Below, one piece after another: positions 1 through 64,000 of a DNA stretch of 64,000 nucleotides (positions are counted from its first letter, which is position 1; the number at the start of each line of letters is the position of its first letter). The DNA is taken from assembly GCA_001799615.1 (NCBI GenBank), contig MGTU01000023.1, positions 2,020 through 66,019 on the forward strand, read 5' to 3'. The position numbers and the translations under genes are program-made. The notes under the pieces are model-generated. The model saw only the letters and a list, made by a program, of their open reading frames with translations, did no database searches and was not told the DNA's origin. This DNA comes from Elusimicrobia bacterium GWA2_61_42 (GTDB lineage Bacteria; Elusimicrobiota; Elusimicrobia; Elusimicrobiales; UBA9959).

Positions 1-139
1 GGGCTATCACGTTCTTGTAGCCTTCCAGGGCCTCCTCGTAGCGGCCGGTCTTGTACAGGTCGTTGAATTCCGCGAGCTCGCTGCGGTCGTAGGCCGCCGC
101 CGGCGCCGCGGCCAGCAGCAGTAAAAGCAGCCACTTCAT
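1..139 (-). CDS. TPR-type protein, N-terminal fragment (BatE-like slot); continues beyond window start
   Basis: Hand translation of minus strand from ATG 139-137: MKWLLLLLLAAAPAAAAYDRSELAEFNDLYKTGRYEEALEGYKNVIA.. Signal-like N-terminus, then a TPR-like helix. Begins 5 nt after the BatD-like stop. Truncated by the window edge, so absent from the ORF track. Confidence 0.5.
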   Translation of the reverse strand, partial: MKWLLLLLLAAAPAAAYDRSELAEFNDLYKTGRYEEALEGYKNVIA

Positions 140-144
140 AGCCG

Positions 145-1989
145 TCATTTGCGCAGCTCCTTCTCCAGCATCTCCAGCAGCAGCGAATATTTCTTGGCCA
201 GGTCGGAAGTGCCTTCGGTCCCGGCGGCTTCCGGCGAGAAATGACGCAGTTCCAGGGCCGTCCAGAGTTCCCGGATCTCTTCCAGCGAGCGTTCGCCCGT
301 GGCCGGGAAGCGCTCCTTTATCAGGCCGGCGGCTTTCTTCATGGTCAGCGCGCTTACCTTGACCCCGCACTTATCCGAAAGATAGTTCATGAAAGAGTCG
401 TAGAGCACGGAGACCGCCTCGTTGGGCTTGCCCGCTTTTATCAGGGTTTCGGCTTCTTCTATGTCGCGGGAGGCTTCGCTGCGGGCCCGGCGGAACCGGA
501 AGAGCAGCGGGTTGGCGGATTTGAAGCGGTTGAAGCTGGCCAGCCAGAAGCACAGCGCCAGCAGGGCCGCGGGCAGGGCGTGGGTCCAGGGCGGCAGGGC
601 CATGACCTTGGCGGCCAGGTGGGGCAGCGTGGCCGCGCCGGAGCGCTCGCTGACGTAGCGGATGTCGGCGCCCGAGGCGGTTACCGCCCCCTGCGCGGGC
701 GTCGGGCTGAAATAGACGCTTTTCGCGCCTTCGGCGCCTTTCTCCACCAGCATCGCCACGGGCTCGGTGCGCGTCTCTTTGTAAGCCCCGGCGCGGGGGT
801 CAAAGAAGGAGAACCTCACCGCCGGCAAAGTTTTGCGGCCTTCGGTGCGCGGCACCAGGATATAGGTAAAGGTCTTCTTGCCGCTTATCACGTCCCCTTC
901 TTTGCGGACGTCGAGGGAGCTCATCGTGTCGAAAACCTTGAAGTCGGGCAGCTCCGGCAGCTTGGGTGCGGTGACGGCCTTCAGGTTGCCGCTGCCGGCC
1001 ACGGTTACCGAGAAATTCACGGCTTCGCCCGTCCTGGCCTCGGTGCGGTCGGCGGAGGCGGTTATGGAATAATTCCCGACGGCGCCGGCAAAGTCTGCAG
1101 GGGCGCCGGCGGGCAGCGGCTTTATGTCCAGGCGTATGGTTTCGGTGGTGAACTCCCGGCTTTCGCCCTGCGCCCCGCTCATGGCCAGCATGTTCTGGAA
1201 GAAATTCGGGTCGAACGGGTCCACCGCCGCCTTGGAGGGGATCTGGGCTATGACGGTAAGCGGCTGGATCTCGGCCGGGCCCGCGGTCAGGGCGAAGATG
1301 GCGGTCTTGATCTCGCTGTAGGCGTAGCGCACGCCGCCGATGTCGGTCTCCCCGTTGCGCACCGGCGGCAGGTCCTCGGCGATGAGGTTCTTGAACGACG
1401 GCGGCACGTAGCGGGGGTTGGAACTGAGCGGCACGGAGGTGTAGAACTTTATGCTGAGGTTGATCTGCTCCCCGGGGTAGGCGGACCTTTTGTCGGGCTC
1501 GGCCTTGATGAAGATAGGTTCCCCGCCCTGGGCGGCGGGCCTGCCGGCCGGCCGGCGCGGCTGGCGCTGCGGCGCGGCGGGCTGCGGCGCCGCCTGCTGC
1601 GAGGGCTGGGCGGGTTTGGTAACGGTCACCTGGATCTCCGGGGCGATGGCCTTTTCTTTGCCGTTGAAGACGGTGATGGCCGGGATGCGCTGTATGCCCA
1701 GGAAGCGCGGCGTAAGGATATAGGTGAAAGAGACCGAGGAGGTGATCCGGCCGTTGATGATGGAGATGCTCTGGCTGCGGCCGGAATCGTAAACGTTGAA
1801 ATTCTGCATGTTGGGGAGCTTGGGCTCCGGCATGTTGTGCGAATCCCCGGAGACGGTGACCGTCAGGTAGAGGTTGCCGCTGATCTCCACGGTGTTCCTG
1901 TCCACCTCGGCGGTAACGGCCAGGGCCGCGCCGGCCGGGACGGCCAGCGCCAGCAGGGCGGCGGCGAGCAGCGGGGTAAGCGTTTTCAC
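145..1989 (-). CDS. batD: BatD-like oxygen-tolerance family protein (secreted/membrane-anchored)
   Basis: 614-aa ORF. Signal peptide MKTLTPLLAAALLALAVPAGAALA, beta-rich repeated ectodomains, Pro/Gln/Ala linker, C-terminal TM plus helical tail as in BatD. GTG start overlaps upstream stop (GTGA). Sits after BatA/BatB-like genes. Confidence 0.75.
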   Translation of the reverse strand: MKTLTPLLAAALLALAVPAGAALAVTAEVDRNTVEISGNLYLTVTVSGDSHNMPEPKLPNMQNFNVYDSGRSQSISIINGRITSSVSFTYILTPRFLGIQRIPAITVFNGKEKAIAPEIQVTVTKPAQPSQQAAPQPAAPQRQPRRPAGRPAAQGGEPIFIKAEPDKRSAYPGEQINLSIKFYTSVPLSSNPRYVPPSFKNLIAEDLPPVRNGETDIGGVRYAYSEIKTAIFALTAGPAEIQPLTVIAQIPSKAAVDPFDPNFFQNMLAMSGAQGESREFTTETIRLDIKPLPAGAPADFAGAVGNYSITASADRTEARTGEAVNFSVTVAGSGNLKAVTAPKLPELPDFKVFDTMSSLDVRKEGDVISGKKTFTYILVPRTEGRKTLPAVRFSFFDPRAGAYKETRTEPVAMLVEKGAEGAKSVYFSPTPAQGAVTASGADIRYVSERSGAATLPHLAAKVMALPPWTHALPAALLALCFWLASFNRFKSANPLLFRFRRARSEASRDIEEAETLIKAGKPNEAVSVLYDSFMNYLSDKCGVKVSALTMKKAAGLIKERFPATGERSLEEIRELWTALELRHFSPEAAGTEGTSDLAKKYSLLLEMLEKELRK

Positions 1990-3737
1990 CAGTCCTCCAT
2001 CCTGGGGACCGGCGGCGGCTTGCCGGCCTGGCGCAGGGCGCGCTGGGCGGCTTGCGGGTCGCGGGCCTCGGCTTTTTCTTTTTCTTTCATCATTTCAAGT
2101 ATCTGCCGGCTTTTTTCTTTGGCTTCGGCTTTCTTGCGTTCCTGCTCTTTTTTCTTTTCCTGCTCCTGCTGCTGCTTGTCGTCTTTCTTGTCGGACGGCT
2201 TTTTCTCCTGGTCCTTCTTGTCCTGGTCTTTTTTCTCCTGGTCTTTCTTGTCGTCCTTGGGGTCCTTGCAGGAGTTCTTTTTTTTCTGCTCCAGCGCTTT
2301 CTGCAGGTTGAACCTGGCGTTCTCGTCCTTCGGGTCCAGGGCGAGGGCCGCGCGGTAGCCGGCTATGGCCCCGGGCAGGTCGCCGGCCCGGTAAAGCGCG
2401 TTGCCCCGGTTGTAATGGGCCTTCGCGGCGATCTTCGGCGAGGCCGCGGCCTGCCCGAAGAATTCCCCCGCCTTCGCGTAGTCCTCCAGCCGGTAAAAAG
2501 CGTCGCCGGTGTTGAAGTCCAGGCGCTTGTCGGCGGGGTTCTTTTCCAGGGCCCGGGAATAGTACTCGAAAGCTTTGGGCCAGTCCTGCTTGTTATAGGC
2601 GGAATTGCCTTTCCGCGCCAGCGCGCCGCCCTCGTCGGCGGCCAGGCCCGCCGGCAGCGAGAGCAGCAGGGCCGCCGTTACGGCCGCCGCGCCTTTGGGC
2701 GCGCCTGCGGCGGCTTTCCTGAGCCAGGAGAATTCAAGTTTAAAGCCCTTCTCCATCAGGGTTAATTCTATCAAAAGCAGGAGCAGGGCCAAAGCCAGCG
2801 GCCACTGGTAGCGGTTCTTGAAATTGGAGCCGCCCTTGCCTTTGCTTTTTTCCAGGTCCAGCGCGCTTACCGCCTTGCGCACTTCTTCCGCCGCGGTGTC
2901 GGGGCCGGAATAGCGCAGGTAGGCCGCGCCGGTGCGGCTGGCGATCTTCATCAGCTCGGTCTCCCCCAGGCGGCTTACCACGGTCTTGCCGGAGGAGTCC
3001 TTCTTGTATTCGAGGGTGTTGCCGGCGGAATCGTTCATGGGGATCAGTTCCCCGTCCGGGGTGCCGATGCCGATGGTGAAGATCTTCAGGTTCTGCTTCG
3101 CCGCTTCCTCCAGCGCGGTGTTCAGCACCGAGGAGTGGTCTTCCCCGTCGGTGATGAGCACCATCACTTTCTGCCCGCCGTAGCGCGACAGCATGTTGAG
3201 GGTAGTGCCGATGGCCTCGGAGAAGTCCGTGCCCTGCCCCGGCAGCATGCCCGGCGTCAGCGCCGAGGCGAAATAGGTTATGGCGTCCTGGTCGGTGGTA
3301 AGCGGGCACTGCACGTAGCCCTCGCCGGCGAAGGCCACCACGCCTATCCTGTACCCCGCGAATTTTTCGGCGATGGCGCCCAGCAGCAGGCGCGCGTTCT
3401 CCAGGCGGCTGGGCTTGATGTCGCGCGCCGCCATGGACAGCGAGGTGTCCACCGCTATCACGATATTGCCTTTCAGGTCGGTCACCGGGGTCAGTTCCAC
3501 GCCCCACTGCGGCCCGGCCGCGGCGGCCGCCGCCAGCCCCAGGGCGCAGAGGTAAAGGAGCCCGCGCAGGCGCCTGCGGGCGGAGGCCGGCCCCAGGACG
3601 AGCCGCTCGAAAGAGGGGCCCAGCAGCAGGCGGGCCGCCTCCAGGCGGCTTAGCTCGGCCTTGTAGCGGAAAAAGACCAGCCCCGCCAGCGCGAAGCAGG
3701 CCCAGGCGAGAACCGAAGGATATCTGAACAGGTCCAT
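1986..3737 (-). CDS. VWA + TPR membrane protein (BatB/BatC-like fusion) with highly charged C-terminal tail
   Basis: 583-aa ORF. N-terminal TMs, VWA MIDAS motif (AVDTSLSMAARD), a further TM, then TPR repeats (YNKQDWPKAFEYYSRALE, FYRLEDYAKAGEFF, YNRGNALYRAGDLPGAIAGY). Ends in about 100 aa of Lys/Glu/Asp/Gln-rich sequence. Confidence 0.85.
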   Translation of the reverse strand: MDLFRYPSVLAWACFALAGLVFFRYKAELSRLEAARLLLGPSFERLVLGPASARRRLRGLLYLCALGLAAAAAAGPQWGVELTPVTDLKGNIVIAVDTSLSMAARDIKPSRLENARLLLGAIAEKFAGYRIGVVAFAGEGYVQCPLTTDQDAITYFASALTPGMLPGQGTDFSEAIGTTLNMLSRYGGQKVMVLITDGEDHSSVLNTALEEAAKQNLKIFTIGIGTPDGELIPMNDSAGNTLEYKKDSSGKTVVSRLGETELMKIASRTGAAYLRYSGPDTAAEEVRKAVSALDLEKSKGKGGSNFKNRYQWPLALALLLLLIELTLMEKGFKLEFSWLRKAAAGAPKGAAAVTAALLLSLPAGLAADEGGALARKGNSAYNKQDWPKAFEYYSRALEKNPADKRLDFNTGDAFYRLEDYAKAGEFFGQAAASPKIAAKAHYNRGNALYRAGDLPGAIAGYRAALALDPKDENARFNLQKALEQKKKNSCKDPKDDKKDQEKKDQDKKDQEKKPSDKKDDKQQQEQEKKKEQERKKAEAKEKSRQILEMMKEKEKAEARDPQAAQRALRQAGKPPPVPRMEDW

Positions 3738-3747
3738 AGTCTTTTAC

Positions 3748-4734
3748 TTACGGTATCGTCCTGAAATACGTTCTTTCCAGCAGGTACAGCCCGGCCAGCA
3801 GCGCCAGCGCGGGCGCCAGGAAATAAAGGTAGAGGTCGGTGTAGCTGGTGTAGCTCTTCGCCTCGAACTTGGTTCTTTCCAGCGCGTCGATCCTCGAATA
3901 GATCTTTTCAAGCTCCGCGTAATTCTTGGCGCGGTAGAATTCCCCGCCGCTGAGGGCGGCTATTTCGCGCAGCGTCGGCTCGTCCAGGTCGTCTTCGATA
4001 TACCCTATGGGCTGCATCGGGTCGCCGGTGCTGACCTTGGCTTTCCCTTTGCCGGCCGTGCCGATGGTGTAGATCTTTATGTCGTACGCGGCCGCCGTCC
4101 TGGCGGCCAGCGGCAGGTCGGTCACCAGGCCCACGTTGGAGCGGCCGTCGGTCAGCAGCACGATCACCTTGCTCTTGGCCTTGCTCTCCTTCAGGTGGTT
4201 GACGGCGGTGATGATGGCGTCGCCGATGGCGGTGCCGTCCGCCTTGCTCATGTTCAGGTAGGCGGAGTCCAGCAGTTCCAGCACCGACTGGTAGTCCAGC
4301 GTGAGGGGGCAGGTAAGCAGGGCGTTGCCGCCGAAGACGGTTACGCCGATGCGGTCGTGCTGGCGCTTGTTCACGAAATTAGCGGCGGCAGCCTTGGCGG
4401 CTTCCAGCCGGGTGAAGGGGTGGAAGTCCTCGGCGGCCATGCTGCCGGAGGTGTCCAGGGTCAGCATTATGTCTATGCCCTCGGCGGGCGGGACCTCGCC
4501 GCGGGCGGCCTGCTGGGGGCGCGCCAGCGCCAGGATCAGCAGGGCGCAGGCCAGCACCCTGGTCCAGAACGGGACAAAACCGAAGAGCCTGGAGCGCAGG
4601 GTCTGCCTGGGCGGCAGGCCGGAGGGTACCGGCGCGGCGTTGAAGCGGCGGCCTTTCTGCGCCCGCGCCAGCCCCGCCAGCACGCCCAGGAGCGGCAGCA
4701 GCAGCAGGAGCAGGGGCTGTTTGAATTCCATCAT
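3748..4734 (-). CDS. batA: BatA-like VWA domain membrane protein
   Basis: 328-aa ORF. Two N-terminal TMs, VWA domain with MIDAS motif LDTSGSMAAED, C-terminal TM (LYLYFLAPALALLAGLYLL). Confidence 0.85.
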   Translation of the reverse strand: MMEFKQPLLLLLLPLLGVLAGLARAQKGRRFNAAPVPSGLPPRQTLRSRLFGFVPFWTRVLACALLILALARPQQAARGEVPPAEGIDIMLTLDTSGSMAAEDFHPFTRLEAAKAAAANFVNKRQHDRIGVTVFGGNALLTCPLTLDYQSVLELLDSAYLNMSKADGTAIGDAIITAVNHLKESKAKSKVIVLLTDGRSNVGLVTDLPLAARTAAAYDIKIYTIGTAGKGKAKVSTGDPMQPIGYIEDDLDEPTLREIAALSGGEFYRAKNYAELEKIYSRIDALERTKFEAKSYTSYTDLYLYFLAPALALLAGLYLLERTYFRTIP

Positions 4735-5681
4735 GGCAGTTTTTTCTCCGCCAGGGCGGCGGCCGCCGCGGTCCTGGCCGCTTCGGCGGCGGCGTTAAAG
4801 TCCGCCAGCAGGGTTTCCAGCGCGGCCGCGTCGGCCGCGGCGTCCTCCGGCTGCAGCCTGGCGAACTTCACCAGGTCGGCTTTCTGCAAAAATTCCCTGG
4901 CTTTCAGGGTGGTCTTGAGGTCGGCCCCCGTTTTTTTCAGTTCCCGCGCCAGGTCCGAAGTGGTCATCAGTTCGGCGTTTATGGAAAATTCCTCGGCCAG
5001 GTAAAAGCGCAGTACGGAGGCCAGGCCGATATAATACTCCTTCAGCCTGCCCGCCGCGGCCAGACCGGACTTGCCCACCCCCCCCAGGCGGTCTTTGGCG
5101 CGCTGGTAGGGCGTCCGGGGATCGGTCCACAGCCGGGCCGCGGTCAGCCCGGAGCGGGGCCGGAAGCGGCGGTAAAGCAGCAGCGCGGCCCCGGCGGCCA
5201 GCGCGGCGGCCAGCAGCCAGAGCCAGGGGAGGTAGCGGAAAGGCGGGTAGATGTCGCGGATATCTTCGTCCTGCTTGCTTTCAAAAGCCGGCAGTATTTC
5301 CAGCACGAACGACGGGCTTTTGGCCGCGGCGCCGGGCCCCCCCGCGCCGTACAGCGTCCAGGAAAGCTCGGGGAAGGTGCTTACGCCCAGGGTGAAAGCC
5401 TGCACCCTGAGTTCGAACGTTTCGGTCTTTACCCCGCCGGCCGCGGCGCCGCCGGAGCTTTTAAAAGAAAGCAGCCCGAAATCCTGGCCCTCCAGCGAGG
5501 CCGTGTCGGGGCGCACGGAGTACTTCTCCGGGAAAGTGGTTTCCACTTTAAGCTTGAACACTTCCGCCAGGCGCGGCTTGGCCGCCGGCGGGGTGATCTT
5601 GAAAGAAACGGTTTCCCCCGCCCCCGCGTAAAGCGGGGCCAGGACCAGCGCGGCCAGGAGGAGGAAAGAAGTTTTGCTCAT
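4731..5681 (-). CDS. Hypothetical membrane protein of the Bat operon (signal peptide, beta ectodomain, one TM, helical tail)
   Basis: 316-aa ORF with 4-nt overlaps on both sides. Signal peptide, TM LPWLWLLAAALAAGAALLLY. Occupies the slot of the small membrane protein found between DUF58 and BatA genes in Bat operons. Confidence 0.6.
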   Translation of the reverse strand: MSKTSFLLLAALVLAPLYAGAGETVSFKITPPAAKPRLAEVFKLKVETTFPEKYSVRPDTASLEGQDFGLLSFKSSGGAAAGGVKTETFELRVQAFTLGVSTFPELSWTLYGAGGPGAAAKSPSFVLEILPAFESKQDEDIRDIYPPFRYLPWLWLLAAALAAGAALLLYRRFRPRSGLTAARLWTDPRTPYQRAKDRLGGVGKSGLAAAGRLKEYYIGLASVLRFYLAEEFSINAELMTTSDLARELKKTGADLKTTLKAREFLQKADLVKFARLQPEDAAADAAALETLLADFNAAAEAARTAAAAALAEKKLP

Positions 5682-6565
5682 AAGCCGCGGAAGATCTTCC
5701 TGCGCTGCCGGAAAAATTTTACCACGGGGCCGTACACGGGCAGCGCGGGGTCGACGTCGATCCAGTCGGCGCCGGCGGAGCGCAGCAGGTCCTCCAGCGC
5801 CGCGCGCCGGGCGGCCGCCGCGGCCCGGTACTCCTCCCTGAACGCCGGGCTGGAAAGGTCCGCGGTAAAGGCGGGGCCGCCTTCCAGGGGCTCGGAGACC
5901 AGCAGGGCGCGGGCCTCCGGCAGGGCTTTTTCGAAGCGGTCGGTGATCACTACGGGGATCAGGTCGTGGCGGCGGGCGGTAAGGCGCGCTTCTTTGGCGT
6001 AGTCCGGGGCGTTGAAATCGGAGATCAGGATTATTATGCCGCGGCGCTTCATCACGCGGTTGGCCGTCCTCAGCGCCAGGGCCAGGTCGGTGCCGCGGCT
6101 CTTGGGCGTATAGGCCAGCAGTTCGCGGATGATGCGCAGGCTGTGGTTCTTGCCCTTCCTGGGCGGGATGTACAGCTCCGTCTTGTCCGAGAACAGCAGC
6201 AGGCCGCTCTTGTCGCTGTTCTTCAGGGCGGAGAAGGCGAACATGGCCGCCAGTTCCGCGGCGGCCTCGCTCTTGGGTTTTTCCCCGGAGCCGAAGGCCT
6301 GCGACGCGGAGACGTCGCAGAGAATCATCAGCGTCAGCTCGCGCTCCTCGACGAACTGCTTGACGAAAGGCTTGTTCGCGCGGGCGGTCACGTTCCAGTC
6401 GATCGAGCGGATGTCGTCGCCGGGCACGTACTCGCGCACTTCGGAAAATTCTATGCCGCGGCCCTTGAACACGCTCTGGTACTGGCCGGCGAAGGTCTCG
6501 CTGACCAGGCGCCCGGTCTTGATCTCTATCTGCCGGACCTTCTTGAGTATTTCAGCTGTGTTCAT
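5678..6565 (-). CDS. DUF58 domain protein (MoxR-associated VWA-like)
   Basis: 295-aa ORF. DUF58 hallmark DDIRSIDWNVTAR followed by a VWA-like segment (LMILCDVSASQ). Directly downstream of the MoxR ATPase. Confidence 0.85.
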   Translation of the reverse strand: MNTAEILKKVRQIEIKTGRLVSETFAGQYQSVFKGRGIEFSEVREYVPGDDIRSIDWNVTARANKPFVKQFVEERELTLMILCDVSASQAFGSGEKPKSEAAAELAAMFAFSALKNSDKSGLLLFSDKTELYIPPRKGKNHSLRIIRELLAYTPKSRGTDLALALRTANRVMKRRGIIILISDFNAPDYAKEARLTARRHDLIPVVITDRFEKALPEARALLVSEPLEGGPAFTADLSSPAFREEYRAAAAARRAALEDLLRSAGADWIDVDPALPVYGPVVKFFRQRRKIFRGL

Positions 6566-6599
6566 AGGGCGCGGTTTTGGGGCGCGGAACTCCTGAACT

Positions 6600-7589
6600 T
6601 TACGGCACTTCCACGGCTTCGAAGATGCTCTTGATGATGTCTTCGGAGCCGATGTTCTCCGCTTCCGCCTCGTAAGTCAGCAGCACGCGGTGGCGCATGA
6701 TGTCGAAGCCCACGGCCTTGATGTCTTCGGGGGTGACGTAGCCGCGGCCGTTTATGAACGCGTAGGCCTTGGCGGCCTGGATCATGTAGATGCTGGCGCG
6801 CGGGCTGGCGCCGTAGTTGATCCAGGGCTTGATCTTTTCCAGGCCGTGCTTTTCGGGCTCGCGCGTGGCTATCACCAGGTCCAGCACGTAATTCTTTATC
6901 TTGTCGTCCACGTAGATCAGGTCGGCGGTCTGGCGGGCTTTCAGCACCTGCTCGGCGCTGACCGCCTTGCCGGCCGCCGGCAGGGTCTGGCGCGCCATCA
7001 GTTCCAGCACGCGGCCTTCCTCCAGCTTGGTCGGGTAGGTGATGTTCACCTTGAGCATGAAGCGGTCCACCTGCGCTTCCGGCAGCGGGTAGGTGCCTTC
7101 CTGCTCTATCGGGTTCTGGGTGGCCAGCACCATGAACAGCTCCGGCAGCTTGTAGGTGGAGTCCGAGATGGTCACCTGGCGCTCCTGCATGCCTTCCAGC
7201 AGGGCGCTCTGCACCTTGGCCGGGGCGCGGTTGATCTCGTCGGCGAGGATGATGTTGGCGAAGATGGGCCCCTTGCGCACGGCGAAGGTGTTCTCCTTGG
7301 GGTTGAAGACCAGCGTGCCCACGATGTCGGCGGGCAGCAGGTCCGGCGTGAACTGGATGCGCTGGAAGGAGGCGGAGATGGCCGCGGCCAGCGTCTTTAC
7401 CGTCAGGGTCTTGGCCAGGCCCGGCACGCCTTCCACCAGCACGTGCCCGTTGGCGATAAGCCCGACGAGCAGCCCGTTGATCAGGTCCTCCTGGCCCACC
7501 ACCACTTTCGCCATTTCCTTGCGGAGGTCCTGGATGAAAAGGGCGTCCTGCTGAATTTTATGGTTCAGTTTAGAGATTTCCGAGTCCAT
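6600..7589 (-). CDS. MoxR-family AAA+ ATPase
   Basis: 329-aa ORF. Walker A GVPGLAKT, Walker B ILADEINRAPAK. Family-typical sequence along the full length. Confidence 0.9.
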   Translation of the reverse strand: MDSEISKLNHKIQQDALFIQDLRKEMAKVVVGQEDLINGLLVGLIANGHVLVEGVPGLAKTLTVKTLAAAISASFQRIQFTPDLLPADIVGTLVFNPKENTFAVRKGPIFANIILADEINRAPAKVQSALLEGMQERQVTISDSTYKLPELFMVLATQNPIEQEGTYPLPEAQVDRFMLKVNITYPTKLEEGRVLELMARQTLPAAGKAVSAEQVLKARQTADLIYVDDKIKNYVLDLVIATREPEKHGLEKIKPWINYGASPRASIYMIQAAKAYAFINGRGYVTPEDIKAVGFDIMRHRVLLTYEAEAENIGSEDIIKSIFEAVEVP

Positions 7590-7653
7590 GTCTTTTCCCT
7601 ATCTTGCGGAGTTTAGTCTGAAAGTTTTCAGGGCGCGGGCCTGCGGTATTTTT

Positions 7654-8277
7654 TTATTCTATGCGGAAGAGCGGCTTGCTCTCGATCTCGCGGAGCTGCT
7701 GCTCTTTATGCGCTTCTATGTCGCGGCGGATGCGGTTGACCGCCTCCAGCGATTTCAGGCGCACTTCCTCGTCGTAATCCTGCAGCGCCCTGTTGAGGGC
7801 GATAATGCCCTCTTTATTCGAAAAATTGCCGATGGCCTCCACGGCCGCCAGGCGGGTTTCCCGGTCGTAGTCCTTGAGGACTTCGGTGAGCAGGGACAGG
7901 CTCAGCTTGCTCTTGTCCTTGGAGAGCATCATGATAAGGCTCTTCTTGACCGACGCCTCGGTCTCGTTCTCGAACATGTTCTTGATCACGGCCGGGGCGC
8001 TCTCGTCCTGCAGCTGCCAGAGCAGCTCGGCGGCGGCGAAGCGGACCTTCTCGTTGGAGTCCTCGGTCAGGGCGCGCAGCGTCTTGATCGTCTGCAGCGA
8101 AAATTTCATCATGTAGACCCTTTCGCTCTTGGCCGGCAGCGGGACCTCTTCCAGCGTCTTGAGCTGGTCCTTTTTCGCCAGCTGCACCATTTCCTTGCGG
8201 GCGGCTTCGCGCTTGTGCTGGTTGACGAGGTAGTAGACCCCGGAGACGAAGATCAAAAGCATCAAAAACCATTTCAT
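7654..8277 (-). CDS. HEAT-repeat protein with N-terminal membrane anchor
   Basis: 207-aa ORF. N-terminal TM (WFLMLLIFVSGVYYLV), then HEAT/PBS-lyase-like repeats (VRFAAAELLWQL, ETRLAAVEAIGNF, EEVRLKSLEAVNRI). Confidence 0.65.
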   Translation of the reverse strand: MKWFLMLLIFVSGVYYLVNQHKREAARKEMVQLAKKDQLKTLEEVPLPAKSERVYMMKFSLQTIKTLRALTEDSNEKVRFAAAELLWQLQDESAPAVIKNMFENETEASVKKSLIMMLSKDKSKLSLSLLTEVLKDYDRETRLAAVEAIGNFSNKEGIIALNRALQDYDEEVRLKSLEAVNRIRRDIEAHKEQQLREIESKPLFRIE

Positions 8278-9098
8278 AAGCGGATCCCCCTGAATGAGAG
8301 CGTAATTTTGCCGCCGCGCACCGTCGCGGAGGCGACTTCCGGGTCTTTCATCTTTTTCCAGCCGGGCAGGCCGTCGGCGGGCTCGCTGGAAAAAACGACG
8401 CGGTCTTTTTCCCGGCGCCAGGCTATGCGGCCGAAGTCCCAGCCCGGGGTCAGCAGCGCGCTTTTCTTCTTAAGAGGCGAATGACAGAGCACCGCCAGGG
8501 AATCTTTGGAGGCCAGGAACATGTTCAGGCCGCGGTAAGGGCCGTCCAGCCCGGGGTACTTGTCCTTGACCGAGATCCAGATGGTGCGGATCTCGTCCAG
8601 CGCCATCTCGAGCGCGGCGTCCAGGGACCCGTAGGCGTCCAGCATCTTGACCACCTGCCAGAACAGCACTTCGGAATCGTTGACGCCCTTTACGCGGGCG
8701 GCGTACTTGCCCAGCAGGGAGCGGACCTCGTCTTTTATGAACAGCGTGCCGTTGTGCGCGAAGGCCAGCCCCTCGCCGTAGAAAGGCTGGGTGTTGGCCA
8801 GGCCGACCAGGCGGGACTTCGGGAGCTTGCCGGGGTTGGAGGCCTCGCGCAGGTGGGCCAGGGTGACGCGGGACGTTCCGGCGGCCGCTTTTTCGAACTC
8901 TTTTTTTTCCAGCCGGGCCGGGCCGGGGCTTTTATAGGACAGGATCCCCTTCGGCACGAAACGGGCTATCCCCCAGCCGTCGTCCTGGAAGCGGCCGGGT
9001 ACGGCGCCGGCCTGGGCCAGCAGGGACCTGGGGCCTCCGCACAGGAGGTCCCGGGTGGAAACCGGTTCAGGAGAAATAGCCGCGGTTATTCTGCACAT
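8274..9098 (-). CDS. Class II (Ntn-type) glutamine amidotransferase domain protein
   Basis: 274-aa ORF starting MC.. (Cys2 nucleophile), with GWGIA, NTQPF and HNG motifs. First gene of the long minus-strand operon; 4-nt overlap with the HEAT gene. Confidence 0.75.
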   Translation of the reverse strand: MCRITAAISPEPVSTRDLLCGGPRSLLAQAGAVPGRFQDDGWGIARFVPKGILSYKSPGPARLEKKEFEKAAAGTSRVTLAHLREASNPGKLPKSRLVGLANTQPFYGEGLAFAHNGTLFIKDEVRSLLGKYAARVKGVNDSEVLFWQVVKMLDAYGSLDAALEMALDEIRTIWISVKDKYPGLDGPYRGLNMFLASKDSLAVLCHSPLKKKSALLTPGWDFGRIAWRREKDRVVFSSEPADGLPGWKKMKDPEVASATVRGGKITLSFRGIRL

Positions 9099-9106
9099 TT
9101 ACCTAT

Positions 9107-9135
9107 ATCTTATTTAATTTCAGCGGGGTATTCAA
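9107..9135 (-). promoter_or_regulatory. Putative sigma70-type promoter of the Bat-type operon (leaderless arrangement)
   Basis: Minus strand reads TTGAAT (9135-9130), 17 nt, TAAGAT (9112-9107), 8 nt, ATG (9098). No room for a Shine-Dalgarno leader. Confidence 0.4.
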
Positions 9136-9159
9136 ATGGCCCGATAATGTTTATATAAT
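9131..9159 (+). promoter_or_regulatory. Putative sigma70-type promoter of the RDD gene
   Basis: TTCAAA (9131-9136), 17 nt, TATAAT (9154-9159). GGAGAGG RBS about 9 nt before ATG 9198. The -35 overlaps the -35 of the divergent promoter. Confidence 0.45.
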
Positions 9160-9197
9160 TAGGGGGCGGCGAACATTTTCCCGGAGAGGCGGCGATT

Positions 9198-10082
9198 ATG
9201 GAAAACGAAAACTTTAATTTCACCCCCCAGGCGGACCCCTCCGGCGGCGCGGACCCTTTTCCGGCCGACTTCACCCCCGAAGGGCCGGCCCCGGCCGGCT
9301 TTAACGAGCGCTTCCTGGCCTACGTCATAGACGCCTTCCCCTTCGTGGCGGGCACCTACCTGTCCTTCAACGCCATGGTCAAAGGCGGCGTTATTTCCTA
9401 CACCTCCGCCAACGAGTGGAAATGGAAACTGCTCTGGATAGGCGCCTACCTGGCGTATGAAACTATCCTGTCCAGCGGCGGCCGGGCCACCGTGGGCAAG
9501 CTGATCATGAACATCCGGGTCAGGGCCAAGGACGGCGGGGACCTGTCCGTCGGCCGCGCTTTCTTCAGGTCGCTGTCCTATTTCCTGAGCTCGGCCACTT
9601 TGAACCTGGGGTATTTCATGGCGCTGGTCACTCCCGAAAAGCGCGCCCTGCACGACTACGTGGCGGGCAGCCGCGTGATAAGCCTGCGCGAGCGCGGGGA
9701 CCTGGCCAGCGGGCTGGTGCTGGCGCTCTCGTGGGGCCTGATGGCCATCTTTATCGGGTCGTGGCTGAACCAGACCGTGCTGAAGATCTCCCCCGCCGAG
9801 AAAACCCAGATCATCGCGGCCCACCGCACCATCTCCAAGCTGGCCAAGCTGGAGGAGATCTACATGAGGCGGGAAGGCCATTATACCAACGACCTGAAGA
9901 CCCTGGCCGACATGACCGGCAACGTCAACGCCGTGCGCGCGGAACTTTTCAAGACGCTCGAGCCCGGCACGCTGGCGATCGCCTCCAACGGCAGGAAGTA
10001 CGTGATCACGGCCAAGGCCAGGAACTGGCGCAAGACCGAGGTGGAAGTGGTTTCCCGGAAGGCGGCGCCGTCCGTGCCCTGA
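9198..10082 (+). CDS. RDD family membrane protein with extra C-terminal soluble domain
   Basis: 294-aa ORF. RDD-type features (RFLAYVIDAFPF, LHDYVAGSRVI), three TMs, then an about 100-aa soluble C-terminus. Confidence 0.75.
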   Translation: MENENFNFTPQADPSGGADPFPADFTPEGPAPAGFNERFLAYVIDAFPFVAGTYLSFNAMVKGGVISYTSANEWKWKLLWIGAYLAYETILSSGGRATVGKLIMNIRVRAKDGGDLSVGRAFFRSLSYFLSSATLNLGYFMALVTPEKRALHDYVAGSRVISLRERGDLASGLVLALSWGLMAIFIGSWLNQTVLKISPAEKTQIIAAHRTISKLAKLEEIYMRREGHYTNDLKTLADMTGNVNAVRAELFKTLEPGTLAIASNGRKYVITAKARNWRKTEVEVVSRKAAPSVP

Positions 10083-10102
10083 AGCGAATCGCGCCGTAAA
10101 TG

Positions 10103-10133
10103 AAAAAGCCCCGCGCTTAACGCGGGGCTTTTT
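10103..10133. terminator. Bidirectional intrinsic terminator
   Basis: AAAAA-GCCCCGCG-cttaa-CGCGGGGC-TTTTT between convergent genes (9198-10082 plus strand, 10155-10622 minus strand). Confidence 0.75.
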
Positions 10134-10154
10134 ATTGCGGTCAGCCGTCTGTTT

Positions 10155-10622
10155 TTACTGCTCTCCGCGGTTGCGCTCCGAGCCGCTCTGGCAGCCCATG
10201 CAGTAGCGCGCCGAGGGCAGCGCCTTTATGCGCTTCTTCTCTATAATGTTCTTGCAGTGCTCGCAAAGGCCGTAGGTGCCTTTCTCCATTTTGCGCAGCG
10301 CCGCCTCTATGTCGCGCAGCATCTTGCGCTCGTTGTCCGAAAGCTCGAACAGGATCTCCTTGTCGAGGCTCTGCGTGGCCTGGTCTATGGAATCCCCCAC
10401 TTCCGGCTCCAGGAGGTCCAGGTTCTTCTTGTCCTCGACGTTCTTGGAGATGTCGATTTTCATGGTGGCCAGGTTGGCGGCTATTTCCGCCAGCTCGGCT
10501 TTCGTGAGCGGCCCCGAGGCGGGCTGAACCTTTTTAGCCGGCGCGGCGGCGCGGGCCTTGGGCTTGCTTTTCACCGCGGCCTTGGCGGGGCTCTTCTTTA
10601 CTGCTTTTTTTGTTTTTTTCAT
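10155..10622 (-). CDS. DksA/TraR-family C4 zinc-finger protein with Lys/Ala-rich N-terminal tail
   Basis: 155-aa ORF. C-terminal CEHCKN..(17)..CMGCQ zinc finger preceded by a coiled-coil. First about 40 aa are KKTKKAVKKSPAKAAVKSKPKARAAAPAKK. Confidence 0.8.
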   Translation of the reverse strand: MKKTKKAVKKSPAKAAVKSKPKARAAAPAKKVQPASGPLTKAELAEIAANLATMKIDISKNVEDKKNLDLLEPEVGDSIDQATQSLDKEILFELSDNERKMLRDIEAALRKMEKGTYGLCEHCKNIIEKKRIKALPSARYCMGCQSGSERNRGEQ

Positions 10623-10646
10623 GTTCGGCTCCGTTATATTTCCGTG

Positions 10647-11618
10647 TCAGTGACGGGAAGTGCTGAAAAACATTGGGCGCGCCTCGGTGATTACGGCGCG
10701 CGAGGCCTTGATCCTGTCCCGGTAGTATTTGGGCAGAACGAAGGCCCCGGTTATCGTCAGCCCGTCGGAGTACGTCAGCGGGCGCTTGAGCCTGGCGCGG
10801 GCGGCCCGGTCGAGGGCGGCGGCGTTGAGGCGGGCGGGCGCCAGGGCGGGAGAATCCGTGCAGTAGAGGAAAGTCCAGGGCATGTCGAAAGACGGGATGA
10901 AAGCGGTATAGCTGCCGACGAATTTGAAAACCTTCCTGAGGGTATGGGCCACGGCCGGGTGCAGTTCGAACTGCAGCGGCGTGCCCGGCCCCGCCTGGAT
11001 GGTGAAGACGCCGCCCGGGGCGAGGATACGCTTCATGCGCCGGTAGAACTCCACGGTGTAAAGGCCGAACGCCGGCCCGCCTTCTATGGGGCTGGGCAGG
11101 TCGGAGTAGATCAGGTCGAACCGGGAGGCCGTGCGCTCCACGAACTTCTTCGCGTCCTGCGCCAGCAGGCGCAGGCGCGGGTCCTCGAAGGCCCCGCGGT
11201 GCCATTCGTGCAGGTGGCGCCGCGCGAAACGCAGGATGTTATAGTCGATATCGGCCATCACCACCTGTTCCATGCCGCGGTCGTTAAGGATGTTGCGGGC
11301 GGTAGAGCCTTCCCCCCCGCCCAGGATCAGGGCCCGGCGCGGGCGCGGGTGGGCCAGCAAAGCCGGGTACACCAGGGATTCGTGATAGAAAGCCTCGTCG
11401 TACTGGCTGGACTGGGTTTCCCCGTCTATCACCAGCACTTTGCCGAAGGTGTGGGTCTTTATCAGGGTGGCTTCCTGGAAGGCCGTGGCGGAGTTCTCCA
11501 GGACTTCCAGCGCGCGGTGCGCGTGCAGCTCGCCGGGCGTGAAGAACTCCACGAACCATTCGCCCTTGGGCAGGATGCTCCTGGAGTTCTTGATCCACTT
11601 GAAATCCGGTTTCTTCAT
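10647..11618 (-). CDS. speE: Polyamine aminopropyltransferase (spermidine synthase)
   Basis: 323-aa ORF. LVIDGETQSSQYDEAFYHE, ILGGGEGSTARN, VMADIDYN and IYSDLPSP motifs typical of spermidine synthase. 4-nt overlap with speH. Confidence 0.85.
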   Translation of the reverse strand: MKKPDFKWIKNSRSILPKGEWFVEFFTPGELHAHRALEVLENSATAFQEATLIKTHTFGKVLVIDGETQSSQYDEAFYHESLVYPALLAHPRPRRALILGGGEGSTARNILNDRGMEQVVMADIDYNILRFARRHLHEWHRGAFEDPRLRLLAQDAKKFVERTASRFDLIYSDLPSPIEGGPAFGLYTVEFYRRMKRILAPGGVFTIQAGPGTPLQFELHPAVAHTLRKVFKFVGSYTAFIPSFDMPWTFLYCTDSPALAPARLNAAALDRAARARLKRPLTYSDGLTITGAFVLPKYYRDRIKASRAVITEARPMFFSTSRH

Positions 11619-11968
11619 TTAGGCAGCAGGCCCCTTTCCACCTTCATAACGCTGAAATGGGTGGCTTTAAAGCTTTTCTTCACCGCCGTGAACGCCCGCC
11701 AGGGCCTGGTCTTGTCGCCGCAGGTGAACAGGTCCACCGAGGCGTAGCGGTGCTCCGGCCAGGTATGGATGGCGAAATGGGACTCCGCTATGACCACCAC
11801 GCCGGAAACGCCGTAGGGCTTGAAGTGGTGGAAGATCGAGTCGATGATGGTGGCGTCGGCCGCGGTGGCCGCTTTCAGCATGGCGTCCTGGACCTTGGAG
11901 ACCGACGAGAGGGCGGCGGCGCTGCAGCCGTAGAGTTCGAGGATGAGATGTTGTCCGAGAGCTTTCAT
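11615..11968 (-). CDS. speH: S-adenosylmethionine decarboxylase proenzyme (small SpeH type)
   Basis: Start set at ATG 11968 (MKALGQHLILELYGC..); the track ORF starts 12 codons upstream. Self-cleavage site context VVIAESHFAIHTWPE. Confidence 0.85.
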   Translation of the reverse strand: MKALGQHLILELYGCSAAALSSVSKVQDAMLKAATAADATIIDSIFHHFKPYGVSGVVVIAESHFAIHTWPEHRYASVDLFTCGDKTRPWRAFTAVKKSFKATHFSVMKVERGLLPK

Positions 11969-12021
11969 GTGAGTTTTTCCGGTCAAAAACGCGCTTCGCC
12001 GCAACGTTAAGGCGGCCTAAC

Positions 12022-12050
12022 AATTTATATTATTTGCCGGGGGGTGTCAA
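12022..12050 (-). promoter_or_regulatory. Putative promoter of speH-speE
   Basis: Minus strand has a consensus -35 TTGACA (12050-12045), followed 15-17 nt later by the AT-rich TATAAATT block (12029-12022). Confidence 0.4.
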
Positions 12051-12075
12051 ACCGGCCGCAGGACGGGGCGCGCCG

Positions 12076-13128
12076 CTATTTAAACGAGATGCCTTTCATT
12101 TTGGTGAAGATGGTGCGGTCCCTGCGCTGGAAGACGGGGCTGCGGAAAGGGAAGTCGAAAGTGAGCGAAATGCGGTGGGTGGAGCCCAGTTCGCCCATGG
12201 GTACGAAAGCGTAGTCCAGGGAGAAGAAGTGCAGCGTGGCGCCCACGCCCATGGACACGCCGCCGAGGCCGTCGCCCATCTGCTGGGTGTTGAAGCCGCC
12301 GCGCAGGCAAAGGCGGGTGAGCTCGTTGGGGGCGGTGGCCAGTTCCGCGCCGATCAGCACGTTGGGCTTGTTCTGCTTGGGAAAGACCACGTCGGCGGCG
12401 AAAAGCATGTTGCGGAAAGGGTTGATGGCCCCGCCCAGCTTGAGCGTGAGCGGCAGCGGGTTGGACTCGGTGTCGTATTTCATGCCGCCGCCCATATTGG
12501 TGGCGGTGACGGCCAGCCGGTAGGGGATGTCCGAAAAATTATAGGTCATCACGCCGATGTCCCCGGCGTAGCTCTGCGCCGAGCCCACGATCTGCGACTT
12601 GATGTACTTGACGGAAACGCCCATGGAGACGTCGATGTCCTTGTCCGAGAACTCCAGGATGGCTTTGCTGTAGGACAGGGTGACTACCTGGTCGCGCGGC
12701 GTGAAGCTGCCCAGCGTGTTGCCGGAGATGTCGGTGCGCTTGATGGAGCCGATGTCCGTCATCAGGACCGAGGCGGCCAGCACCGAGTCGTAGGAGAGGC
12801 GGTGGGCGTAGGCGGCGTACTGGTAGCTGATCTCTTCCAGGTACTGCGCCCGCATGAAGACGGCCGAAAGCTTGGGGATCTGCACCAACCCGGCGGGGTT
12901 CCAGTAGATGGCGGAGGCGTCGTCGCTGATTGCGCTGAAGGCCCCGCCCATGGCGGCGGCCCTGGCGCCGACCGGCAAATTCAGGAAGTCGGCCGTGGTG
13001 GTGCCTACGGCGTCCGCGGAAAAATAGCGGGGATCCTCGGCGGCGCCGGCGCCCAGGGGCAAGCCGGCCCACAGGCAGGCCGCGGCGGCTGCCGTTAAAA
13101 ATTTGATCCTGGGGGTCGACCTTTTCAT
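12076..13128 (-). CDS. PorV/PorQ-like outer-membrane beta-barrel protein
   Basis: 350-aa ORF. Signal peptide, then the family-typical N-terminal block PVGARAAAMGGAFSAISDDASAIYWNPAGL. Alternating beta-strand pattern and terminal aromatic residues (ISFK). Start lies 1 nt after the stop of the giant CTD-bearing protein. Confidence 0.7.
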   Translation of the reverse strand: MKRSTPRIKFLTAAAAACLWAGLPLGAGAAEDPRYFSADAVGTTTADFLNLPVGARAAAMGGAFSAISDDASAIYWNPAGLVQIPKLSAVFMRAQYLEEISYQYAAYAHRLSYDSVLAASVLMTDIGSIKRTDISGNTLGSFTPRDQVVTLSYSKAILEFSDKDIDVSMGVSVKYIKSQIVGSAQSYAGDIGVMTYNFSDIPYRLAVTATNMGGGMKYDTESNPLPLTLKLGGAINPFRNMLFAADVVFPKQNKPNVLIGAELATAPNELTRLCLRGGFNTQQMGDGLGGVSMGVGATLHFFSLDYAFVPMGELGSTHRISLTFDFPFRSPVFQRRDRTIFTKMKGISFK

Positions 13129-13129
13129 A

Positions 13130-16100
13130 TTATCTTTCCACCGCCAGCTTCAGCACTTTCTTGCCCGCGCTGGAATCGATGACGGCCAGGTAGACGCCGC
13201 TGGCCACCAGGTGGCCGGCCTTGTTGACGCCGCGCCAGATTATGATGCCGGTGGTGGCGGCCGTGCCCTCCCAGACTTTATCGCCGGAGAGGGTGTAGAT
13301 GCGCAGCTTGGCGCTGGCCGGCAGGTTGGCGATGGTGACAAAACCGTTGCCGCGGTTGGTGTAGAAAGGATTGGGATAGACCAGCACGTCGCTGAGGGTG
13401 GTGGAGACGGGCCTGAGCATGAGCTGGAACACGCTGAAGTGGTTGAGCGTGGCGGTGATCGTGCGGGGGCTGGAATTCTCGTTGATGACGGTTTCCAGCG
13501 GCAGGCACTGCCCCGACACCGGGTTGTAGCGGGCGATGACCAGCCTGGCCTTGTTGGCGCTTATGATCGCCGATTCGTCGGAATCGTAGGAGAGGGTCAG
13601 CGTGACCGGCTCCTGGGGCTGCAGGCTGTTCTCGCTGAAGATCGCCACCTCTACCGGCCTTAACGGGGAGCCTACCTGGTAGCTGCAGGCGTTGGAGATG
13701 GAGGAAGAGATCGCTATGGACGTGGCGGTGGCGAAAGACCCCGCGGGGACGGCCAGCGTCACCTGGCGGTTATTGGGCAGCGTGCCCGAGATGGTCACCA
13801 GTTTGGACGGGTCGCTGGTGCCGCCTATGGAGCCGGCCGGCGCGCCTATGGGCCCCGGGGTGGTGAAAGCCGCGGGCACCGCCTGCACGCGCGCCGACAG
13901 CACGCCCTCGCCGTTCATGGCCGTCACGTCGAAGTAATACGTGGTGGAGGTCAGCAGGCCGTTCATGGTGTGGCTGGAGCTGGTATAGAGCAGCGCGAAA
14001 GGGATGGGCGTGGACAGCTCCACGCCGAAGAAGCTGCCGGTGGTCTTGCGCAGCTCGTAGGCGGTCTCGCCCGAGTTCTCGTTCTGGGACCAGGTGACGG
14101 TGACGCCCGAGATGCTTATGGTGGCCGGCTTGACGTCGGTCGGCACGCGCGCCCAGGTGTATTTGGAGCCCAGCGGGACGGAGTCGGTGGTGATCCCGTC
14201 GCCGTTGGTGGCGGAGACTTTTACGAAATAGCGCTGGCTGGCCTTCAGGCCGGGGAAATTCTTGCTGTAGCCGACGGTGGGCAGGTTCTTGGTGCCCGTG
14301 CTGCTGTAGACGTCGCTGCTGGAGATCTCTACCGCGTAAACGGTCCAGGTGGAATTGCCGTTGGAGACCCAGTTGGCGGTGAAGCTGCCGGTGCTGATCT
14401 CGGTGAAAGGGTTCACCGGGTCCGCGGACGGGGGTACCGCCAGCGTAAAGACCGCGCTGGAGTAGGAGGTGGGGCCGTATACTTCCACGGGATTGATCTT
14501 GACGGCGCGTACCGCCACCTTATAGGGGTAGTTGGTCAGCAGGCCGCTCTGGGTGTAGTTGGTGTAGGTGGTGGAGCCCAGGTACACCGGGGTCACGGTG
14601 CCGCCCATGATGTCGTAGACCTGGTAGAAAATATCCAGCCCGGTGGCGGCCACCCAGCCCCAGCTGATGCTGCTGCTGCTGAGGGCGGTGCCGGTAAGGG
14701 TGCCGATGGACGAGACGGTCAGGGTGGAGACCACGTTGGAGAATTGCGTGCTGATGCCGGCCCCGTTCTTGGCGGTAACGCGGAAATAATACATCACGTC
14801 CGCGGAAAGCCGGTCCACTTCTACGGTAGTGGTGGTCAGGCTGAGATAGTACGGTACCGGCGTGGAGATGAGGATGGGGTCGGTAAAGTTGCTGCCGGCG
14901 CACATGGACACCTCGAACATGGTGCCGGGCGAATTGATGCTGCCCCAGGTCAGCTTGGCCGTGGTAAAGCTGGCTTCGGTTACGGTAAGCGCGGAGGGCG
15001 TGGAGGCCAGGGTGTAATAGGTGGTGGACTCCGCCAGCGGGCCGCTGCCGCCGACGTTGTAGACGTTGACTTTTATGGCGGCGGCGGTATTAGGCTGCAG
15101 GCCGGCCTGCGTGAACGCGGTATTCCCTATTACGAAGGCCGCGGTGGTTATGAAAACGTTGTTGCTGGAAGAGTAAAGCGAATAGCCGTCCGCGCTGCCG
15201 GTAACGGTGCCGTTGGTCCAGTTCCAGCTTATGGAACTGATGCCCAGTACCGATCCGGTGGGAATGCCGGGCGTTTTGTCGGGCCTGGGCAGGGAGACCT
15301 GGATGGGCAGGCCGGCCGAGAACTGGCCGTTGGCCGCGATGCGCGCGTGGTACCAGCCGTAGGGCATTTCCCCCGCCCCCGGCGGGGAGATGAAAGTGAT
15401 GGAGGAGACGGTCTTGGCCCAGTCGGTGTTGGGGCTGCCGTAGGTGGTGTAAAGCCGGGTGGTCATGTCCGTCAGGAAGCCGCTGGGGTTGTCGATCTGC
15501 TGCAGGTAGATGCGCGGGTTGTGGAAAGAGGAATTCATCGAGCCGGCGCCGCCGCCTGAAGCTTCGGTGATGCCGTGGAAGCTGGAGGTGTCGCTGAGCA
15601 GCGTGACCCGCTCGCCGCGGTCGAAGATGGCGGGACCGGTGGAAATTACGGGGAGGCGCGGGGTTTGCGTGGGGTAGCCCTCGCCGTCCGGGGAATAGCT
15701 GTAATAGATCATCTCCGTGGTGTCGAGGTACTCGGAGCCGTTCCAGCCGCCGATGGCCAGCAGCACGCAGCTGGAGGTGAGCACGGTGGTATGGCCGACG
15801 CGGTTGGTGGTTTCCCCCTGGGCCTGCCAGGTGGAGAAGTCCACGTCGTAGCCTTCCACCAGCGAATAGGCCAGCCCGGGGGCTTCGCCGCCGGTGACCA
15901 GCAGTTTGCCGTTGGGCAGCAGGGTGGAGCGGTGGTTGCTGCGCTTGGCCAGCATCTTGTTGCTGCCCGGCACGGTGTTGGTAAGGTACCACTGCGTGCC
16001 GGTATAAATTTCCGCGGTGTCCATGGGGCCGTCGCCGTCGGTGCCGCCGGAGACCATGACGCGGCCGTCCATCAGCAGGTTGGCCGTGTGGCGGTAGCGC

Positions 16101-18829
16101 TTTACTACCAGGTCGTTCCCGGTGTTGGTCCAGGTCCTCGAAGCGAAATTGTACAGTTCCGTGGTCCTGACGGCGCCGGTGCCGCTGGTCCCGCCGGTTA
16201 TCAGCACGTTGCCGTTCTTAAGCAGCGTGGCGGTATGTTCCGCCCTGCCGCCGGTGGCCAGGTTGCCCACGGTGTTCCAGTAGGTGCTGCTGCTGATGAA
16301 AAGCTCCGAAGTATTGGAATAGCCGTTTATGGTGTCGCCGCCGGCCATCAGCACGTTGCCGTCCGGCAGCAGCGTGGCGGTATGGTTGGAACGGGCGAAA
16401 ACCATGGAGCTGACCATTATCCACTTGTCGGTGTCCGGGTAATAGATCTCGGCGTATTTTACGGAGTGGGTCGAGGAATTTATTTCGCCGCCGGCCGCCA
16501 GCACGCGGCCGTTGGGCAGCAGCGTGGCGGTATGCCTGGCGCGCGGGTAATTCATGGCGCCGGCCGGCTTCCAGGTCCTGGAGCCCATGTCGAACAGCTC
16601 GCAGGAGGCCAGCGTGGCGTTGCCGTCCGAGCCGCCGCAGGTCAGCGTTTTATTGTTGGGCAGGATGGTGCTGGTGTGGAAAGCGCGCTTGCCGGCCAGT
16701 TTGCCGGTTTCGGGCCACTTGGAATAGTTCTGGGAGATAAAGATGCCGGCGCCGGCTTCGGCGGTGAAAACCGACGCTCCGTTGCGGGCGCAGTCGTTGT
16801 CGGGGTCGGCTTCGCAGTTCCTGCCGCCCAGGATGACCGCGTCGGCGGCCGGGGTCAGCAGCGTGGACTGGTTGAAGACGGGATACAGCACCGGGCCGAA
16901 GCCCCATTTTACTTTCTCGGGGCTGTACTGCACGTTGTCGGCGAAGATCATTTCCCTGACCATGAAAGTGGAGGTGTCCACGGAATAGCCTACTTCCGAG
17001 AGGTCTATCAGGGTGGAAGTGTAGCTGGCCGACAGGGAGAGCCCGCTGACCATGCTGCCGCCTACGACGATGGCGGTGCCGCCGGCGCCCAGGGAGGTAG
17101 TGGTGGAATTGATAATGGTGCCGGCCAGGCTGCCGAAGGTCACGGAGTCGGTGACCGTGCCTTTGCCGGTAAGGGGATCGATGGAGGCGACGCCGCTGAA
17201 ATTCCCCGACCCGCCTGTCAGGGTGGCGTTCCAGAAGCCCAGGGAGTTTTCCACCGAGGCGTTGGTTATGGTAAGGACGCCGGCTATGGTGCCGCCGTTA
17301 TAGAGCGCCGGGACCTCGATGGTGACCTGGAGCGTGATATTGGAGGAGGCCGGCACCAGGGCCGCGGCTACGCTCTGGGGAAGTATCGGGTTAGGGTTGG
17401 GCGTTAAGGTGCCGCCCGTGGCCAGCTCGCTGTCGGAAGTAACGGCGGTAGGCTTGAAGACGGCGAGGCCGGTGGGATTGAGAAGGCTGAGGATGTCCTT
17501 GAAGCCGCCGGGGCCCACGCCGGTGGTGATCTTGCCCACCGGGGAACCGTCCACGGTGGCCGTGCTGTGGCCCAGGTAAATGCTGGCGTTGGCCACCGTG
17601 ATGGACGGCGAAGCGGAGTCCGGGGGGCCCGACAGGAAAAGGTCCGCGTCCACCAGGCGGCCGGATACGGGCCTGACCAGTTCGGTTTTCAGCAGGAAAG
17701 CTATTATGCTGGTGGGATCCACCGTGGCCGTGGTGATGGTGACGGCGGTGGCGTCCAGGCGGGAACCGCTCTCGAGTTCCAGGGTGGGCAGGAAAAAGGT
17801 GGGCGGGATATTGCCGTAGCCGCCGTACATGTGATGTTTGCCGTCCGGGGTGAGCACCGCGGAATGCCGGGAGACCCGGTACGGCATTACCTGGAATTCT
17901 TCGCCGGTAACGTACATCTTGGCGCCGCTGGGGGAAAAGATCTCGGCGCTGTCCAGGTAGCCTTTGTTGCCCGGGCGCTGGTTGGATACCATGCCGTGGT
18001 AGGTCTTGTACCAGTATTCCTCGGGCGAGTCTATCTTGTTGGTGCGGTTATAGCCGCCGGCGATCATGATGGTGCCGTTATTGAGCACCACGGCGGAATG
18101 GTCCGTGCGGCCCTGCGTAAGGTTGGAAGTCGTCTGCCATTCGCCGTTCTCGGGGTCGTAAATTTCGGTGGTGGGCAGGTAGGTGAAGGTAGCGGCGGCT
18201 ACGTCCCACCGGGTGCCGCCGGCTACGAAGACGCGGCCTTCGGAGATGGCGCTGGCCGAGTGGCCCAGGCGCTCGCTGCTCATGGGCTGCACCGCATCGA
18301 AAGTGCCCAGGGCGGGGGTAGCGGTGTTGGGGGTAAAAACCTCGCAGGTATTGGTTATGGTGGTGGGGCCCGTGCCGGTCTGGCCGCCGCAGATCAGGAC
18401 TTTGCCTGAATTGGAGCCTTTATTGATGAGGGTGGCGGTATGTCCCCCCCTCGCCGAGACCATGGGGTCCGTGACGGGGGTCCAGGCTTTTGTAAGCGGG
18501 TTATAGACCGCGCCGCTGTTCAGGGGCACGCCCGCGGCAAAGCCGCCTGTCACCAGCAGCATGCCGTTGCCCATCAGGGTGGCGGTATGGGAGGACCTGG
18601 CTATGGCCATGTCCGGGATCTTGCCGAAAGCGGCGGCCGAAGTGAAATAAATCTCCCCGGTAACTGTGGGCGCGTTGCCGGCGCCGGTAGCGCCGCCCAG
18701 CACTATGAAATTACCGTCGGGCAGCAGGGTGGTGGTGTGGCCGTGGCGGCCGAATTCAAGCGCGCCGGCCTCCGGCGTGAAGAACGCCAGGGCCAATAAG
18801 CATAAAGGAAGAGCCTTTCTAAAATTCAT
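13130..18829 (-). CDS. Giant secreted surface protein: two Kelch beta-propellers, FN3 repeats and a sorting-type C-terminal domain
   Basis: 1899-aa ORF. Signal peptide. About 13 Kelch blades (HTATLLPNGRVLAAGG-type repeats at about aa 25-345 and 655-1040). Repeated FN3-like modules at about aa 1185-1700 (W..... Y.V......). C-terminal about 85 aa (VYPNPF..LRIYTLSGDKVW..GVYLAVI..KLAV) resemble a T9SS/FlgD-Ig-type CTD. Confidence 0.8.
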   Translation of the reverse strand: MNFRKALPLCLLALAFFTPEAGALEFGRHGHTTTLLPDGNFIVLGGATGAGNAPTVTGEIYFTSAAAFGKIPDMAIARSSHTATLMGNGMLLVTGGFAAGVPLNSGAVYNPLTKAWTPVTDPMVSARGGHTATLINKGSNSGKVLICGGQTGTGPTTITNTCEVFTPNTATPALGTFDAVQPMSSERLGHSASAISEGRVFVAGGTRWDVAAATFTYLPTTEIYDPENGEWQTTSNLTQGRTDHSAVVLNNGTIMIAGGYNRTNKIDSPEEYWYKTYHGMVSNQRPGNKGYLDSAEIFSPSGAKMYVTGEEFQVMPYRVSRHSAVLTPDGKHHMYGGYGNIPPTFFLPTLELESGSRLDATAVTITTATVDPTSIIAFLLKTELVRPVSGRLVDADLFLSGPPDSASPSITVANASIYLGHSTATVDGSPVGKITTGVGPGGFKDILSLLNPTGLAVFKPTAVTSDSELATGGTLTPNPNPILPQSVAAALVPASSNITLQVTIEVPALYNGGTIAGVLTITNASVENSLGFWNATLTGGSGNFSGVASIDPLTGKGTVTDSVTFGSLAGTIINSTTTSLGAGGTAIVVGGSMVSGLSLSASYTSTLIDLSEVGYSVDTSTFMVREMIFADNVQYSPEKVKWGFGPVLYPVFNQSTLLTPAADAVILGGRNCEADPDNDCARNGASVFTAEAGAGIFISQNYSKWPETGKLAGKRAFHTSTILPNNKTLTCGGSDGNATLASCELFDMGSRTWKPAGAMNYPRARHTATLLPNGRVLAAGGEINSSTHSVKYAEIYYPDTDKWIMVSSMVFARSNHTATLLPDGNVLMAGGDTINGYSNTSELFISSSTYWNTVGNLATGGRAEHTATLLKNGNVLITGGTSGTGAVRTTELYNFASRTWTNTGNDLVVKRYRHTANLLMDGRVMVSGGTDGDGPMDTAEIYTGTQWYLTNTVPGSNKMLAKRSNHRSTLLPNGKLLVTGGEAPGLAYSLVEGYDVDFSTWQAQGETTNRVGHTTVLTSSCVLLAIGGWNGSEYLDTTEMIYYSYSPDGEGYPTQTPRLPVISTGPAIFDRGERVTLLSDTSSFHGITEASGGGAGSMNSSFHNPRIYLQQIDNPSGFLTDMTTRLYTTYGSPNTDWAKTVSSITFISPPGAGEMPYGWYHARIAANGQFSAGLPIQVSLPRPDKTPGIPTGSVLGISSISWNWTNGTVTGSADGYSLYSSSNNVFITTAAFVIGNTAFTQAGLQPNTAAAIKVNVYNVGGSGPLAESTTYYTLASTPSALTVTEASFTTAKLTWGSINSPGTMFEVSMCAGSNFTDPILISTPVPYYLSLTTTTVEVDRLSADVMYYFRVTAKNGAGISTQFSNVVSTLTVSSIGTLTGTALSSSSISWGWVAATGLDIFYQVYDIMGGTVTPVYLGSTTYTNYTQSGLLTNYPYKVAVRAVKINPVEVYGPTSYSSAVFTLAVPPSADPVNPFTEISTGSFTANWVSNGNSTWTVYAVEISSSDVYSSTGTKNLPTVGYSKNFPGLKASQRYFVKVSATNGDGITTDSVPLGSKYTWARVPTDVKPATISISGVTVTWSQNENSGETAYELRKTTGSFFGVELSTPIPFALLYTSSSHTMNGLLTSTTYYFDVTAMNGEGVLSARVQAVPAAFTTPGPIGAPAGSIGGTSDPSKLVTISGTLPNNRQVTLAVPAGSFATATSIAISSSISNACSYQVGSPLRPVEVAIFSENSLQPQEPVTLTLSYDSDESAIISANKARLVIARYNPVSGQCLPLETVINENSSPRTITATLNHFSVFQLMLRPVSTTLSDVLVYPNPFYTNRGNGFVTIANLPASAKLRIYTLSGDKVWEGTAATTGIIIWRGVNKAGHLVASGVYLAVIDSSAGKKVLKLAVER

Positions 18830-18895
18830 ATAGCGCCTGAAATAGTGTACAAAACGCCTGTTACAGCTTTGTTACGGTTTAGTAAAGAACGGCCT

Positions 18896-19399
18896 TTAAT
18901 TAACGTCCACCAGCGAGTCCCCGGTGGGTGCTTTGGGTTTACCCGGGTCCAGTTTTTGTTTGCCGTCCACGTTGAAATGGTAGGGATAGGTCCCGGGCAG
19001 GATATAGATGTCGGTTTTCCAGACGCCGTTCTTCTTGGTCATTTTCACGTCCTTCCAGGAGGTGAAGCTGCCGGCTATCTTTACCGATTTTGCCTTGGAG
19101 TCTTTGTATTCGAAAGCGGTCTTTACGGCTTTGATCTTTTCCGGTTCGCCCGCCTGCTCGGCGGCCTGGGCGCCTTTGGTGGTGACGGCGGGTTTGGCCG
19201 CTTCGGTCCCGGCGTCAGCTTCCTGCGCCTCTTCGTCCGTCTCTTCGGCCTGGGGCGCGGGCATGGGCACCGGGTGCACCGCTATGGTGTCCCCGGAGAA
19301 ATGCAGCGAGACGCGCTCGTAAATGGAATAGCCCGCGAAAGCCATGACCGCCAGGCTGATCAGCGCCGCGGCAGCCCAGAACGTTTTTGATTTTGTCAT
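18896..19399 (-). CDS. Membrane-anchored CBM48/AMPK-beta-like glycogen-binding-domain protein
   Basis: Start set at ATG 19399 (the track begins at GTG 19411). N-terminal TM (FWAAAALISLAVMAFAGY), acidic linker, then IAGSFTSWKDVKMTKKNGVWKTDIYILPGTYPYHFNVDG, typical of the E-set/CBM48 fold. Confidence 0.65.
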   Translation of the reverse strand: MTKSKTFWAAAALISLAVMAFAGYSIYERVSLHFSGDTIAVHPVPMPAPQAEETDEEAQEADAGTEAAKPAVTTKGAQAAEQAGEPEKIKAVKTAFEYKDSKAKSVKIAGSFTSWKDVKMTKKNGVWKTDIYILPGTYPYHFNVDGKQKLDPGKPKAPTGDSLVDVN

Positions 19400-19455
19400 T
19401 ATCTTTCTCACCCCGAAGAACGCATTTCACGAACAAAGCCCCTCTGCATAAATCC

Positions 19456-19668
19456 GGAGCGGGCGACATGCGAGCGTCAGCGAGCCTCTCCATCAGGAAC
19501 ATTCCCATCGCCGGGAATATCAAATACACTGCAAAGAACACTAAAAACTCTGCGCAGCTCTGGAGCGGGCGACCTGCGAGCGTCAGCGAGCCTCTCCATC
19601 AGGAACATTCCCATCGCCGGGAATATCGAATACAGTGCAAAGAACCGTAAAAACCCTAACGCAAAACT
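19456..19668. repeat. Two tandem about 106-107-bp repeats, each beginning with a copy of the tRNA-Gly 3' end
   Basis: Unit 1 is 19456-19561 and unit 2 is 19562-19668. The first about 66 nt differ at one position; the tails are more diverged. Each starts GGAGCGGGCGA, the complement of the tRNA 3' acceptor end, and the same 11-12 nt recur at 19669-19680 inside the tRNA gene. Confidence 0.85.
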
Positions 19669-19741
19669 GGAGCGGGCGATGGGAATCGAACCCACGTCTA
19701 ATGCTTGGGAAGCACTCGTACTACCATTGTACGACGCCCGC
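19668..19741 (-). tRNA. tRNA-Gly (anticodon CCC), CCA encoded
   Basis: Minus strand: GCGGGCG TC GTAC AATGGTA GTAC G AGTGC TTCCCAA GCATT AGAC GTGGG TTCGATT CCCAT CGCCCGC T CCA. Full cloverleaf folds by hand, with a 7-nt anticodon loop and CCC at positions 34-36. Confidence 0.95.
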
Positions 19742-19843
19742 GCTGTAACGCCCCGCGCAAAACATCGGGGCTCATGAAGAACAAACCGTCTGAAAACCGT
19801 AACTCGGTAATTCTACCTAAAACCTCTTTAGATTTCAATAATA

Positions 19844-20401
19844 TTATTGTTTCTTTATCAGGTTGAGGAATTCCTGCCTGACCCTGCTGTCGCGCTGGAA
19901 GACTCCCAGCATGGAACTGGTGGTGGCGAAAGAGGTTTCGTTCTTCACCCCCCGCATGCTGACGCAAAGGTGCTCGGCTTCCAGCACCACCCCCACCCCG
20001 CGCGGCTTAAGCTCCTTGAACAGCGTGCCGGCTATTTCCACGGTCAGCCGCTCCTGTACCTGCAGGCGGCGGGCGAAAGCTTCCACCAGGCGGGGTATTT
20101 TCGAAAGGCCCACTATGCGCCCGTTGGGAATGTAGGCCACGTGGGCCTTGCCGAAAAAGGGCAGCATGTGGTGCTCGCACAGGGAATAGAAAGCGATATC
20201 CTTCACGATGACCATCTCGTGGTATTTGGCCTTGAAGAAGGCGCCGTTGAAAACCTTGTCCATATCGGCGCCGTAGCCGGAGGTGATCTCGCGCAGGGCG
20301 CGGGCTACGCGCTGCGGCGTTTTCTTCAGCCCCTCCCTGGCGGGGTCCTCTCCCAGCGCCTTCAGGATCTGCAGGGTTGCGGTTTCTATCGGGTCTTTCA
20401 T
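19844..20401 (-). CDS. folE: GTP cyclohydrolase I
   Basis: Start set at ATG 20401 (MKDPIETATLQIL..); the track ORF carries a 35-codon upstream extension. CEHHMLPF active-site motif and family-typical sequence throughout. Confidence 0.9.
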   Translation of the reverse strand: MKDPIETATLQILKALGEDPAREGLKKTPQRVARALREITSGYGADMDKVFNGAFFKAKYHEMVIVKDIAFYSLCEHHMLPFFGKAHVAYIPNGRIVGLSKIPRLVEAFARRLQVQERLTVEIAGTLFKELKPRGVGVVLEAEHLCVSMRGVKNETSFATTSSMLGVFQRDSRVRQEFLNLIKKQ

Positions 20402-20430
20402 AATTATAATTTTACTAGTTTTACAGGGAC

Positions 20431-20462
20431 AAAAAAAATCCCCCGCTGTCAGCGCGGGGGAT
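20431..20462 (-). terminator. Intrinsic terminator after the 20482-21099 gene
   Basis: Stem 20439-20446 / 20454-20461 (TCCCCCGC / GCGGGGGA), followed on the minus strand by TTTTTTTT (20438-20431). Confidence 0.6.
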
Positions 20463-20481
20463 TTCTCGCCGGGGACGGCGC

Positions 20482-21099
20482 TTATTTGGAAGCGATGTAC
20501 AGCCACTTGCTGGTGGCGTTGACGCTGCGGGAAGCCGCGCGCAGGGCCTTGGCGTCGGCGGCCAGGGTGTCCATGGCCTTCTGCTCTTCCAGCAGCTGGG
20601 TCAGTTTCTTGCCGCGCGCTTTCTTGCCGCCTTTGCGCGAGGAAACCGCGTCGCGCATGGAGGACTTCTTGGTCTTGGCGGCCAGCTGCCCTACCAGGGC
20701 GCTTACATGGCCTGCTTTGCGGTTCACCTTGCGGCTGTAGCTGAAGATGGTGTTGATATACTTGGTGTGGGCGGAGCCGGTCTGTATGGAAGTGAATTCC
20801 TGCTTGTTAAGGGCAGACACGCGGTTAAGGTTGCTGGAGATCATCTTGAGGCTGAGGCCCATGGCGGAAATATCGTGGGCGCTCATGCGGCCGTTGGCGG
20901 AATCCAGGGTTTCCAGGGCTTCGTCGAGATATTCGTCCTGGCGCACCAGTTTGAAAAGGATGTCTTTGAACTCGCGGGTCTTGGCGTCTTCCCGGCTGAC
21001 GGCCGTTGCCGGCGCGGTTTTAGCGGGCGTTGAGGCGAAAGCTAACCCCATGCCAGCGAGCAGTATAAGTCCGGCCGAGAGCGCGAATTTGTTTTTCAT
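20482..21099 (-). CDS. Hypothetical secreted helical protein
   Basis: 205-aa ORF with AGGAGG RBS. Signal peptide MKNKFALSAGLILLAGMGLAFAS. Helical, Lys/Ala-rich mature part. No motif recognised. Confidence 0.6.
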   Translation of the reverse strand: MKNKFALSAGLILLAGMGLAFASTPAKTAPATAVSREDAKTREFKDILFKLVRQDEYLDEALETLDSANGRMSAHDISAMGLSLKMISSNLNRVSALNKQEFTSIQTGSAHTKYINTIFSYSRKVNRKAGHVSALVGQLAAKTKKSSMRDAVSSRKGGKKARGKKLTQLLEEQKAMDTLAADAKALRAASRSVNATSKWLYIASK

Positions 21100-21182
21100 A
21101 AAGCGTAGCCTCCTGCAACCATTGGTATAGTTTACATTTAAGCGGCAAACCCGGCACGGGTCCGGGGACTATATTTATAAAG

Positions 21183-21211
21183 GAAAAAGGCCTACGCGCG
21201 GGTAGGCCTTT
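21183..21211 (-). terminator. Putative intrinsic terminator after cca
   Basis: AAAGGCCTAC-gcgcgg-GTAGGCCTTT hairpin (21186-21211), followed on the minus strand by a short T run. Confidence 0.5.
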
Positions 21212-21242
21212 CGGGCAAGTCGGGGTCGGCGGTTCTGGAAAG

Positions 21243-22724
21243 CTACTTCATTCCCTTCAGCGCCTTCAAAGCCTGGTCCCGGGTCTTTATCTTGCCTTCG
21301 AACTGCAGCAGGTGGATCTTTTCCAGCAGCTCGCCTATGCGCGGGCCTTCTGGCAGCTTTAGGACCTTTATCACGTCGTTGCCGTCCACCAGGCGCGTGC
21401 AGCGCAGTTTCATGTTCTTCTTGATGTAAACCCTGAAGAGCTGGTAGAGCACCTGCATATAGCGCAGGGTTTTTTTAGGAGAGTTGTAGGGCAGGCCCGG
21501 CTTCAGCGGGGCCGGCGCGTCCTGCAGGCGCTTCTTCATCGTCTTCAGCTGTTCGGCCGACACGTAACTGGCGTGGTCGGCCCAGGAAAGGACCAGCAGC
21601 GGCACGGTATATTCGCCGAGGGTGCGGAAGAACCGGAACATCGCCCGGTCCGAAATGGCGTCGTTGGCCGCCAGGTTGCCGGGGCGCAGGTGGGTGCCGA
21701 TGATCCTGGACACCAGGCGGATCTCGTCGCGGGAGAAGCGCAGCTCCTCCATGACCTTTTCCGCCATGATGGCGCCGTATTCCTCGTGGCCGAAAAAGCG
21801 CAGGCGGCCGTTGATCATGGCGGCCTTGGGTGGCTTGGCGATGTCGTGCAGCAGCGCGGCGAATTTCAGGACGCGCGGCTCGGACAGGAACTCCTGCACT
21901 TTTTTGTAGCCGGGCAGGTAGCCGGGCAGGTTCTCGAAAAGGTGGTCGAGGCGTTCCACCACCAGCAGGGTGTGCTTGAGCACGCCGCCTTTGCCGTAGT
22001 AGCCGACCGCGCAGGTTTCCTGCGCCGCCAGGTCGGGGAAGATGGCGGTCAGCAGCCCGTGTTTGTGCATCAGGGCCAGCCACTTGTGCGACTCCGCGCT
22101 TTCGAAGAGGCGGACCAGTTCTTCACGCACGCGTTCCTGGGCCGGTTTTTTTATCAGGGCCGCCTGTTTCTTCACGGCCTTGAGCGCCGCCGGGTCTATG
22201 GTGAAATCCAGGCTTGCCGCTATGCGGAAAGCGCGCAGCAGGCGCACGGGGTCTTCGGTGAAGACGCCGGCCGAGACGGTCTTTATCTTTTTAGCCGCCA
22301 GGTCCTTGAGCCCGCCGCATGGGTCGATGACTTTCGCCCGGTCGACGCGCAGGGTGAAGCCGCCAAGTTTGCCGGCGGCCTTGAACTCCAGGCCCGGGAC
22401 CAGGCGGAGGGCCATGGCGTTGATGGTGAAGTCGCGCCTTTCCAGGTCGGGCTTGAGCGCCCCCCCCACGAACGGCATGACGTCGAGCTGCGCGTGCGGG
22501 GCCTTGCGGCCCGTCAGGCGGTACACCTGGTTCTCCTCGTCGAGAGGAAAACAGGCGGCGTCCAGCCTGCGGGCGAGTTCCTGGACCTTGGCGCGGAAAG
22601 CGGGCGACGGCGGCACCGCCAGGTCTATGTCTTTGAAGGGGCGTTTAAGGACGGCGTCGCGCAGCGCGCCGCCCACCAGGTAGGCTTCGCCGAAGACTTT
22701 AAGTATGCTGCCGGTTAGGTTCAT
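21243..22724 (-). CDS. cca: CCA-adding enzyme / poly(A) polymerase family nucleotidyltransferase with HD domain
   Basis: Start set at ATG 22724 (MNLTGSILKVFGEAYLVGGALRDAVL..); the track ORF extends 85 codons upstream into the neighbouring gene. GGALRD..DIDLAV and RRDFTINAMA head-domain motifs; HD motif LLHDIAKP. Confidence 0.8.
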   Translation of the reverse strand: MNLTGSILKVFGEAYLVGGALRDAVLKRPFKDIDLAVPPSPAFRAKVQELARRLDAACFPLDEENQVYRLTGRKAPHAQLDVMPFVGGALKPDLERRDFTINAMALRLVPGLEFKAAGKLGGFTLRVDRAKVIDPCGGLKDLAAKKIKTVSAGVFTEDPVRLLRAFRIAASLDFTIDPAALKAVKKQAALIKKPAQERVREELVRLFESAESHKWLALMHKHGLLTAIFPDLAAQETCAVGYYGKGGVLKHTLLVVERLDHLFENLPGYLPGYKKVQEFLSEPRVLKFAALLHDIAKPPKAAMINGRLRFFGHEEYGAIMAEKVMEELRFSRDEIRLVSRIIGTHLRPGNLAANDAISDRAMFRFFRTLGEYTVPLLVLSWADHASYVSAEQLKTMKKRLQDAPAPLKPGLPYNSPKKTLRYMQVLYQLFRVYIKKNMKLRCTRLVDGNDVIKVLKLPEGPRIGELLEKIHLLQFEGKIKTRDQALKALKGMK

Positions 22725-22753
22725 TAGAGGCCTGACTTGGGGGTTCGGCCGGT

Positions 22754-24358
22754 TCAGCGCGCGGCGGGCGCGGGGCCCGCGGCCGAGGCGGCCTTGACGC
22801 GCTTTTCCAGCTCCCTCTTGAGCAGTTCGCGCTTCAGCACTTTCTGCATGGTGTTCTTGGGCAGGGCGCTGACTATCTCCACTTCGCGCGGGCGCTTGTA
22901 GGCGTCGAAATTGGCCCTGATGTACTGCATGACCTCGCCCTTCTCCAGCTGCATGTCGGGCCTGGGTACGCAGAAGCATTTCATGGTCTCGTTGCCGGAA
23001 CCGTCGGGGATGCCGATCACGGCGTTCTCCAGCACCTTGGGATGCGCGTTGATCACGTGCTCGATCTGCGCCGGGAAAACCTTGAGGCCCTTAACTATCA
23101 CCATGTCCTTCTTGCGGTCGCGGATGAACAGGAAGCCGTCCGTGTCCAGCACGCCGATGTCGCCGGTCTTGAGCCAGCCGTCCTGCGTGAACAGCTCGCG
23201 GGTCGCGGCGTCGTTGTCATGGTAGCCGCGCGTGATATTGGGGCCCATCACGCAGATCTCCCCCTCTTCGCCGTGCTTGAGGTGGGTGCCGTCCTCGCCC
23301 ATTATGCGTATCTTGACGCCGGGAATGGCCTTGCCCACGGAGCCCTGCTTGCGCGAGCGGGGCGGGACGATGGTGACCACCGGGCTGGTCTCGGTCAGGC
23401 CGTAGCCTTCCAGGATGTGCAGGCCGAAGGATTTATAGAAATGCTGGGTGATGGTGTGGTTCAGCGGGGCCGCGCCGGACAGGCACAGCCGCACTTTCCT
23501 GAGGCTCCAGAACTTCAGGAAGAATTTCTTGAGGCCGCGGGCCTCCTTGGCCAGCACGCCGTAGATCTGCGGCACGGCGATCATGATGGTGACGCCCTCG
23601 CGGCCCATGGCCTGCAGCCAGGGCTTGGGCGGGGTGATGCTTTTCACTATCATGGTCTTGGAGCCCAGCAGAATGGGCGTTATGACGTTGCCGGTCCAGG
23701 AGAAGGTGTGGAACATGGGCAGCAGCGCCATGAAGACGTCTTTTTTGGTGGGTTCCAGGGTGTTGATGGCGGCCTTGGAGTTTTCCAGCATGTTGTGGTG
23801 CGTCAGCAGCACGCCCTTGGGGTGGCCGGTGGTGCCGGAGGTATAAAGGATGGAGGCCACGTCGTGCTCTTCCGCCGAGGCCTTCTGGGTCTGGGGGTGG
23901 TAATGCGCGTGCTTGAGGTAATGCCAGAAATCCGTGACGCCGTCGATGCCGCAGAAGTCGGCCGAGACTATGAATTTCAGGCCGGGCAGGTCCTTCCTTA
24001 TGGACGTATAGTTCTTGACGAACTCCTTCTCGGTCACGACGCCTTTGCAGGAGGAGTTCAGCAGGATATAGGAGATCTCCTCGCCTTTGGACACCATGTA
24101 GTTGATGGGCACGGCCACCGCGCCGATCTTTACCAGGGCGAAATAGGCGATAACGAACTCGGGTGAGTTGCGCAGCACTATGGCGGCGCGGTCACCTTTG
24201 CGCAGGCCCAGCTGCCAGAACATATCGGCGGCGCGGTCCACCGAAAAAAGGACCTCGTGCCAGGACATGCGCTTGTCCCCGGTCACAAAGGCGGTCTCTT
24301 CGGGGTTCCTTTCGGCCGTTTTTGCCAGGCAGGAGTAAAGATCTTTGGGTTCGGTCAT
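22754..24358 (-). CDS. Long-chain fatty acid-CoA ligase (AMP-binding superfamily)
   Basis: 534-aa ORF with GGAGGG RBS. AMP-binding signature YTSGTTGHPKGV, plus GYGLTE, TGDIG and KRPREV motifs. Confidence 0.85.
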   Translation of the reverse strand: MTEPKDLYSCLAKTAERNPEETAFVTGDKRMSWHEVLFSVDRAADMFWQLGLRKGDRAAIVLRNSPEFVIAYFALVKIGAVAVPINYMVSKGEEISYILLNSSCKGVVTEKEFVKNYTSIRKDLPGLKFIVSADFCGIDGVTDFWHYLKHAHYHPQTQKASAEEHDVASILYTSGTTGHPKGVLLTHHNMLENSKAAINTLEPTKKDVFMALLPMFHTFSWTGNVITPILLGSKTMIVKSITPPKPWLQAMGREGVTIMIAVPQIYGVLAKEARGLKKFFLKFWSLRKVRLCLSGAAPLNHTITQHFYKSFGLHILEGYGLTETSPVVTIVPPRSRKQGSVGKAIPGVKIRIMGEDGTHLKHGEEGEICVMGPNITRGYHDNDAATRELFTQDGWLKTGDIGVLDTDGFLFIRDRKKDMVIVKGLKVFPAQIEHVINAHPKVLENAVIGIPDGSGNETMKCFCVPRPDMQLEKGEVMQYIRANFDAYKRPREVEIVSALPKNTMQKVLKRELLKRELEKRVKAASAAGPAPAAR

Positions 24359-24446
24359 GTTTTAACGCCCTCCGGAACGCGGATAAAGGTAAATTGTAGA
24401 TAAAAAAGAAGCCTTATAAAAGGGTCTGTAACAAATATAACGCGGT

Positions 24447-24586
24447 CCGCGGCGCGACAGAGGGGCCGGAACGCAAAAACAGCGTCGCGCACACCGTGCG
24501 CGCGCTTCCCCGCCTCAGCCCTCGCGCTATGCAAGCTCGGGCTTCCGGCAGGGTTTTGCTTATCCGGCCCCTTTGTCACGCCGCGG
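24447..24586. repeat. About 140-bp imperfect palindromic (long-hairpin) element, copy 1
   Basis: Terminal inverted repeat CCGCGGCGCGACAGAGGGGCCGGA / TCCGGCCCCTTTGTCACGCCGCGG. Internal hairpin CGCGCAC-ACC-GTGCGCG and a TATGCAAG loop block. Shares ordered sequence blocks with 53730-53863. Confidence 0.6.
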
Positions 24587-24594
24587 AGTTCTGG

Positions 24595-26079
24595 CTAGTC
24601 CCGGCCCGCCTCGTGTACCTGGATGTAGCGCTTGGCCAGCAGCAGGCCCACGGGCGTCAGCATGGCCATTACCGCCACGATCAGCCAGATCATCTGGGAA
24701 TTGCGGGGCCCCTCCACCGGGCAGTACTTGGCCAGCAGGAAGCCCGACATGGCGCCCACGAAGAACTTGGCGAAGAAGTAAGGCAGCATGGACAGGGCCA
24801 TGTAAGACCCCTCCTGCCCTTTGGGCGCTATGGCCGCGGGATACTCGTAGAGCCGCGGGGAATAGAAGGATTCGCCCACGGAATAGATCACCACGCACAG
24901 CACTATGGCCACGTACAGCGGGTGCACCGGCCCGGTCAGCCCCAGCCAGGAGTGCCCTATCAAATTGCCCAGCCAGCCGTCGGCCAGCCCCTGGAACAGG
25001 GCGGGCGGCACGGCCATGAAGAACACCGCCAGGGCGGAGATGGTGGTGCCCACGATCACCGCCTTGTAGGCCGTGAACTTCTGCGTCAGCGCGCCTATCA
25101 CCGGGGCCAGGATCACCACGATGACCGCGTTGAGCACCGAGAAGATCTGCCCTATCGGCGCGCCGTCGCCCAGCTCGCGGATGGCGAACTTGGGAAAGGT
25201 GTAGTAGAAGTGGTACAGGATGAGCTTCACGAACACCACGAAGCCGAAGAAGGCCAGGAAGCGGTAGAAGGTCGGCTGCGTCCAGAGGTTGGAGAAGATC
25301 TTGAACCAGCCCTTCAGCGCGTCGCGGCAGGAAAGGAAGAACGCCTCTATGAAGGACTTCTCCGGGTACAGGGACACCTCGGGGGTTATCTTTATCCCCT
25401 CGTCGGTGACCTCGAGGCCGCCGCGCAGGCCGAAGTAGGTGATCAGCAGGTTGGGGATGGTGAACAGCAGGCCCAGCAGGATGATGGTCTGGTAGGTGCT
25501 GATCTGCACGCCGACCACGGGCAGGGTGTAGTGGCCGTACTCGCCCAGCACCGCGCGCACTTTGTCGAAGCTCCAGCCGGCGATGGCGAAGCCGATGTTC
25601 ATCATGGCGTAGTAGACGGAGAACGCGATGGCGCGCTGGCGCGTGGTGGAGAAGCGCTTTACCGCCGCCACCATCACCGGGGTCTGCAGCGCCTCGCCCA
25701 GCGCCAGCGGCAGCAGGCCCAGCGGCAGGGCTATCCACGGCACGGAGAAGAAGGACATCACGAAGCGGGCCAGCACGCAGAGGCCGAAACCGGCCAGCAG
25801 CGATTTGCGGATGCCCACCGCGTCTACGAGCGAGCCCACCATCACGGTGAACAGGGTCAGCACGGAGGACCAGCTGGCTATCACGATGCCGGCGTTCTGG
25901 TCGCTGAGGCCCACGTCGGAGGACAGCCACAGGCCCAGGGTGGAAGTGCCCACCAGGCCGTAGGCCAGGATGGTGAGGATCTTCGTGCCGAAGATCAGCC
26001 ACAGCTCCCGCGCCGCGCCTTTCAGCACCATGAACTTGCCGATGAACGATTCTTCTTGTGTAGCGGTTGTATCAGTCAT
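24595..26079 (-). CDS. MFS transporter
   Basis: Start set at ATG 26079 (GGAGA RBS); the track begins at TTG 26118. About 12-14 hydrophobic helices with MFS-like loop patterns. Substrate not inferable. Confidence 0.8.
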   Translation of the reverse strand: MTDTTATQEESFIGKFMVLKGAARELWLIFGTKILTILAYGLVGTSTLGLWLSSDVGLSDQNAGIVIASWSSVLTLFTVMVGSLVDAVGIRKSLLAGFGLCVLARFVMSFFSVPWIALPLGLLPLALGEALQTPVMVAAVKRFSTTRQRAIAFSVYYAMMNIGFAIAGWSFDKVRAVLGEYGHYTLPVVGVQISTYQTIILLGLLFTIPNLLITYFGLRGGLEVTDEGIKITPEVSLYPEKSFIEAFFLSCRDALKGWFKIFSNLWTQPTFYRFLAFFGFVVFVKLILYHFYYTFPKFAIRELGDGAPIGQIFSVLNAVIVVILAPVIGALTQKFTAYKAVIVGTTISALAVFFMAVPPALFQGLADGWLGNLIGHSWLGLTGPVHPLYVAIVLCVVIYSVGESFYSPRLYEYPAAIAPKGQEGSYMALSMLPYFFAKFFVGAMSGFLLAKYCPVEGPRNSQMIWLIVAVMAMLTPVGLLLAKRYIQVHEAGRD

Positions 26080-26121
26080 TGTCTTAGCGTCTCCAGTTTC
26101 TTTTTTTAAATACTCCAAAGC

Positions 26122-27537
26122 TCAGTTTTTCCGCCGGGCGGCCTTCCAGGCCAGCAGGGCGGCCGCGCCCAGCGCGAAAACGAAAGAGAAAGGCGCGAAC
26201 AGCCAGCCGGCGCGGGTGTAGAAAGTCCCCCCGCCGCCCAGCCAGGCTTCGGCCACCAGCGCGCCTTCTTTGCCGGTCTCAAGTTCCGCCCGCGTGCGGC
26301 CCAGGCGGTCTATCACCTGCGAATAGCCGGAAGAAGCCGCGCGCACCAGCCAGAGGCCGGTTTCCGCGGCCCGCGCCGCCGACATGTCGGAATGCTGGCG
26401 GTGCTGCCGCTCGCTCCATTCCACCGGGTCCAGCGTGGGCACTACCAGCAGCTGCGCGCCCAGGCCGGCCATTTTCCTGGCCCCGTCCTCGAAAGCCAGG
26501 TCGTAGCAGATCTGGGGGCCCAGTTTGCCCAGCGGCGTTTGCACCGGCGCCGGTGCTTTATTGGCCGGCAGGCCGGTCTCTACGAACTGTACCGGCCGCA
26601 TTTTATTGTAAACGCCTATGGTTTTTTTGTCGCGGCCCAGCACCAGCGTGAAATTCGCGCGCTTTACTCCCAGGGTCTTGTTGGCGTCCACGCAGACGCC
26701 GACCACGGTTTCGGCGCGGGAAGTTTTGAGCTTGGCCGCTATCAGGGCGGCGTAGGCGGGGCTGTCGGCCGCCGGCATCATTACCGAACACTCCGGCCAC
26801 ACCAGCAGGTCCGCGGCCGCGGCTGCCGGCGTAAGGCTGAACCCGGCCAGTTTGTTTATATCCGAGCGCTCGGCCTGCACCAGCGCCACTTTAATGGGTT
26901 TGCCGTTCTCCGCCGGCAGGGTGCGCAGGCGGCGGCTCCCCCACGAGGTAATTACCAGGAGCGCGCCGAGGAAGACCGCGGCGGGCAGCCGCAGTTTGCG
27001 CGGGCCCAGCGCCCAGGCGGCGTTGGCCGCCGCCATGAAGGCCGAAAGCCCGTACACGCCCCAGACGCTGAGCGACTGGAAGACCGGCAGGGTATAGGTC
27101 TGGCTGTAGCCGAGGCCCAGCCAGGGGCAGGCCAGCGGCCAGAGTTCCGAACGGAAATATTCGATGCCGGCCCAGATCACGCCGGAGGCGGCCGCCCAGG
27201 CGAGCGCGCGCAGGTTCCCGCCGCCGCGTTCTTCGGCCAGGTCCCACAGGCCGCGGACCAGGGCGGCGTGCAGCGCCAGCCACAGGGCGAACACGCCCCA
27301 GAAAACTATGGCGAGGTAATGCACCACCGTGGTCATCCAGGCCAGGGAAAGCGAATAAAAAACCGCGCCGGTCAGCGCGCCCAGCCGGGCGGCCGCCGCG
27401 GCGCCGCCGCTTTCCAGCACGGCGTAGAAAAGAGGGGCCAGCGCTATCCAGGCCAGTTCCCCGCGGCCGAAAGGCGCGAACGAAGCGGCCAGCAGGAGCC
27501 CGGAGAACGCGGCGAGGAGAGGGTGCTTTAACTTCAT
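26122..27537 (-). CDS. lnt: Apolipoprotein N-acyltransferase
   Basis: 471-aa ORF. N-terminal polytopic region (LLAAFSGLLLAASFAPFG..), then a CN-hydrolase domain with VWPE, K and ICYD catalytic-triad contexts. Confidence 0.85.
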   Translation of the reverse strand: MKLKHPLLAAFSGLLLAASFAPFGRGELAWIALAPLFYAVLESGGAAAAARLGALTGAVFYSLSLAWMTTVVHYLAIVFWGVFALWLALHAALVRGLWDLAEERGGGNLRALAWAAASGVIWAGIEYFRSELWPLACPWLGLGYSQTYTLPVFQSLSVWGVYGLSAFMAAANAAWALGPRKLRLPAAVFLGALLVITSWGSRRLRTLPAENGKPIKVALVQAERSDINKLAGFSLTPAAAAADLLVWPECSVMMPAADSPAYAALIAAKLKTSRAETVVGVCVDANKTLGVKRANFTLVLGRDKKTIGVYNKMRPVQFVETGLPANKAPAPVQTPLGKLGPQICYDLAFEDGARKMAGLGAQLLVVPTLDPVEWSERQHRQHSDMSAARAAETGLWLVRAASSGYSQVIDRLGRTRAELETGKEGALVAEAWLGGGGTFYTRAGWLFAPFSFVFALGAAALLAWKAARRKN

Positions 27538-28109
27538 TTTTTAACGCTGGTGTAGAGGCAGCTCGAGGGCGTCAGGTCCAGGGATTCCGGTTCGGTAAAA
27601 CCGGCTTTTTTGAGCAGGACCTGTACTTCGTCCTCGGAAAGTCTTTCTTTTACCGGCGGGCCGGCGGGGGTCTGGGCTTTCTTCCACTCTATCACGGCCA
27701 GCCTGGCGCCCGGCTTAAGCGCGGTTCCTATGGCCGCCAGGAAGGTCTTCTTGTCGTCCACCTCGTGCAGCACGTTGGCCAGCAGCGCCAGCGTGTAGTC
27801 CGCCTCGGGGACGGCCAGTTTGCCCCGGGTCGTCTGCAGCGTGTGAATGTTAAAGACCCCGGTGGAAGCGGTCTTTGAGCGGAGCTCGGCCAGCATGACG
27901 CCGGAGACGTCCAGCGCGTAGACGAACCCTTTCGGGCCGACCATCCTGGCGGCGGGGATGGAGAAGTAGCCCATGCCGCAGCCTACGTCGAGCACGATGT
28001 CGCCCGGCCTTATGCCGGCCTTGACCAGGGTTTCTTCCGGGGGCATGACGGCGCGCCGCTCCGGGTTGTCCAGCTTGTGTCTTTCTTCGGGGTCGAAAAT
28101 ATGAGGCAT
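27534..28109 (-). CDS. Class I SAM-dependent methyltransferase
   Basis: 191-aa ORF. SAM-binding motif I VLDVGCGMGYF. 4-nt overlap with lnt and abuts the OPT gene. Confidence 0.8.
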   Translation of the reverse strand: MPHIFDPEERHKLDNPERRAVMPPEETLVKAGIRPGDIVLDVGCGMGYFSIPAARMVGPKGFVYALDVSGVMLAELRSKTASTGVFNIHTLQTTRGKLAVPEADYTLALLANVLHEVDDKKTFLAAIGTALKPGARLAVIEWKKAQTPAGPPVKERLSEDEVQVLLKKAGFTEPESLDLTPSSCLYTSVKK

Positions 28110-30299
28110 TTAGGCCGCCTTCCTGTGCTTTTTGCGCGCTATCAGGTACAGGGCCAGCGCCACGCCCAGGTAAAGCGCCGTCGAGAGCACGGCTTCGAAA
28201 GTGAAACTGCCGTCGTAAGGGCTGCGCAGCGCCAGCTTTTTATCCCAGCCCAGCACTATGAGGCCGGCTATGCCGATGCCCATCAGCGCGTCGCCGGCTA
28301 TCAGGCCCGACGAGAACAGCGAGCCGGGATCGTGTTCTTCCTCGGGCGCGCCGCCCGCCTTGCGCGACACCACCCAGGCTATGAAGCCGCCCAGCAGGAT
28401 CATGGGCCAGTTGGTGATGGGCAGGTAAAGCCCGATGGCGAAAGCCAGCGCCGAGACGCCTGCCAGTTCGCAGACGAGGCCTATCGCGCCGCCGAGGCCC
28501 AGCAGCAGCCAGGGCAGGTTGCCGCCGGTGGCGCCTTCCACCAGTTTGGCCATCAGCTGGGCCTGCGGGGCTTCCAGCGCGTTGGGGTGCTCAGGGGTGG
28601 CCGCGCCGAAACCGAAGGCCACGTAGAGCAGCAGCAGGATCGAGCCCGAGCGCACGGCCGAGACCAGCGCGCCGGCCACCTGCGCTATCTGCACCTTCCA
28701 GGGCGTGGCGCCGATGAGGGCCGCGGTCTTGAGGTCCTGCGAGAGGTCGCCGGAGACGGAGATGGCTATGCAGACCATGGCGCCGGCCATGATGGCGGCT
28801 ACCTTGGCGGTTTCCTTGTCGTGCCCGAGGGCGATGAACAGCAGGGTAAGTGAAAGCAGCGCCGTGATGGTCATGCCGGAAACCGGCTGGTTGGTGGTGC
28901 CGATGAGGCCCACCATGCGCGCGCTGACGGCCACGAAGAACATGCAGAAGATCACTACGGCCAGGGATTCCACGAAACTGAGGCCGAAGACGGGAGTGAG
29001 CCAGATGACCAGGAACATCGCGGTGACGCCGGCCAGCACCAGCGGCAGCGGGGTGTCCTGCTCGATGCGCAGGAACTTGTGGCAGACCTTGGCGGCGCCG
29101 CGGGCGATGGCCCAGAAGGAGAGGCCGAGCGCCAGCGCCCCGGCGGACCCGGCTACGAAGACGCGGGTGACTATGCCGGCGAAGAGGCGCAGCACGGGGT
29201 CCCAGGTTTCCGGCCCGAGGGACCAGGGGATCTCGAAGGCGAAGATGCCGATGATGGCGCCCAGGGCGCCGCCGGCCCAGACGATGTAGTTCTGCTCGAA
29301 ATCTTTTTCCCCCTCTTTCTGCGTGCCTTCGCGCGCTCCGGCTTTTACGGTGAGGGCGGCGATGCTGCCGCGCACGGAGGAAATGATGTCGGGCAGCGAG
29401 CGGATGACGCTGATGAGGCCGCCGAAGGCGACGCCGCCGGCGCCTATATATTTGACGTAGTTGTTGCGGATGTCGGCGGTGGTCATGTCGGCTATGGGCA
29501 CGAGGCCCGGGGCGATGATATTGCTGCCGCCGAAGGCGTTGATGGCGGGGATGAGCACCCAGTAGCCCAGGGCGCCGCCGGCGAACATGACGGCGGCGAT
29601 GCGCAGGCCGACCAGGTAGCCTACGCCGAGGAACAGCGGGGAGATCTCGTAGCCGAAGCCGGCTTTATTGAGGGAGGCGAAGCTCCAGGAGATGGTGTCG
29701 CGGAACAGCAGGAAGCCGCTCATGACGAACTTGAAGAGGCCGCCGGTGAGGATGCCGGCGAAGACGGGCTTGGCCGAGGCGCCGCCTTTGTCGCCGGCGA
29801 TGAGGACCTTGGCGCAGGCGCTGCCCTCGGGGAAGGGCAGGGTCTTGTGCTCTTTGACCATGAGCGAATGCCTGAGCGGGATCATCATGAGGAGCCCGAG
29901 GACGCCGCCGGTGAGGCCGAGCAGGAAGACCATGGAGTTGGTGATCTTGCCGCCCATGAAGATGATGGCGGGGACGGTGAAGATGATGGCCGCGGCCAGG
30001 GATTCGCCGATGGAGGCGAAGGCATGGACGGCGTTGTTCTCGAGGATGGTGGCGTTGCGGCCGAAGAACCTGGGCAGGACGATGCGCAGCACCGTCATGG
30101 AGATGATGGCGGACGGGATGGAGGCGGAAACGGTCATGCCGATCTTGAGGCCGAGGTAGGCGTTGGCGCCGTTGAAGACCACGGAGAGGATGAAGCCGAG
30201 GACGACGGCCTGGACGGTGAATTCCGGGATGGTCTTGTCGGAATCGATGTAGGGTTTGAACTGGTAGTCGCCCTGCGCGCTCAATTTTTTCTGTTCCAT
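28110..30299 (-). CDS. OPT-family oligopeptide transporter
   Basis: 729-aa polytopic ORF. N-terminal block TVQAVVLGFILSVVFNGANAYLGLKIGMTVSASIPSAIISM is typical of the bacterial OPT family. Confidence 0.85.
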   Translation of the reverse strand: MEQKKLSAQGDYQFKPYIDSDKTIPEFTVQAVVLGFILSVVFNGANAYLGLKIGMTVSASIPSAIISMTVLRIVLPRFFGRNATILENNAVHAFASIGESLAAAIIFTVPAIIFMGGKITNSMVFLLGLTGGVLGLLMMIPLRHSLMVKEHKTLPFPEGSACAKVLIAGDKGGASAKPVFAGILTGGLFKFVMSGFLLFRDTISWSFASLNKAGFGYEISPLFLGVGYLVGLRIAAVMFAGGALGYWVLIPAINAFGGSNIIAPGLVPIADMTTADIRNNYVKYIGAGGVAFGGLISVIRSLPDIISSVRGSIAALTVKAGAREGTQKEGEKDFEQNYIVWAGGALGAIIGIFAFEIPWSLGPETWDPVLRLFAGIVTRVFVAGSAGALALGLSFWAIARGAAKVCHKFLRIEQDTPLPLVLAGVTAMFLVIWLTPVFGLSFVESLAVVIFCMFFVAVSARMVGLIGTTNQPVSGMTITALLSLTLLFIALGHDKETAKVAAIMAGAMVCIAISVSGDLSQDLKTAALIGATPWKVQIAQVAGALVSAVRSGSILLLLYVAFGFGAATPEHPNALEAPQAQLMAKLVEGATGGNLPWLLLGLGGAIGLVCELAGVSALAFAIGLYLPITNWPMILLGGFIAWVVSRKAGGAPEEEHDPGSLFSSGLIAGDALMGIGIAGLIVLGWDKKLALRSPYDGSFTFEAVLSTALYLGVALALYLIARKKHRKAA

Positions 30300-30317
30300 G
30301 GTCTCCCGCCGGCTGCT

Positions 30318-31487
30318 TTAATTTTTCGCGTACTCTTTCTGCGTCCAGCTGGAGATCACTTTAAGGGTCAGGCGGGCGCAGCCGAAGAAATCCTTGAGGT
30401 CCAGGTATTCGTGGGTGGTGTGGACGTCCCTCATGCCGGTGGACAGGATGGGGGCTTTGATGCCGTGGCCGTAGAGGATGTTGCCGTCGGTGCCGCCGCC
30501 GGAGGCGGAGGGCTTCATCTTCAGGCCTTCCTCGCGCAGGGCGGCGGCGATCATGGCGAGCACGGGGTTGGCTTTGTCTATGCGGAGGTTGGGGAATTTC
30601 TGCTCCACCAGGAATTCGTAGCGCGGGGTCACCAGTTTTCCGTCGGCGCGGATCCTTATCTTTTTGACGGCCCGCTTCAGGCAGTCTTCCATGTGGCGGG
30701 TCTGTTTTTTGAGCTTGGCGGGGTCGTGGCTGCGGGCTTCGCCCGAGAGCTCTACCAGGGGCGGGATGATGTTTATGGCGTTGCCGCCGGAGATGAAGCC
30801 GATGTTGGCGGTGGTCTCGCTGTCTATGCGGCCGAGCTTCATGCCGGAGATGGCGTCGGAGACCACTTTTATGGCGGAGATGCCTTTTTCGGGGGCTACG
30901 CCGGAATGGGAGGCGGCGCCGTAGACTTTGATCTCCATGGCGTCGGCGGCGGGGGCGCTGGTGATGACGTTCTCGAGGGCCTGCTCGTTGTCGAAGATGA
31001 GGCCGTAGCGCGAGCGCAGCTTGGAGTAGTCCAGGAACTTGGCGCCCATGAGGGCCATTTCCTCGCTGATGGTGAAAACGGCTTCTATGGGCGGGTGGGG
31101 TATTTTGTTCTCGTCCAGGGTTTTTATTACTTCCAGTATTATGGCTATGCCGGCTTTGCAGTCGGCGCCGAGGATGGTGGTGCCGTCGGAGGTGATGCGG
31201 TCCTTGCTTACCTGGGGGCGGACGTTGTCGGCGGGGCCGACGGTGTCCATGTGGGCGGACAGGAGGAAGGGTTCGCCGGGGGCGGTGCCGGGGAAGCGGG
31301 CGAGCACGTTGCCGGTTTCGCCGCCTATTTTCTTGCCGGCGTCGTCGATGAAGACTTCGGCGCCCATGAATTTGAGGAGTATGGAAAGGCGGCGGGCGAT
31401 GGCGCCTTCTTTGCCGGAAAGGGAGGTGATGCGAGCCAGGTCGCAGAACAGCTGCACCATCCGCTTCTCGTTAATGGCCGGTGTCAT
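30318..31487 (-). CDS. M20-family metallopeptidase (PepT-like tripeptidase)
   Basis: 389-aa ORF. SAHMDTV, GADCKAGIA and ISEEMALMG metal-ligand contexts as in peptidase T/M20B. Immediately upstream of the OPT transporter. Confidence 0.8.
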   Translation of the reverse strand: MTPAINEKRMVQLFCDLARITSLSGKEGAIARRLSILLKFMGAEVFIDDAGKKIGGETGNVLARFPGTAPGEPFLLSAHMDTVGPADNVRPQVSKDRITSDGTTILGADCKAGIAIILEVIKTLDENKIPHPPIEAVFTISEEMALMGAKFLDYSKLRSRYGLIFDNEQALENVITSAPAADAMEIKVYGAASHSGVAPEKGISAIKVVSDAISGMKLGRIDSETTANIGFISGGNAINIIPPLVELSGEARSHDPAKLKKQTRHMEDCLKRAVKKIRIRADGKLVTPRYEFLVEQKFPNLRIDKANPVLAMIAAALREEGLKMKPSASGGGTDGNILYGHGIKAPILSTGMRDVHTTHEYLDLKDFFGCARLTLKVISSWTQKEYAKN

Positions 31488-31806
31488 ATGTCTATTATTT
31501 AAATTTTAAAGCGCGTTTACAATGGCTATTCTGTAAGGAAGCCGGGCGAAGCTAACTTTGCTTTGGGTAACGGGCCGCGAGATGCGAAGTCGGTGCCCGC
31601 CGGGGGCATGGCCCCGCCCACCCGGACCGAGGAAACACTACAGTGTCCGTAGCGACATTGAAAGCGTAGTCCACGCTTGCGTCGGTTTCCCCCCGCCTTT
31701 CGGAATTTATGGCGGGGCCCCCCCATCCGCAAAGGGTGCGCGAAACAAAACCCCGGCCGGCCCCCGCCCAGCCCCTCCGGTTTAGTGAACGTTGGTGCGT
31801 GTTGTT

Positions 31807-32646
31807 TTATTTGCGGGTTGCTATGGCGATCAGGCCGGCTCTTTGTTTGGTGCCGGGGCCGCCGGGCATTATGTCGCGGTCGAAATCTTCGCAGAGGTCC
31901 AGGAAGGTTTCCATGGCCCGGGGGTTCTGTTTCACGAAGTCTATGGTGTCCTTGCCGGCCAGGTTGGCGAGGGAACCCAGGCCGCGGCACGTTTTTACTT
32001 TGAAGCCGTTGGCGTTTATCAGCGCCGACAGTTCGGACGGCAGGAAAGCCTGCAGGGTGCCGAAATAGCCCGGGACTATTTTCTTATTGTGGGGATGCTG
32101 GTCGTAATGCCAGAAGCCGTCTTTGATCATGGCCTTTACCGCGGGGACCAGTTTCTTGAATTTCGGGAAGGTGCTGCCTACCCAGACCGGGATCAGCCAG
32201 GCTTTGTTCGAGGCGGTGATGAGCAGCTTTTTGCGGCAGATGCGGCAGGTCTCTTTTATGGACTTTTTCGCGTCTTTGCCGCAAAAGGAAACGGCGCCGT
32301 CCATGTTCAGGACCAGGTCGAACGTCCTGTCCCGGAACTGGCGGAGGTCGGCGGCGTTAGCCTGCGTGAATTCTATATTTTTGAGCCCCTTGGCTTTTGT
32401 CTTAGCCAGGGCTATGGCCGCAGCCGAGAAATCTATGTGAGTGACCTGGTAGCCGCGTTTTGCCAGGGGTATCGTGAACGCGCCGGTGGCGGCGCCTACT
32501 TCCGCTATGGTCTTGACGCCTTTAAGGCTTCTTTCTATCTCGCGCCAGCGCAGCGCCCGGTTGACGGCTTCGTCGGCTATGTCGCGCTCTTCTCCGGCCG
32601 CCTTGTTCTCCCACCAGGCCTGTTCTTTTTTAAAATCGGGTTTCAT
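31807..32646 (-). CDS. Class I SAM-dependent methyltransferase
   Basis: 279-aa ORF. SAM motif I IAEVGAATGAF. TATACT box 6 nt upstream of the ATG. Confidence 0.8.
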   Translation of the reverse strand: MKPDFKKEQAWWENKAAGEERDIADEAVNRALRWREIERSLKGVKTIAEVGAATGAFTIPLAKRGYQVTHIDFSAAAIALAKTKAKGLKNIEFTQANAADLRQFRDRTFDLVLNMDGAVSFCGKDAKKSIKETCRICRKKLLITASNKAWLIPVWVGSTFPKFKKLVPAVKAMIKDGFWHYDQHPHNKKIVPGYFGTLQAFLPSELSALINANGFKVKTCRGLGSLANLAGKDTIDFVKQNPRAMETFLDLCEDFDRDIMPGGPGTKQRAGLIAIATRK

Positions 32647-32768
32647 AAAAAAAGTATATCAAAAAGCGGAATAGGCCGATGGGCCCAGAAGGATGCGGGG
32701 CTTTAGGCTCTCGCGCGGGGGCGGCGCCGGCTGTATAATATCCGGGATAGACACCCCGGTGGAGGACT

Positions 32769-33491
32769 ATGCGCAAACTCGCTTCGCTGTTCGCTCTGTT
32801 CCTGCTTATCCCTTTTTCGGTCAACGCGGCGGCCCCGGCGGCCGCTTCCGACGGCGCTCTTACGGGCGCCGTCGCTTTCATGGGCGACGGCGGGGACGGC
32901 ACCGGCGTCTGGCTGTCCGAGTGGCTGAGGGCCCGAGGGGCCAGGTACGAGTTCAGCGCGGCTATCAGCGGCACGAGCGCGCGGCGCATCGACGCCGGCG
33001 CCGGCAAGCCTGTGCCGGTGCTGCTTCTTAACGAGAGCCTGAAGGGCGACGGCAAAGCCTACGCTTATTACGCGGTGCTCCTGGCCAGGGAGGCCGGGGA
33101 GTTCATCTATATGAACGTGCCCGAGTCCGCCGAAAAGCGCTACATGGTCTACGCCTGCATGGCGGAAGTTTATTTCGAGCTGTACGGCACCCGTATGGAC
33201 CTGCCGGTGATAGGCGGGGTAAAGGACGAAGAGGCCGCGGCGCAGATAAACGCCTGGGTCTGGGACGGCCCGGACAGCGGCCCCGACTCGATCGCCCGGG
33301 AAGGGAAATATAAAACCCTGGCCGCGCTTGCCGGCGAGGCCCGGTTGGCCATCGAGCAGGCGAAGCAGGACGGCAAGGACACGGCCGCGCTTGAAAAGGA
33401 TCTCAGCTCGCTCGAGAAAGCGCAGGCCTATTACGCCAAGGAATTCTGCCAGCAGGAGAAATACTGGTGGACCCTTTACAAGCCGGGATAA
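32769..33491 (+). CDS. Hypothetical secreted protein
   Basis: 240-aa ORF with GGAGGA RBS. Signal peptide MRKLASLFALFLLIPFSVNAAAP. Balanced composition, unlike the Arg/Gly/Pro-rich antisense ORF 32703-33503. Confidence 0.6.
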   Translation: MRKLASLFALFLLIPFSVNAAAPAAASDGALTGAVAFMGDGGDGTGVWLSEWLRARGARYEFSAAISGTSARRIDAGAGKPVPVLLLNESLKGDGKAYAYYAVLLAREAGEFIYMNVPESAEKRYMVYACMAEVYFELYGTRMDLPVIGGVKDEEAAAQINAWVWDGPDSGPDSIAREGKYKTLAALAGEARLAIEQAKQDGKDTAALEKDLSSLEKAQAYYAKEFCQQEKYWWTLYKPG

Positions 33492-33509
33492 GGGCCTCCC
33501 CACCCGCTT

Positions 33510-33550
33510 AAAAGAAAACCGCCGGGCGATCCCGGCGGTTTCTTATTTTA
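33510..33550. terminator. Bidirectional intrinsic terminator
   Basis: CCGCCGGG-cgat-CCCGGCGG hairpin (33519-33538), flanked by an A-rich run upstream and TTTCTTATTTT downstream. Lies between convergent genes. Confidence 0.6.
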
Positions 33551-33562
33551 AAGGCCGGCCGC

Positions 33563-34693
33563 TTATTTCAGGCTTTCGAGGATCAGTTTGCCGTTGGCGC
33601 TGTCCACCCGCACTATGAAATGGCTGAGGAAGGACATGCCCAGCAGGCCGTCTATGCCGCCGGCGGTGGGCGGCAGGATGGTGGCCATCGTGCCTTTGAC
33701 CACAGACTTCCCTACGGCTATGGATTCCAGGAGGATCTCCGGCGCCTCTACCGTGCGCCCGTCCCCCATGGTTATGTGCGCCGTCCTGGACAGGGCTTGA
33801 GGCGTCAGTTTGAGCGCGTCCGCCACATTACCGTAAAGCACCGTGGAAGTGGCGCCGGTATCCACCATCAGCCTGGCGCTTACGCGCCCGTTCAGCAAAA
33901 CTTTCACGATAAGGTGCCCGGACACCGTCTCCGATTCTATCGAATCAGCCTGGAAATCCCGCTTCATCCTGCCGATGTCGCCCAGGACGCAGCTGAAGTA
34001 GGCTTCGTCCTGCCCGCTCCTTGAAGCTTCGGCGAGGGGTTTGCCTTCGCCTTTGAGATAAGCGTCGAGAGCGCCGTAGGCGTCCAGGTAGGTCTGAAAG
34101 GAGTCGTCGGATTTGTCCGCCTGGCGCCGGAGTTCGTCGCGGCTGAGTTCTTTCGCCCTTATCCGGTCGGCGAGGCCGTTCATTTCCCCGGCCACCTGGA
34201 TGTATTCGGTGTGGTCTTCCACCGCGTCCGTTCCGGCAAGTTCGCGGGAAGCCGCGCGGTAGCGCGCAGTGAGCTCGGTCAATTCCCTTTCTGTTCCCTT
34301 CAGCTCCGCCACCTGCGCCGCGCGCCGGGCTTTGGCCTTCAGGGCTTTCTCGCGGGCGGTTCGGGCGGCGCGGAACAGGGCGGCCAGTTTTTCCGCGCCC
34401 TTCGGCACCAGCTGACCGGACCTGAACTTGCTGGTCAGCAGTTCTTTCCTCGCCGTTTCCTTCTGCGCCCTGGTGGCGCGGCGGACTTTAGCGATGTCGG
34501 CTTTTTTAAGGTCTACCGTGCCGTAACCGATATCCACGACCACCAGGGAGGAGTTCTCCGAAACCACCGTTCCTTTGATCTCGCTGCCGCTTTTCATGTA
34601 AAAGGTATCCGCCCCCGCCCGGGCGCAGACCAGCAGCAGCAGCGCCGCGGCATAATGTGAAAGCAGGAGGGGCCCTTTGGGAAACATGTTCAT
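33563..34693 (-). CDS. Secreted retropepsin-like (clan AA) aspartic protease with coiled-coil N-terminal region
   Basis: 376-aa ORF. Signal peptide, SH3-like/coiled-coil middle section, C-terminal LIVKVLLNGRVSARLMVDTGATSTVL (D-T-G-A catalytic motif). Promoter geometry favours the alternative start ATG 34687. Confidence 0.75.
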   Translation of the reverse strand: MNMFPKGPLLLSHYAAALLLLVCARAGADTFYMKSGSEIKGTVVSENSSLVVVDIGYGTVDLKKADIAKVRRATRAQKETARKELLTSKFRSGQLVPKGAEKLAALFRAARTAREKALKAKARRAAQVAELKGTERELTELTARYRAASRELAGTDAVEDHTEYIQVAGEMNGLADRIRAKELSRDELRRQADKSDDSFQTYLDAYGALDAYLKGEGKPLAEASRSGQDEAYFSCVLGDIGRMKRDFQADSIESETVSGHLIVKVLLNGRVSARLMVDTGATSTVLYGNVADALKLTPQALSRTAHITMGDGRTVEAPEILLESIAVGKSVVKGTMATILPPTAGGIDGLLGMSFLSHFIVRVDSANGKLILESLK

Positions 34694-34792
34694 TTTTTAG
34701 CATTTCCGTCCGCCATTGGCAACGCAAATCGCGCCCGCGCGCCGGGCGGAGTCCGCCTTGCGGCCCTATACCTAAAGGGTTATAATTAAATC

Positions 34793-35509
34793 ATGAACTT
34801 AAGAAAAATACACCTGCTCCTGCTGGCCTCCGCGCTGGCCCTGGGCGCCTGCGGCCATAAGAACCTGAACACCGCGGCGAACAAGGCTCACGCCGCGGCC
34901 CCGGTTTATTACGTAAACCCCGAACCTTTTAAAACGTTGCAGTTCGCGCCTCCCCCCGCCCCCGGCTCGGCGGAGCAGCAGGCGGATATCTCGGCCATCC
35001 TGGCGTGGCAGAACAAGCGCACGGAGGCCGATTGTTATAAGTCCTCGGTTACCGCCCAGGAGACCTACGATTCTTTCTGGGGCGCCAGGAGCCCCTTCGC
35101 CGAACCGCTGCCGGCCGAGGTCAAGGCCTTTTTCGAGCGCGTCGCTTCCGACCTGGAAGAGGCCGTGACGGAAATAAAGAACCGCTACCGGCGGCCCAGG
35201 CCCTACATGGCCTACCCCGACGAAGCGAAGCCCTGCATAAAGAAGAGCAAAGGATTCTCCTACCCCAGCGGACATTCCACTTTCTCCCGGGTTTTCGCCA
35301 ACGTGCTGACGGACATTATGCCGGACAGGAAGGCCGAATTCTTCGCCAAGGCCGACGAGATCGCGCAGGACCGCGTTATAGGCGGCGTGCATTTCCCCAC
35401 GGACATAGCCGCCGGCAAGGTTTTCGGCGATCTCTACCACTCCGACCTGCTGAAGTCCGAGGCCTACCGCAAAGATATAGAAAAAATGAAAGCCCTGCTG
35501 GTTAAATAA
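34793..35509 (+). CDS. Class A acid phosphatase (PAP2 family)
   Basis: 238-aa ORF. Lipoprotein-like signal (LLASALALGAC). PAP2 motifs KNRYRRPRP, YPSGHS and SRVIGGVHFPTD. Confidence 0.85.
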   Translation: MNLRKIHLLLLASALALGACGHKNLNTAANKAHAAAPVYYVNPEPFKTLQFAPPPAPGSAEQQADISAILAWQNKRTEADCYKSSVTAQETYDSFWGARSPFAEPLPAEVKAFFERVASDLEEAVTEIKNRYRRPRPYMAYPDEAKPCIKKSKGFSYPSGHSTFSRVFANVLTDIMPDRKAEFFAKADEIAQDRVIGGVHFPTDIAAGKVFGDLYHSDLLKSEAYRKDIEKMKALLVK

Positions 35510-35520
35510 CGGCACAGGCG

Positions 35521-35557
35521 AAAAAAAACCGGAGGCCCCTGCCTCCGGTTTTTTTTT
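35521..35557. terminator. Bidirectional intrinsic terminator
   Basis: AAAAAAAA-CCGGAGGC-ccct-GCCTCCGG-TTTTTTTTT between convergent genes. Confidence 0.8.
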
Positions 35558-35568
35558 GGTCTGCCGCT

Positions 35569-37647
35569 TTATTTTCCGCGGCCGCGGCCCCTGCCTTTGC
35601 CTCTTCCTTTGCCGCCGGCGTTGTCGCGCGCTACGCGGGCGAAGTTCAGCGGCGCGCCCTGGCGCTGCCCGGGTCTGCCGCCGGGCCTGCCGCCGGGTCT
35701 GCCGCCGGGCCTGCGGCCCTGGCCGCCGCGCGGCTGCTGCGCCTGCGTCACGCCCGCGGCGGGGGCGCCTTCCAGCGACAGGTCTATCTTGCCTTCCGCC
35801 GTGTCCACCGCAGCTATCATCACCTTTACCTTGGCGCCCGGCTTCAGGCCGTTCACGCGCAGCAGGCCTTCGGCGCCGGTGCTGCCCAGCATTATGAAGG
35901 CCCCGCTGTCGATAACGGTGGTAACCGCCCCGTCCATGATGGTGCCCACAAGTTCCTTGATCATTTCCGCGCGCATGATATCCACCGACTTGTGTTCGGC
36001 GTCTGCGGCCGCGCGTTCGCGTTCGGAACAGTGCACTCCCGCCTTGTCCAGCGGCAGCGCGGCGTGGTTCTCTTTCCTGCCGGCGAGGAACGCCTTAACG
36101 GCGCGGTGCGTCATCAGGTCCGGGTAGCGGCGTATGGGGGACGTGAAGTGCGAATAGAAGCGCGTGGCGATGCCGAAATGTCCCTGTGATTCCGGCGAAT
36201 AGACCGCCTGGCGCATGCTGCGCACCATCAGCGAGTTTATGATGTTGGTCAGCGGGTGATTCTCCGCCTGGCGCAGCACGTCCTGCAGCCCCTTCTGCGC
36301 GTTGGCGCCCTCTATGTGCCCCGCGGTCAGGCCCATTTCTCCCAGGGCGGCGGACAGCGCTTTCAGTTTCAGCGGGTCCGGCGAATCGTGGCGGCGGTGC
36401 AGGAAGGGTATCTTGGCTTCAAAGAGTTCGGTGGCCACAGCCTCGTTGGCCAGCAGCATGAACTCCTCGATCAGGCGGTGGCTTTTGAGCCGGGGCCGCA
36501 GGCTCACGCCCAGCGGCCGGCCGTGCGGGTCCGCGTTGATCTTGTATTCGGGCAGGTTGAAGTCCAGCGCGCCGCGGGCCACGCGCCGCTTATAGAGCAC
36601 GTCGGTAAGCGCGCTCATGCGCATGACGGCTTCTTCCACGGCTTTGGGCACGTCCGGCACTTTGCCGCCGTCTATGAGGGTCTGGATCTCCTCGTAGGTA
36701 AAGCGGCGCCAGGAGCGGATGACCGTTTCCGCCAGGCGCCTTTTGACCACCTTGCCGGCGGCGTTGATGTCCATGAACGCGGACATGGTCAGCCGCTCCT
36801 GGCGCGGGACCAGGCTGCAGAGATTGTCCGAAAGGGCCGGCGGCAGCATGGGTACCACCCGGTCGGGCAGGTAAACGCTGGTGGCGCGCTCGTAGGCTTC
36901 CTTGTCCAGCTCGGTGCCGGTCTTGACATAATGGCCCACGTCGGCGATGTGCACGCCCAGGCGCAGCAGTCCGCCGCCCAGGTCCTCCAGCGAGACGGCG
37001 TCGTCGAAATCCTTGGCGTCGGCCCCGTCGATGGTGCAGATGGGCAGATCGATCAGGCTTTCCCGGGCCTGCCACTGGGCCGGCTCGAGCCGGGCGCCGA
37101 AGCTTTCCGCCTGCGCTATCACTTCCGGCGGAAAGATCTCGTTGATGCCGCGCGATCTCAGGATGGAGTCTATGCGGGCGCGCATATCCGCCGGGTCGCC
37201 CAGTATCTCGGTGACCAGGCCCGAGGCGGGGTTGCCGCCTTCCGGCCAGCGCTTGACCTCCAGCACGGCGAAGGCCCCTTCCATCGGGGTTATTTTCTGG
37301 GCGAAGCCGCTGACCAGCGCCGGAGGGGCGCTGCCTTTTTCCGGGAACAGCGCCCAGGTGTCCTTAACTTTTTTCAGGATGCCCACCATGGAGCTGTGCG
37401 CCCGTTTTACGACGGCGATGATCTCGCCCGCCAGCCGGCCGCTTTTTTCAGGCCGCACGCGCGCCTGTACCCTGTCCCCGTCCATGGCCAGGTCCAGGCC
37501 GCGGCCGCGGATGAAGACGTCGCCCACGCCGGGCTTCTCGGAAAGCAGGAAGGCGAAGGTGCCTTTGTGCTGTATTACGCCTTCCACTATGGCCTCGTGG
37601 CCTCCGGAGGCGCCGCGGGTTTCGCGTTTTTTCCAATGTGATTTCAT
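35569..37647 (-). CDS. rnr: Ribonuclease R
   Basis: 692-aa ORF. Cold-shock-like N-terminus, RNB catalytic domain (TIDGADAKDFDDAVS, HFGIATRFYSHFTSPIRRYPD), S1 domain, and a basic Arg/Gly/Pro C-terminal tail. Confidence 0.9.
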   Translation of the reverse strand: MKSHWKKRETRGASGGHEAIVEGVIQHKGTFAFLLSEKPGVGDVFIRGRGLDLAMDGDRVQARVRPEKSGRLAGEIIAVVKRAHSSMVGILKKVKDTWALFPEKGSAPPALVSGFAQKITPMEGAFAVLEVKRWPEGGNPASGLVTEILGDPADMRARIDSILRSRGINEIFPPEVIAQAESFGARLEPAQWQARESLIDLPICTIDGADAKDFDDAVSLEDLGGGLLRLGVHIADVGHYVKTGTELDKEAYERATSVYLPDRVVPMLPPALSDNLCSLVPRQERLTMSAFMDINAAGKVVKRRLAETVIRSWRRFTYEEIQTLIDGGKVPDVPKAVEEAVMRMSALTDVLYKRRVARGALDFNLPEYKINADPHGRPLGVSLRPRLKSHRLIEEFMLLANEAVATELFEAKIPFLHRRHDSPDPLKLKALSAALGEMGLTAGHIEGANAQKGLQDVLRQAENHPLTNIINSLMVRSMRQAVYSPESQGHFGIATRFYSHFTSPIRRYPDLMTHRAVKAFLAGRKENHAALPLDKAGVHCSERERAAADAEHKSVDIMRAEMIKELVGTIMDGAVTTVIDSGAFIMLGSTGAEGLLRVNGLKPGAKVKVMIAAVDTAEGKIDLSLEGAPAAGVTQAQQPRGGQGRRPGGRPGGRPGGRPGQRQGAPLNFARVARDNAGGKGRGKGRGRGRGK

Positions 37648-37654
37648 TTTTTCC

Positions 37655-38137
37655 TTAATTCGTCAGTTTTTCGATCAATTCTTTCGCCCGGGGAAATTCT
37701 CCTGCGAGCTCGGCCCGGACGCCCAGCTCGAAGTCCGCGAAGTCGAAGCCCGGGGCTACCGTGCAGCCGACCAGCGAAAATTCGGCGCCCGGGGCCGGGT
37801 AGGCCCCGAACCAGCAGCCCGCGGGCACCGCGTGCTGGAACTTCTGCCCGGCGCCTTGGTCCGGGCCGAGCACGGTCTCTTCCGTGCCGCCGTTCGGCAG
37901 CAGCCTGGCCACAATCAGCGGGCCGCCCGCGTAAAAGTGCCAGACTTCGTCCGACTTGATGCGGTGCAGGCGCGACACCTGTCCGGCCTTGAGGAGGAAG
38001 TAGACCGCCGTGGAGAAATTCCGTTCTCCCGCCGGGGTAGCCGTTTTTCCGGCAGCCCTGTAGCTTTCGCGGAAATAGCCGCCTTCGGGGTGCTCTTGCA
38101 GGCCGTAGGTCCGGATAAGTTCGTCGGCGGCCGTCAC
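37655..38137 (-). CDS. Cupin-fold protein (DUF985 type)
   Basis: 160-aa ORF. LQEHPEGGYFRESYR motif typical of DUF985 cupins. GTG start overlapping the upstream stop (GTGA). Confidence 0.75.
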   Translation of the reverse strand: MTAADELIRTYGLQEHPEGGYFRESYRAAGKTATPAGERNFSTAVYFLLKAGQVSRLHRIKSDEVWHFYAGGPLIVARLLPNGGTEETVLGPDQGAGQKFQHAVPAGCWFGAYPAPGAEFSLVGCTVAPGFDFADFELGVRAELAGEFPRAKELIEKLTN

Positions 38138-38847
38138 CTCAGGGTTTCCTCGCCGTTTATCTTCAGGCTGGTAAGCCTGGCATAAGCGCCTTCCGGGTCG
38201 CCCCCGGCGAAGCCGCCTATGAAAAATTTCTGCGACGGGACGTTGGCCACGGCCCGCGCGTCCAGCCTGAACACGGGGAGGAACTTTTTCCGGTTCAGCG
38301 AGTAGAACACCGAAAAGAAATTACCGGCGCGCTGGAAGCGCAGCACCCTGGTCTTGACGGGCAGGCTGAAGGGTTTGCCGCCGGGCAGGTAGAAAACCAG
38401 CAGCGCGTCGTCCTGCGGCCTCGGGCCGTTCTGGCGCTGGGCCATCACTTTCAGCACGGCCGAAGCGTTGCCTATGGACGGCCGGGAGGAGTCGCCTCCC
38501 TCCCAGATGCCGTAGGAGAACCGTTTGACCTGGCCGGGAGGGATCTTGAAATCGGCTTCCAGATCCAGGGTCCAGTTGGCGCCCAGCAGTTCGCGCGAAA
38601 GGATAAGCCCGGGCGAATAGCCGTCCGAGGCCATGTCGCGGGTGTCGTCCTGGCGTTCGGTGAGGCGGTAGTAAACCCCGTCGGGGGCGACTTCGTGCGA
38701 GCCGTAAGCGTCGTTCCAGCCCGTCCAGGTTTCCCAGTCGTCCATGGCGTAGGCGCCCTTCTTGAACATGGCCGGGCTGATGCAGCCGGCCGCCAGCGCC
38801 GCCGCCAGCGCCAGCGCGGCCAATGATCCGGTTTTAACTCTCTTCAT
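38134..38847 (-). CDS. Hypothetical lipoprotein (beta-rich, jelly-roll-like)
   Basis: 237-aa ORF. Lipobox LAAGC. Beta-strand-rich mature part. 4-nt overlaps with both neighbours. Confidence 0.65.
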   Translation of the reverse strand: MKRVKTGSLAALALAAALAAGCISPAMFKKGAYAMDDWETWTGWNDAYGSHEVAPDGVYYRLTERQDDTRDMASDGYSPGLILSRELLGANWTLDLEADFKIPPGQVKRFSYGIWEGGDSSRPSIGNASAVLKVMAQRQNGPRPQDDALLVFYLPGGKPFSLPVKTRVLRFQRAGNFFSVFYSLNRKKFLPVFRLDARAVANVPSQKFFIGGFAGGDPEGAYARLTSLKINGEETLR

Positions 38848-39299
38848 ACCGTAGCCTGCTTCCCTTTACTGTCCAGCCAGATAGTGACCGGACCGTCGTT
38901 GATAATTTCCACTTCCATATCCGCCGCGAAGATCCCGGTCCGCACCGGCGCGCCCTTTTCGCGCAGGGCCTTTACGAAATAGTTGTAGAGCCCGGCGGCC
39001 TCGGCCGGCTTTGCCGCGCCGGAAAAATCTGGCCTGCGGCCTTTTGAGGCGTCCGCGTAAAGGGTGAACTGCGAGATCACCAGCGCCTCGCCGCCCGTCT
39101 CCAGCAGCGAATGGTCGAATTTCCCCGCCGCGTTCGAGAATATCCTGAGATTGGCGGTTTTCTCCGCCAGGTAGTCCGCGTCGGCCGCGGTGTCGCCTTC
39201 CCCCACCCCCAGCAGTACCACCAGGCCGGCCCCTATGGAATCGTGCGCTTCGGCCGTTCTTACGCCGCCGCGTTTTACCCGTTGTATGAGCGCCCGCAT
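38844..39299 (-). CDS. dtd: D-aminoacyl-tRNA deacylase
   Basis: Start set at ATG 39299 (MRALIQRVKRGGV..); the track ORF has a 124-codon upstream extension across the promoter region. SQFTLYAD and other Dtd-typical blocks. Confidence 0.9.
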   Translation of the reverse strand: MRALIQRVKRGGVRTAEAHDSIGAGLVVLLGVGEGDTAADADYLAEKTANLRIFSNAAGKFDHSLLETGGEALVISQFTLYADASKGRRPDFSGAAKPAEAAGLYNYFVKALREKGAPVRTGIFAADMEVEIINDGPVTIWLDSKGKQATV

Positions 39300-39334
39300 A
39301 ATACCATTATAATTAATTTGCCGCCTGCCGCCTA

Positions 39335-39363
39335 TTGAATATAAAACTGGCCGGTTGTATAAT
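39335..39363 (+). promoter_or_regulatory. Putative sigma70-type promoter of the RAM-domain gene
   Basis: TTGAAT (39335-39340), 17 nt, TATAAT (39358-39363). AAGGA RBS before ATG 39418. Confidence 0.5.
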
Positions 39364-39417
39364 ACACTATAGACAAGCGCGGGCCGGTTCCCCGGCCGCG
39401 CCAAAAAGGATATTAAT

Positions 39418-39651
39418 ATGGTTACTGGATTAGTGCTTGTAAAGCTGATGCCCGGCAAGGAAAAGCAGACCCTGAACAAGCTTAAGGCCCTCAAGAGCGT
39501 CGTCCATATGTCGGCGGTGTTCGGGCGCTGGGACCTGGTGCTGGACATGGAGACGGACGATCTGCCCACCCTCTCCAACATCGTGGTGCAGGAGATACGC
39601 TGCATACCAGGCGTACTCACCACCGAAACTCTTGTAACCACGTCGCTGTAG
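39418..39651 (+). CDS. Stand-alone Lrp/AsnC ligand-binding (RAM) domain protein
   Basis: 77-aa ORF. Beta-alpha-beta-beta-alpha-beta pattern (LVLVKLMPGKEKQTLNKLKALKSVVHMSAVFGRWDLVLDME..) typical of the AsnC_trans_reg domain. No HTH. Confidence 0.7.
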   Translation: MVTGLVLVKLMPGKEKQTLNKLKALKSVVHMSAVFGRWDLVLDMETDDLPTLSNIVVQEIRCIPGVLTTETLVTTSL

Positions 39652-39688
39652 CTTCGCGGCGCAAGCCGCAAGTTCCGCCCGTCTCCTT

Positions 39689-40219
39689 ATGCGTACAATG
39701 ATCGCCTGCGCCCTTTTCGCGTTCGCGGCGGCCGTGCCGGCCGCGGCGCAGGTCTATCTCGGCGCCGAGGTCGGCCCCGACGCTTTCGCCCGGCAGGACG
39801 ACGCCAAAATCGATACTTCGGGGGAGGACGCCTTTGCCTGGGCCCTCAGCGTGGAAGTCAGCAGCCAGACGCTTTACGAAGTGTTCGGCTCTACCACCCC
39901 GGAGCGGGAGATCCTCAAATACCTGCGCCAGGGGATATACCGCCAGGAGCTGGCCGCCCTGCTGCTGATGTCCGAAAAAACTTCGATCCCGTTTAAAACG
40001 CTGGCGGCGGAGCTGCCCAAAGCCGGGAGTTTCCGCGCCCTGGCCCGCAAACACAAGGCCGACGCCATGGCCCTTTTCGAGGAAGGCGGGCGGCTTAAGG
40101 AAGCGGCGGATTTCAGGCTGCCGCTTTTCCTGCCGGTCTCGACCTCCGCCGTCAAGGCCGACGAGGCCGCGGTTTCAACCTCCCCCCCTCCTGGGCCCGC
40201 CGCAAATGCCGAAAAATAA
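39689..40219 (+). CDS. Hypothetical secreted protein
   Basis: 176-aa ORF. Signal peptide MRTMIACALFAFAAAVPAAAQ. No motif recognised. Overlaps the next gene by 14 nt. Confidence 0.55.
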   Translation: MRTMIACALFAFAAAVPAAAQVYLGAEVGPDAFARQDDAKIDTSGEDAFAWALSVEVSSQTLYEVFGSTTPEREILKYLRQGIYRQELAALLLMSEKTSIPFKTLAAELPKAGSFRALARKHKADAMALFEEGGRLKEAADFRLPLFLPVSTSAVKADEAAVSTSPPPGPAANAEK

Positions 40220-40703
40220 ATTACTGGCCGCCGTCTTTCTGCTGGTCCTGGCCGTCCAGGCCGGGGCGCTGCGCGTGCCTCCCGGCGCGCGCGAGGCCGT
40301 GCTGGCCCTGCCGGACGGCGCCGCCGTGCGGGTGGAGCTCGCGCTTACGCCCGAGGCCCAGGCCAAAGGGCTGATGTTCCGCTCCGAGCTGCCCCGGGGC
40401 CGCGGGATGCTTTTTGTCTTCAGGGACGGCGGGCTGAAATCTTTCTGGATGAAGAACACCCTGATAGACCTGGACATGGTTTTTCTCGACGCGGACCTGA
40501 AGGTGCTCAGGGTGTTCCACAAAGTACCGCGCTCCGCCCCAAACCAGCCCGAAGGCGAAGTGGCGCGCGCGGCCGCGCCCGCCAGCCTCGTGCTGGAATT
40601 GCCGGCCGGCTGCGCCCGGGCCCACCGCGTGCGGCCCGGCGCCGTGCTGCGTATCTCTTTCCCGGCCGCCCCGGCCGGACAAAAAAAGAACGGCGGGGTC
40701 TGA
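40206..40703 (+). CDS. DUF192 domain protein
   Basis: 165-aa ORF. Signal peptide, then GLMFRSELPRGRGMLFVF..FWMKNTLIDLDMVFLD, characteristic of DUF192. Confidence 0.8.
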   Translation: MPKNKLLAAVFLLVLAVQAGALRVPPGAREAVLALPDGAAVRVELALTPEAQAKGLMFRSELPRGRGMLFVFRDGGLKSFWMKNTLIDLDMVFLDADLKVLRVFHKVPRSAPNQPEGEVARAAAPASLVLELPAGCARAHRVRPGAVLRISFPAAPAGQKKNGGV

Positions 40704-40711
40704 CCCCGCCG
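40681..40711 (-). terminator. Putative intrinsic terminator after 40732-42399
   Basis: Palindrome CGGCGGGGTC-t-GACCCCGCCG (40691-40711), followed on the minus strand by TTCTTTTTTT. Overlaps the 3' end of the plus-strand DUF192 gene. Confidence 0.5.
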
Positions 40712-40731
40712 CCCTTCGCCCCGCTTCGGGG

Positions 40732-42399
40732 TTACCTGAAATAATAGTAGTGCTGCAGGCGCGTCAGCCCGGCCGCCGGGAACGGCGCGCAGCTGAGCCC
40801 GGTTACGGGAACGCCCAGCACCGCCTCCTGCCTGTGGTAATACTCGTCGTTGGAGGCCAGCACCGTCAATTCCCCGTTCGGGTTGGCTTCCACCGGCGAG
40901 TCCATCAGCAGCGGCGGGAAATGGGGCCGCGGGCTGTAGACCTTCGCGCCGGTGTCGGAATTGAGGGCCAGGTATTGCCCGTAGTAGGAGCTGGAGAATT
41001 TTTTATTGACGGCTTCGGTCGGGCTGAAGGTGACCGTCAGGGTGCAGGACTGGCCGGCCGGCAGGTTGGAGCCGGTGCAGGCGTCCCCTGTCACCCTGAA
41101 CGAGGCCGGCAGTTTCGCGGCGTCCAGCTTTACGGCGTACCAGTCCGAGCTGCCGGTATTGGTAACGCGCAGCACCTCGCTCATGCTGTAGCCTTCCGGC
41201 ACCATGCCGAAATCTATTTTATTCCCCCTGCCGTAGTTCGTCCCGCCCCAGTGGCTGTTCCACCAGGAGGTCCACGGCGAATATTTGGAGTTGCCCTTCA
41301 CTTCCATGTAGGACTGGTAGTAGAAAGCTCCCTCGTCGTTGCTGGGCACCTCGAAAACGGTGACGTATTCCTTGGCGGCGCGGGGAGAGAAGCGCAGGTT
41401 GAACGTGCAGCTTTTGCCCGGGGCCAGCGTCGCCGAGGCGCACTTGTTGTTCTCCAGGTAGAAGGGGGTGTCGTCGTCTATGTTCGCTATGCCGCCCAGG
41501 ACCAGCGGGGCGTCCCCGATGTTCATCACTATGATCTGCCTGGCGGCCGTCTCGTAAGTGTACAGGTTGCCGAAATCAATGGTGCGGGGCCAGACGTACG
41601 CCACAGGCGCCGGGGGCGGCTTTTGTTCCGTAGTGGCCTGCTTTATGGAGGCCGCGGCGGGAGGCGAGGATTCCGCGCGGTGGGAGCCGTAGGCTTCGGA
41701 GTTGAGGCCCGTTCCGCCGCCGCCGTTGCCGCCGCCGCCGCGGGCGGCGGAGCCTCCTCCGCTGGCAGAGCTTTCAGCCGCGCGGTTAGCCTCCTGCTGC
41801 TGGCGCGCCGCCGACCCGCCGTGCACGGCCGGGGCCGCCCCGGCTCCTGAAAAGCCGGAGGCGAAAGAAGGCGCCGCGCCGGCCACCAGCTGTTTGTCGC
41901 CGGCGGCGGACTGCAGCCGCGGCAGAGCCTGCCCGCTTCCCGCCGCCGCCTGCGGCTGGCCGGGGCGGGCTACAGGGTTAACGATGGTCCTGTTCCCGGA
42001 AGAAAACCTTTCCCCTGCCCCCGGGGCCTCGGGCGCCGAGTCGTATTTTATGGCGTGGTGCACCTGCCGCATGAATTCCTGCAGCTCCCTTTTATTTTTC
42101 GGTTTAAAAGCGCTGCGGACCCTGGGCGCGGCTTTGGCCGTTTCCGAAGCGTAGTCCTGGTTGGCTTTGCGGAACATCTCTATGGAGGAGCCGCCCTGGG
42201 AGGCACCCCGGGCCATCGGGTCGGTTCCCGGGGCGTAGTTGGGGCCGGAGCTGAATTTGACGTCCGCGGAGGAGGCGGAAACGGGGGTTTCCCGCGGGGA
42301 GCCCCCCACGAAGTAGCTGATGCCCACAGAGAAGGCGGCCGTCACCACGACCAGCGGCACCGCCGCCGCTTTCCAGGTTAAAGGGTTCCTGCCGTCCAT
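40732..42399 (-). CDS. Membrane-anchored protein with Ala/Gly/Ser/Pro-rich linker and two choice-of-anchor-D/ASH-like Ig domains
   Basis: 555-aa ORF. N-terminal TM (AAAVPLVVVTAAFSVGISYFV), about 230-aa low-complexity region, then IDFGNLY..VMNIGDAPLVLGGI..CASATLAPGKSCTFNLRFSP and a second C..L..G.SC.L.V.F.P module. Confidence 0.65.
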   Translation of the reverse strand: MDGRNPLTWKAAAVPLVVVTAAFSVGISYFVGGSPRETPVSASSADVKFSSGPNYAPGTDPMARGASQGGSSIEMFRKANQDYASETAKAAPRVRSAFKPKNKRELQEFMRQVHHAIKYDSAPEAPGAGERFSSGNRTIVNPVARPGQPQAAAGSGQALPRLQSAAGDKQLVAGAAPSFASGFSGAGAAPAVHGGSAARQQQEANRAAESSASGGGSAARGGGGNGGGGTGLNSEAYGSHRAESSPPAAASIKQATTEQKPPPAPVAYVWPRTIDFGNLYTYETAARQIIVMNIGDAPLVLGGIANIDDDTPFYLENNKCASATLAPGKSCTFNLRFSPRAAKEYVTVFEVPSNDEGAFYYQSYMEVKGNSKYSPWTSWWNSHWGGTNYGRGNKIDFGMVPEGYSMSEVLRVTNTGSSDWYAVKLDAAKLPASFRVTGDACTGSNLPAGQSCTLTVTFSPTEAVNKKFSSSYYGQYLALNSDTGAKVYSPRPHFPPLLMDSPVEANPNGELTVLASNDEYYHRQEAVLGVPVTGLSCAPFPAAGLTRLQHYYYFR

Positions 42400-42515
42400 A
42401 GAGCCTCCAGAGGATCCGCGGGTCTGCCGCTCATTTAAGTATACACCACGGATTCCCGGGTTTCAAGGCTTGCGCCGCTAAGCGGTGCGGGCCCCGTCTT
42501 TTTATTGTAAAATAA

Positions 42516-42830
42516 ATGCGCATGGGAATCTGGGATAACGCCTTTAAATTACCTGTTCAGCCGGAAGTCACGGCGGCGGAAAAAAAACTCCTGGACGCGC
42601 TGGCGGAGAAAGTGGTCAGGCGCAAAATGGGAGACATGGCCGCCATGGCCCTTGAGAGCACCCGGCCCATTCATAACCTGGGCGCCCAGAGCATAGTTTT
42701 TTTAAGCCCGATGCTCAGCATGGTTTTAAAGAAAGAAGAAGTTGACCGGTACGCCAAGATCCTGGAGAACTCCAAAGCGGTGAGTTACCTGATCGAGCGG
42801 CTGGAAGCGGACCCCGGGAAGAAAACCTGA
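42516..42830 (+). CDS. Hypothetical small protein (first gene of the plus-strand island)
   Basis: 104-aa ORF with helical mixed-charge composition and no motif recognised. A TAAAAT box at 42508-42513 lies 8 nt before the second ATG (42522), which may be the true, leaderless start. Confidence 0.55.
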   Translation: MRMGIWDNAFKLPVQPEVTAAEKKLLDALAEKVVRRKMGDMAAMALESTRPIHNLGAQSIVFLSPMLSMVLKKEEVDRYAKILENSKAVSYLIERLEADPGKKT

Positions 42831-42850
42831 CGATATCCAAGGAGAGCCAA

Positions 42851-44644
42851 ATGTCCAAGAAAGACCTTGAAATCATAATCGCGACAGACTGCGGCAGCAC
42901 CACCACCAAGGCCATACTGATAGAGAAGAAAGGCGATACCTACCGCCAGACTTTCCGCGGCGAGGCCCCTACCACCGTAGAGGCCCCCTTCGAGGACGTT
43001 ACCAAGGGCGTGCTCAACTCGATCACCGAGGTAGAGGAACTTTCCGGCCGCAAGATCCTCGACGGCGAAAGGATCATCACCCCGAATTCCGGCAACACCG
43101 GCGCCGATATTTACGTATCCACCTCCTCGGCCGGCGGCGGCCTGCAGATGATGGTGGCCGGTGCCGTGAAGGCCATGACCGGCGAATCCGCGCAGCGCTG
43201 CGCGCTGGGCGCCGGCGCCATCGTGATGGACGTGCTGGCCTCCAACGACGGCCGCGCCGACCACGAAAAGATAGAGCGCATCCGCCAGCTGCGCCCCGAC
43301 ATGATGCTGCTCTCAGGCGGCACGGACGGCGGCACCATCACCCACGTGGTGGAACTCGCGCAGTTCCTGAAGGCCGCGGACCCCAAGCCGCGCCTGGGCG
43401 CTTCCTACAAGCTGCCGGTGATCTACGCCGGCAACAACAAAGCTCACGCGCAGATAACGGAAATACTCGGCGCCAATACCGCCCTGATCATCACCGAGAA
43501 CCTGCGGCCCACGCTGGAGAAAGAGAACCTGATGCCGGCCCGCCACAAGATCCACGATATTTTCCTGGAGCACGTGATGCAGCAGGCCCCGGGCTACCCG
43601 CGCCTGATGAAGATGGTGGGCGCCCCCATCATGCCCACCCCGGCCGCCGTAGGCACGATGACCGAGAAGTTCGCCAAGGCCAATAACTTCAACGTGCTGG
43701 CCGTGGATATCGGCGGCGCCACCACCGACGTCTTTTCGGTGTTCTCCGGAGTTTTCAACCGCACCGTCAGCGCCAACCTGGGGATGAGCTACTCCATCTC
43801 CAACGTGATGGCGGAGGCCGGCCTGGCGAACATCCTGCGCTGGCTGCCTTTCGACATGGACGAGCAGGACCTCAGGAACCGCCTGAAGAACAAGATGATC
43901 CGCCCCACCACCATCCCGCAGACGGTGGAAGACCTGCAGATAGAGCACGCGGTGGCCCGCGAAGCGCTGCGCCTGGCTTTCGACCAGCACAAGGCGCTGG
44001 CCGTCGGCCTGAAAGGCGTGCAGCAGGAGCGCTCGATCTCCGACGCTTTCGACCAGACTTCCTCCGGGCAGAGCCTCATCAACGTGATGAAGCTCGACTA
44101 CGTGATAGGTTCGGGCGGCATCCTCGCGCATTCCCCCCGCCGCACGCAGTCCATGCTGATGATGATAGACGCCTACCAGCCCGAGGGCATCACCCGCATG
44201 GCCGTGGACTCCATCTTCATGATGCCGCACCTGGGCGTGCTGGCCCAGATCAGCGAGAAGGCCGCCCTGGACGTGTTCTACCACGACTGCCTGGTACGGC
44301 TGGGCACCTGCCTCGCCCCCAAGGGCCTGGCCAAGGAAGGCCAGCTTATTATGGAGTGGGAAGTGACCGGCTCCGACGGCAGCAGGCAGGCCGGGGAACT
44401 CCGCTTCGGGGACATCCTCCACGTGCCGTTCGCCGCGCCCAAGGCCAGGCTTGTGGCCAAGCCCGCCAAGGGCTTTGACATGGGCGCCGGCCCCGGCAAC
44501 CGGGCGGAAGCCGACATCGAGGGCGGCGTAGTGGGCCTGGTGCTGGACGGCCGCGGCCGCCCCTTCAACCTGGCCAAGGACCCGACCAAGCGCCGCGACG
44601 ACCTGAACAAATGGTACAAGGCGATGGAGATGTACCCGGTGTAG
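42851..44644 (+). CDS. GlmL/MutL-type (EutA-like) double-ASKHA ATPase-fold protein
   Basis: 597-aa ORF with AAGGAG RBS. Actin-fold signatures ATDCGSTTTKAILIEK, LAVDIGGATTDVFSV and VIGSGGILAHS. The pattern matches glutamate-mutase accessory GlmL / reactivase-type proteins. Confidence 0.7.
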   Translation: MSKKDLEIIIATDCGSTTTKAILIEKKGDTYRQTFRGEAPTTVEAPFEDVTKGVLNSITEVEELSGRKILDGERIITPNSGNTGADIYVSTSSAGGGLQMMVAGAVKAMTGESAQRCALGAGAIVMDVLASNDGRADHEKIERIRQLRPDMMLLSGGTDGGTITHVVELAQFLKAADPKPRLGASYKLPVIYAGNNKAHAQITEILGANTALIITENLRPTLEKENLMPARHKIHDIFLEHVMQQAPGYPRLMKMVGAPIMPTPAAVGTMTEKFAKANNFNVLAVDIGGATTDVFSVFSGVFNRTVSANLGMSYSISNVMAEAGLANILRWLPFDMDEQDLRNRLKNKMIRPTTIPQTVEDLQIEHAVAREALRLAFDQHKALAVGLKGVQQERSISDAFDQTSSGQSLINVMKLDYVIGSGGILAHSPRRTQSMLMMIDAYQPEGITRMAVDSIFMMPHLGVLAQISEKAALDVFYHDCLVRLGTCLAPKGLAKEGQLIMEWEVTGSDGSRQAGELRFGDILHVPFAAPKARLVAKPAKGFDMGAGPGNRAEADIEGGVVGLVLDGRGRPFNLAKDPTKRRDDLNKWYKAMEMYPV

Positions 44645-44681
44645 TGACTGCTCGATAATATTTTTTGGAGGACATAAAATT

Positions 44682-45806
44682 ATGGCTCACGCGTATACAC
44701 CCGGACTTAAAGTCATGCCCTGCACGCTGCTTAAGAAAAAAAGGCTGCTGCCCATCCCCGGCAAAGTGCTGGCCGCCCTGGACCAGCAGGTCGACTCGCT
44801 CGACGTGGTGGCCCAGACCGAACTGCCCGGCAAGGTTTTCTCCGTCAACGTGGCGAACCGCCTGGCCGTCGGCCCCGACGAGATACAGGGCTTCATGCTC
44901 AAGGCGGAGGGCGATCCCGTTAAGAAGGGCGACATTATCGCCGAGAATAAGCCTTTCCTGAAATGGTTCAAGACCTCGGTGGAGTCGCCCGTGGACGGCA
45001 CCGTGGAAGCCATCTCCTTTATAACCGGCCAGGTGCTGCTCCGGGAGCCGCCGAAAGTCCTGCCTATAAAAGCCTACGTGAAAGGTAAAGTGGTGGAGGT
45101 CACGCCCAATTTCGGCGTTACCATCGAGGCGGAAGGCACGTTCATCCAGGGCATTTTCGGCATAGGTGGCGAGACCAACGGCGAGATCTGCGTGGCCGTC
45201 TCCAGCCCCGACGAGGACCTGCAGCCCGAGGCCCTCAAGGAAACGCACAAAGGCAAGATCCTGATAGGCGGCAAGCACGCCAGCCTGGCCACGATCAAGC
45301 GCGCCATAGAACTGGGCGTCAACGCCATAGTGGTGGGCGGCATCCACGACCGCGACCTCCGGCAGCTGCTGGGCTACGACATCGGCGTGGCCGTGACCGG
45401 CAGCGAGCAGCTGGGCGTCACCGTCATCATCACGGAAGGCTTCGGCATGATCCCCATGGCCGAGTATACTTTCAAGCTGCTTTCCTCCCGCAACGGCGAG
45501 AAGGCCTCCGTGTCCGGCGCCACGCAGATCCGCGCCGGCGTCATGCGCCCGGAGATCATCGTGCCCGGCTTCCCCAAGAACGTGACGGAGTGCAAGAAGG
45601 ACCAGGGGCGCGGCTGGATAGAACCCGGCGACCCGATCCGCATCATCCGCGAACCGCATTTCGGCGTGATAGGCACGGTCAAGTCCCTGCCCCCGGAACT
45701 CACCGTCATCGGCAGCGAGTCCCACGCCCGCGTGCTGGAAGTCACGCTGGACGGCGGCGAGGTCATAGTTATCCCCCGCGCCAATATCGAAGTGCTGGAG
45801 AAATAG
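44682..45806 (+). CDS. Hypothetical protein with barrel-sandwich (lipoyl-like) N-terminal region
   Basis: 374-aa ORF with GGAGGA RBS. Hairpin motifs GDPVKKGDIIAE and SPVDGTVEAI, but no biotin/lipoyl Lys motif. Central Gly-rich alpha/beta segment (GKILIGGKHASLATIKRAIELGVNAIVVGG) and a beta-rich C-terminus. Confidence 0.6.
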   Translation: MAHAYTPGLKVMPCTLLKKKRLLPIPGKVLAALDQQVDSLDVVAQTELPGKVFSVNVANRLAVGPDEIQGFMLKAEGDPVKKGDIIAENKPFLKWFKTSVESPVDGTVEAISFITGQVLLREPPKVLPIKAYVKGKVVEVTPNFGVTIEAEGTFIQGIFGIGGETNGEICVAVSSPDEDLQPEALKETHKGKILIGGKHASLATIKRAIELGVNAIVVGGIHDRDLRQLLGYDIGVAVTGSEQLGVTVIITEGFGMIPMAEYTFKLLSSRNGEKASVSGATQIRAGVMRPEIIVPGFPKNVTECKKDQGRGWIEPGDPIRIIREPHFGVIGTVKSLPPELTVIGSESHARVLEVTLDGGEVIVIPRANIEVLEK

Positions 45807-45865
45807 CTTTCGGCGGCGGCGAGCGACGGGCGGCTGGCCGCTATCGCTCGCCGCTTACTTTTGTC

Positions 45866-48031
45866 ATGGCAAAAAAGAACAAGAAGGAACCAGGCAAGGC
45901 CCGGGACGTAGAGGCGGCCGGCTCGCGCTTTCCCGGCTGGCTGGCCTGGGCGGCGTTCGGCCTCTGGGTCTTCTGGGTCTTTAAGAATTACCTGTCGAAA
46001 CTTCCCCCCGACCTTAACTCGCTGTTCGTCCTGCTCGCTCCCGGCCAGTATTTTTCTTCCGGCCTCCTCTCCGCCCTGCCCGGGCACGCGGCCGCACTGG
46101 CCGCCGGCCTGGCCTTCCTGCTGGCCGCCGCCGGCCTGGGCCGGTTCCTGCTGGTGAGCCTGCTGAAAGCGGGCCCGTTCAGCGCTTTGGAGGAGATAGT
46201 TTTTTCGGCGGCGCTGGGCCTGGCGGCTTTCGCGCACGCCGTGCTGGCCCTGGCGGCCGGCGGGTTCCTTTACCGGTGGCCCGTGCTGGCGCTGCTGGCC
46301 GTATCCGCGGGGCTGGGCGTCTTCTCGCTGAAGTCCTCGCCCCCGGCGCCGCAGGCCCAGGAGCCGTTCCGGCCGGACTTCCCGGCCTTCCTGGCTTTTA
46401 CGCTGCTGGCGGCCGCGCTGCTGCTGGGCCTGGCCGGGGCGCTCAGCCCCGAGATCTTTTACGATTCGCTGGTCTACCACCTGGCCGTTCCCAATTTTTA
46501 CGTCATTAAACACGGCCTGGCGGACATGCCGTATAACCTTTACTCCAACCTTTTCCTGCTGCACGGGATGCTCTATTCAGCGGGCCTGCTGCTGAAAGAC
46601 GAAATGGTGCCCAAGCTGATCAACTACGCGGCCGGCGTCCTGAGCGTGGCCGCGGTGCTGGGGCTGGGCCGCAGGTATTTCACGGCCAGGGCCGGCCTCT
46701 GGGCCGCGCTGATCTTTTATACCGTGGCGCACGCGCTGCTGGCCGCCTGGTCCTCCGGCACGGAGTCCCTGCTTACGCTTTTCTCGCTGTGCGCCCTGGC
46801 CGCGGCCCTCCGCCACGAGCCCGGCGAGAAAAAATTCCTGGTCCTCAGCGCCTTCCTCGCCGGCTGCGGCATGGCGGTGAAGTCCACCGGCCTTTTCTCC
46901 GCCGCGGGCGTCGGCCTGGTGCTGCTGTACCGCGGCCGCTCCAGCCCCGGGGCGGCGCTGCGCTCGGCGCTGCTTTTTACCCTGGTGGCGGCGCTGCCCG
47001 TGCTGCCCTGGCTGGTCAAGAACCAGGTTTACCGGCATAATCCTTTTTTCCCCTTCATGACTTCGGTCTTCGGCGTGCCCGCCAACGCGGACGCCGTCAA
47101 GATAAATAATTTTATGGGAGAAACCAGGCAGATCGGGGCCGTGGAATTAAAGCCGTGGCTGCTGCATCCCTGGAAGATCACGATGGGCGAGATCGGCAAC
47201 TCGCAGTATTTTACGCCGCTTTTCCTGGCCCTGCTGCCGCTGCTTTTCCTGCTGCCGGCTTCGGGCGGAACGGCGCCGTTCTGGATCTATTTTCTTTCCG
47301 GCTGGCTGCTCTGGTCCTTCGCCTCTACCATGGTGCGCTTCCTGATGCCGGCCTACCCGGCCGCCGCGCTGCTTATCGCGGCCGCCCTGGAGGGCAAGGG
47401 GCAGCGGGCGCTGCGCCGCGCGCTTTCCTACGTCACGCTGGCCTCCTGCGCGCTGGGCCTGTACTGGGCCGGGCTGATCTTCTACTCGCAGGGGCGCTGG
47501 AAGCCCGTGCTGGGCCTGGTCTCCAGGACCGATTACCTTTCCAATACGCAGCCCACCTACCCTTACAGCCATTACGCGGCCATAGAGTTCATAAATCAAA
47601 AGCTGCCGGCCGGCGCCAAAACGCTGATCATAGGCGACGGCAGGAGTTTCTATTTTAAGAAGGATTTCGTCGTGAGCTCCGTCTTCGACAAGACCCCGAT
47701 AGTGGAGTACGCGGCCGCCTCCCGCGGCGGCGAGGAACTTTACGCCCGGCTGCGCGCGGAAGGCATAACGCATTTGCTGATAAACGCGGCCGAGGCCATA
47801 AAGCTGCAGGGCTACGGCGTCCTGTACTGGGACGCGCGGGCGCGCGGCGTGTTCGACGAGTTCTGGGCGAGCCACGCCGTCGAGGTTTTCGGGCGCGACG
47901 AGACCCAGGGCGGCAGGTTCCTCAACCGCGTCGCGGTGTACGAGATAGCCCAAAAGCTCCCCCGGGGGACGCCGCCCGCTTTCAACGTTATGAAAGAGGT
48001 CATCATGAGGAATATAGAGGCGGGCAGGTGA
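45866..48031 (+). CDS. Polytopic membrane protein with GT-C (PMT/ArnT-like) glycosyltransferase architecture
   Basis: 721 aa from ATG 45866; the track ORF starts at 45590 inside the previous gene. Lys-rich N-terminus, at least 11 hydrophobic helices, early-loop acidic motif PEIFYDSLVYH, and an about 230-aa soluble C-terminal domain. Confidence 0.6.
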   Translation: MAKKNKKEPGKARDVEAAGSRFPGWLAWAAFGLWVFWVFKNYLSKLPPDLNSLFVLLAPGQYFSSGLLSALPGHAAALAAGLAFLLAAAGLGRFLLVSLLKAGPFSALEEIVFSAALGLAAFAHAVLALAAGGFLYRWPVLALLAVSAGLGVFSLKSSPPAPQAQEPFRPDFPAFLAFTLLAAALLLGLAGALSPEIFYDSLVYHLAVPNFYVIKHGLADMPYNLYSNLFLLHGMLYSAGLLLKDEMVPKLINYAAGVLSVAAVLGLGRRYFTARAGLWAALIFYTVAHALLAAWSSGTESLLTLFSLCALAAALRHEPGEKKFLVLSAFLAGCGMAVKSTGLFSAAGVGLVLLYRGRSSPGAALRSALLFTLVAALPVLPWLVKNQVYRHNPFFPFMTSVFGVPANADAVKINNFMGETRQIGAVELKPWLLHPWKITMGEIGNSQYFTPLFLALLPLLFLLPASGGTAPFWIYFLSGWLLWSFASTMVRFLMPAYPAAALLIAAALEGKGQRALRRALSYVTLASCALGLYWAGLIFYSQGRWKPVLGLVSRTDYLSNTQPTYPYSHYAAIEFINQKLPAGAKTLIIGDGRSFYFKKDFVVSSVFDKTPIVEYAAASRGGEELYARLRAEGITHLLINAAEAIKLQGYGVLYWDARARGVFDEFWASHAVEVFGRDETQGGRFLNRVAVYEIAQKLPRGTPPAFNVMKEVIMRNIEAGR

Positions 48032-48057
48032 GCCCGGGCCCGCGGCCGGGCCTTGCG

Positions 48058-48090
48058 GACCGGAGGCTGAAACCCTCCGGTTTTCTCTTG
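48058..48090 (+). terminator. Putative intrinsic terminator (or attenuator) inside the island
   Basis: CCGGAGG-ctgaaac-CCTCCGG (48060-48080), followed by TTTTCTCTT. Lies 29 nt after the stop of the GT-C-like gene. Confidence 0.55.
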
Positions 48091-48116
48091 CCTGAAAAAT
48101 CCATAAAGTGTATATT
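48088..48116 (+). promoter_or_regulatory. Putative internal promoter for the four-gene membrane module
   Basis: TTGCCT (48088-48093), 17 nt, TATATT (48111-48116). ATG 48128 follows 11 nt later with no Shine-Dalgarno sequence. Confidence 0.45.
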
Positions 48117-48127
48117 ATTAGACAGTT

Positions 48128-49363
48128 ATGATTAAAACCAAAGTAATCACCCTTATTGCTTTCATGTTATTCGCGGCCGGCAGCGCCTTCGCCGCTAAAC
48201 CGGCGCCGGCTATCGACGGGTTCGCCGCCCTGGATATGCCTTACGACGTCGGCAACGCGGCGGTCCTCAGGTGGCCTGCCAATCCCGCCGACACCGACGA
48301 TACCTCTTACGTGGTCTACGTCTCCACCCACGAAACCGGCGGGTGGCTGGAGGCCGACCGGTTCGCCGCCGCCGCGAAAACCGGCAAGGACATCGAACTC
48401 CCTTTCTGGGCCTGGAACGGCTCCGCCGCGGAGCACGCCGTAAAGATCGAGCTTAATAACCTTTTCGGAGAGAGCCTGCCCAGTTCCGTTTTCCAGTTCC
48501 GGGTGACGGCAGAAAAGAACAAGAAGGTCATCGCCGAGTCGGCTGTCGTGTCCGTTATGCCGGTGGGCAACTGGTTCCGGCTTGACCGCCTCAATAACCT
48601 TATCCTGCTCATCGTCCTCATTATTATCTTCTTCTGGGCGGTGTCCCACGCCAAGCGCAAGGGCCTGTTCATCCGCCGCATAGCCGGCCTGGACGCCATC
48701 GACGAGGCCATCGGCCGCGCCACCGAAATGGGCAAGCCCATCTTCTACGTGCCCGGCATCGGTTCCATGGGGTCCATCTCCACCATCGCTTCCGCGTTCA
48801 TCCTGGGCGAGGTTTCCAAAAAGGTAGCCCAGTACGATTCCCAGATCAAGGTCCCCCATTACGACCCCATCGTCATGACCGTCTGTAAAGAGATCGTCAA
48901 ACAGTCCTATATGGAAGCCGGCCGCCCGGATTCCTACCGCGAAGACATCAACCAGTTCGTCAGCGCGGACCAGTTCTCTTACGCGGCCTCGGTGGACGGC
49001 ATGATCTCGCGCGAAAAACCCGCCGCCTGCTTCTACATGGGCTACTTCATGGCGGAGTCCCTGCTGCTGGCCGAAGTGGGCGCCACCTCCGGCGCCATCC
49101 AGATAGCCGGCACCGACGTGGAGCACCAGCTGCCCTTCTTCTTCACCGCCTGCGACTACACCCTGATAGGCGAAGAGCTTTACGCCGCGGGCGCCTACCT
49201 CTCCAAGGAGCCCATGCTGCTCAGCGCCCTCAAGGTGCAGGACTTCGGCAAGCTGATCGTCATGGTCTCGGTTTTCTTCGGAATGATCCTGGTGGTGCTG
49301 GGCGCGAAGCTCGGCTGGACCGATTTCGTCCAGGGCCTGCTCCACCTGTTCAAAGGCTACTAA
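48128..49363 (+). CDS. Hypothetical bitopic/tritopic membrane protein (ectodomain + cytoplasmic domain)
   Basis: 411-aa ORF. Signal/anchor ITLIAFMLFAAGSAFA, about 130-aa beta-rich ectodomain (VLRWPANP..YVVYVS..FQFRVTA, FN3-like), TM LILLIVLIIIFFWAV, about 210-aa cytoplasmic domain, C-terminal TM. No family recognised. Confidence 0.6.
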   Translation: MIKTKVITLIAFMLFAAGSAFAAKPAPAIDGFAALDMPYDVGNAAVLRWPANPADTDDTSYVVYVSTHETGGWLEADRFAAAAKTGKDIELPFWAWNGSAAEHAVKIELNNLFGESLPSSVFQFRVTAEKNKKVIAESAVVSVMPVGNWFRLDRLNNLILLIVLIIIFFWAVSHAKRKGLFIRRIAGLDAIDEAIGRATEMGKPIFYVPGIGSMGSISTIASAFILGEVSKKVAQYDSQIKVPHYDPIVMTVCKEIVKQSYMEAGRPDSYREDINQFVSADQFSYAASVDGMISREKPAACFYMGYFMAESLLLAEVGATSGAIQIAGTDVEHQLPFFFTACDYTLIGEELYAAGAYLSKEPMLLSALKVQDFGKLIVMVSVFFGMILVVLGAKLGWTDFVQGLLHLFKGY

Positions 49364-49366
49364 CTT

Positions 49367-50035
49367 ATGAAACTGATAAAAAAACATATACCTTTAGCCA
49401 TAGTGATGGTCACCGGCGTCCTGACGCTGGTGTCCTATTACGTTCCTAACAAGCTGTCCGTCAACTACATCGAGACCCTGAGCCAGTGGGAAAATATCGT
49501 GGTGGCCTTCGCGTTCCTGCTGGGGCTCATCAGCCTGTTCTTCTCCCACTACAACAAGATCTCCAGGAAGGCGGACGGCTGGGGCTACAGCGTGTTCGTC
49601 TTCGTGGGTTTCCTGGCGATGGTGCTGCCCGCCTACCTCAGCCACGGCAAGCAGATGACCGACGCGGGCCTTACGCCGCTGGGCTGGTCTTTCAAATTCA
49701 TCTATAACGCCCTCTCCGGCACCATGTTCGCGGTGCTGGCTTTCTACATCGTCTCCACCGCCTACAGGTCGTTCAGGATAAAATCCATGCAGGCTTTCGT
49801 CCTGTTCGTGGCGGCCTTCATCCTGATCCTCGGCAAGGTCCCGCTGGGCCAGATAATCTGGGATTCCGTGCTGGGCTGGACGGGCCAGGGCGTTTCGGAC
49901 GTCATAGAGTGGATCATGCAGGTCCCCGCCGTGGCCGGCAAGCGCGGCATCATGATCGGCATCTCCATCGGCGCCATCGTGACCTCGCTCAAGATAATCT
50001 TCGGCATCGAGAAACAGTATATGGGGAAGGACTAG
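49367..50035 (+). CDS. Hypothetical polytopic membrane protein (about 6 TM)
   Basis: 222-aa ORF starting 3 nt after the previous stop. Six hydrophobic helices. No family recognised. Confidence 0.6.
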   Translation: MKLIKKHIPLAIVMVTGVLTLVSYYVPNKLSVNYIETLSQWENIVVAFAFLLGLISLFFSHYNKISRKADGWGYSVFVFVGFLAMVLPAYLSHGKQMTDAGLTPLGWSFKFIYNALSGTMFAVLAFYIVSTAYRSFRIKSMQAFVLFVAAFILILGKVPLGQIIWDSVLGWTGQGVSDVIEWIMQVPAVAGKRGIMIGISIGAIVTSLKIIFGIEKQYMGKD

Positions 50036-50039
50036 ACAT

Positions 50040-50864
50040 ATGCTCAAGGAACAACTTCAGAAATTCTTCAAGATAGACAGGCGCTGGATCTTCCTGCTGC
50101 TGGCAATCACGCTGTTCGTCCCGATCATGAAGCCTATCGGCCTGCCTAACAAGACCATCTCCCCCGCCACCAAGAGGGTCTATGAGAGCATCGAGAAACT
50201 GCCCGCCGGTTCTTTCGTGCTTTTCTCGCTCGACTACGACCCCTCGACCAGGCCCGAACTGCACCCCATGGCCACGGCGCTGCTCCGGCACGCTTTCTCG
50301 AAGAACCTGCGCGTTGGCGTGGTCACCTATATCGCCGGCTCCACCGGCCTGATAGAGGAGATCTTTGCCAAGGTCCCCAAGGAATATAATAAGAAGGACG
50401 GGGTCGATTACACGATCCTGCCGTACCAGCCCAATGTGCTGGCGGTCATGACGCAGATGTCCTCGGACCTCTACGGCATCTACTCCCAGGACCGCAACGG
50501 CAACCCGATCATCGACATGCCCGTAATGAAGGGCGTGAAGAACTACAGGGACATGTCGCTGGTGGTAAGCGTTACCGGCACCGCGCTGCTGGATTACTGG
50601 GTGGCCTACGTGGGCGACAAGTACGGCGTGCCGGTGGCCGGCGGCGTTACCGCCATCAGCCAGCCCGGCTACGGGCCCTACCTGCAGACCAACCAGCTGA
50701 AAGGCCTCATCGGCGGCATGAAAGGCGCCGCGGAATACGAGTCGCTGATCAAGCAGCCGGGTAAAGGGACTTCGGGCATAGACGCCCTTAACCTCGCGCA
50801 CCTGCTGGTGCTGGCGCTGATCCTGACTTCCAATATCATTCTTCTGTTCGTAAAGTATTTTTGA
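50040..50864 (+). CDS. Hypothetical membrane protein (TM - soluble domain - TM)
   Basis: 274-aa ORF starting 4 nt after the previous stop. N-terminal TM WIFLLLAITLFVPIM, about 220-aa soluble domain, C-terminal TM LLVLALILTSNIILLFV. No family recognised. Confidence 0.6.
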   Translation: MLKEQLQKFFKIDRRWIFLLLAITLFVPIMKPIGLPNKTISPATKRVYESIEKLPAGSFVLFSLDYDPSTRPELHPMATALLRHAFSKNLRVGVVTYIAGSTGLIEEIFAKVPKEYNKKDGVDYTILPYQPNVLAVMTQMSSDLYGIYSQDRNGNPIIDMPVMKGVKNYRDMSLVVSVTGTALLDYWVAYVGDKYGVPVAGGVTAISQPGYGPYLQTNQLKGLIGGMKGAAEYESLIKQPGKGTSGIDALNLAHLLVLALILTSNIILLFVKYF

Positions 50865-50894
50865 TAGGTTTTATAACTTTCTTTTGAGGTGATT

Positions 50895-51626
50895 ATGTCA
50901 GAAACATGGCTTATTATCGGCGGTTGGGTTTCCGCGGGGCTCACGATCTTCCTGTTCAGCTTCCTTTACAAGGACAACCCGTTCTTTAAAATAGCCGAGC
51001 ACCTGTACCTCGGCGCCGGCATGGGCTGGCTGTTCCAGGTTTCGGTCACCAACGTGTGGCTGCCGAAGATCTGGGAGCCCGTGATGAACGGCGAGCTGCT
51101 GGTGATAATCCCCTCCATCCTGGGTATTTCGCTGCTGACCCAGTTCATCCCCAGGATCTCCTGGATCTCCCGCTACGGCTTCACCTTCATGATGGGCTAC
51201 GGGTCCGGCCTGGCCATCCCCGCCGGGTTGTCCACCGACTTCCTCAGCCAGATCGGCGGCACGATAAAGCCTTTCTCGATGCTGGCCTCCATGACCCCGT
51301 TCAATATCTTCGGGTCGCTGCTGGTGGCGGGCGGCACTATCTGCGTGCTCTTCTACTTCTTTTTCTCGGTGGAGCATAAAGGCCACCTGCAGAAGATCTC
51401 CAACGTGGGCATTTACTTCCTGATGATCTACTTCGGCGCGGCGTTCGGCAACACCGTCATGGCCCGCTTCTCGCTGCTGTACGGACGCTTCGACGACCTG
51501 TACACCTACTCCGCGGTAAAGTATTTCTACGCCACCCAGGTCATCCTGGTAGCCATGGTCGTCTACTTTATCCTGCACTCCTTCTTCACGAAGAATAAGA
51601 AAGACGTTTCCGAGGAAGCCGCCTAG
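50895..51626 (+). CDS. Hypothetical polytopic membrane protein (about 7 TM)
   Basis: 243 aa from ATG 50895 (GAGGTGA RBS just upstream); the track begins at GTG 50889. About seven hydrophobic helices. No family recognised. Followed by a strong terminator. Confidence 0.6.
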   Translation: MSETWLIIGGWVSAGLTIFLFSFLYKDNPFFKIAEHLYLGAGMGWLFQVSVTNVWLPKIWEPVMNGELLVIIPSILGISLLTQFIPRISWISRYGFTFMMGYGSGLAIPAGLSTDFLSQIGGTIKPFSMLASMTPFNIFGSLLVAGGTICVLFYFFFSVEHKGHLQKISNVGIYFLMIYFGAAFGNTVMARFSLLYGRFDDLYTYSAVKYFYATQVILVAMVVYFILHSFFTKNKKDVSEEAA

Positions 51627-51642
51627 CGCGGGGCGCAAGCCG

Positions 51643-51680
51643 AAAAAGGGCGGGCCGGAATATCCGGCCCGCCCTTTTTT
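51643..51680. terminator. Bidirectional intrinsic terminator
   Basis: AAAAA-GGGCGGGCCGGA-ata-TCCGGCCCGCCC-TTTTTT: a perfect 12-bp GC-rich stem (51648-51674) between convergent genes. Confidence 0.85.
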
Positions 51681-51696
51681 ATTTACGCCCCGCGCT

Positions 51697-52554
51697 TTAT
51701 TTTATGATCTCTATCTTCGCCTTCTGGCGCAGTTCGGCGGCCAGTTCCGGCAGCCTGGCGGTTATGGCCTGGTTGAGCAGGGCGGCCTTGATCTCTTCTT
51801 TCAGCGGCTCGAAAGCGGCTTCCTGTCCCGGTTTGCGCTCCTCCGCCTTGAAAATGCTGTAACCGTTGCCCGTGGCCAGCGGCTTGGTGTACTGGCCCGG
51901 CTTAAGGGCGAAGATCTCCTTCTCCATTTCCGGCAGCAGCATGCCTTTGGAAATATAGCCGAGGCTGCCGCCGTTCTTGCGCAGGTTGGCGTCGGCCGAT
52001 TTAAGGCCGGAGAGCTTGGCGAAGTCGGCGCCCACCGAGGTGAGCAGCTCATAAGCGTCGTCGGCTTCGGCCCTGGTGTTAACGAAGATCTGGCTCAGCT
52101 TCACTGATTCCGGGGCGCCCATGCGCTCCTTGTTCTTGTCGAAGAAGTCTTTGGCTTCCGCGTCGGTCACGGACAGTTTTTTCGCCGTTATCAGCACCGC
52201 TCGGATGGTCTGCTGGCGGCGTATAAGGTCGCGCAGGTCGGCCGGCGACCAACCGACGGACTTCAGGTTCTTTTCGAACTGCGCCTTGTCGGCGTAGCCG
52301 GCGGCCAGGCTGTCGAAGCGGGCTTCCGTCTCTTTCTGGTCCGCTTTTACGCCGAGGCGCGCGGCTTCCTCCAGCAGGAGTTTCTCGTCTATGATCTCCG
52401 AGAGCGCCTGGGCGCCGTGCTGCCACCAGAGCTTCTTCGTCAGTTCTTCGCGGGAGACCTTCTGGCCGTTCACCAGGGCCACTTCCTTCTCCGCGGCGTA
52501 AAGCCCGGTGGCGAACGCCGCCAGGACGGCCGCCGCTAATATGGTTTTTTTCAT
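51697..52554 (-). CDS. Peptidyl-prolyl cis-trans isomerase, SurA/PrsA-like (parvulin type)
   Basis: 285-aa ORF. Signal peptide, chaperone-like helical N-domain, and a parvulin domain (VKLSQIFV...GGSLGYISKGMLLPEMEKEIFALKPGQYTKP..TGNGYSIFK). Confidence 0.8.
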   Translation of the reverse strand: MKKTILAAAVLAAFATGLYAAEKEVALVNGQKVSREELTKKLWWQHGAQALSEIIDEKLLLEEAARLGVKADQKETEARFDSLAAGYADKAQFEKNLKSVGWSPADLRDLIRRQQTIRAVLITAKKLSVTDAEAKDFFDKNKERMGAPESVKLSQIFVNTRAEADDAYELLTSVGADFAKLSGLKSADANLRKNGGSLGYISKGMLLPEMEKEIFALKPGQYTKPLATGNGYSIFKAEERKPGQEAAFEPLKEEIKAALLNQAITARLPELAAELRQKAKIEIIK

Positions 52555-52570
52555 GGGTTCCTCCGTATCC

Positions 52571-53638
52571 TCACTTCTTGACTAAAACTGTCTGGGTGGG
52601 GTAGGCCAGCTCCGCGCCGGCGCCCCCCAATCCTTCCAGGACGGCCAGCAGTACGGCTTCGTGGGCGGCCATGTAGGCTTTATAGTCGGGCTCCGCCAGG
52701 TAGTAGACCGTTTCGAAATCCAGCGAGAAAGCCCCGCAGTCGCTCAGGTTGCAGCGGTCGAACTCGGCTTTGGCCACCGACTCCACGGCTTTGCGGGCGA
52801 TAGCGGGGATCTTTTTGAGCAGCTCGGGCTTGGTGCCGTAGACTATGCCGGTCTTGAAGACCACGCGCCGCTTGGTGAGGTCCTGGTAGTTGCGGATGCG
52901 CGAGCCCAGCAGGTTGGAGTTGGAGACCACCACCATCTCGCCCGAGATGCTGCGGATGCGGGTGGATTTCAGGCCGATGTGCTCTATGGTGCCCGAAACG
53001 GCGTCGGACACCACGAAATCCCCTACGGTGAAGGGCTTGTCGAGCAGGATGACGAAGAAGTTGAACAGGTCGCCCAGGATGGCCTGGGCGGCCAGGGCCA
53101 CGGCCACGCCGCCGATGCCGAGGCCGGTAAGCACGGCCGAGATGTTGACGCCGAGGTTATCCAGCACGAACAGCGCCGCCGCCACCCAGACCAGGGCGCG
53201 CATGATGACCTGGGTGCTGTTGACGACGGAGGTTTTGGCGGAGCCCGAGAGCTCGCGCTGGGCGGCTATCTTGTTTATCCAGTAGGAGAGCAGCGTTTGG
53301 ACTATGGTGATGGCCCGGTAGGTGAAGACCAGGAGTATTACGAGCTTGAGGGCTTTGTCGAAGGCCAGGCTGCGGTTGAGGTAGCGGGTGGCGATGAAAA
53401 GGGCCGCCAGCTGGTACTCGAACCACCTGAATTTGGCTATCAGGGCTATCAGCAGGTCGTCCAGGTCGGTTTCGGTCTTCTCGGCCAGGGCCTTGAGCCG
53501 GCTGATGCCGATGTTCTTGATGAGGTAAAGCAGGGCCAGCGAGGCCCCGAAGGCGACCAGCGCGTACCCGTAGACGGCCGGCGTATTGCCGAGGATCAGG
53601 CTGTTGTCGAACCAGTTGGAAAGCGAGTTAAAGTTCAT
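52571..53638 (-). CDS. Mechanosensitive ion channel (MscS family)
   Basis: Start set at ATG 53638 (TATAAT box 6 nt upstream); the track ORF starts at 53683. Several TMs, then the MscS beta-domain FTVGDFVVSDAVSGTIEHIGLKSTRIRSISGEMVVVSNS. Confidence 0.8.
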   Translation of the reverse strand: MNFNSLSNWFDNSLILGNTPAVYGYALVAFGASLALLYLIKNIGISRLKALAEKTETDLDDLLIALIAKFRWFEYQLAALFIATRYLNRSLAFDKALKLVILLVFTYRAITIVQTLLSYWINKIAAQRELSGSAKTSVVNSTQVIMRALVWVAAALFVLDNLGVNISAVLTGLGIGGVAVALAAQAILGDLFNFFVILLDKPFTVGDFVVSDAVSGTIEHIGLKSTRIRSISGEMVVVSNSNLLGSRIRNYQDLTKRRVVFKTGIVYGTKPELLKKIPAIARKAVESVAKAEFDRCNLSDCGAFSLDFETVYYLAEPDYKAYMAAHEAVLLAVLEGLGGAGAELAYPTQTVLVKK

Positions 53639-53729
53639 AACTAAATTATAAAAGATTTCCCCCCGCCGTAACAATGAAGACATAAGGCGGGCTTGCAGCC
53701 GGTGAAAACAGGCCCGTAAAGTTTAAGCC

Positions 53730-53863
53730 GGGGCCTGCCAGGGGGACCGGAACGCAAAACACGTTCGGCCACACCGTGGCCTCACTCGGTATTCGCCCGC
53801 CGCGCTTATGCAAGCGGCGGGCTCAACGACGGTTTTGCTAACCCGGTCCCCCCGTCAGGCCCC
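53730..53863. repeat. About 134-bp imperfect palindromic (long-hairpin) element, copy 2
   Basis: Terminal inverted repeat GGGGCCTGCCAGGGGGACCGG / CCGGTCCCCCCGTCAGGCCCC. Internal hairpins GGCCAC-ACC-GTGGCC and GCCCGCCGC-gcttatgcaa-GCGGCGGGC. Block order is shared with 24447-24586. Confidence 0.6.
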
Positions 53864-53897
53864 TAAGGCGCGTCGGGCGGCCTTTCCCCACCCGGGA

Positions 53898-53933
53898 AAA
53901 TAAAGAAGCCGGCTCGGGGCCGGCTTCTTTATT
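53898..53933 (-). terminator. Putative intrinsic terminator after the hydrogenase operon
   Basis: GAAGCCGG-ctcgggg-CCGGCTTC (53905-53927), with T-rich runs on both strands (minus strand: TTTATTTT). Confidence 0.55.
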
Positions 53934-53947
53934 CGTGAGGCTTCCGC

Positions 53948-54349
53948 TTATTTGTAGTGGCGGCGCAGGTCGGATTTCTTGACGCTGGCCAGTTCGAAGT
54001 CCTGGGTCATTGCGAGGGCCTTCTTCGGGCAGACTTCGGCGCACTGGCCGCAGTACACGCAGTGGTCCAGCTTCATGATGCAGTCGAATTTCTTCTTGGC
54101 GGGCACCGCGGGCTGGCCTTCCACCGGCGCCGGCGCCGCCGGCTGCTCCGCCGACAAAGGGATCTCTATCGCCTTCGAAGGGCAGACTTTTACGCACATC
54201 TGGCAGCCGATGCACTTGGCTGAATCGAAGACGATGCGGCCCCGGAAGTTGGGGAAAATATAGGCCTTCTCAAAAGGATAGCGGGACGTGGCCGGCTTCT
54301 TGAAAAGGTGCTTTATCACTTCGCTGAAAACTCTGGCTGGTATTTTCAT
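53948..54349 (-). CDS. 2x[4Fe-4S] ferredoxin-type subunit (NuoI/MbhN/HycF-like)
   Basis: 133-aa ORF. CIGCQMCVKVCP and CVYCGQCAEVCP cluster motifs. Last gene of the complex. Confidence 0.85.
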   Translation of the reverse strand: MKIPARVFSEVIKHLFKKPATSRYPFEKAYIFPNFRGRIVFDSAKCIGCQMCVKVCPSKAIEIPLSAEQPAAPAPVEGQPAVPAKKKFDCIMKLDHCVYCGQCAEVCPKKALAMTQDFELASVKKSDLRRHYK

Positions 54350-54353
54350 GGAG

Positions 54354-55307
54354 TTATCCTATCCTGTATTTAAGGAAGATGTCGAAAGCCACCTGGGCCA
54401 TGGCTACCGGGGCCAGGTACTTCCAGCAGAAATTTATCATCTGCTCTATGCGGATGCGGGCCATCAGCACTTTCAGCAGCGCCAGCAGGAAAGTGATGAA
54501 CAGCGTTTTGCCCAGGAAGACCGCCAGGCCGGCCGCGCCGGCGAAGCCGAGCGAACCGCCGAGGAAGACGGCGTTCACGAGCGCCGCGCCCACCACCAGT
54601 TCCATGTCCACCGCCAGGCAGAAGAAGCCGAACAGGCGCCCGGAGTATTCCGTGAACTGCCCGCCGACGATCTCGTTCTTGGCGTGGGGGATGTCGAAAG
54701 GCATGCGCTCGAGCTTGCCCTGCAGGGCTACCAGTGCCGCCAGGAAGCCCAGCAGCTGCGCCGGGATAAGCGCGGGGTGCGCGGCGAAGAAAGCGGAGAT
54801 CTCCGAGATGTTCCAGGTGCCCGCGAGTATCGCCGGGCCGATCAGCGAGAGCATCAGCGGCACTTCGTAGGCGAAGAGCTGCGTCAGCACGCGCATGGAA
54901 CCCACCGTGGAGTAGGGGCTCGACGAGCTCCAGCCGGCCAGGAAGAACGTGACCGTGGGGATGGTAAGCAGGTAGATCACCACCACCATGTCCCCCTGGA
55001 AGCTGAACAGGGCGGCCGGGGTCCAGACCGGGATGGAGATAAGGGCCGTCATGACGGCCGCCATCGCGAAGAAGGGCAGTACGCGGAACATCGTCTTGTT
55101 GGTGGCGGCGTCCGGCACTATGACTTCCTTCGCCAGCAGCTTTATGAAGTCGGCGTAGGGCTGGATCCAGGGAGGGCCCATGCGGTTCTGCATCACCGCG
55201 CAGAGTTTCCGGTCCACCCACTGGAGGTACAGGCCGTAGACGGCCAGGAACAGGAAGCCGGGGAATATCAGTATATAAGCAAGCGGAAGTATTGATTCCA
55301 TTGTCAT
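54354..55307 (-). CDS. Membrane subunit NuoH/MbhM/HycD-like
   Basis: 317-aa polytopic ORF. N-terminal WVDRKLCAVMQNRMGPPW block typical of the NuoH/HycD family. Confidence 0.85.
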   Translation of the reverse strand: MTMESILPLAYILIFPGFLFLAVYGLYLQWVDRKLCAVMQNRMGPPWIQPYADFIKLLAKEVIVPDAATNKTMFRVLPFFAMAAVMTALISIPVWTPAALFSFQGDMVVVIYLLTIPTVTFFLAGWSSSSPYSTVGSMRVLTQLFAYEVPLMLSLIGPAILAGTWNISEISAFFAAHPALIPAQLLGFLAALVALQGKLERMPFDIPHAKNEIVGGQFTEYSGRLFGFFCLAVDMELVVGAALVNAVFLGGSLGFAGAAGLAVFLGKTLFITFLLALLKVLMARIRIEQMINFCWKYLAPVAMAQVAFDIFLKYRIG

Positions 55308-55324
55308 GTATCCTTAAAGTCTGC

Positions 55325-56518
55325 TCACAGCCTGCTGAAGTCCACGCCGCGGCGCTTGTACTGCTCGATGCCCAGCTTGCGCATCTCTTCCCAGCTGTAA
55401 ACCTCGGTCTTGCCCTTCTTGGGGTTCCAGACGGCGGCGCGGTCCGTGCAGGACATGCACGGATCGATGGCGGCTATCACCAGCGGCACGTCGGCCAGCC
55501 AGCCGCCCTCGAGCATGTAGGCCACGCTCTGCAGGTTGGCCAGCGTCGGGGCGCGCACTTTAAGCCGCTCGGGCTTGTCGGTGCCGTTGGACTTCAGGTA
55601 ATGGATGTCCTCGCCGCGGGGCGCTTCGTAATGGTTCACGCATTCGCCGGGGGCGACCTTCATGGGCACCTTCACGGCTACGGGGCCTTCCGGCAGGTTG
55701 TTGAGGACCTGGTTGATGATCTTGTAGGATTCCACCAGCTCTAGCGCGCGCACCACCAGGCGGCCGAAGACGTCGTTGGTGTTGTGCGTGATAAGGTTAA
55801 AGTCCAGCTGGGCGTAGAGCAGGTACGGGTCGTCCTTGCGCACGTCGCGGGCGACGCCCGAGGCGCGGGCGGTGGGCCCCACGGCGCCGCGTTCGATGGC
55901 CACGTCGTAAGGCAGCTTGCCGACGTTGGCGGTGCGGGCCAGCACGGTGGGTTCCTGGGTGGCCAGCTTAATGTAATACTGGGTCCTTTCCTCCAGGTAC
56001 TTTATGCGCTTGAGCACCTCCGCCTTCTGTTCGGCGGTGATGTCGCGGCGCACGCCGCCCAGGGTGTTGATGGAGTAGTGCACCCGGTTGCCGCTGAGCA
56101 GCTCCAGGCAGTCCAGCACCTGTTCGCGGTCGCGCCAGGTGTACATGAACAGGGTCTCAAAGCCCATTTCGTAGCCGGCCACGCCCAGCCACAGCAGGTG
56201 GCTGTGGACGCGCTCGAGCTCGGCGAACAGGGTGCGGATGGCCAGCGCCCGCTGGGGCACTTCGGCCTTGGCCAGTTCTTCCACGTTGGTGATGTAGGTG
56301 GTGGTGTGAGAGTGCGAGCAGATGCCGCAGACGCGCTCTATCAGGTAGAGGTTCTGGATGTAGGTGCGGCCTTCGGCGGCCTTTTCCATGCCGCGGTGGT
56401 TGTAGCCCAGGTTGATGCCGGCGCTGGTGATCTGTTCGCCTTCCAGCACCAGCATGAAATTCTCGGGTTCTTTAAGGGCCGGGTGCTGGGGGCCGAAAGG
56501 AATGGTTATCTTTGACAT
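55325..56518 (-). CDS. Group 4 [NiFe]-hydrogenase large subunit (NuoD/MbhL/EchE-like)
   Basis: 397-aa ORF. Both NiFe-ligand motifs are intact: RVCGICSHSH (Cys64, Cys67) and DPCMSCTDR (aa 352-360). 37 residues follow the second motif. Confidence 0.9.
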   Translation of the reverse strand: MSKITIPFGPQHPALKEPENFMLVLEGEQITSAGINLGYNHRGMEKAAEGRTYIQNLYLIERVCGICSHSHTTTYITNVEELAKAEVPQRALAIRTLFAELERVHSHLLWLGVAGYEMGFETLFMYTWRDREQVLDCLELLSGNRVHYSINTLGGVRRDITAEQKAEVLKRIKYLEERTQYYIKLATQEPTVLARTANVGKLPYDVAIERGAVGPTARASGVARDVRKDDPYLLYAQLDFNLITHNTNDVFGRLVVRALELVESYKIINQVLNNLPEGPVAVKVPMKVAPGECVNHYEAPRGEDIHYLKSNGTDKPERLKVRAPTLANLQSVAYMLEGGWLADVPLVIAAIDPCMSCTDRAAVWNPKKGKTEVYSWEEMRKLGIEQYKRRGVDFSRL

Positions 56519-56519
56519 G

Positions 56520-57011
56520 TTATTTGGTCTCCGTCTTTAAAGAGGGCTGCTGCGCCAGGTAATCCTCGGTTTTCCAGTCCTTGCGCAGCGGGTACTGGCC
56601 AACGGGGAAGTCTTCGGCCAAAGGGTAGCGGCGGCCCGGGGGCAGGCCCTGGACCTTTATGCCCAGCATGTCCTCAAGTTCTTTCTCGTAAGAAACGGCG
56701 CCCGGGAATACCGAGAGCACCGACGGGATGGAAGGGTTGGCCCTGGGGGTCTTGACCTTCAGCGTGACGATGATCTTCGTATCGGTCATGTGGTAATAAG
56801 CCCCGAGGTTCTCCCCCTCGTCGAAACCGGTGACGGTGGCCAGGTGGTTGAAGCCGCCGGCCTTCATCCAGGCGAGGATCTCGGGCAGCTTTTCACCCGC
56901 GGCGTCCAGCCAGACGCGGTTCTTGCGCTGCACCAGGGCGTTGGTCACGGCCCCCGGGAATTTGGCCTCGAGGCCGGCTTTTATTTTTTCTTCTTTTTCA
57001 AATTCGCTCAT
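56520..57011 (-). CDS. NuoC/MbhK-like 30-kDa subunit
   Basis: Start set at ATG 57011 (GGAGA RBS); the track ORF begins at 57041 inside the upstream gene. NuoC-family sequence (ATVTGFDEGENLGAYYHM..). Confidence 0.85.
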   Translation of the reverse strand: MSEFEKEEKIKAGLEAKFPGAVTNALVQRKNRVWLDAAGEKLPEILAWMKAGGFNHLATVTGFDEGENLGAYYHMTDTKIIVTLKVKTPRANPSIPSVLSVFPGAVSYEKELEDMLGIKVQGLPPGRRYPLAEDFPVGQYPLRKDWKTEDYLAQQPSLKTETK

Positions 57012-57021
57012 GGCAGTCTCC

Positions 57022-57465
57022 TTACTTGGCCGCGGCTTCAACGCTCTGTATCATCTTCACCACGCCGTCGATGATGGCTTCAGGGCGCACCGGGCAGCCG
57101 GGGATGTAGACGGAAACCGGCAGCACCTGGTCCAGGCCGCCGGGCACCACGCCGTAGCAGCCGTCGAACACGCCGCCGGAACAGCCGCAGGCGCCTATGG
57201 CCATGACGAACTTGGGCTCGGGCATCTGGTCGTAAATGGTCCTGAGGCGTTTGGCCTGCTGGCGGGTGACGGGCCCGCTGACTACCAGGATGTCCGCGTG
57301 CCGGGGCGTGGCTTTCAGCACTATGCCGAAGCGTTCCACGTCGTACTTCGGCGTCAGGGCGTCCACTATCTCGATATCGCAGCCGTTGCAGGCGCCGGAG
57401 TTGAAGTGGAGTATCCAGGGGGATTTAAGCAGCGACCAGGTTATCAGTTTGTCTATGGTTTTCAT
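57022..57465 (-). CDS. Hydrogenase small subunit, NuoB/MbhJ-like ([4Fe-4S] N2-type)
   Basis: 147-aa ORF. Cluster ligand contexts ACNGCDIE, GACGCSGG and PGCPVRPE. Confidence 0.9.
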   Translation of the reverse strand: MKTIDKLITWSLLKSPWILHFNSGACNGCDIEIVDALTPKYDVERFGIVLKATPRHADILVVSGPVTRQQAKRLRTIYDQMPEPKFVMAIGACGCSGGVFDGCYGVVPGGLDQVLPVSVYIPGCPVRPEAIIDGVVKMIQSVEAAAK

Positions 57466-57471
57466 GTTTGT

Positions 57472-57813
57472 TCAATCCACGAAGAGTATGGCTAGGATCA
57501 CGCCCACCGCCGCCAGGTAGCCGGCTACCAGCTCTATCCCGGCGGACAGGGGGTTGAAGCTCCAGGTGGCGAGCATCAGCCCGGCCACGTGCAACAGCGT
57601 GAAAAAGATGGCGAAAGGGAAGAAGCCCTGGTAGTCGGGGATCGCCTTGGCCTGGTCTTCGGGCACGTCTTCGCCGCAGCCGTAGGCCTTGTGCTTGGCC
57701 GAGCCGGGCACGCGGGCCGGGTTCGCCGCCATCGGGGAAAGCAGCGCCGACAGCCCCGCCACGAAGAGCAGGGAGATTATGAAGACCACGGGAGGAAAGA
57801 GTAAGAAGTCCAT
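57472..57813 (-). CDS. Small membrane subunit, NuoA/MbhI-like
   Basis: 113-aa ORF. Three TMs with a loop motif AYGCGEDV resembling the NuoA YECG loop. Confidence 0.6.
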   Translation of the reverse strand: MDFLLFPPVVFIISLLFVAGLSALLSPMAANPARVPGSAKHKAYGCGEDVPEDQAKAIPDYQGFFPFAIFFTLLHVAGLMLATWSFNPLSAGIELVAGYLAAVGVILAILFVD

Positions 57814-57817
57814 AGGG

Positions 57818-58123
57818 TTATCCTTTCAGGCTGTCGAGCTTCCAGATGTCGGCCGAGCCGTGCAGGCGGAAGTTCTTGACCAGCAGGGCCAGGCCCGCGG
57901 CCACTACCACCACTTCTATCACGATCATGGTGATGATCAGGGCCTGCGCGTACACCAGGTTGTCGGTGAGCGCCCCGGCCGAAATGACCGAGAGCATGGC
58001 GGCTTTCGAGACGATCTCAAGGCCGATGAGCTGGCGCACGATGCTGCGCGACGCCAGCATGCAGTAAAAGCCCGTGAAGATTATTATGGCTATCAGGTAC
58101 CATTCCATTGCGAAAGTGCTCAT
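57818..58123 (-). CDS. Membrane subunit NuoK/MnhC/MbhG-like
   Basis: 101-aa ORF. Three TMs. LIGLEIVSKAAML with a membrane-embedded Glu, typical of NuoK/MrpC. Confidence 0.8.
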   Translation of the reverse strand: MSTFAMEWYLIAIIIFTGFYCMLASRSIVRQLIGLEIVSKAAMLSVISAGALTDNLVYAQALIITMIVIEVVVVAAGLALLVKNFRLHGSADIWKLDSLKG

Positions 58124-58608
58124 TTGTTCTCGGTCCTCCTCGGGAAGACTGACTTGATGACGAAGACGCCGGCCGCCAGCATCAGTACCTGGCCCAGCAT
58201 GTCGGGGCGGCGCAGGTCCCAGAGGGCCAGGCCGATGGTGCCGCCGCCGGCGGCCATCTGCCTGCCGGTCGCCAGCTCGTCGAAGAAAGCCGGCAGGTAG
58301 AACCAGGCGGCTATCGCGAAGATCGCCACGGCCAGGGGCAGCGCGTAGAAGCGGGTGCGGTTCTCGGGGTGCTTCTCTTCCTCGGCCCGTATCAGGCTGA
58401 CCGCGCCGATGAACAGCACGGTGATCAGCCCGGCGCAGACCGAAAGTTCGAAGACGCCGGCCCAGGGGGCGCCGAAGTCGAAGAAGATAAGGGAGACGGC
58501 CGCGCTGAGCGAAGCCAGCATGATGGCGGAGGTCAGCAGCTTTTTGGCCATCACGGCCCAGACCGCGAATACGGCCGCCAGCACGAACAGCAGGTTGTGG
58601 TAGGTCAT
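58120..58608 (-). CDS. Membrane subunit, NuoJ-like / MnhB-related
   Basis: 162-aa ORF. VFELSVCAGLITVLFIGAV resembles the NuoJ TM3 block (E....AGA..VLF). 4-nt overlaps with both neighbours. Confidence 0.6.
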   Translation of the reverse strand: MTYHNLLFVLAAVFAVWAVMAKKLLTSAIMLASLSAAVSLIFFDFGAPWAGVFELSVCAGLITVLFIGAVSLIRAEEEKHPENRTRFYALPLAVAIFAIAAWFYLPAFFDELATGRQMAAGGGTIGLALWDLRRPDMLGQVLMLAAGVFVIKSVFPRRTENK

Positions 58609-60035
58609 AGGATAATCCTTTCCGCCACCATCTTCACGTAGGTGTAGAAGTACGGGAACAGCAGGCCCAGCGCGACTATGAGGGCGCTCATCAGCACCAC
58701 GGGCGCGAGCAGCGGCGCGGAAACCTCCGGCGAGCTTTCGGCCGCGGCCGTCTTCTTGCCGAAGAATACTTTTTTCTGCATCATCATGAAGTAGGCCAGC
58801 GTGACGATGCTGAACAGCAGCGCCAGCACGGCGTAGGTCTTAAGGCCGGATTCCCACAGGGCGAGGATGATGAGCAGCTTGCTCCAGAAACCGGACAGCG
58901 GGGGCACCCCGGCGGTGGACAGCAGGGCGACTATCGAGGTCCAGGAGGTCCAGGGCATGGAATGCTCCAGGCCGCCGAGCTTGTCCATGTCGGTAGTGCC
59001 GGCGGACTTCTCGACGCTCGCGCTGTTGAGGAACAGCACGGTCTTGAAGGTGGCGTGGTTCAAGAGGTGGAACACGGCGCCCATGATGGCCAGCGGCGTG
59101 CCGAGGCCCGCGGCCAGCACGATGTAGCCGACCTGGCTGATGCTGGAGAAGGCCAGCATGCGCTTGAAGTTGGTCTGCTTCAGCGCGGCCAGCGCGCCCA
59201 GGGCGATGGAGAACATGCCCAGGAACATGACCATCTCCGAGACGGCCTGGGCCCTGCCGTCGAAGAAGCGCAGCAGCGTGGCGAGCTTTATGATCGCGTA
59301 CACGCCGGAGATCTTGGTGACTATGCCGGCCAGGTAGGCGGACACCGGGGCGTAGGCGCCCTGGTAGGCGTCGGGCGTCCAGGCATGGAAAGGCGCGACG
59401 CCGGCCTTTATCAGGAACCCCAGCATCATCAGGGCGGCCGCGAAGGTAACGGTCCCGGCGGGGGCGTCCGCGGCCATGAAGATGCGCAGGCTTTCGAACG
59501 AAAGGCCGCCCAGCGACATCATCATGACGGCTATGCCGACGATTATCAGCGCGGAGGCCGGGAAGGTCAGGAAGAAATACTTCAGGGCGCCTTCGATGCC
59601 GCCGGAGGACTCGTCCGTGGTGATCAGCGCGAAGGAGGTGACCGCCAGCACTTCGATGAACACGTAGAGCGTGAAGAAGTCGGTGGTGGTGACCACGCCG
59701 CACATCGCCGCTACCGAGACCAGTATCAGCGAGTAATAGGCCTGCCGGTTGGGCAGATGCTCGTCGAGGAACCAGGCCGAGAAGAAGGTCACGCAGAAGG
59801 CCACCAGGTAGATGGCCGCCACCAGCAGCAGCGAGAGGCCGTCGCCCGGGATGTCCGCGAACTCGCCCCTGATTATGGAAGGGCGCAGCGCCAGCCAGGC
59901 CAGGTTGGCCAGGCCCGCCAGCAGCGTCACGTTGGCCAGGATGTCGGCCAGTTTCGGGCGGTTCTTCGCCGCGAAAGGAATAATCACGGCGCTCAGAAGA
60001 GGTATCAGGAGATAAGCAAGAAGTCCCTTGTCCAT
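58605..60035 (-). CDS. Antiporter-like subunit (NuoN/MrpD/MbhH family)
   Basis: 476-aa polytopic ORF. APFHAWTPDAYQGAYAPVSAY and FHLLNHATFKTVLF blocks of the proton-conducting membrane transporter family. Confidence 0.85.
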   Translation of the reverse strand: MDKGLLAYLLIPLLSAVIIPFAAKNRPKLADILANVTLLAGLANLAWLALRPSIIRGEFADIPGDGLSLLLVAAIYLVAFCVTFFSAWFLDEHLPNRQAYYSLILVSVAAMCGVVTTTDFFTLYVFIEVLAVTSFALITTDESSGGIEGALKYFFLTFPASALIIVGIAVMMMSLGGLSFESLRIFMAADAPAGTVTFAAALMMLGFLIKAGVAPFHAWTPDAYQGAYAPVSAYLAGIVTKISGVYAIIKLATLLRFFDGRAQAVSEMVMFLGMFSIALGALAALKQTNFKRMLAFSSISQVGYIVLAAGLGTPLAIMGAVFHLLNHATFKTVLFLNSASVEKSAGTTDMDKLGGLEHSMPWTSWTSIVALLSTAGVPPLSGFWSKLLIILALWESGLKTYAVLALLFSIVTLAYFMMMQKKVFFGKKTAAAESSPEVSAPLLAPVVLMSALIVALGLLFPYFYTYVKMVAERIIL

Positions 60036-61885
60036 TATTTAAGTCCTCCTGCCAGCAGAATGTACACGGCGGCGCCGGCTATGGTGAGCGCCATGTAAAG
60101 CGGGTAGGAGCCGTTGTGAAAACGGCGCGAGGCCCCGCCGAAGAAACTGGCCACGCCGCCGGGCAGCGCGTCTATGGTCCAGTCGAAGAAGCGGTCTACT
60201 TTGAACAGCGCCAGGGAGACCGGCGGCACCACGCGGTCCATGGTCTGCTCGTAAAGGTCGAATACTTTGCGTTCCGCCAGGGCGTAGGTTTCTTTCAGCA
60301 CCGGGGCGTAGTGGATGTGGTCGGAAGACTTGCTGGGTTTCCCCCCGCCGGCCGAGAGGCCGAACAGGTGGTTCATCACCGCGGCCAGGATCACTATCAC
60401 GGAGACGAAATAAAGCTTGTCCGCGTGGAAGCCCCACAGCAGGCCGGTCTCGATGTTCATGCCGGCCAGCGACGGGGCGATGAACCATTCTATGGGGAAC
60501 CTGGCCCCGAAGCCGAAGGCCACGCAGATGCCGGCCAGCGTCAGCATCGGCAGCAGCATGGAGAAGGGCGCTTCCTTGGTCTCTTTCATGCCCTCGGGGC
60601 GCGCCCCGAAGAAGACGGAGTGCCCGAGCTTCAGGAAGGAAGCCAGCGTCAGGAAGGACCCGAGCTCGGCTGCCAGGAAGAATACGGTATAGCCGGTATC
60701 CAGCGTGCCCTTGTAAACCAGTTCCTTGGAGAAGAAGCCGTTGAGCGGGGCGATGCCGGAGATGGCGGCGGCCGCTATCAGGAAGCAGACGCCGGTTACG
60801 GGCATGGCGCGGAACAGGCCGCCGAGCTTGGAGAGTTCCCCGGTGCCGGCCTGGCGCTCCACCGACCCCGCCGTCATGAACAGGCAGGATTTGTAGGTGG
60901 CGTGGTTGATCATGTGGAACAGGCCGCCGGCGATGCCGACGGGGTTCAGCGTGCCGATGCCCAGGATCATGTACCCGGTCTGGCTGACGGCGTGGTAGGA
61001 GAGCAGGCGTTTGTAGTCCTTCTGCACGAAGGCCATCATGACGGCCACCAGGATGGTGACCGCGCCCAGGCTCATCAGCACCAGCTGCATGGTGCCGTTG
61101 AGGGTAAAGAGGTAGACGCTGGCCCGGGCCAGGAAATAGATGCCCAGCAGCTTGTCGATGGCCGCCGGCACGTAGGCCATGAACGGCGCGCTCGAGTCGG
61201 TGGCGGCGTCAGGGATCCAGGTGTGGAACGGGAACGCCCCGGCCTTGGAGACCGCGCCGATGAGGAGCAGCACGTAGGCGAACAGGGACCAGCCGTAATC
61301 CAGCGTGAGCTTGTTGGCCGAGATGTCGGACATGCTCATGGTGCCGGCTATGTAGCCGGTTATGGTCACGCCGGCCAGCAGGCAGAGGTCGGTGACGGCG
61401 TTGATAAGGAACGCCTTCATGGCGGTGCGCTTGGCCGCGTGGGTGTTCTGCGAGAGGGCGATGAAGGTGTAGAGGAACACCAGCAGGCCTTCCCAGAAGA
61501 ACAGCATGGCCACCATGTTGTCGGACAGCGCCGCGCCGGCGGCGAAGCCCTGCGTCATCAGCAGGTTGAAATAGAACCACTTGGCGGAGCCCTTATTGGG
61601 CATGCTGAAGGAGTAGACCGAGATGGCCAGCGAGAACAGCGACACGGCCAGCAGCAGGAAGGCGCTGAGGTTGTCCGCTATCAGGGTGAAGGAGATCGCG
61701 GTGCCCAGCCAATGGTGGTGGAGGGGCGCCGGGTGCACCAGCAGGATGTTGACCGCCGCCAGCAGCGAAACCGCCGCGGCGCCGATGCCCAGCAGTTCCT
61801 TAAGGTATTTGGTCTTCTCGCTGATGAGCAGCAGGGCGAGGCCCGTGAGCAGCGGCAGCAGTATCGGTATCAGTATGATGTTCAT
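60035..61885 (-). CDS. Antiporter-like subunit (NuoL/MrpA family) with long C-terminal extension
   Basis: 616-aa polytopic ORF. FPFHTWIPDAATDSSAPFMAY and HMINHATYKSCLFM blocks. About 100-aa C-terminal amphipathic segment plus a final TM, like the NuoL lateral helix. Confidence 0.85.
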   Translation of the reverse strand: MNIILIPILLPLLTGLALLLISEKTKYLKELLGIGAAAVSLLAAVNILLVHPAPLHHHWLGTAISFTLIADNLSAFLLLAVSLFSLAISVYSFSMPNKGSAKWFYFNLLMTQGFAAGAALSDNMVAMLFFWEGLLVFLYTFIALSQNTHAAKRTAMKAFLINAVTDLCLLAGVTITGYIAGTMSMSDISANKLTLDYGWSLFAYVLLLIGAVSKAGAFPFHTWIPDAATDSSAPFMAYVPAAIDKLLGIYFLARASVYLFTLNGTMQLVLMSLGAVTILVAVMMAFVQKDYKRLLSYHAVSQTGYMILGIGTLNPVGIAGGLFHMINHATYKSCLFMTAGSVERQAGTGELSKLGGLFRAMPVTGVCFLIAAAAISGIAPLNGFFSKELVYKGTLDTGYTVFFLAAELGSFLTLASFLKLGHSVFFGARPEGMKETKEAPFSMLLPMLTLAGICVAFGFGARFPIEWFIAPSLAGMNIETGLLWGFHADKLYFVSVIVILAAVMNHLFGLSAGGGKPSKSSDHIHYAPVLKETYALAERKVFDLYEQTMDRVVPPVSLALFKVDRFFDWTIDALPGGVASFFGGASRRFHNGSYPLYMALTIAGAAVYILLAGGLK

Positions 61886-63321
61886 TGAAGGTTCACTCCT
61901 AAAGAGTTGGTGAGGAGTTCCGCGTAAGCAGACGGGTAGTAGATCAGCGCTCCGAGGGCCAGCCCGATCAGGGCGAGGGCCATGACGCTGGCTACCATCG
62001 TGAAAGAGCCTTCTTTCGGGTTATTGTGCCCGGCCGGTTCGCCCAGGAAGATCTTGTAGAACAGGCGCACCAGGTAGAGCAGGGTCATCACGGCGCCGGC
62101 CAGGAACATCAGCAGCACCGTCAGGTTGCCGTTCTGGGCGGCCCCGGAGAACACCAGGAACTTGCTGAAGAAGCCGCCGAAAGGAGGAATGCCCATGACG
62201 GAGAGGGAGCAGAGCGCGAAGGCGACCCCGGTGACCGGCATGGAGGAGAACAGCCCGCCCATCTTGTTGATGTCCTTGGTATGGGCGTTCTGCTCTATGA
62301 TGCCCGCGCACAGGAACAGGCCGCCTTTGGCGACGCTGTGCATCAGGATGTAGAGGATAGCGCCGATGAAGGCGGTCTTGTTGCCCGAGGCCAGCCCCAG
62401 GAAGATGAACGCCAGCTGGCTTATCGTGGAGTAGGCGATAATCCGCTTTATGTCCGTGTCGATGAGGGCCGCGCCGGCCGAGACCAGCGCGCTGGCGCCG
62501 GCTATGTACAGCACGGCGTTGGAGAAAGCGTCGGGGGCCGCGAAGGTGACGCCGAAGATGCGGGCGTAAGCGTACACGCCGATCTTGACCAGCACGGCGG
62601 CGTGCAGCAGGGAAGTTACGGTGGAGGGCGCGACGCCGGCGTCAGGCAGCCAGGTGGAGAAGGGCAGCGTGGCCGACTTCGAAAGGATGCCCACCAGGAT
62701 GAAGGCGGCGGCCGCGTAGGAGATGGCCTGGCCGTGCAGCATGCGCAGGTCGAGCGTGCCGTAGTCGAAGTAGACTATGATGATGCCGATGAGCATGCAC
62801 AGCGCGCCGAAAACGGTGACCAGGATGGTCTTGTTGGCCTTGGCCACGTCGCGGTCGGAGCGGAAGAAGCCTACCAGCCGCCAGCTGGCGAAGCCCGTCA
62901 TTTCCCAGAACACGTACATCCACATCAAATTGGCGGAGAACACGAGGCCCATCATCGAGCCCAGGAAGAGCACCACCATGAGGTAGTACTCGGTCTGGTT
63001 CTCGTAGTGGGAGATATAGTCCACGGAGTAGATCAGGATGATCATACTGACGAAGGCGGACACGGAGGCCATGAAGACCGAGAGCAGGTCCGCGTGGAGT
63101 ATCAGGTCGAAGCCGCGCGGGAAGCTCAGGCCCCAGGACGCGGTTTGCCCCCCCAGCACCGTGCTGAAGAGCGAAGCCGCCGCCAGGAAGGTGAACAGGC
63201 CCAGGAGCACGGCGAAGGCGTTCCGGGCGGTGGTAGAGACCCGGGCGGCGATAGGTATTAAAAAAGCGCCGAGAACCGGTACCGCGACTGCCAGTATGAG
63301 CATTTTAACAGGTAGATCCAT
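61882..63321 (-). CDS. Antiporter-like subunit (NuoM/MrpD family)
   Basis: 479-aa polytopic ORF. LPFSTWLPDAGVAPSTVTSLLHAA and ILMHSVAKGGLFL blocks. First gene of the cluster. Confidence 0.85.
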   Translation of the reverse strand: MDLPVKMLILAVAVPVLGAFLIPIAARVSTTARNAFAVLLGLFTFLAAASLFSTVLGGQTASWGLSFPRGFDLILHADLLSVFMASVSAFVSMIILIYSVDYISHYENQTEYYLMVVLFLGSMMGLVFSANLMWMYVFWEMTGFASWRLVGFFRSDRDVAKANKTILVTVFGALCMLIGIIIVYFDYGTLDLRMLHGQAISYAAAAFILVGILSKSATLPFSTWLPDAGVAPSTVTSLLHAAVLVKIGVYAYARIFGVTFAAPDAFSNAVLYIAGASALVSAGAALIDTDIKRIIAYSTISQLAFIFLGLASGNKTAFIGAILYILMHSVAKGGLFLCAGIIEQNAHTKDINKMGGLFSSMPVTGVAFALCSLSVMGIPPFGGFFSKFLVFSGAAQNGNLTVLLMFLAGAVMTLLYLVRLFYKIFLGEPAGHNNPKEGSFTMVASVMALALIGLALGALIYYPSAYAELLTNSLGVNLQ

Positions 63322-63457
63322 ATGTTTTCCTTATAACTATTGTACAAAAAACGGAAAATAAGCCGGTTTTAAAAACATTAATAACCGTATAAGCGCGGCT
63401 AATACGGCGCGGTCCGCAAGGCGGGGGCTGCTTTTCCCGGCCCCGCGGCCCGCCCCC

Positions 63458-64000
63458 TTACAGCGGGATGTTGCCGGTGTGCGCGTGTTCCCCGGGGCGG
63501 CGCTTTTTGGCCAGTATGCCGAAGGCGCCGATAAGCCGGGCGCGGGCCTGGGACGGCTCGAGCACTTCATCGAGAGAGCCGGTGGACGCGGTCTGGTAAG
63601 GCGAGGCGAACTTGTCGGAATATTCCTTGGCGAGTTTGGCGCGCAAAGCTTCCCGGTCCTCTTCCTTGGTCTCCTTGATCTGGCGCGAGTAGAGGATCTC
63701 GACCGCGCCGCGCGGGCCCATCACGGCTATTTCCGCGGAGGGCAGCGAGAAGTTGATGTCCCCGCCCATCAGCTTGGAGCTCATGGCGATGTAGGCGCCG
63801 CCGTAGGCCTTGCGCAGCACCAGCGTCACCTTGGGGACGGTAGCCTCGGAGTAGGCGTACAGGAGCTTGGCGCCGTGGCGGATGATGCCGCCGTGTTCCT
63901 GGGCCACGCCGGGCCAATAGCCGGGCACGTCCACCAGGGTAAGGATGGGGATGTTGAAGTTGTTGAGGAAGCGGATGAAGCGCGCGGCCTTGTCCGAGCC
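63458..64000 (-). CDS. Acyl-CoA carboxyltransferase beta subunit (propionyl-CoA carboxylase / methylmalonyl-CoA decarboxylase type), C-terminal part; 5' end beyond window
   Basis: The frame stays open to the window edge. Hand translation gives GSDKAARFIRFLNNFNIPILTLVDVPGYWPGVAQEHGGIIRHGAKLLYAY..AYGGAYIAMSS, classic carboxyltransferase blocks. The M at 63934 in the track is an internal GTG (Val). Confidence 0.8.
   Translation of the reverse strand, partial: GSDKAARFIRFLNNFNIPILTLVDVPGYWPGVAQEHGGIIRHGAKLLYAYSEATVPKVTLVLRKAYGGAYIAMSSKLMGGDINFSLPSAEIAVMGPRGAVEILYSRQIKETKEEDREALRAKLAKEYSDKFASPYQTASTGSLDEVLEPSQARARLIGAFGILAKKRRPGEHAHTGNIPL

Follow-up and report, generated by a model that had tools for sequence, protein, structure and literature searches.

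What does an ATPase resembling the glutamate mutase accessory protein GlmL do in an operon of membrane protein genes? The question is raised by an island in the genome of Elusimicrobia bacterium GWA2_61_42, which we analyzed within a window of 64,000 nucleotides. According to the ORF list of this window, eight plus-strand ORFs (termed g1 to g8) run in one direction from 42516 to 51626, with intergenic gaps of 20, 37, 59, 96, 3, 4, and 30 nt from g1 to g8. A GC3-based gene map displayed the island as the sole long plus-strand run, the rest of the window being mostly minus-strand. Starts, spacings of 3 to 96 nt, and isolated position thus agreed with the initial sequence-only reading. The GC3 values of the island ORFs were 0.70 to 0.89 with the exception of g3, which did not pass the filters of the map; the reality of g3 rests instead on homologs that are 48 to 91% identical. 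All eight genes are considered real because they have homologs in other phyla at 30 to 90% identity (those of g4 were detected by tblastn in Elusimicrobia loci only), and the island that they form is genuine and operon-like. Upstream of g1, a divergent intergenic region of 116 nt holds an imperfect palindrome (42467 to 42493, plus strand) that can form a hairpin of 12 pairs followed by a T-run (MFE z = -3.06), and TGTAAAAT is located at 42506 to 42513, immediately upstream of the g1 start. The hairpin region showed no Rfam family match, and the hairpin was not conserved in the loci L004 or L009; the region may serve as an operator or promoter. At the other end, a bidirectional intrinsic terminator (51648 to 51674) ends both the operon and the PPIase gene that converges on it. 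Its 12-bp stem, claimed to be perfect, proved to be so when the sequence was read: GGGCGGGCCGGA at 51648 to 51659 pairs in 12 of 12 positions with TCCGGCCCGCCC at 51663 to 51674 across the 3-nt loop ATA. The terminator is bordered by AAAAA on one side and TTTTTT on the other and therefore could work in both directions.

The genes of the island are not equally conserved as a unit. DUF6754 proteins, to which g5 belongs, were detected in the genomes of at least 593 species, and the loci inspected here represent the best 80 of these matches; the 82 loci examined cover about 14 phyla. In all 69 loci with sufficient flanking sequence, g5 was followed by g6, g7, and g8; counted by locus, g6 was present after g5 in 79 of 83 cases, g7 in 75 of 83, and g8 in 71 of 83. 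Homologs of g1 lie immediately 5' of g2 in about 50 loci from many phyla, and g2/g3 adjoin the membrane protein genes in 57 of 71 informative loci, which belong to approximately 10 named phyla and unclassified metagenome-assembled genomes. Gene linkage, on which the idea of a system depended, is therefore strongly conserved in other genomes. The two gene groups also remained adjacent after rearrangement (convergent in L001, membrane genes first in L080, and g2 divergent in L071), which favors functional coupling over inherited gene order. By contrast, g4 (45866 to 48031, 721 aa) was matched by tblastn only in the Elusimicrobia loci L001 to L005, L007, and L008, and neither in the clusters of any other phylum nor in the Elusimicrobia loci L006 and L009. 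Judged by this distribution, the conserved unit is not the proposed eight genes but seven, in two modules: cytoplasmic (g1 to g3) and membrane (g5 to g8).

In Poribacteria and WOR-3, g5 to g8 stand alone or in tandem copies (three in L069 and two each in L058 and L070), a modularity like that of transporters with a shared ATPase. Four lineages carry g5 to g8 without g1 to g3 within 10 kb, and the ATPase may therefore be dispensable to the membrane module.

The ATPase itself, g2 (42851 to 44644, 597 aa), has the actin/Hsp70 (ASKHA) fold and matched the Pfam family MutL (PF13941) over residues 9 to 479 with E = 2.8e-127. The actin-fold motifs ATDCGSTTTKAIL, LAVDIGGATTDVFSV, and GSGGILAHS are all present in its translation, which bears out its proposed GlmL-like character, and the C terminus carries an additional conserved domain of about 120 aa. 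Identity between phyla amounts to 62 to 68%. In the alignment, the mean column identity is 73%, and the phosphate and adenosine motifs of the ASKHA fold do not vary, with DCGSTTTK, DIGGATTD, and GSGG all invariant. Conservation is highest in the ATPase, followed by g3 (about 50% identity) and the membrane proteins (35 to 45%), a pattern that appears motor-like.

Its putative cytoplasmic partners are less familiar. The first gene of the module, g1 (42516 to 42830, 104 aa), encodes a small cytoplasmic protein with a single hydrophobic stretch and no family in Pfam or NCBIfam. Relatives conserve ATGGGAATCTGG, so g1 may begin at 42522; a 102-aa form is present in public data. The soluble g3 product (44682 to 45806, 374 aa) is built of three domains: a beta barrel-sandwich at the N terminus, an alpha/beta domain in the middle, and a KOW/SH3-like domain at the C terminus. 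The barrel-sandwich, recognized early on, is reflected in weak RnfC_N, NQRA_N, and Biotin_lipoyl matches below the Pfam cutoffs, and the C-terminal region gave a weak KOW match. Between phyla, g3 proteins are 48 to 57% identical, and the motif MAHxYTPGL at their N terminus is almost invariant, in a tail that is unstructured in the AF2 model (pLDDT 81.8). Foldseek comparison of this model to the PDB returned matches at the domain level only.

The sequence-only reading had found no match for the partners of the ATPase. This holds for characterized families, but g5 (48128 to 49363, 411 aa), the signature membrane protein, matched DUF6754 with E = 5e-112. A signal/anchor helix is followed by an FN3-like domain (about residues 33 to 143), a TM helix (152 to 177), DUF6754, and a C-terminal TM segment (362 to 395); the predicted topology places the FN3-like domain in the periplasm and DUF6754 in the cytoplasm. 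DUF6754 contains invariant acidic and polar residues, and its most conserved part includes E310, E316, D343, E349, and E350. The AF2 model of g5 was weak (pLDDT 67.8, falling below 50 precisely at the most conserved stretch), and Foldseek retrieved FN3 matches at the domain level only. The g5 family comprises 2145 clusters at 50% identity, and the length of its N-terminal part varies across relatives between about 30 and more than 1000 aa, with FN3 repeats, coiled-coil-like sequence, or no Pfam match. The remaining proteins, g6 (49367 to 50035, 222 aa, about six TM helices), g7 (50040 to 50864, 274 aa), and g8 (50895 to 51626, 243 aa, five to seven TM helices, alternative GTG start at 50889), have no family in Pfam or NCBIfam. 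The bitopic g7 has a TM helix at each end; the roughly 210 aa that separate the two helices form a domain that is periplasmic by the positive-inside rule. In turn, g8 is not detectably related to g6 (hhalign probability, 0.4%). We infer that g5 to g8 assemble in the inner membrane into a single complex that exposes parts on either side.

Profile and structure searches, to which the claim of an undescribed system was exposed, assigned no characterized family (Foldseek against the PDB covered g3 and g5). No search of Pfam, NCBIfam, PADLOC, or PDB sequences placed the partner proteins in a characterized family, whether of transporters, secretion, or biosynthesis. None of the seven core proteins, g2 included, had a PDB relative by sequence, and in Pfam five of the seven lacked a family, with DUF or subthreshold domain matches otherwise. 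We found no paper mentioning these families.

Two known identities were considered for parts of the cluster. That g2 serves as a true GlmL/EutA-type reactivase of some B12 enzyme whose gene lies elsewhere, its adjacency to membrane genes being meaningless, would agree with the Pfam MutL match and with public records, which name its orthologs "glutamate mutase L" or "methylaspartate mutase." However, g2 scored below the NCBIfam GlmL cutoffs (equivalog, 234.5 versus 475 bits; subfamily, 167.5 versus 204) and is only 27 to 30% identical to genuine GlmL, which adjoins glmS. As previously noted, no mutase, lyase, or B12 gene lies near g2 here; nor was a mutase/B12 gene present among the recurrent ORF families of the 82 clustered loci or among the genes called in L001, L002, L083, and L084, and no cobalamin riboswitch was detected in the window or in 15 loci. 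With its linkage to g3 and g5 to g8 holding across approximately 10 named phyla, a reactivase is very improbable: of the proposed "reactivase or chaperone," the family resemblance stands, whereas the function is not supported. By these comparisons, g2 is a member of the MutL/GlmL Pfam family but not a glutamate mutase accessory protein, and it belongs to a distinct orthologous group. A very divergent Nqr/Rnf-like ion-translocating complex (g3 as NqrA/RnfC, g5 as NqrB/RnfD, g7 as NqrC/RnfG, and g6 plus g8 as NqrD/E) is suggested by superficially similar subunit number and sizes and by the NQRA_N and RnfC_N matches and an SGAT-like motif of g3. Those matches lie below the cutoffs, though, and profiles of g3 and g5 to g8 matched no Nqr or Rnf protein at E <= 10 among PDB sequences, where structures of both complexes are expected to be represented. 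Neither NqrA nor RnfC was among the 50 best listed Foldseek matches of the g3 model, g6 and g8 are not paralogs, and flavin or Fe-S motifs and NqrF/RnfB-type genes were absent; we regard this identity, which the searches did not support, as hardly credible.

The other alternatives concern the system as a whole, and the neighboring genes bear on them. SBP_bac_5, Opp permease, and Opp ATPase genes are interleaved with core genes in 12 loci, in four arrangements and four phyla, and a SusC-like TonB receptor gene follows g8 in five loci, the Opp and TonB receptor association being limited to 12 of 82 loci. Other neighbors vary by phylum, such as a Memo-like gene in Nitrospirota. Such uptake genes would suit an ATP-independent channel or secondary transporter (g5 to g8) whose import is modified by g2, with g3 and g1, as a cytoplasmic ATP-dependent enzyme, comparable to glycerol kinase with GlpF or to hydantoinase/oxoprolinase-type ring opening. 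The hydantoinase/GlmL branch position of g2, its weak Hydantoinase_A matches, the membrane modules without adjacent g1 to g3 in Poribacteria and WOR-3, and a cross-phylum identity also typical of central metabolic enzymes are consistent with this possibility, to which we give a modest probability. A hydantoinase-B-type partner is absent, though, nothing enzyme-like matched g3, the ORF families that recur around the cluster include no catabolic genes, and the variable FN3 stalk of g5 would be odd for a simple permease. Alternatively, g2 might assemble into filaments or oligomers in a nucleotide-dependent way, in the manner of MreB, FtsA, PilM, or MamK, and be tethered via g3 and g1 to a g5-to-g8 platform whose periplasmic stalks organize the envelope. 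The ASKHA fold and high column identity are as in polymer-forming actins, the g3 tail could be a peptide ligand, as PilN binds PilM, and the g5 stalks vary in length and makeup. We nevertheless consider such a scaffold unlikely, as we know of no polymer-forming member of the GlmL/hydantoinase branch, no cell division or cell shape genes recur nearby among the ORF families, and tandem triplication of the membrane module fits substrate diversity better. The sequence-only reading, which had suggested an envelope biogenesis or energy-coupled membrane machine, would correspond to envelope glycan or lipid biogenesis with the g4 transferase as an integral catalyst. The GT-C architecture (PMT_2/ArnT-like, DUF8201) of g4 was confirmed (PMT_2, 30.4 bits with a cutoff of 26.1; at least 10 hydrophobic segments; DUF8201 plus PMT_2 in the L001 homolog). 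Its start at 45866 is an ATG within a longer GTG ORF beginning at 45590. Besides the place of g4 within this operon and those of several Elusimicrobia, KDO, PgsA, and PlsY genes upstream in some Nitrospira and fatty acid synthesis genes upstream in a Handelsmanbacteria contig point toward the envelope. Yet this lipid gene setting is limited to a subset of a single genus, and no flippase, polymerase, or lipid carrier family was detected in Pfam or NCBIfam. Given its distribution, g4 is best read as an Elusimicrobia-specific insert outside the conserved core; the polytopic transferase is therefore not part of the core machine, and a biogenesis role, resting on a lineage-specific add-on, is quite unlikely.

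We therefore favor, at a probability of roughly 40%, a new kind of ATP-driven inner-membrane transport or mechanotransmission machine, in which the g1-to-g3 ATPase module would drive g5 to g8. The characterized ASKHA proteins of the GlmL/hydantoinase branch act as enzymes or, putatively, as reactivases; to our knowledge, they include no transport motor. In the proposed machine, g2 together with g3 and g1 would dock on the cytoplasmic DUF6754 domain of g5, and ATP binding and hydrolysis by g2 would power the membrane complex. The output could be a substrate moved across the membrane or conformational work passed to the periplasmic domains. The seven-gene system is so far undescribed, and its putative membrane complex is unlike anything characterized. 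Its distribution reaches from Elusimicrobia as far as Nitrospira and anammox bacteria, in which it may act in nutrient uptake and at the envelope, as its recurrent Opp-type ABC, TonB receptor, and envelope lipid neighbors suggest.

The window carries eight plus-strand open reading frames between positions 42516 and 51626 (g1 to g8; 104, 597, 374, 721, 411, 222, 274 and 243 aa; locus tags A2X35_06740 to 06775), and an ORF check bore out the positions and the intergenic gaps of 3 to 96 nt described in the sequence-only reading. That reading had counted all eight genes as one unit, which did not hold when we searched related loci from other genomes (numbered from L001) by tblastn. With g4, the GT-C transferase gene in the middle of the island, as the query, matches were obtained in Elusimicrobia loci alone; other phyla contributed about 70 loci, all of them without a match, and the gene was also missing from the Elusimicrobia loci L006 and L009. 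Judged from these comparisons, g4 is a lineage-specific insert outside the conserved core, and the conserved system therefore consists of seven genes, not eight. Searches with the eight window proteins showed that the order g1-g2-g3-g5-g6-g7-g8 was kept across phyla, and the use of a Nitrospira g1 as the query recovered g1 in nearly all loci having g2. The genes g6, g7 and g8 followed g5 in 69/69 loci with at least 4 kb of downstream sequence, and g2 and g3 lay next to these genes in 57 of the 71 informative loci. All-against-all clustering of the ORFs yielded no other family common to most loci. Gene presence in the loci was scored by tblastn and simple ORF calling.

The seven genes can be divided into a cytoplasmic module (g1 to g3) and a membrane module (g5 to g8). 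The latter occurred without g1 to g3 within 10 kb in Poribacteria (6/6 informative loci), WOR-3 (3/3), Edwardsbacteria and CSSED10-310; absence defined by this distance says nothing of the genome at large. A WOR-3 chromosome (L069, positions 6312-17092) displayed three tandem g5-g6-g7-g8 sets, again with no g1 to g3 within 10 kb, and two copies of the membrane module were present in each of L058 and L070. The membrane module of L080 lies ahead of the cytoplasmic genes and a second g5 follows g3, the two modules of L001 form convergent operons, and g2 of L071 is divergent from g5. Since the adjacency of the modules survives such rearrangement, we regard functional coupling as a better explanation than a gene order passed on by descent. 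Comparative sequence analysis establishes the seven genes as a conserved unit of two modules. Relatives of g5, which belongs to the DUF6754 family, were confirmed in at least 593 species (three DUF6754 motifs, one genome per GTDB species). The best 80 of these genome hits, to which our examination of loci was confined, came from Elusimicrobiota, Nitrospirota (many of them Nitrospira), Methylomirabilota, Planctomycetota (Scalindua, Brocadiaceae and Phycisphaerae), Gemmatimonadota, Latescibacterota, Poribacteria, WOR-3, Sumerlaeota/BRC1, Binatota, Edwardsbacteria, Ignavibacteriales, Myxococcales and CSSED10-310. A Handelsmanbacteria contig represented one further lineage carrying the cluster.

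The actin-fold motifs quoted in the sequence-only reading were indeed found in g2, and the Pfam MutL model (PF13941) matched residues 9-479 over profile positions 1-449 of 450 (E=2.8e-127). The motifs DCGSTTTK (residues 13-20), DIGGATTD (286-293) and GSGG (420-423) showed no variation among 22 orthologues, which represent at least nine phyla and have a mean column identity of 73%. Matches to Hydantoinase_A, BcrAD_BadFG, EutA and MreB-like_C were also obtained, of which Hydantoinase_A alone (24.6 bits) exceeded the Pfam cutoff. The phosphate-1, phosphate-2 and adenosine motifs and the duplicated fold, as read from the sequence, place g2 in the ASKHA superfamily. Orthologues from different phyla were 62 to 68% identical; the conservation of g2 is on par with that of a housekeeping protein. 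Identity to the annotated GlmL proteins of Peptoclostridium, Fusobacterium, E. coli and Prevotella was only 27 to 30%. Three NCBIfam cutoffs were missed: those of the GlmL equivalog NF040745 (234.5 versus 475 bits), of NF040744 (Or-4; 211.6 versus 600 bits) and of the subfamily TIGR01319 (167.5 versus 204 bits). Genuine GlmL matches in plasmid records adjoin glmS. Neither glmS/glmE nor oraS/oraE was found around the island in the window or in any ORF family that recurred across the 82 clustered loci, and the Pfam-annotated gene calls of L001, L002, L083 and L084 contained no mutase or B12 genes. We rejected a genuine GlmL in a B12 context for g2, given the lack of a mutase and of a cobalamin riboswitch in the window and 15 related loci and the scores under the family cutoffs. 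Public NCBI records nevertheless label members of the g2 group as "methylaspartate mutase," "glutamate mutase L" or "ornithine aminomutase" (P0400, P0422, P0445, P0468 and P0494). Because the GlmL cutoffs are failed and no mutase neighbor is present, these labels are likely over-transferred, probably as a systematic misannotation. A mutase label on g2 puts false predictions of glutamate fermentation into metabolic reconstructions. In a Nitrospirota MAG (L014), the tblastn-delimited g2 (6811-8613) and g7 (12066-12737) contained in-frame stop codons, as did the g8 region of L010 (4330-5070); these may reflect pseudogenes, frameshifts or assembly errors.

The sequence-only reading had found no match for the 411-aa protein g5. 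A search of Pfam corrected this: residues 147-393 matched DUF6754 (PF20539) with 373.6 bits against a gathering score of 27 (E=5e-112). DUF6754 is a family without a described function, and we found no paper mentioning it; it comprises 2145 clusters at 50% identity (E<=1e-3). Its members always share the C-terminal ~250 aa (~50% identity). The sequence ahead of it can be as short as ~30 residues or exceed 1000, the long N termini consisting of FN3 repeats or matching nothing. In g5, a signal or anchor helix is followed by a periplasmic FN3-like domain, a transmembrane (TM) helix, a cytoplasmic alpha/beta region, the most conserved stretch with its invariant acidic residues, and a C-terminal TM helix. 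Residues 308-368 (window positions about 49049-49231) are the best-conserved part of DUF6754, with E310, E316, Q325, T329, Q334, C342-D343-Y344 and E349-E350 invariant. AF2 models cover g3 and g5 alone, each built from a shallow alignment of one or two phyla. The g5 model was moderate (pLDDT 67.8) and did not place residues 308-368 (pLDDT below 50), a segment that, going by the model, may fold solely against partner subunits or within the membrane. A structure-based assignment of DUF6754 was dropped because of the moderate model, the low pLDDT of the conserved core and Foldseek matches for the FN3 domain only. For the other membrane proteins, about six TM helices were predicted for g6, a TM helix at both ends of a ~210-aa, predicted periplasmic domain for g7, and five to seven TM helices for g8. 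The membrane subunits were 35 to 45% identical between phyla, and a profile comparison showed g6 and g8 to be unrelated (hhalign probability 0.4%). No Pfam or NCBIfam family was matched by g1, g3, g6, g7 or g8. Neither the profiles of g6, g7 and g8 nor the single sequences of g2, g3 and g5 matched the PDB, in which no entry was sequence related to any core protein.

The cytoplasmic protein g3 was ~50% identical between phyla. The window protein gave subthreshold NQRA_N and RnfC_N matches at residues 54-113, and most orthologues gave subthreshold matches to barrel-sandwich domains (RnfC_N, NQRA_N and Biotin_lipoyl) and KOW. Its AF2 model (pLDDT 81.8) comprised a beta domain at the N terminus, an alpha/beta domain and a third domain of KOW/SH3-like type; Foldseek returned domain-level matches only, and the 50 best of those listed included neither NqrA nor RnfC. 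At the N terminus, the tail MAHxYTPGL is near-invariant, yet it was unstructured in the model. A role as a biotin/lipoyl carrier was rejected, since the lysine position of the ENKP motif varies among K, R, E, Q, S and T in 24 orthologues.

Genes of an Opp-type ABC importer were interleaved with the core in 12 of the 82 loci, in four arrangements (L006 to L008, L045, L047, L050, L052, L053, L055, L062, L063 and L068), and included SBP_bac_5, two BPD_transp_1 permeases and two ABC_tran plus oligo_HPY ATPases. These genes lie between g4 and g5 in the Elusimicrobia loci L006 to L008. In the Latescibacterota loci L052 and L068, the substrate-binding protein (SBP) and the permeases lie between g2 and g3 and the ATPases after g8. 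In L045, L050, L055, L062 and L063, the SBP is upstream, and a SusC-like TonB receptor is downstream of g8. The BRC1 locus L047 has the SBP and ATPases after g8 but no permeases, and another Latescibacterota locus (L053) has Opp ATPases only; no canonical permease accompanied the ATPases inside either fetched locus. Opp/Dpp-type importers are neighbors and not homologues of g1 to g8, with none in the window, and are missing from most loci. A ~141- to 146-aa membrane protein without a family was encoded directly 5' of g1 in 14 loci (e.g., L045:6234-6659) of Latescibacterota, Gemmatimonadota, Sumerlaeota, Phycisphaerae and Handelsmanbacteria type; it may be an eighth, lineage-restricted component, and no homologue was seen in the window. 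Throughout Nitrospirota, in 22 loci (e.g., L014:13687-14937) and also at L084:17060-18301, the next gene after g8 on the same strand was Memo-like (AmmeMemoRadiSam system protein B type). KDO, PgsA and PlsY genes were rejected as a general clue, as they occur upstream in a subset of Nitrospira loci only. A defense island or mobile element was rejected as well: PADLOC models did not match any of the eight proteins at E<=0.01, DUF6754 was absent from 72,556 plasmid records, and the GC content was unremarkable.

A GC3-based gene map agreed with the sequence-only reading that the window, which is coded mostly on the minus strand, has no other long series of plus-strand genes. The terminator that reading had placed at 51648-51674 was found as well: all 12 bp of its stem are paired perfectly, the loop measures 3 nt, and A and T runs flank the element. 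Translation of g1 could begin at 42522 instead of 42516. A 12-pair hairpin or palindrome followed by a T run occupies positions 42467-42515, between the divergent genes and directly 5' of g1. Within this region, TGTAAAAT (42506-42513) resembles an extended -10 box and lies just 3 to 9 nt before both candidate g1 ATGs, a spacing that might make g1 leaderless. The hairpin (42467-42493) folded more strongly than shuffled sequences (z = -3.06); a conserved 5' leader RNA was rejected, as the element is not kept in L004 or L009. Across the window and 15 related loci, neither a cobalamin or other riboswitch nor any other Rfam element was tied to the cluster, and the lone Rfam match of the window was a tRNA gene (19671-19741, minus strand). 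Divergent from g1, a minus-strand gene (40732-42399) encodes a 555-aa protein in which a TM helix at the N terminus is joined by a long Gly/Ala/Ser region of low complexity and by two Ig-like domains of the HYDIN/ASH type; a 64%-identical Elusimicrobia locus (L001) has a 555-aa gene without a Pfam hit in the equivalent divergent position. A 1899-aa minus-strand ORF (13130-18829), in which numerous Kelch repeats occur together with three FN3 domains and segments resembling glyoxal oxidase, probably encodes a secreted or surface beta-propeller protein. Downstream of the island, the minus-strand region 51697-63321 holds genes for a SurA-like PPIase and for an MscS-type channel, followed by an operon, apparently complex-I/group-4 NiFe-hydrogenase-like (Mbh/Mrp type) to judge by synteny with the Pfam-annotated L001 only.

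Recognizable relatives within the island are limited to those of g2, of g5 in its FN3 domain, and of g4, the gene confined to Elusimicrobia. With GlmL/MutL, to which the idea of an EutA/DdrA-type reactivase is related, g2 shares the double ASKHA fold family and the nucleotide-binding motifs. However, g2 extends beyond the MutL model by a further conserved domain of ~120 aa at the C terminus (residues 480-597), and in the loci examined its linkage is with g1, with g3 and with the membrane module of DUF6754, and it never adjoins glmS/glmE or a B12 enzyme. PilM-PilN-PilO-PilP and GspL-GspM, in which an actin-fold protein is clamped to bitopic inner membrane proteins, offer an analogy of layout only: an ASKHA protein is encoded beside small membrane proteins having periplasmic domains, and the conserved tail of g3 could serve as a ligand, as in the binding of PilN to PilM. 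No sequence relation to these platforms was detected, however; pilus or secretion ATPase, secretin and pilin genes are lacking, and g2 belongs to another ASKHA branch with its ATPase motifs intact. The analogy with the mechanotransmission ABC systems MacB, LolCDE and FtsEX and with shared-ATPase/ECF-type transporters is functional. Here, too, the cytoplasmic ATPase is best conserved and the membrane subunits have periplasmic domains, and, as in the shared-ATPase type, several membrane modules per genome are possible, some of them encoded apart from the ATPase. In contrast, the ATPase fold is that of actin/Hsp70, g5 to g8 match no TMD, coupling-helix or ABC family, and no ABC_tran, BPD_transp or ABC2-type permease domain was found in g1 to g8 with Pfam and NCBIfam. 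No feature that would define membership of the PilM/PilNOP platforms or of the mechanotransmission or shared-ATPase ABC systems was found in the system. Literature on DUF6754, MutL/GlmL-family relatives, DUF8201 and the carrier phyla yielded no description of it.

The sequences show intact ATPase motifs, topology prediction puts domains of the membrane proteins on both membrane faces, and no known family fits. The genes g5 to g8 would encode a single inner membrane complex; g2, aided by g3 and g1, would dock onto the cytoplasmic DUF6754 domain, and its use of ATP would power transport or periplasm-directed conformational work. We assign a probability of roughly 0.4 to this reading, in which g2 with g1 and g3 drives the g5-g8 complex by ATP. 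It is supported by the gradient of conservation from g2 (62 to 68%) over g3 (~50%) to the membrane subunits (35 to 45%), by the multiplied or detached membrane modules, as in shared-ATPase transporters, and by the recurrent uptake genes nearby. The wider proposal is possible but rather doubtful: that the ASKHA ATPase is the motor of an unrecognized class of inner membrane machine, either a primary active transporter or a periplasm-directed mechanotransducer, which would be ancient, would consist entirely of protein families lacking a characterized member and would occur widely among diderm phyla outside the Proteobacteria, such as Nitrospirota, Planctomycetota, Elusimicrobiota, Latescibacterota and Gemmatimonadota.

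The main rival to the ATP-driven complex, which we consider unlikely, holds that g5 to g8 mediate ATP-independent uptake and that g2 and g3 form a cytoplasmic ATP-dependent enzyme trapping or processing the substrate. A cytoskeletal or scaffold role for the ATPase and its partners is improbable. Still less probable is envelope biogenesis centered on the GT-C transferase. The GT-C-like character that the sequence-only reading had given to the 721-aa g4 was substantiated by a PMT_2 score slightly over the cutoff (30.4 versus 26.1 bits) and by a polytopic membrane domain at the N terminus, the protein having at least 10 hydrophobic segments, so that g4 can be classed, from these features, as GT-C (PMT_2/ArnT-like); it resembles the PMT/ArnT-like glycosyltransferases in both respects, and its homologue in L001 carries DUF8201 plus PMT_2. 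This gene is the one component outside the conserved core. An Nqr/Rnf-like complex was suggested by the subunit sizes and by the NqrA_N/RnfC_N matches of g3, whose likeness to NqrA/RnfC consists of weak barrel-sandwich matches of the N-terminal domain, with no whole-protein structural match. Pfam gave no hit to NqrB/RnfD, NqrC/RnfG or NqrD/E (RnfA/E), and the g5 to g8 profiles found no Nqr or Rnf chain in the PDB at E<=10. On the strength of these PDB profiles, the Foldseek result for g3 and the comparison of g6 with g8, we rejected such a complex. The Nqr/Rnf-like and true-GlmL readings, both of which were tested with an outcome against them, are disfavored.

Five new protein families (g1, g3, g6, g7 and g8) are definable from the present alignments. 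Nitrite oxidizers and anammox bacteria are among the carriers, as are Methylomirabilis and lineages from sponges and groundwater. A seven-gene system in hundreds of species would represent missing basic cell biology of bacteria that are ill served by knowledge based on E. coli. Should the membrane complex indeed be driven by the ATPase, this would constitute a new energy-coupling principle for membrane transport or envelope mechanics.

Follow-up and report, generated by a model that had tools for sequence, protein, structure and literature searches.

The question raised by this locus is what four adjacent membrane-protein genes of an Elusimicrobiota genome, here called P1 to P4, build together, and whether they do so on their own. 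A sequence-only reading of the window (the whole stretch of 64,000 nucleotides that was analysed) had proposed that they encode a stoichiometric trans-envelope complex of no recognisable family and without nucleotide-binding motifs. All four ORFs, with the sizes given in Table 1 and gaps of 3, 4 and 30 nt, were confirmed, and they are genuine coding sequences rather than chance ORFs because their GC3 (0.84-0.87) matches that of the other real genes of the window (shadow ORFs, 0.43-0.66), because all four have orthologues in other phyla at 30-50% identity, and because public collections contain identical gene calls.

Table 1. Features of the locus, with positions counted from the first letter of the window
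Feature	Position	Strand	Length	Basis
U0, conserved small protein, no family	42516..42830	+	104 aa	ORF clustering
U1, MutL/GlmL-family ASKHA (actin-fold) ATPase	42851..44644	+	597 aa	Pfam MutL PF13941
U2, cytoplasmic multi-domain protein	44682..45806	+	374 aa	Pfam on orthologues, AF2, Foldseek
GT-C (PMT_2/ArnT-like) glycosyltransferase, lineage-specific insertion	45890..48031	+	713 aa	PMT_2, E = 5e-7
Hairpin with T-run, then sigma-70-like promoter (predicted)	48057..48116	+		Fold and consensus scan
P1, DUF6754 protein	48128..49363	+	411 aa	Pfam, AF2, Foldseek, positive-inside counts
P2, polytopic, 6 TM, no family	49367..50035	+	222 aa	Orthologue topology, profile searches
P3, TM at aa 17-35 and aa 253-271	50040..50864	+	274 aa	Orthologue alignment, topology
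P4, polytopic, no family	50895..51626	+	243 aa	Orthologue topology, profile searches
Bidirectional intrinsic terminator, common to a convergent SurA/PpiC-like gene	51642..51680	.		Fold energy, T-runs on both sides

That the four genes belong together was borne out across phyla. The 160 loci compared, mostly from Nitrospirota, are the best-scoring subset of >590 and >510 hits, so that all counts are phylogenetically non-independent; read in this way, P1-P4 are collinear in 67/67 informative loci (those with enough sequence) under about 12 phylum-level labels, and no independent occurrence of the four genes was found among them. Their hosts include Nitrospirota, anammox Planctomycetota, Methylomirabilis, Latescibacterota, Gemmatimonadota, WOR-3 and BRC1. 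Because the genes are collinear, their pairwise-distance matrices correlate (r = 0.93-0.98) and P1 and P2 overlap (by a median of 4 nt across orthologues), the natural reading of these sequences is that P1-P4 would assemble into a stoichiometric membrane complex. Remote-homology searches did not detect homology to a known complex, and Pfam and NCBIfam searches bore out the absence of ABC, MFS, RND, Sec, Tol/Exb, Nqr/Rnf and Mrp signatures from the four proteins.

The lack of a recognisable family, on the other hand, holds for P2, P3 and P4 but not for P1, which is a clear member of DUF6754 (PF20539; E = 5e-112, 373.6 bits vs a gathering score of 27). The family comes with no function or structure attached, our literature search found no paper on it, and a search of the PDB found no relative. 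The match spans aa 147-393 (nt 48566-49306) and leaves out the ectodomain (aa ~24-150, nt 48197-48577), which follows a signal peptide (aa 1-23, cleavage between AFA and AKP) and is FN3-like by AF2 model and Foldseek (E = 2e-5). Two TM helices (aa 152-177 and 362-395) enclose an alpha/beta domain, and this domain is assigned to the cytoplasm because of positive-inside counts across orthologues, with 6.6 K+R there vs 1.9 and 1.6 elsewhere. The AF2 model has a pLDDT of 71, with moderate confidence (about 55-85) for the DUF6754 domain. The cytoplasmic domain is conserved far more strongly than the FN3 ectodomain, which is the least conserved part and is shortened in some lineages.

For the remaining three proteins, searches of Pfam, NCBIfam, PADLOC and the PDB, cross-phylum profiles included, gave no match. 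P2 has six TM helices in 59/74 orthologues with both termini inside, and its conserved motifs (H61, gTMFa.LAF.i.S.AYRsFR and kIIfG.E) sit at the cytoplasmic helix ends; no consistent Pfam match appeared among 28 orthologues, and its profile search of the PDB was empty. P4 has 5-7 hydrophobic segments, an outside N-terminus and the motifs FLYkDNP.FK.aEh, YFfFS.EH.G and FLMi.FGAaFG.TvMaR.SLL.GR, again with no consistent Pfam match and none in the PDB; it starts at the ATG at 50895, with GAGGTG 5-9 nt upstream, or alternatively at a GTG at 50889, which would give 245 aa. In P3, the two TM helices flank an alpha/beta-type domain of ~217 aa, which is probably extracytoplasmic because the short tails at either end have a higher K/R density than the flanks of the domain, although weak charge statistics make this the weakest of our topology assignments. 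Its cytoplasmic N-tail carries an invariant DRR motif, and further conserved residues are D65-x-D67-P, E73, H84, D123, D151, W187 and Y233-E234. The P3 family comprises 4,126 clusters at 50% identity, among which fusions to other subunits were not found; 24 orthologues yielded no Pfam family and the PDB no match. Overall, the topologies first drawn by eye, FN3-like ectodomain included, hold by AF2, Foldseek and positive-inside counts. The term 'trans-envelope', in contrast, is unsupported because conservation in P1, P2 and P4 is concentrated in the cytoplasm-facing parts and is weakest in the FN3 ectodomain; nor was a conserved outer-membrane partner or periplasm-spanning component found nearby.

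Is the quartet then the whole system? The conserved unit is in fact seven genes, U0-U1-U2-P1-P2-P3-P4, vertically co-inherited. Among the best-scoring loci, 55/63 have U1 and U2 upstream of the quartet and in its orientation, and ORF clustering finds the U0 family, the first gene of the unit, immediately before U1 and in the same orientation in 56/80. A reciprocal search from U1 in an independent collection found U2 directly next in 55/61 best-scoring loci and the full gene order in 27/34, plus one locus with permuted adjacency. Distance matrices of six of the families correlate (r = 0.89-0.98), and median intergenic gaps range from -4 to 86 nt. The system is chromosomal: neither the plasmid nor the phage collections contain it, nor does PADLOC. 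The soluble and membrane modules can nevertheless be unlinked, since in 8/63 best-scoring loci (WOR-3, one Nitrospirota, one Brocadiaceae and two Elusimicrobia with large inserts) U1 and U2 are missing from the 8 kb that precede the quartet, and U0-U1 stand alone amid housekeeping genes in a few low-GC loci.

The soluble module changes how the absence of nucleotide-binding motifs should be read: the statement is correct for P1-P4, but misleading for the system, of which U1 is a co-inherited ASKHA ATPase. Pfam MutL (PF13941) matches U1 aa 9-479 with 425.7 bits; NCBIfam equivalog and subfamily cut-offs are unmet, GlmL scoring 234.5 vs a cut-off of 475. The nucleotide motifs are intact, with phosphate-1, phosphate-2 and adenosine motifs invariant, and ATDCGSTTTKA, GGTDGG, VDIGGATTDVFS and GSGG do not vary among 54 orthologues, in which 46% of positions reach >=95% conservation. 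U1 evolves very slowly, at 63-68% identity across phyla, and no other protein of the set is as constrained. It shares the ASKHA nucleotide-binding motifs with MutL/GlmL, the accessory chaperone that reactivates glutamate (methylaspartate) mutase (PMC4682846). Unlike canonical GlmL, however, it has a C-terminal extension of ~115 aa with an invariant C480-x6-C487, and it never adjoins glmS/glmE, being co-inherited with membrane proteins instead.

U2 combines barrel-sandwich-hybrid (BSH), beta-barrel and PA-like alpha/beta domains with a KOW/SH3-like C-terminus, behind an invariant disordered N-terminal peptide, MAHAYTPGL. Its AF2 model is confident (pLDDT 85.4), and Foldseek matches are at domain level only (NusG/Spt5 KOW, BesA, the ZNRF3 PA domain, a biotinyl domain); the BSH, PA-like and KOW domains are of the peptide- or protein-binding type. 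Among 17 orthologues, RnfC_N matched in 13, Biotin_lipoyl in 12, NQRA_N in 6 and KOW in 2. The N-terminal match to RnfC_N (best E = 1.3e-6), in a peripheral cytoplasmic subunit beside small 6-TM proteins, recalls NQR/RNF, but the likeness goes no further than the generic BSH fold: Biotin_lipoyl scores equally, and NqrA and RnfC are absent from the Foldseek matches. No Rnf-Nqr, NQR2_RnfD_RnfE or FMN_bind matches were found, and P2 and P4 are without conserved Cys. U0 has one moderately hydrophobic segment (aa 55-71) and the pattern LEs..P...lG.Q...fl.P, with no match in Pfam or PADLOC.

In the genome under study, the two modules are split by the glycosyltransferase gene, which lies between U2 and P1 in some Elusimicrobia only and is outside the conserved unit; elsewhere the gap has a median of 66 nt. 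The junction is an insertion hotspot, because in a relative (locus L004) an Opp/Dpp ABC transporter occupies the same position. Predicted signals bracket P1-P4. Upstream, a modest hairpin (48057-48083, -16.4 kcal/mol, z = -2.2; 48057-48087 with its T-run) precedes a promoter-like TTGCCT-17-TATATT at 48088-48116, which, judging from its 9/12 consensus matches, probably serves P1-P4 after the insertion. The downstream terminator is very strong on both strands (+, -35.2 kcal/mol, z = -7.3; -, -33.8 kcal/mol, z = -5.4).

Several readings of this arrangement have to be weighed. That P1-P4 alone form an autonomous, nucleotide-independent trans-envelope complex, as originally proposed, would fit the quartet being the tightest unit, its own promoter-like site and terminator in the window, the loci without nearby U1 and U2, and the domains on either side of the membrane; yet the co-inheritance of U0, U1 and U2, the small periplasmic parts, the poorly conserved FN3 domain, the lack of a conserved outer-membrane partner nearby and the highest conservation at the cytoplasmic face make it improbable. 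We give still less credence to a new family of secondary or primary ion or solute transporter for which U0-U2 are regulators only. P2 and P4 together supply ~12-13 TM helices, and the Rossmann-like cytoplasmic domain modelled between the two TM helices of P1 could be regulatory by comparison with RCK-like modules, but the TM positions that are conserved mainly form Gly, Ala and Ser packing motifs, and conserved acidic or basic residues within the membrane, as ion pumps typically have, were not seen. Transporter families in Pfam, NCBIfam and the PDB show no similarity, and the strong constraint on U1, the highest in the set, would be unusual for a mere regulator.

Two further readings start from U1 itself. 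A membrane enzyme formed by P1-P4 (perhaps with U2), whose active site or cofactor U1 and U0 would install, repair or gate as large ASKHA and small subunits of a dedicated activase, with ATP spent on maintenance and not on transport, is unlikely. In their sizes, U0 and U1 are reminiscent of diol dehydratase reactivase, which also pairs a small with a large subunit, the cysteine pair of U1 could be a metal or Fe-S ligand, as in other ASKHA activators, and P3 offers conserved Asp, Glu and His, with D-x-D-P after a predicted strand. The only characterised relatives of U1 are, moreover, reactivating chaperones (PMC4682846). However, searches of the seven proteins and their conserved neighbours turned up no B12-binding, radical-SAM or other cofactor family, the candidate catalytic residues of P3 are probably extracytoplasmic and thus beyond a cytoplasmic activase, and U1 shares just 27% identity with annotated GlmL, with DdrA/EutA matches no better than E = 0.03 and no PDB match to its profile. 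A morphogenetic or cytoskeletal anchor, with U1 as membrane-tethered scaffold and P1-P4 positioning envelope synthesis as MreC, MreD and RodZ do for MreB, we hold to be improbable. One operon would indeed join an actin-superfamily protein with bitopic and small polytopic membrane proteins, among them a bitopic one that has an extracytoplasmic domain; cross-phylum identity as high as that of U1 is typical of proteins that form polymers or make many contacts, and the chromosomal, vertically inherited system has a housekeeping character. Nevertheless, sequence and profile searches found no similarity to MreB, MreC or MreD, the conserved neighbours include no peptidoglycan or division genes, and MutL/GlmL is listed among those actin-superfamily enzymes that do not polymerise (PMC5597319).

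We therefore return to the seven-gene unit: the quartet is only half of it, and because the other half includes the actin-fold ATPase U1, the system is probably an unrecognised ATP-driven inner-membrane machine. In the explanation we favour, to which we give about an even chance, P1-P4 are the membrane module of this undescribed machine, docked by U0-U1-U2. Mechanotransmission ABC systems such as FtsEX, MacB and LolCDE, in which cytoplasmic ATP hydrolysis acts through TM helices on an extracytoplasmic domain, would by analogy share its working principle, but the unit has no ABC ATPase, P-loop or FtsX/MacB-type permease match, and its ATPase is actin-fold. The four membrane proteins would most likely assemble into one inner-membrane complex. 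To its conserved cytoplasmic face P1 would contribute the DUF6754 alpha/beta domain, P2 and P4 their helix ends and loops on that side, and P3 its DRR N-tail, and this surface may dock U1 along with two partners, the small U0 and, as a multi-domain adaptor, U2. By binding and hydrolysing ATP, U1 would drive a conformational cycle, as in the B12-enzyme reactivating chaperones, ATP-driven conformational chaperone action being the only known activity of the MutL/GlmL family (PMC4682846). This cycle could reach the transmembrane bundle by way of U2/U0 and the DUF6754 domain, and the bundle in turn could act on the extracytoplasmic domain of P3 and, where it is present, on the FN3 domain of P1, energy being proposed to flow in this direction. 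The system would thus work as an ATP-powered transducer or transporter of the inner membrane, with an ASKHA ATPase in place of a P-loop ATPase.

The four membrane-protein genes P1 to P4 of the window are genuine genes, and they belong to a larger conserved unit in which they follow three genes for soluble proteins, U0, U1 (a MutL/GlmL-family ATPase) and U2. Their lengths and intergenic gaps (3, 4 and 30 nt) are exactly those claimed in the sequence-only reading. Their GC3 of 0.84-0.87 is that of the other true genes in this window of about 62% GC, with shadow ORFs in the window at 0.43-0.66; gene products identical to P1-P4 are already recorded in public collections, and orthologues of all four are present in distant phyla. 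For P4, GAGGTG lies just 5' of the ATG; a GTG in the same frame, two codons further 5', is the less likely start. Coordinates of these genes, of the associated signals and of other features of the window are collected in the table.

Features of the window
Feature	Position	Strand	Description
MoxR-vWA gene group	3748-7589	-	four genes
Secreted giant protein	13130-18829	-	1,899 aa
tRNA gene	19671-19741	-	
Lnt	26122-27537	-	apolipoprotein N-acyltransferase
Protein divergent to U0	40732-42399	-	555 aa
Hairpin and T-run	42467-42503		12 bp, GC-rich; about 12 nt 5' of the U0 start
U0	42516-42830		104 aa
U1	42851-44644	+	MutL/GlmL-family ATPase, 597 aa
U2	44682-45806	+	soluble multi-domain protein, 374 aa
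U2 N-terminal peptide	44682-44708		residues 1-9
GT-C (PMT_2) glycosyltransferase	45890-48031		713 aa; between U2 and P1
Promoter-like TTGCCT-17-TATATT	48088-48116		preceded by a modest hairpin
P1	48128-49363	+	411 aa
P2	49367-50035	+	222 aa
P3	50040-50864	+	274 aa
P4	50895-51626	+	243 aa
Bidirectional terminator	51642-51680		very strong; -35.2 kcal/mol, z = -7.3; closes the P1-P4 unit
Parvulin and MscS genes	51697-53683	-	convergent to P4
Hydrogenase/Mrp-like module	53948-63321	-	membrane-bound

The extent of the unit was defined from two sets of relatives' loci: the top-scoring 80 out of at least 593 that a P1 alignment retrieved from a genome set with a single representative per GTDB species, and, reciprocally, the top-scoring 80 out of at least 515 matches to a U1 query in an independent metagenome collection. 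The quartet is conserved as a unit across phyla, with P1-P2-P3-P4 collinear on one strand within 5 kb in 67 of the 67 loci that extend far enough downstream; because Nitrospirota dominate both best-scoring sets, this and the other locus counts are not independent samples. U1 and U2 stand directly before P1 in 55 of the 63 loci with enough upstream sequence, and are not adjacent to the quartet in the fetched sequence of the other eight. Unsupervised ORF clustering recovered these six families and a seventh, U0 (about 105-125 aa, directly upstream of U1 in 56 loci), and no other family conserved across phyla beside the seven among the 80 loci. The search started from U1 gave the same picture: U2 comes straight after U1 in 55 of 61 loci, and 27 of 34 show the whole U1-U2-P1-P2-P3-P4 order, with one further locus carrying the quartet adjacent on the other side and one carrying a larger insert. 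Median intergenic gaps across loci range from -4 nt (P1-P2) to 86 nt. Furthermore, when the six families are compared by their matrices of pairwise distances, the correlation is r = 0.89-0.98 (0.93-0.98 within P1-P4), which argues that U1, U2 and P1-P4 are inherited as a unit.

The seven-gene unit occurs under about a dozen phylum-level labels. Those of the P1 set are Elusimicrobiota, Nitrospirota, Ca. Methylomirabilis, anammox Planctomycetota (Scalindua, Brocadiaceae, Anammoxibacter), Binatia, WOR-3, Gemmatimonadota, Latescibacterota, BRC1, Poribacteria, Thermodesulfobacteriota and Myxococcales, and homologue searches with P1 and U2 each returned at least 8,000 proteins. Three metagenome loci of 34-41% GC (L129, L146 and L155) carry full-length orthologues of U1 (63-66% identity) that fall in its subfamily, with neither U2 nor the quartet nearby in the locus sequence. 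Their neighbours are of housekeeping type (gcvP, queF, plsX/fabH, TPR or M24 peptidase genes), and in L129 a 101-aa ORF, matched by position, is a putative U0. The unit is absent from plasmid and phage collections and its inheritance pattern is vertical, so we rejected a mobile element; a defence system was rejected for want of any significant PADLOC match.

U1 matches the Pfam MutL family (PF13941) with 425.7 bits against a threshold of 27, over model positions 1-449 of 450, and its nucleotide-binding motifs (ATDCGSTTTKA, GGTDGG, VDIGGATTDVFS and GSGG) are all invariant. Across 54 orthologues, conservation reaches 95% or more at 46% of positions. Between phyla the protein is 63-68% identical, which makes U1 as slow-evolving as core machinery and implies strong and ancient selection. 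An ATPase with intact ASKHA motifs is co-inherited with the quartet, and a nucleotide-independent reading of the four membrane proteins is not supported. The PF13941 family is the GlmL/MutL branch of the actin (ASKHA) superfamily (PMC5597319), and its sole known activity is the ATP-dependent reactivation of glutamate mutase (PMC4682846). U1 is nevertheless not GlmL: it falls below the NCBIfam GlmL equivalog NF040745 (234.5 bits, cut-off 475) and below TIGR01319 glmL_fam (167.5, cut-off 204), shares only 27% identity with annotated GlmL proteins, and has an extra C-terminal domain of about 115 residues preceded by an invariant C480-x6-C487. Whereas the canonical context is glmS-glmL-glmE-mal, glmS or glmE is never found beside U1, either among the conserved neighbours of the 80 loci or at the exceptional U1 loci. 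The name 'glutamate mutase L / GlmL', which public pipelines would give to U1, is therefore misleading, and thousands of genomes are concerned.

None of U0, U1 and U2 has a transmembrane helix or a signal peptide. No family was found for U0, and neither U1 nor U2 has a PDB relative by sequence or profile. The model of U2 is confident (pLDDT 85.4): a barrel-sandwich-hybrid (BSH) domain is joined by more beta structure and a PA-like alpha/beta domain, and the C-terminus is KOW/SH3-like. Foldseek with this model gave single-domain matches only, NqrA and RnfC being absent from the top 50, and we therefore attribute the weak RnfC_N and NQRA_N matches of U2 to the generic BSH fold; an NqrA/RnfC-like identity was rejected, as the Rossmann-like or SLBB domains expected of such subunits do not accompany the BSH matches. 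The first nine residues of U2, MAHAYTPGL, are invariant across phyla and predicted to be disordered (pLDDT < 50), which suggests a docking peptide or a processed N-terminus.

P1 is a DUF6754 protein. Its residues 147-393 match PF20539 with 373.6 bits (E = 5e-112) over model positions 3-250 of 257, membership being taken as a score above the gathering threshold of 27 bits over most of the model, and the family is carried by all 120 P1 homologues among the matches listed. The sequence-only reading, which saw no recognisable family in any of the four proteins, was mistaken here. It was right about the FN3-like ectodomain, which matches FN3 domains in Foldseek (E = 2e-5); the P1 model retrieved nothing else. 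In the AF2 model (pLDDT 71, the DUF6754 part of moderate confidence) a signal peptide and a beta-sandwich ectodomain are followed by a transmembrane helix (152-177), an insert that is alpha/beta and not helical, and a second transmembrane helix (362-395). Positive-inside counts over 78 orthologues place the DUF6754 domain in the cytoplasm. This domain is strongly conserved (GRATEMGKP, GAIQIAGTD, QLPFFxTxCDYTLIGEELYAA). The FN3 ectodomain is barely conserved across phyla, and in a few lineages the region N-terminal to the first helix is only about 65-90 residues long.

For P2, P3 and P4 the absence of a recognisable family held up: there is none in Pfam, NCBIfam or PADLOC, no consistent weak Pfam match in per-orthologue scans (24-28 orthologues each, E <= 1), and no PDB relative, cross-phylum profiles included; the same search found none for P1. 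Positive-inside counts over orthologues give P2 six transmembrane helices with both termini inside; P4 has five to seven hydrophobic segments and its N-terminus outside. P3 has two transmembrane helices around some 217 residues, a domain which is probably extracytoplasmic because the short tails are K/R-rich; this is the least secure of the topology calls. Cross-phylum mapping puts the conserved motifs of P2 (H61, AYRsFR, kIIfG.E) and P4 (FLYkDNP.FK.aEh, FS.EH.G) at predicted cytoplasmic helix ends and loops, and DRR in the predicted cytoplasmic N-tail of P3 is invariant. Conservation of the large P3 domain is moderate, and several of its acidic and His residues are invariant. Conserved transmembrane positions are mostly Gly, Ala and Ser, and no conserved charged residue was seen mid-membrane in this mapping. 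The P3 family exceeds 4,000 clusters at 50% identity; its long members are insertions or duplications only, and Rosetta-stone fusions were rejected accordingly. Hidden paralogy was likewise rejected, BLASTP being negative between the cytoplasmic part of P1 and the domain of P3 and between P2 and P4, and all-against-all hhalign of cross-phylum alignments of the six larger families giving a best probability of 2.5%.

The junction between U2 and P1 is an insertion hotspot in Elusimicrobia. The glycosyltransferase insert is specific to some members of that group, L004 (also Elusimicrobia) carries there the five genes of an Opp/Dpp ABC transporter (1582-7810 of that locus), and the median U2-P1 gap elsewhere is 66 nt. 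A functional link between the GT-C enzyme and the unit was rejected, since the junction holds another insert or none in other carriers, and the enzyme is uninformative on the unit's function. P1-P4 have a promoter-like site of their own in the window, probably because of this insertion. A riboswitch or leader was sought and rejected, as no Rfam family matched. The hairpin in the divergent intergenic region upstream of U0 likewise has no Rfam match and is not kept in L003 or L081, two of the relatives' loci.

Several other features of the window were recorded. The 555-aa protein has two HYDIN/ASH-type Ig-like domains and a low-complexity, Gly/Ala/Ser-rich N-terminal half. Downstream of the quartet, the SurA/PpiC-type parvulin and MscS channel genes keep their place only within Elusimicrobia (L002-L007). 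Beyond them lies a membrane-bound [NiFe] hydrogenase or Mrp-like module with a 2x[4Fe-4S] protein, a NuoH-like subunit, three Proton_antipo_M subunits and a NuoD-like large subunit with a C-terminal CxxC region, a candidate group-4 (Mbh/Ech-type) energy-converting hydrogenase. Elsewhere, the genes for a MoxR (AAA_3) ATPase, a DUF58 protein, a 316-aa protein of unknown family and a BatA/vWA protein form an operon of the Bat aerotolerance or MoxR-vWA type. The secreted giant protein combines an FN3 domain with several Kelch repeats of the beta-propeller kind, and the Lnt gene is consistent with a diderm lipoprotein pathway.

The observed gene set, co-inheritance, topologies and intact motifs support a reading in which P1-P4 form one inner-membrane complex that has its business side in the cytoplasm and works with U0, U1 and U2; we infer its assembly, the docking of the soluble proteins and the direction of coupling. 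The ATPase cycle of U1 would be linked by U2/U0 and the DUF6754 domain to conformational work in the membrane module and its extracytoplasmic P3 domain. Such coupling is proposed because the family activity is an ATP-dependent reactivation and the ATP-turnover motifs of U1 are intact. The sequence-only reading is supported in part: a membrane complex inherited as a unit has support, and its family-less, nucleotide-independent and trans-envelope elements have none. That P1-P4, collinear as they are, would make up an autonomous trans-envelope complex is quite improbable: no component that spans the periplasm or belongs to the outer membrane is conserved, and the parts in the periplasm are the smallest and under the weakest constraint. 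An activase paired with a membrane enzyme, which would keep to the known activity of U1's family, is unlikely; U1 falls in neither the DDR (diol dehydratase reactivase) nor the EutA family, matching EutA only with E = 0.032 (13.5 bits, cut-off 27), and its profile retrieved no solved reactivase from the PDB.

In working principle, the closest systems are the mechanotransmission systems FtsEX, MacB and LolCDE, and likewise the MreB-MreCD arrangement, as analogies and not homologies. An MreBCD-like scaffold, for which the actin fold of U1 might speak, is improbable, with nothing above noise (U1 against MreB-like_C E = 0.042, P2-P4 none). Least probable of all is a new transporter regulated by U0-U2; the quartet includes polytopic subunits, none of the seven proteins has an ABC_tran or permease match, and the only ABC genes near the unit are the unrelated Opp insert in L004. 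As first read, P1-P4 carry no ABC, Tol/Exb or Nqr/Rnf signatures in Pfam and NCBIfam scans; neither they nor their orthologues match Rnf-Nqr, NQR2_RnfD_RnfE or FMN_bind at E <= 1, and no MotA_ExbB channel or ExbD/TolR/MotB plug appeared in Pfam, NCBIfam or orthologue scans. No PilM, PilN or PilO family match pointed to PilMNO/GspL. A link to type IV pili or type II secretion was rejected, as pilB, pilT and pilC lie directly 3' of the quartet on the same strand in one Nitrospirota locus only (L010, 11468-15757) among the 80 loci and the window. Profile searches with P1-P4 and Foldseek with the P1 model found no known complex, and the open-access literature yielded nothing relevant on DUF6754, PF20539 or PF13941. 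By these comparisons, only two memberships hold, that of P1 in DUF6754 and that of U1 in the broad Pfam MutL family; taken whole, the system is without a characterised relative and fits none of the known kinds of membrane complex tested.

Tentatively, the unit may be a primary membrane machine of a new class: an actin-fold ATPase would energise an inner-membrane complex for an unrecognised housekeeping task in many non-model phyla. An ASKHA ATPase of MutL/GlmL type would then take the place of a P-loop, P-type or rotary ATPase, in a complex built wholly of families without a characterised member and carried by Nitrospira, anammox bacteria, Methylomirabilis, Elusimicrobia, Latescibacterota and Gemmatimonadota. 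The unit is not confined to one MAG: it is widespread, ancient and strongly constrained, its carriers include the main nitrite oxidisers, anammox bacteria and nitrite-dependent methane oxidisers, and of its families five have no annotation and two a name only. Overall, a seven-gene system is now defined genomically by its gene set, order, conserved motifs and topology, and if the seven proteins cooperate, it would be the first known membrane system coupled to a MutL/GlmL-type actin-fold ATPase.
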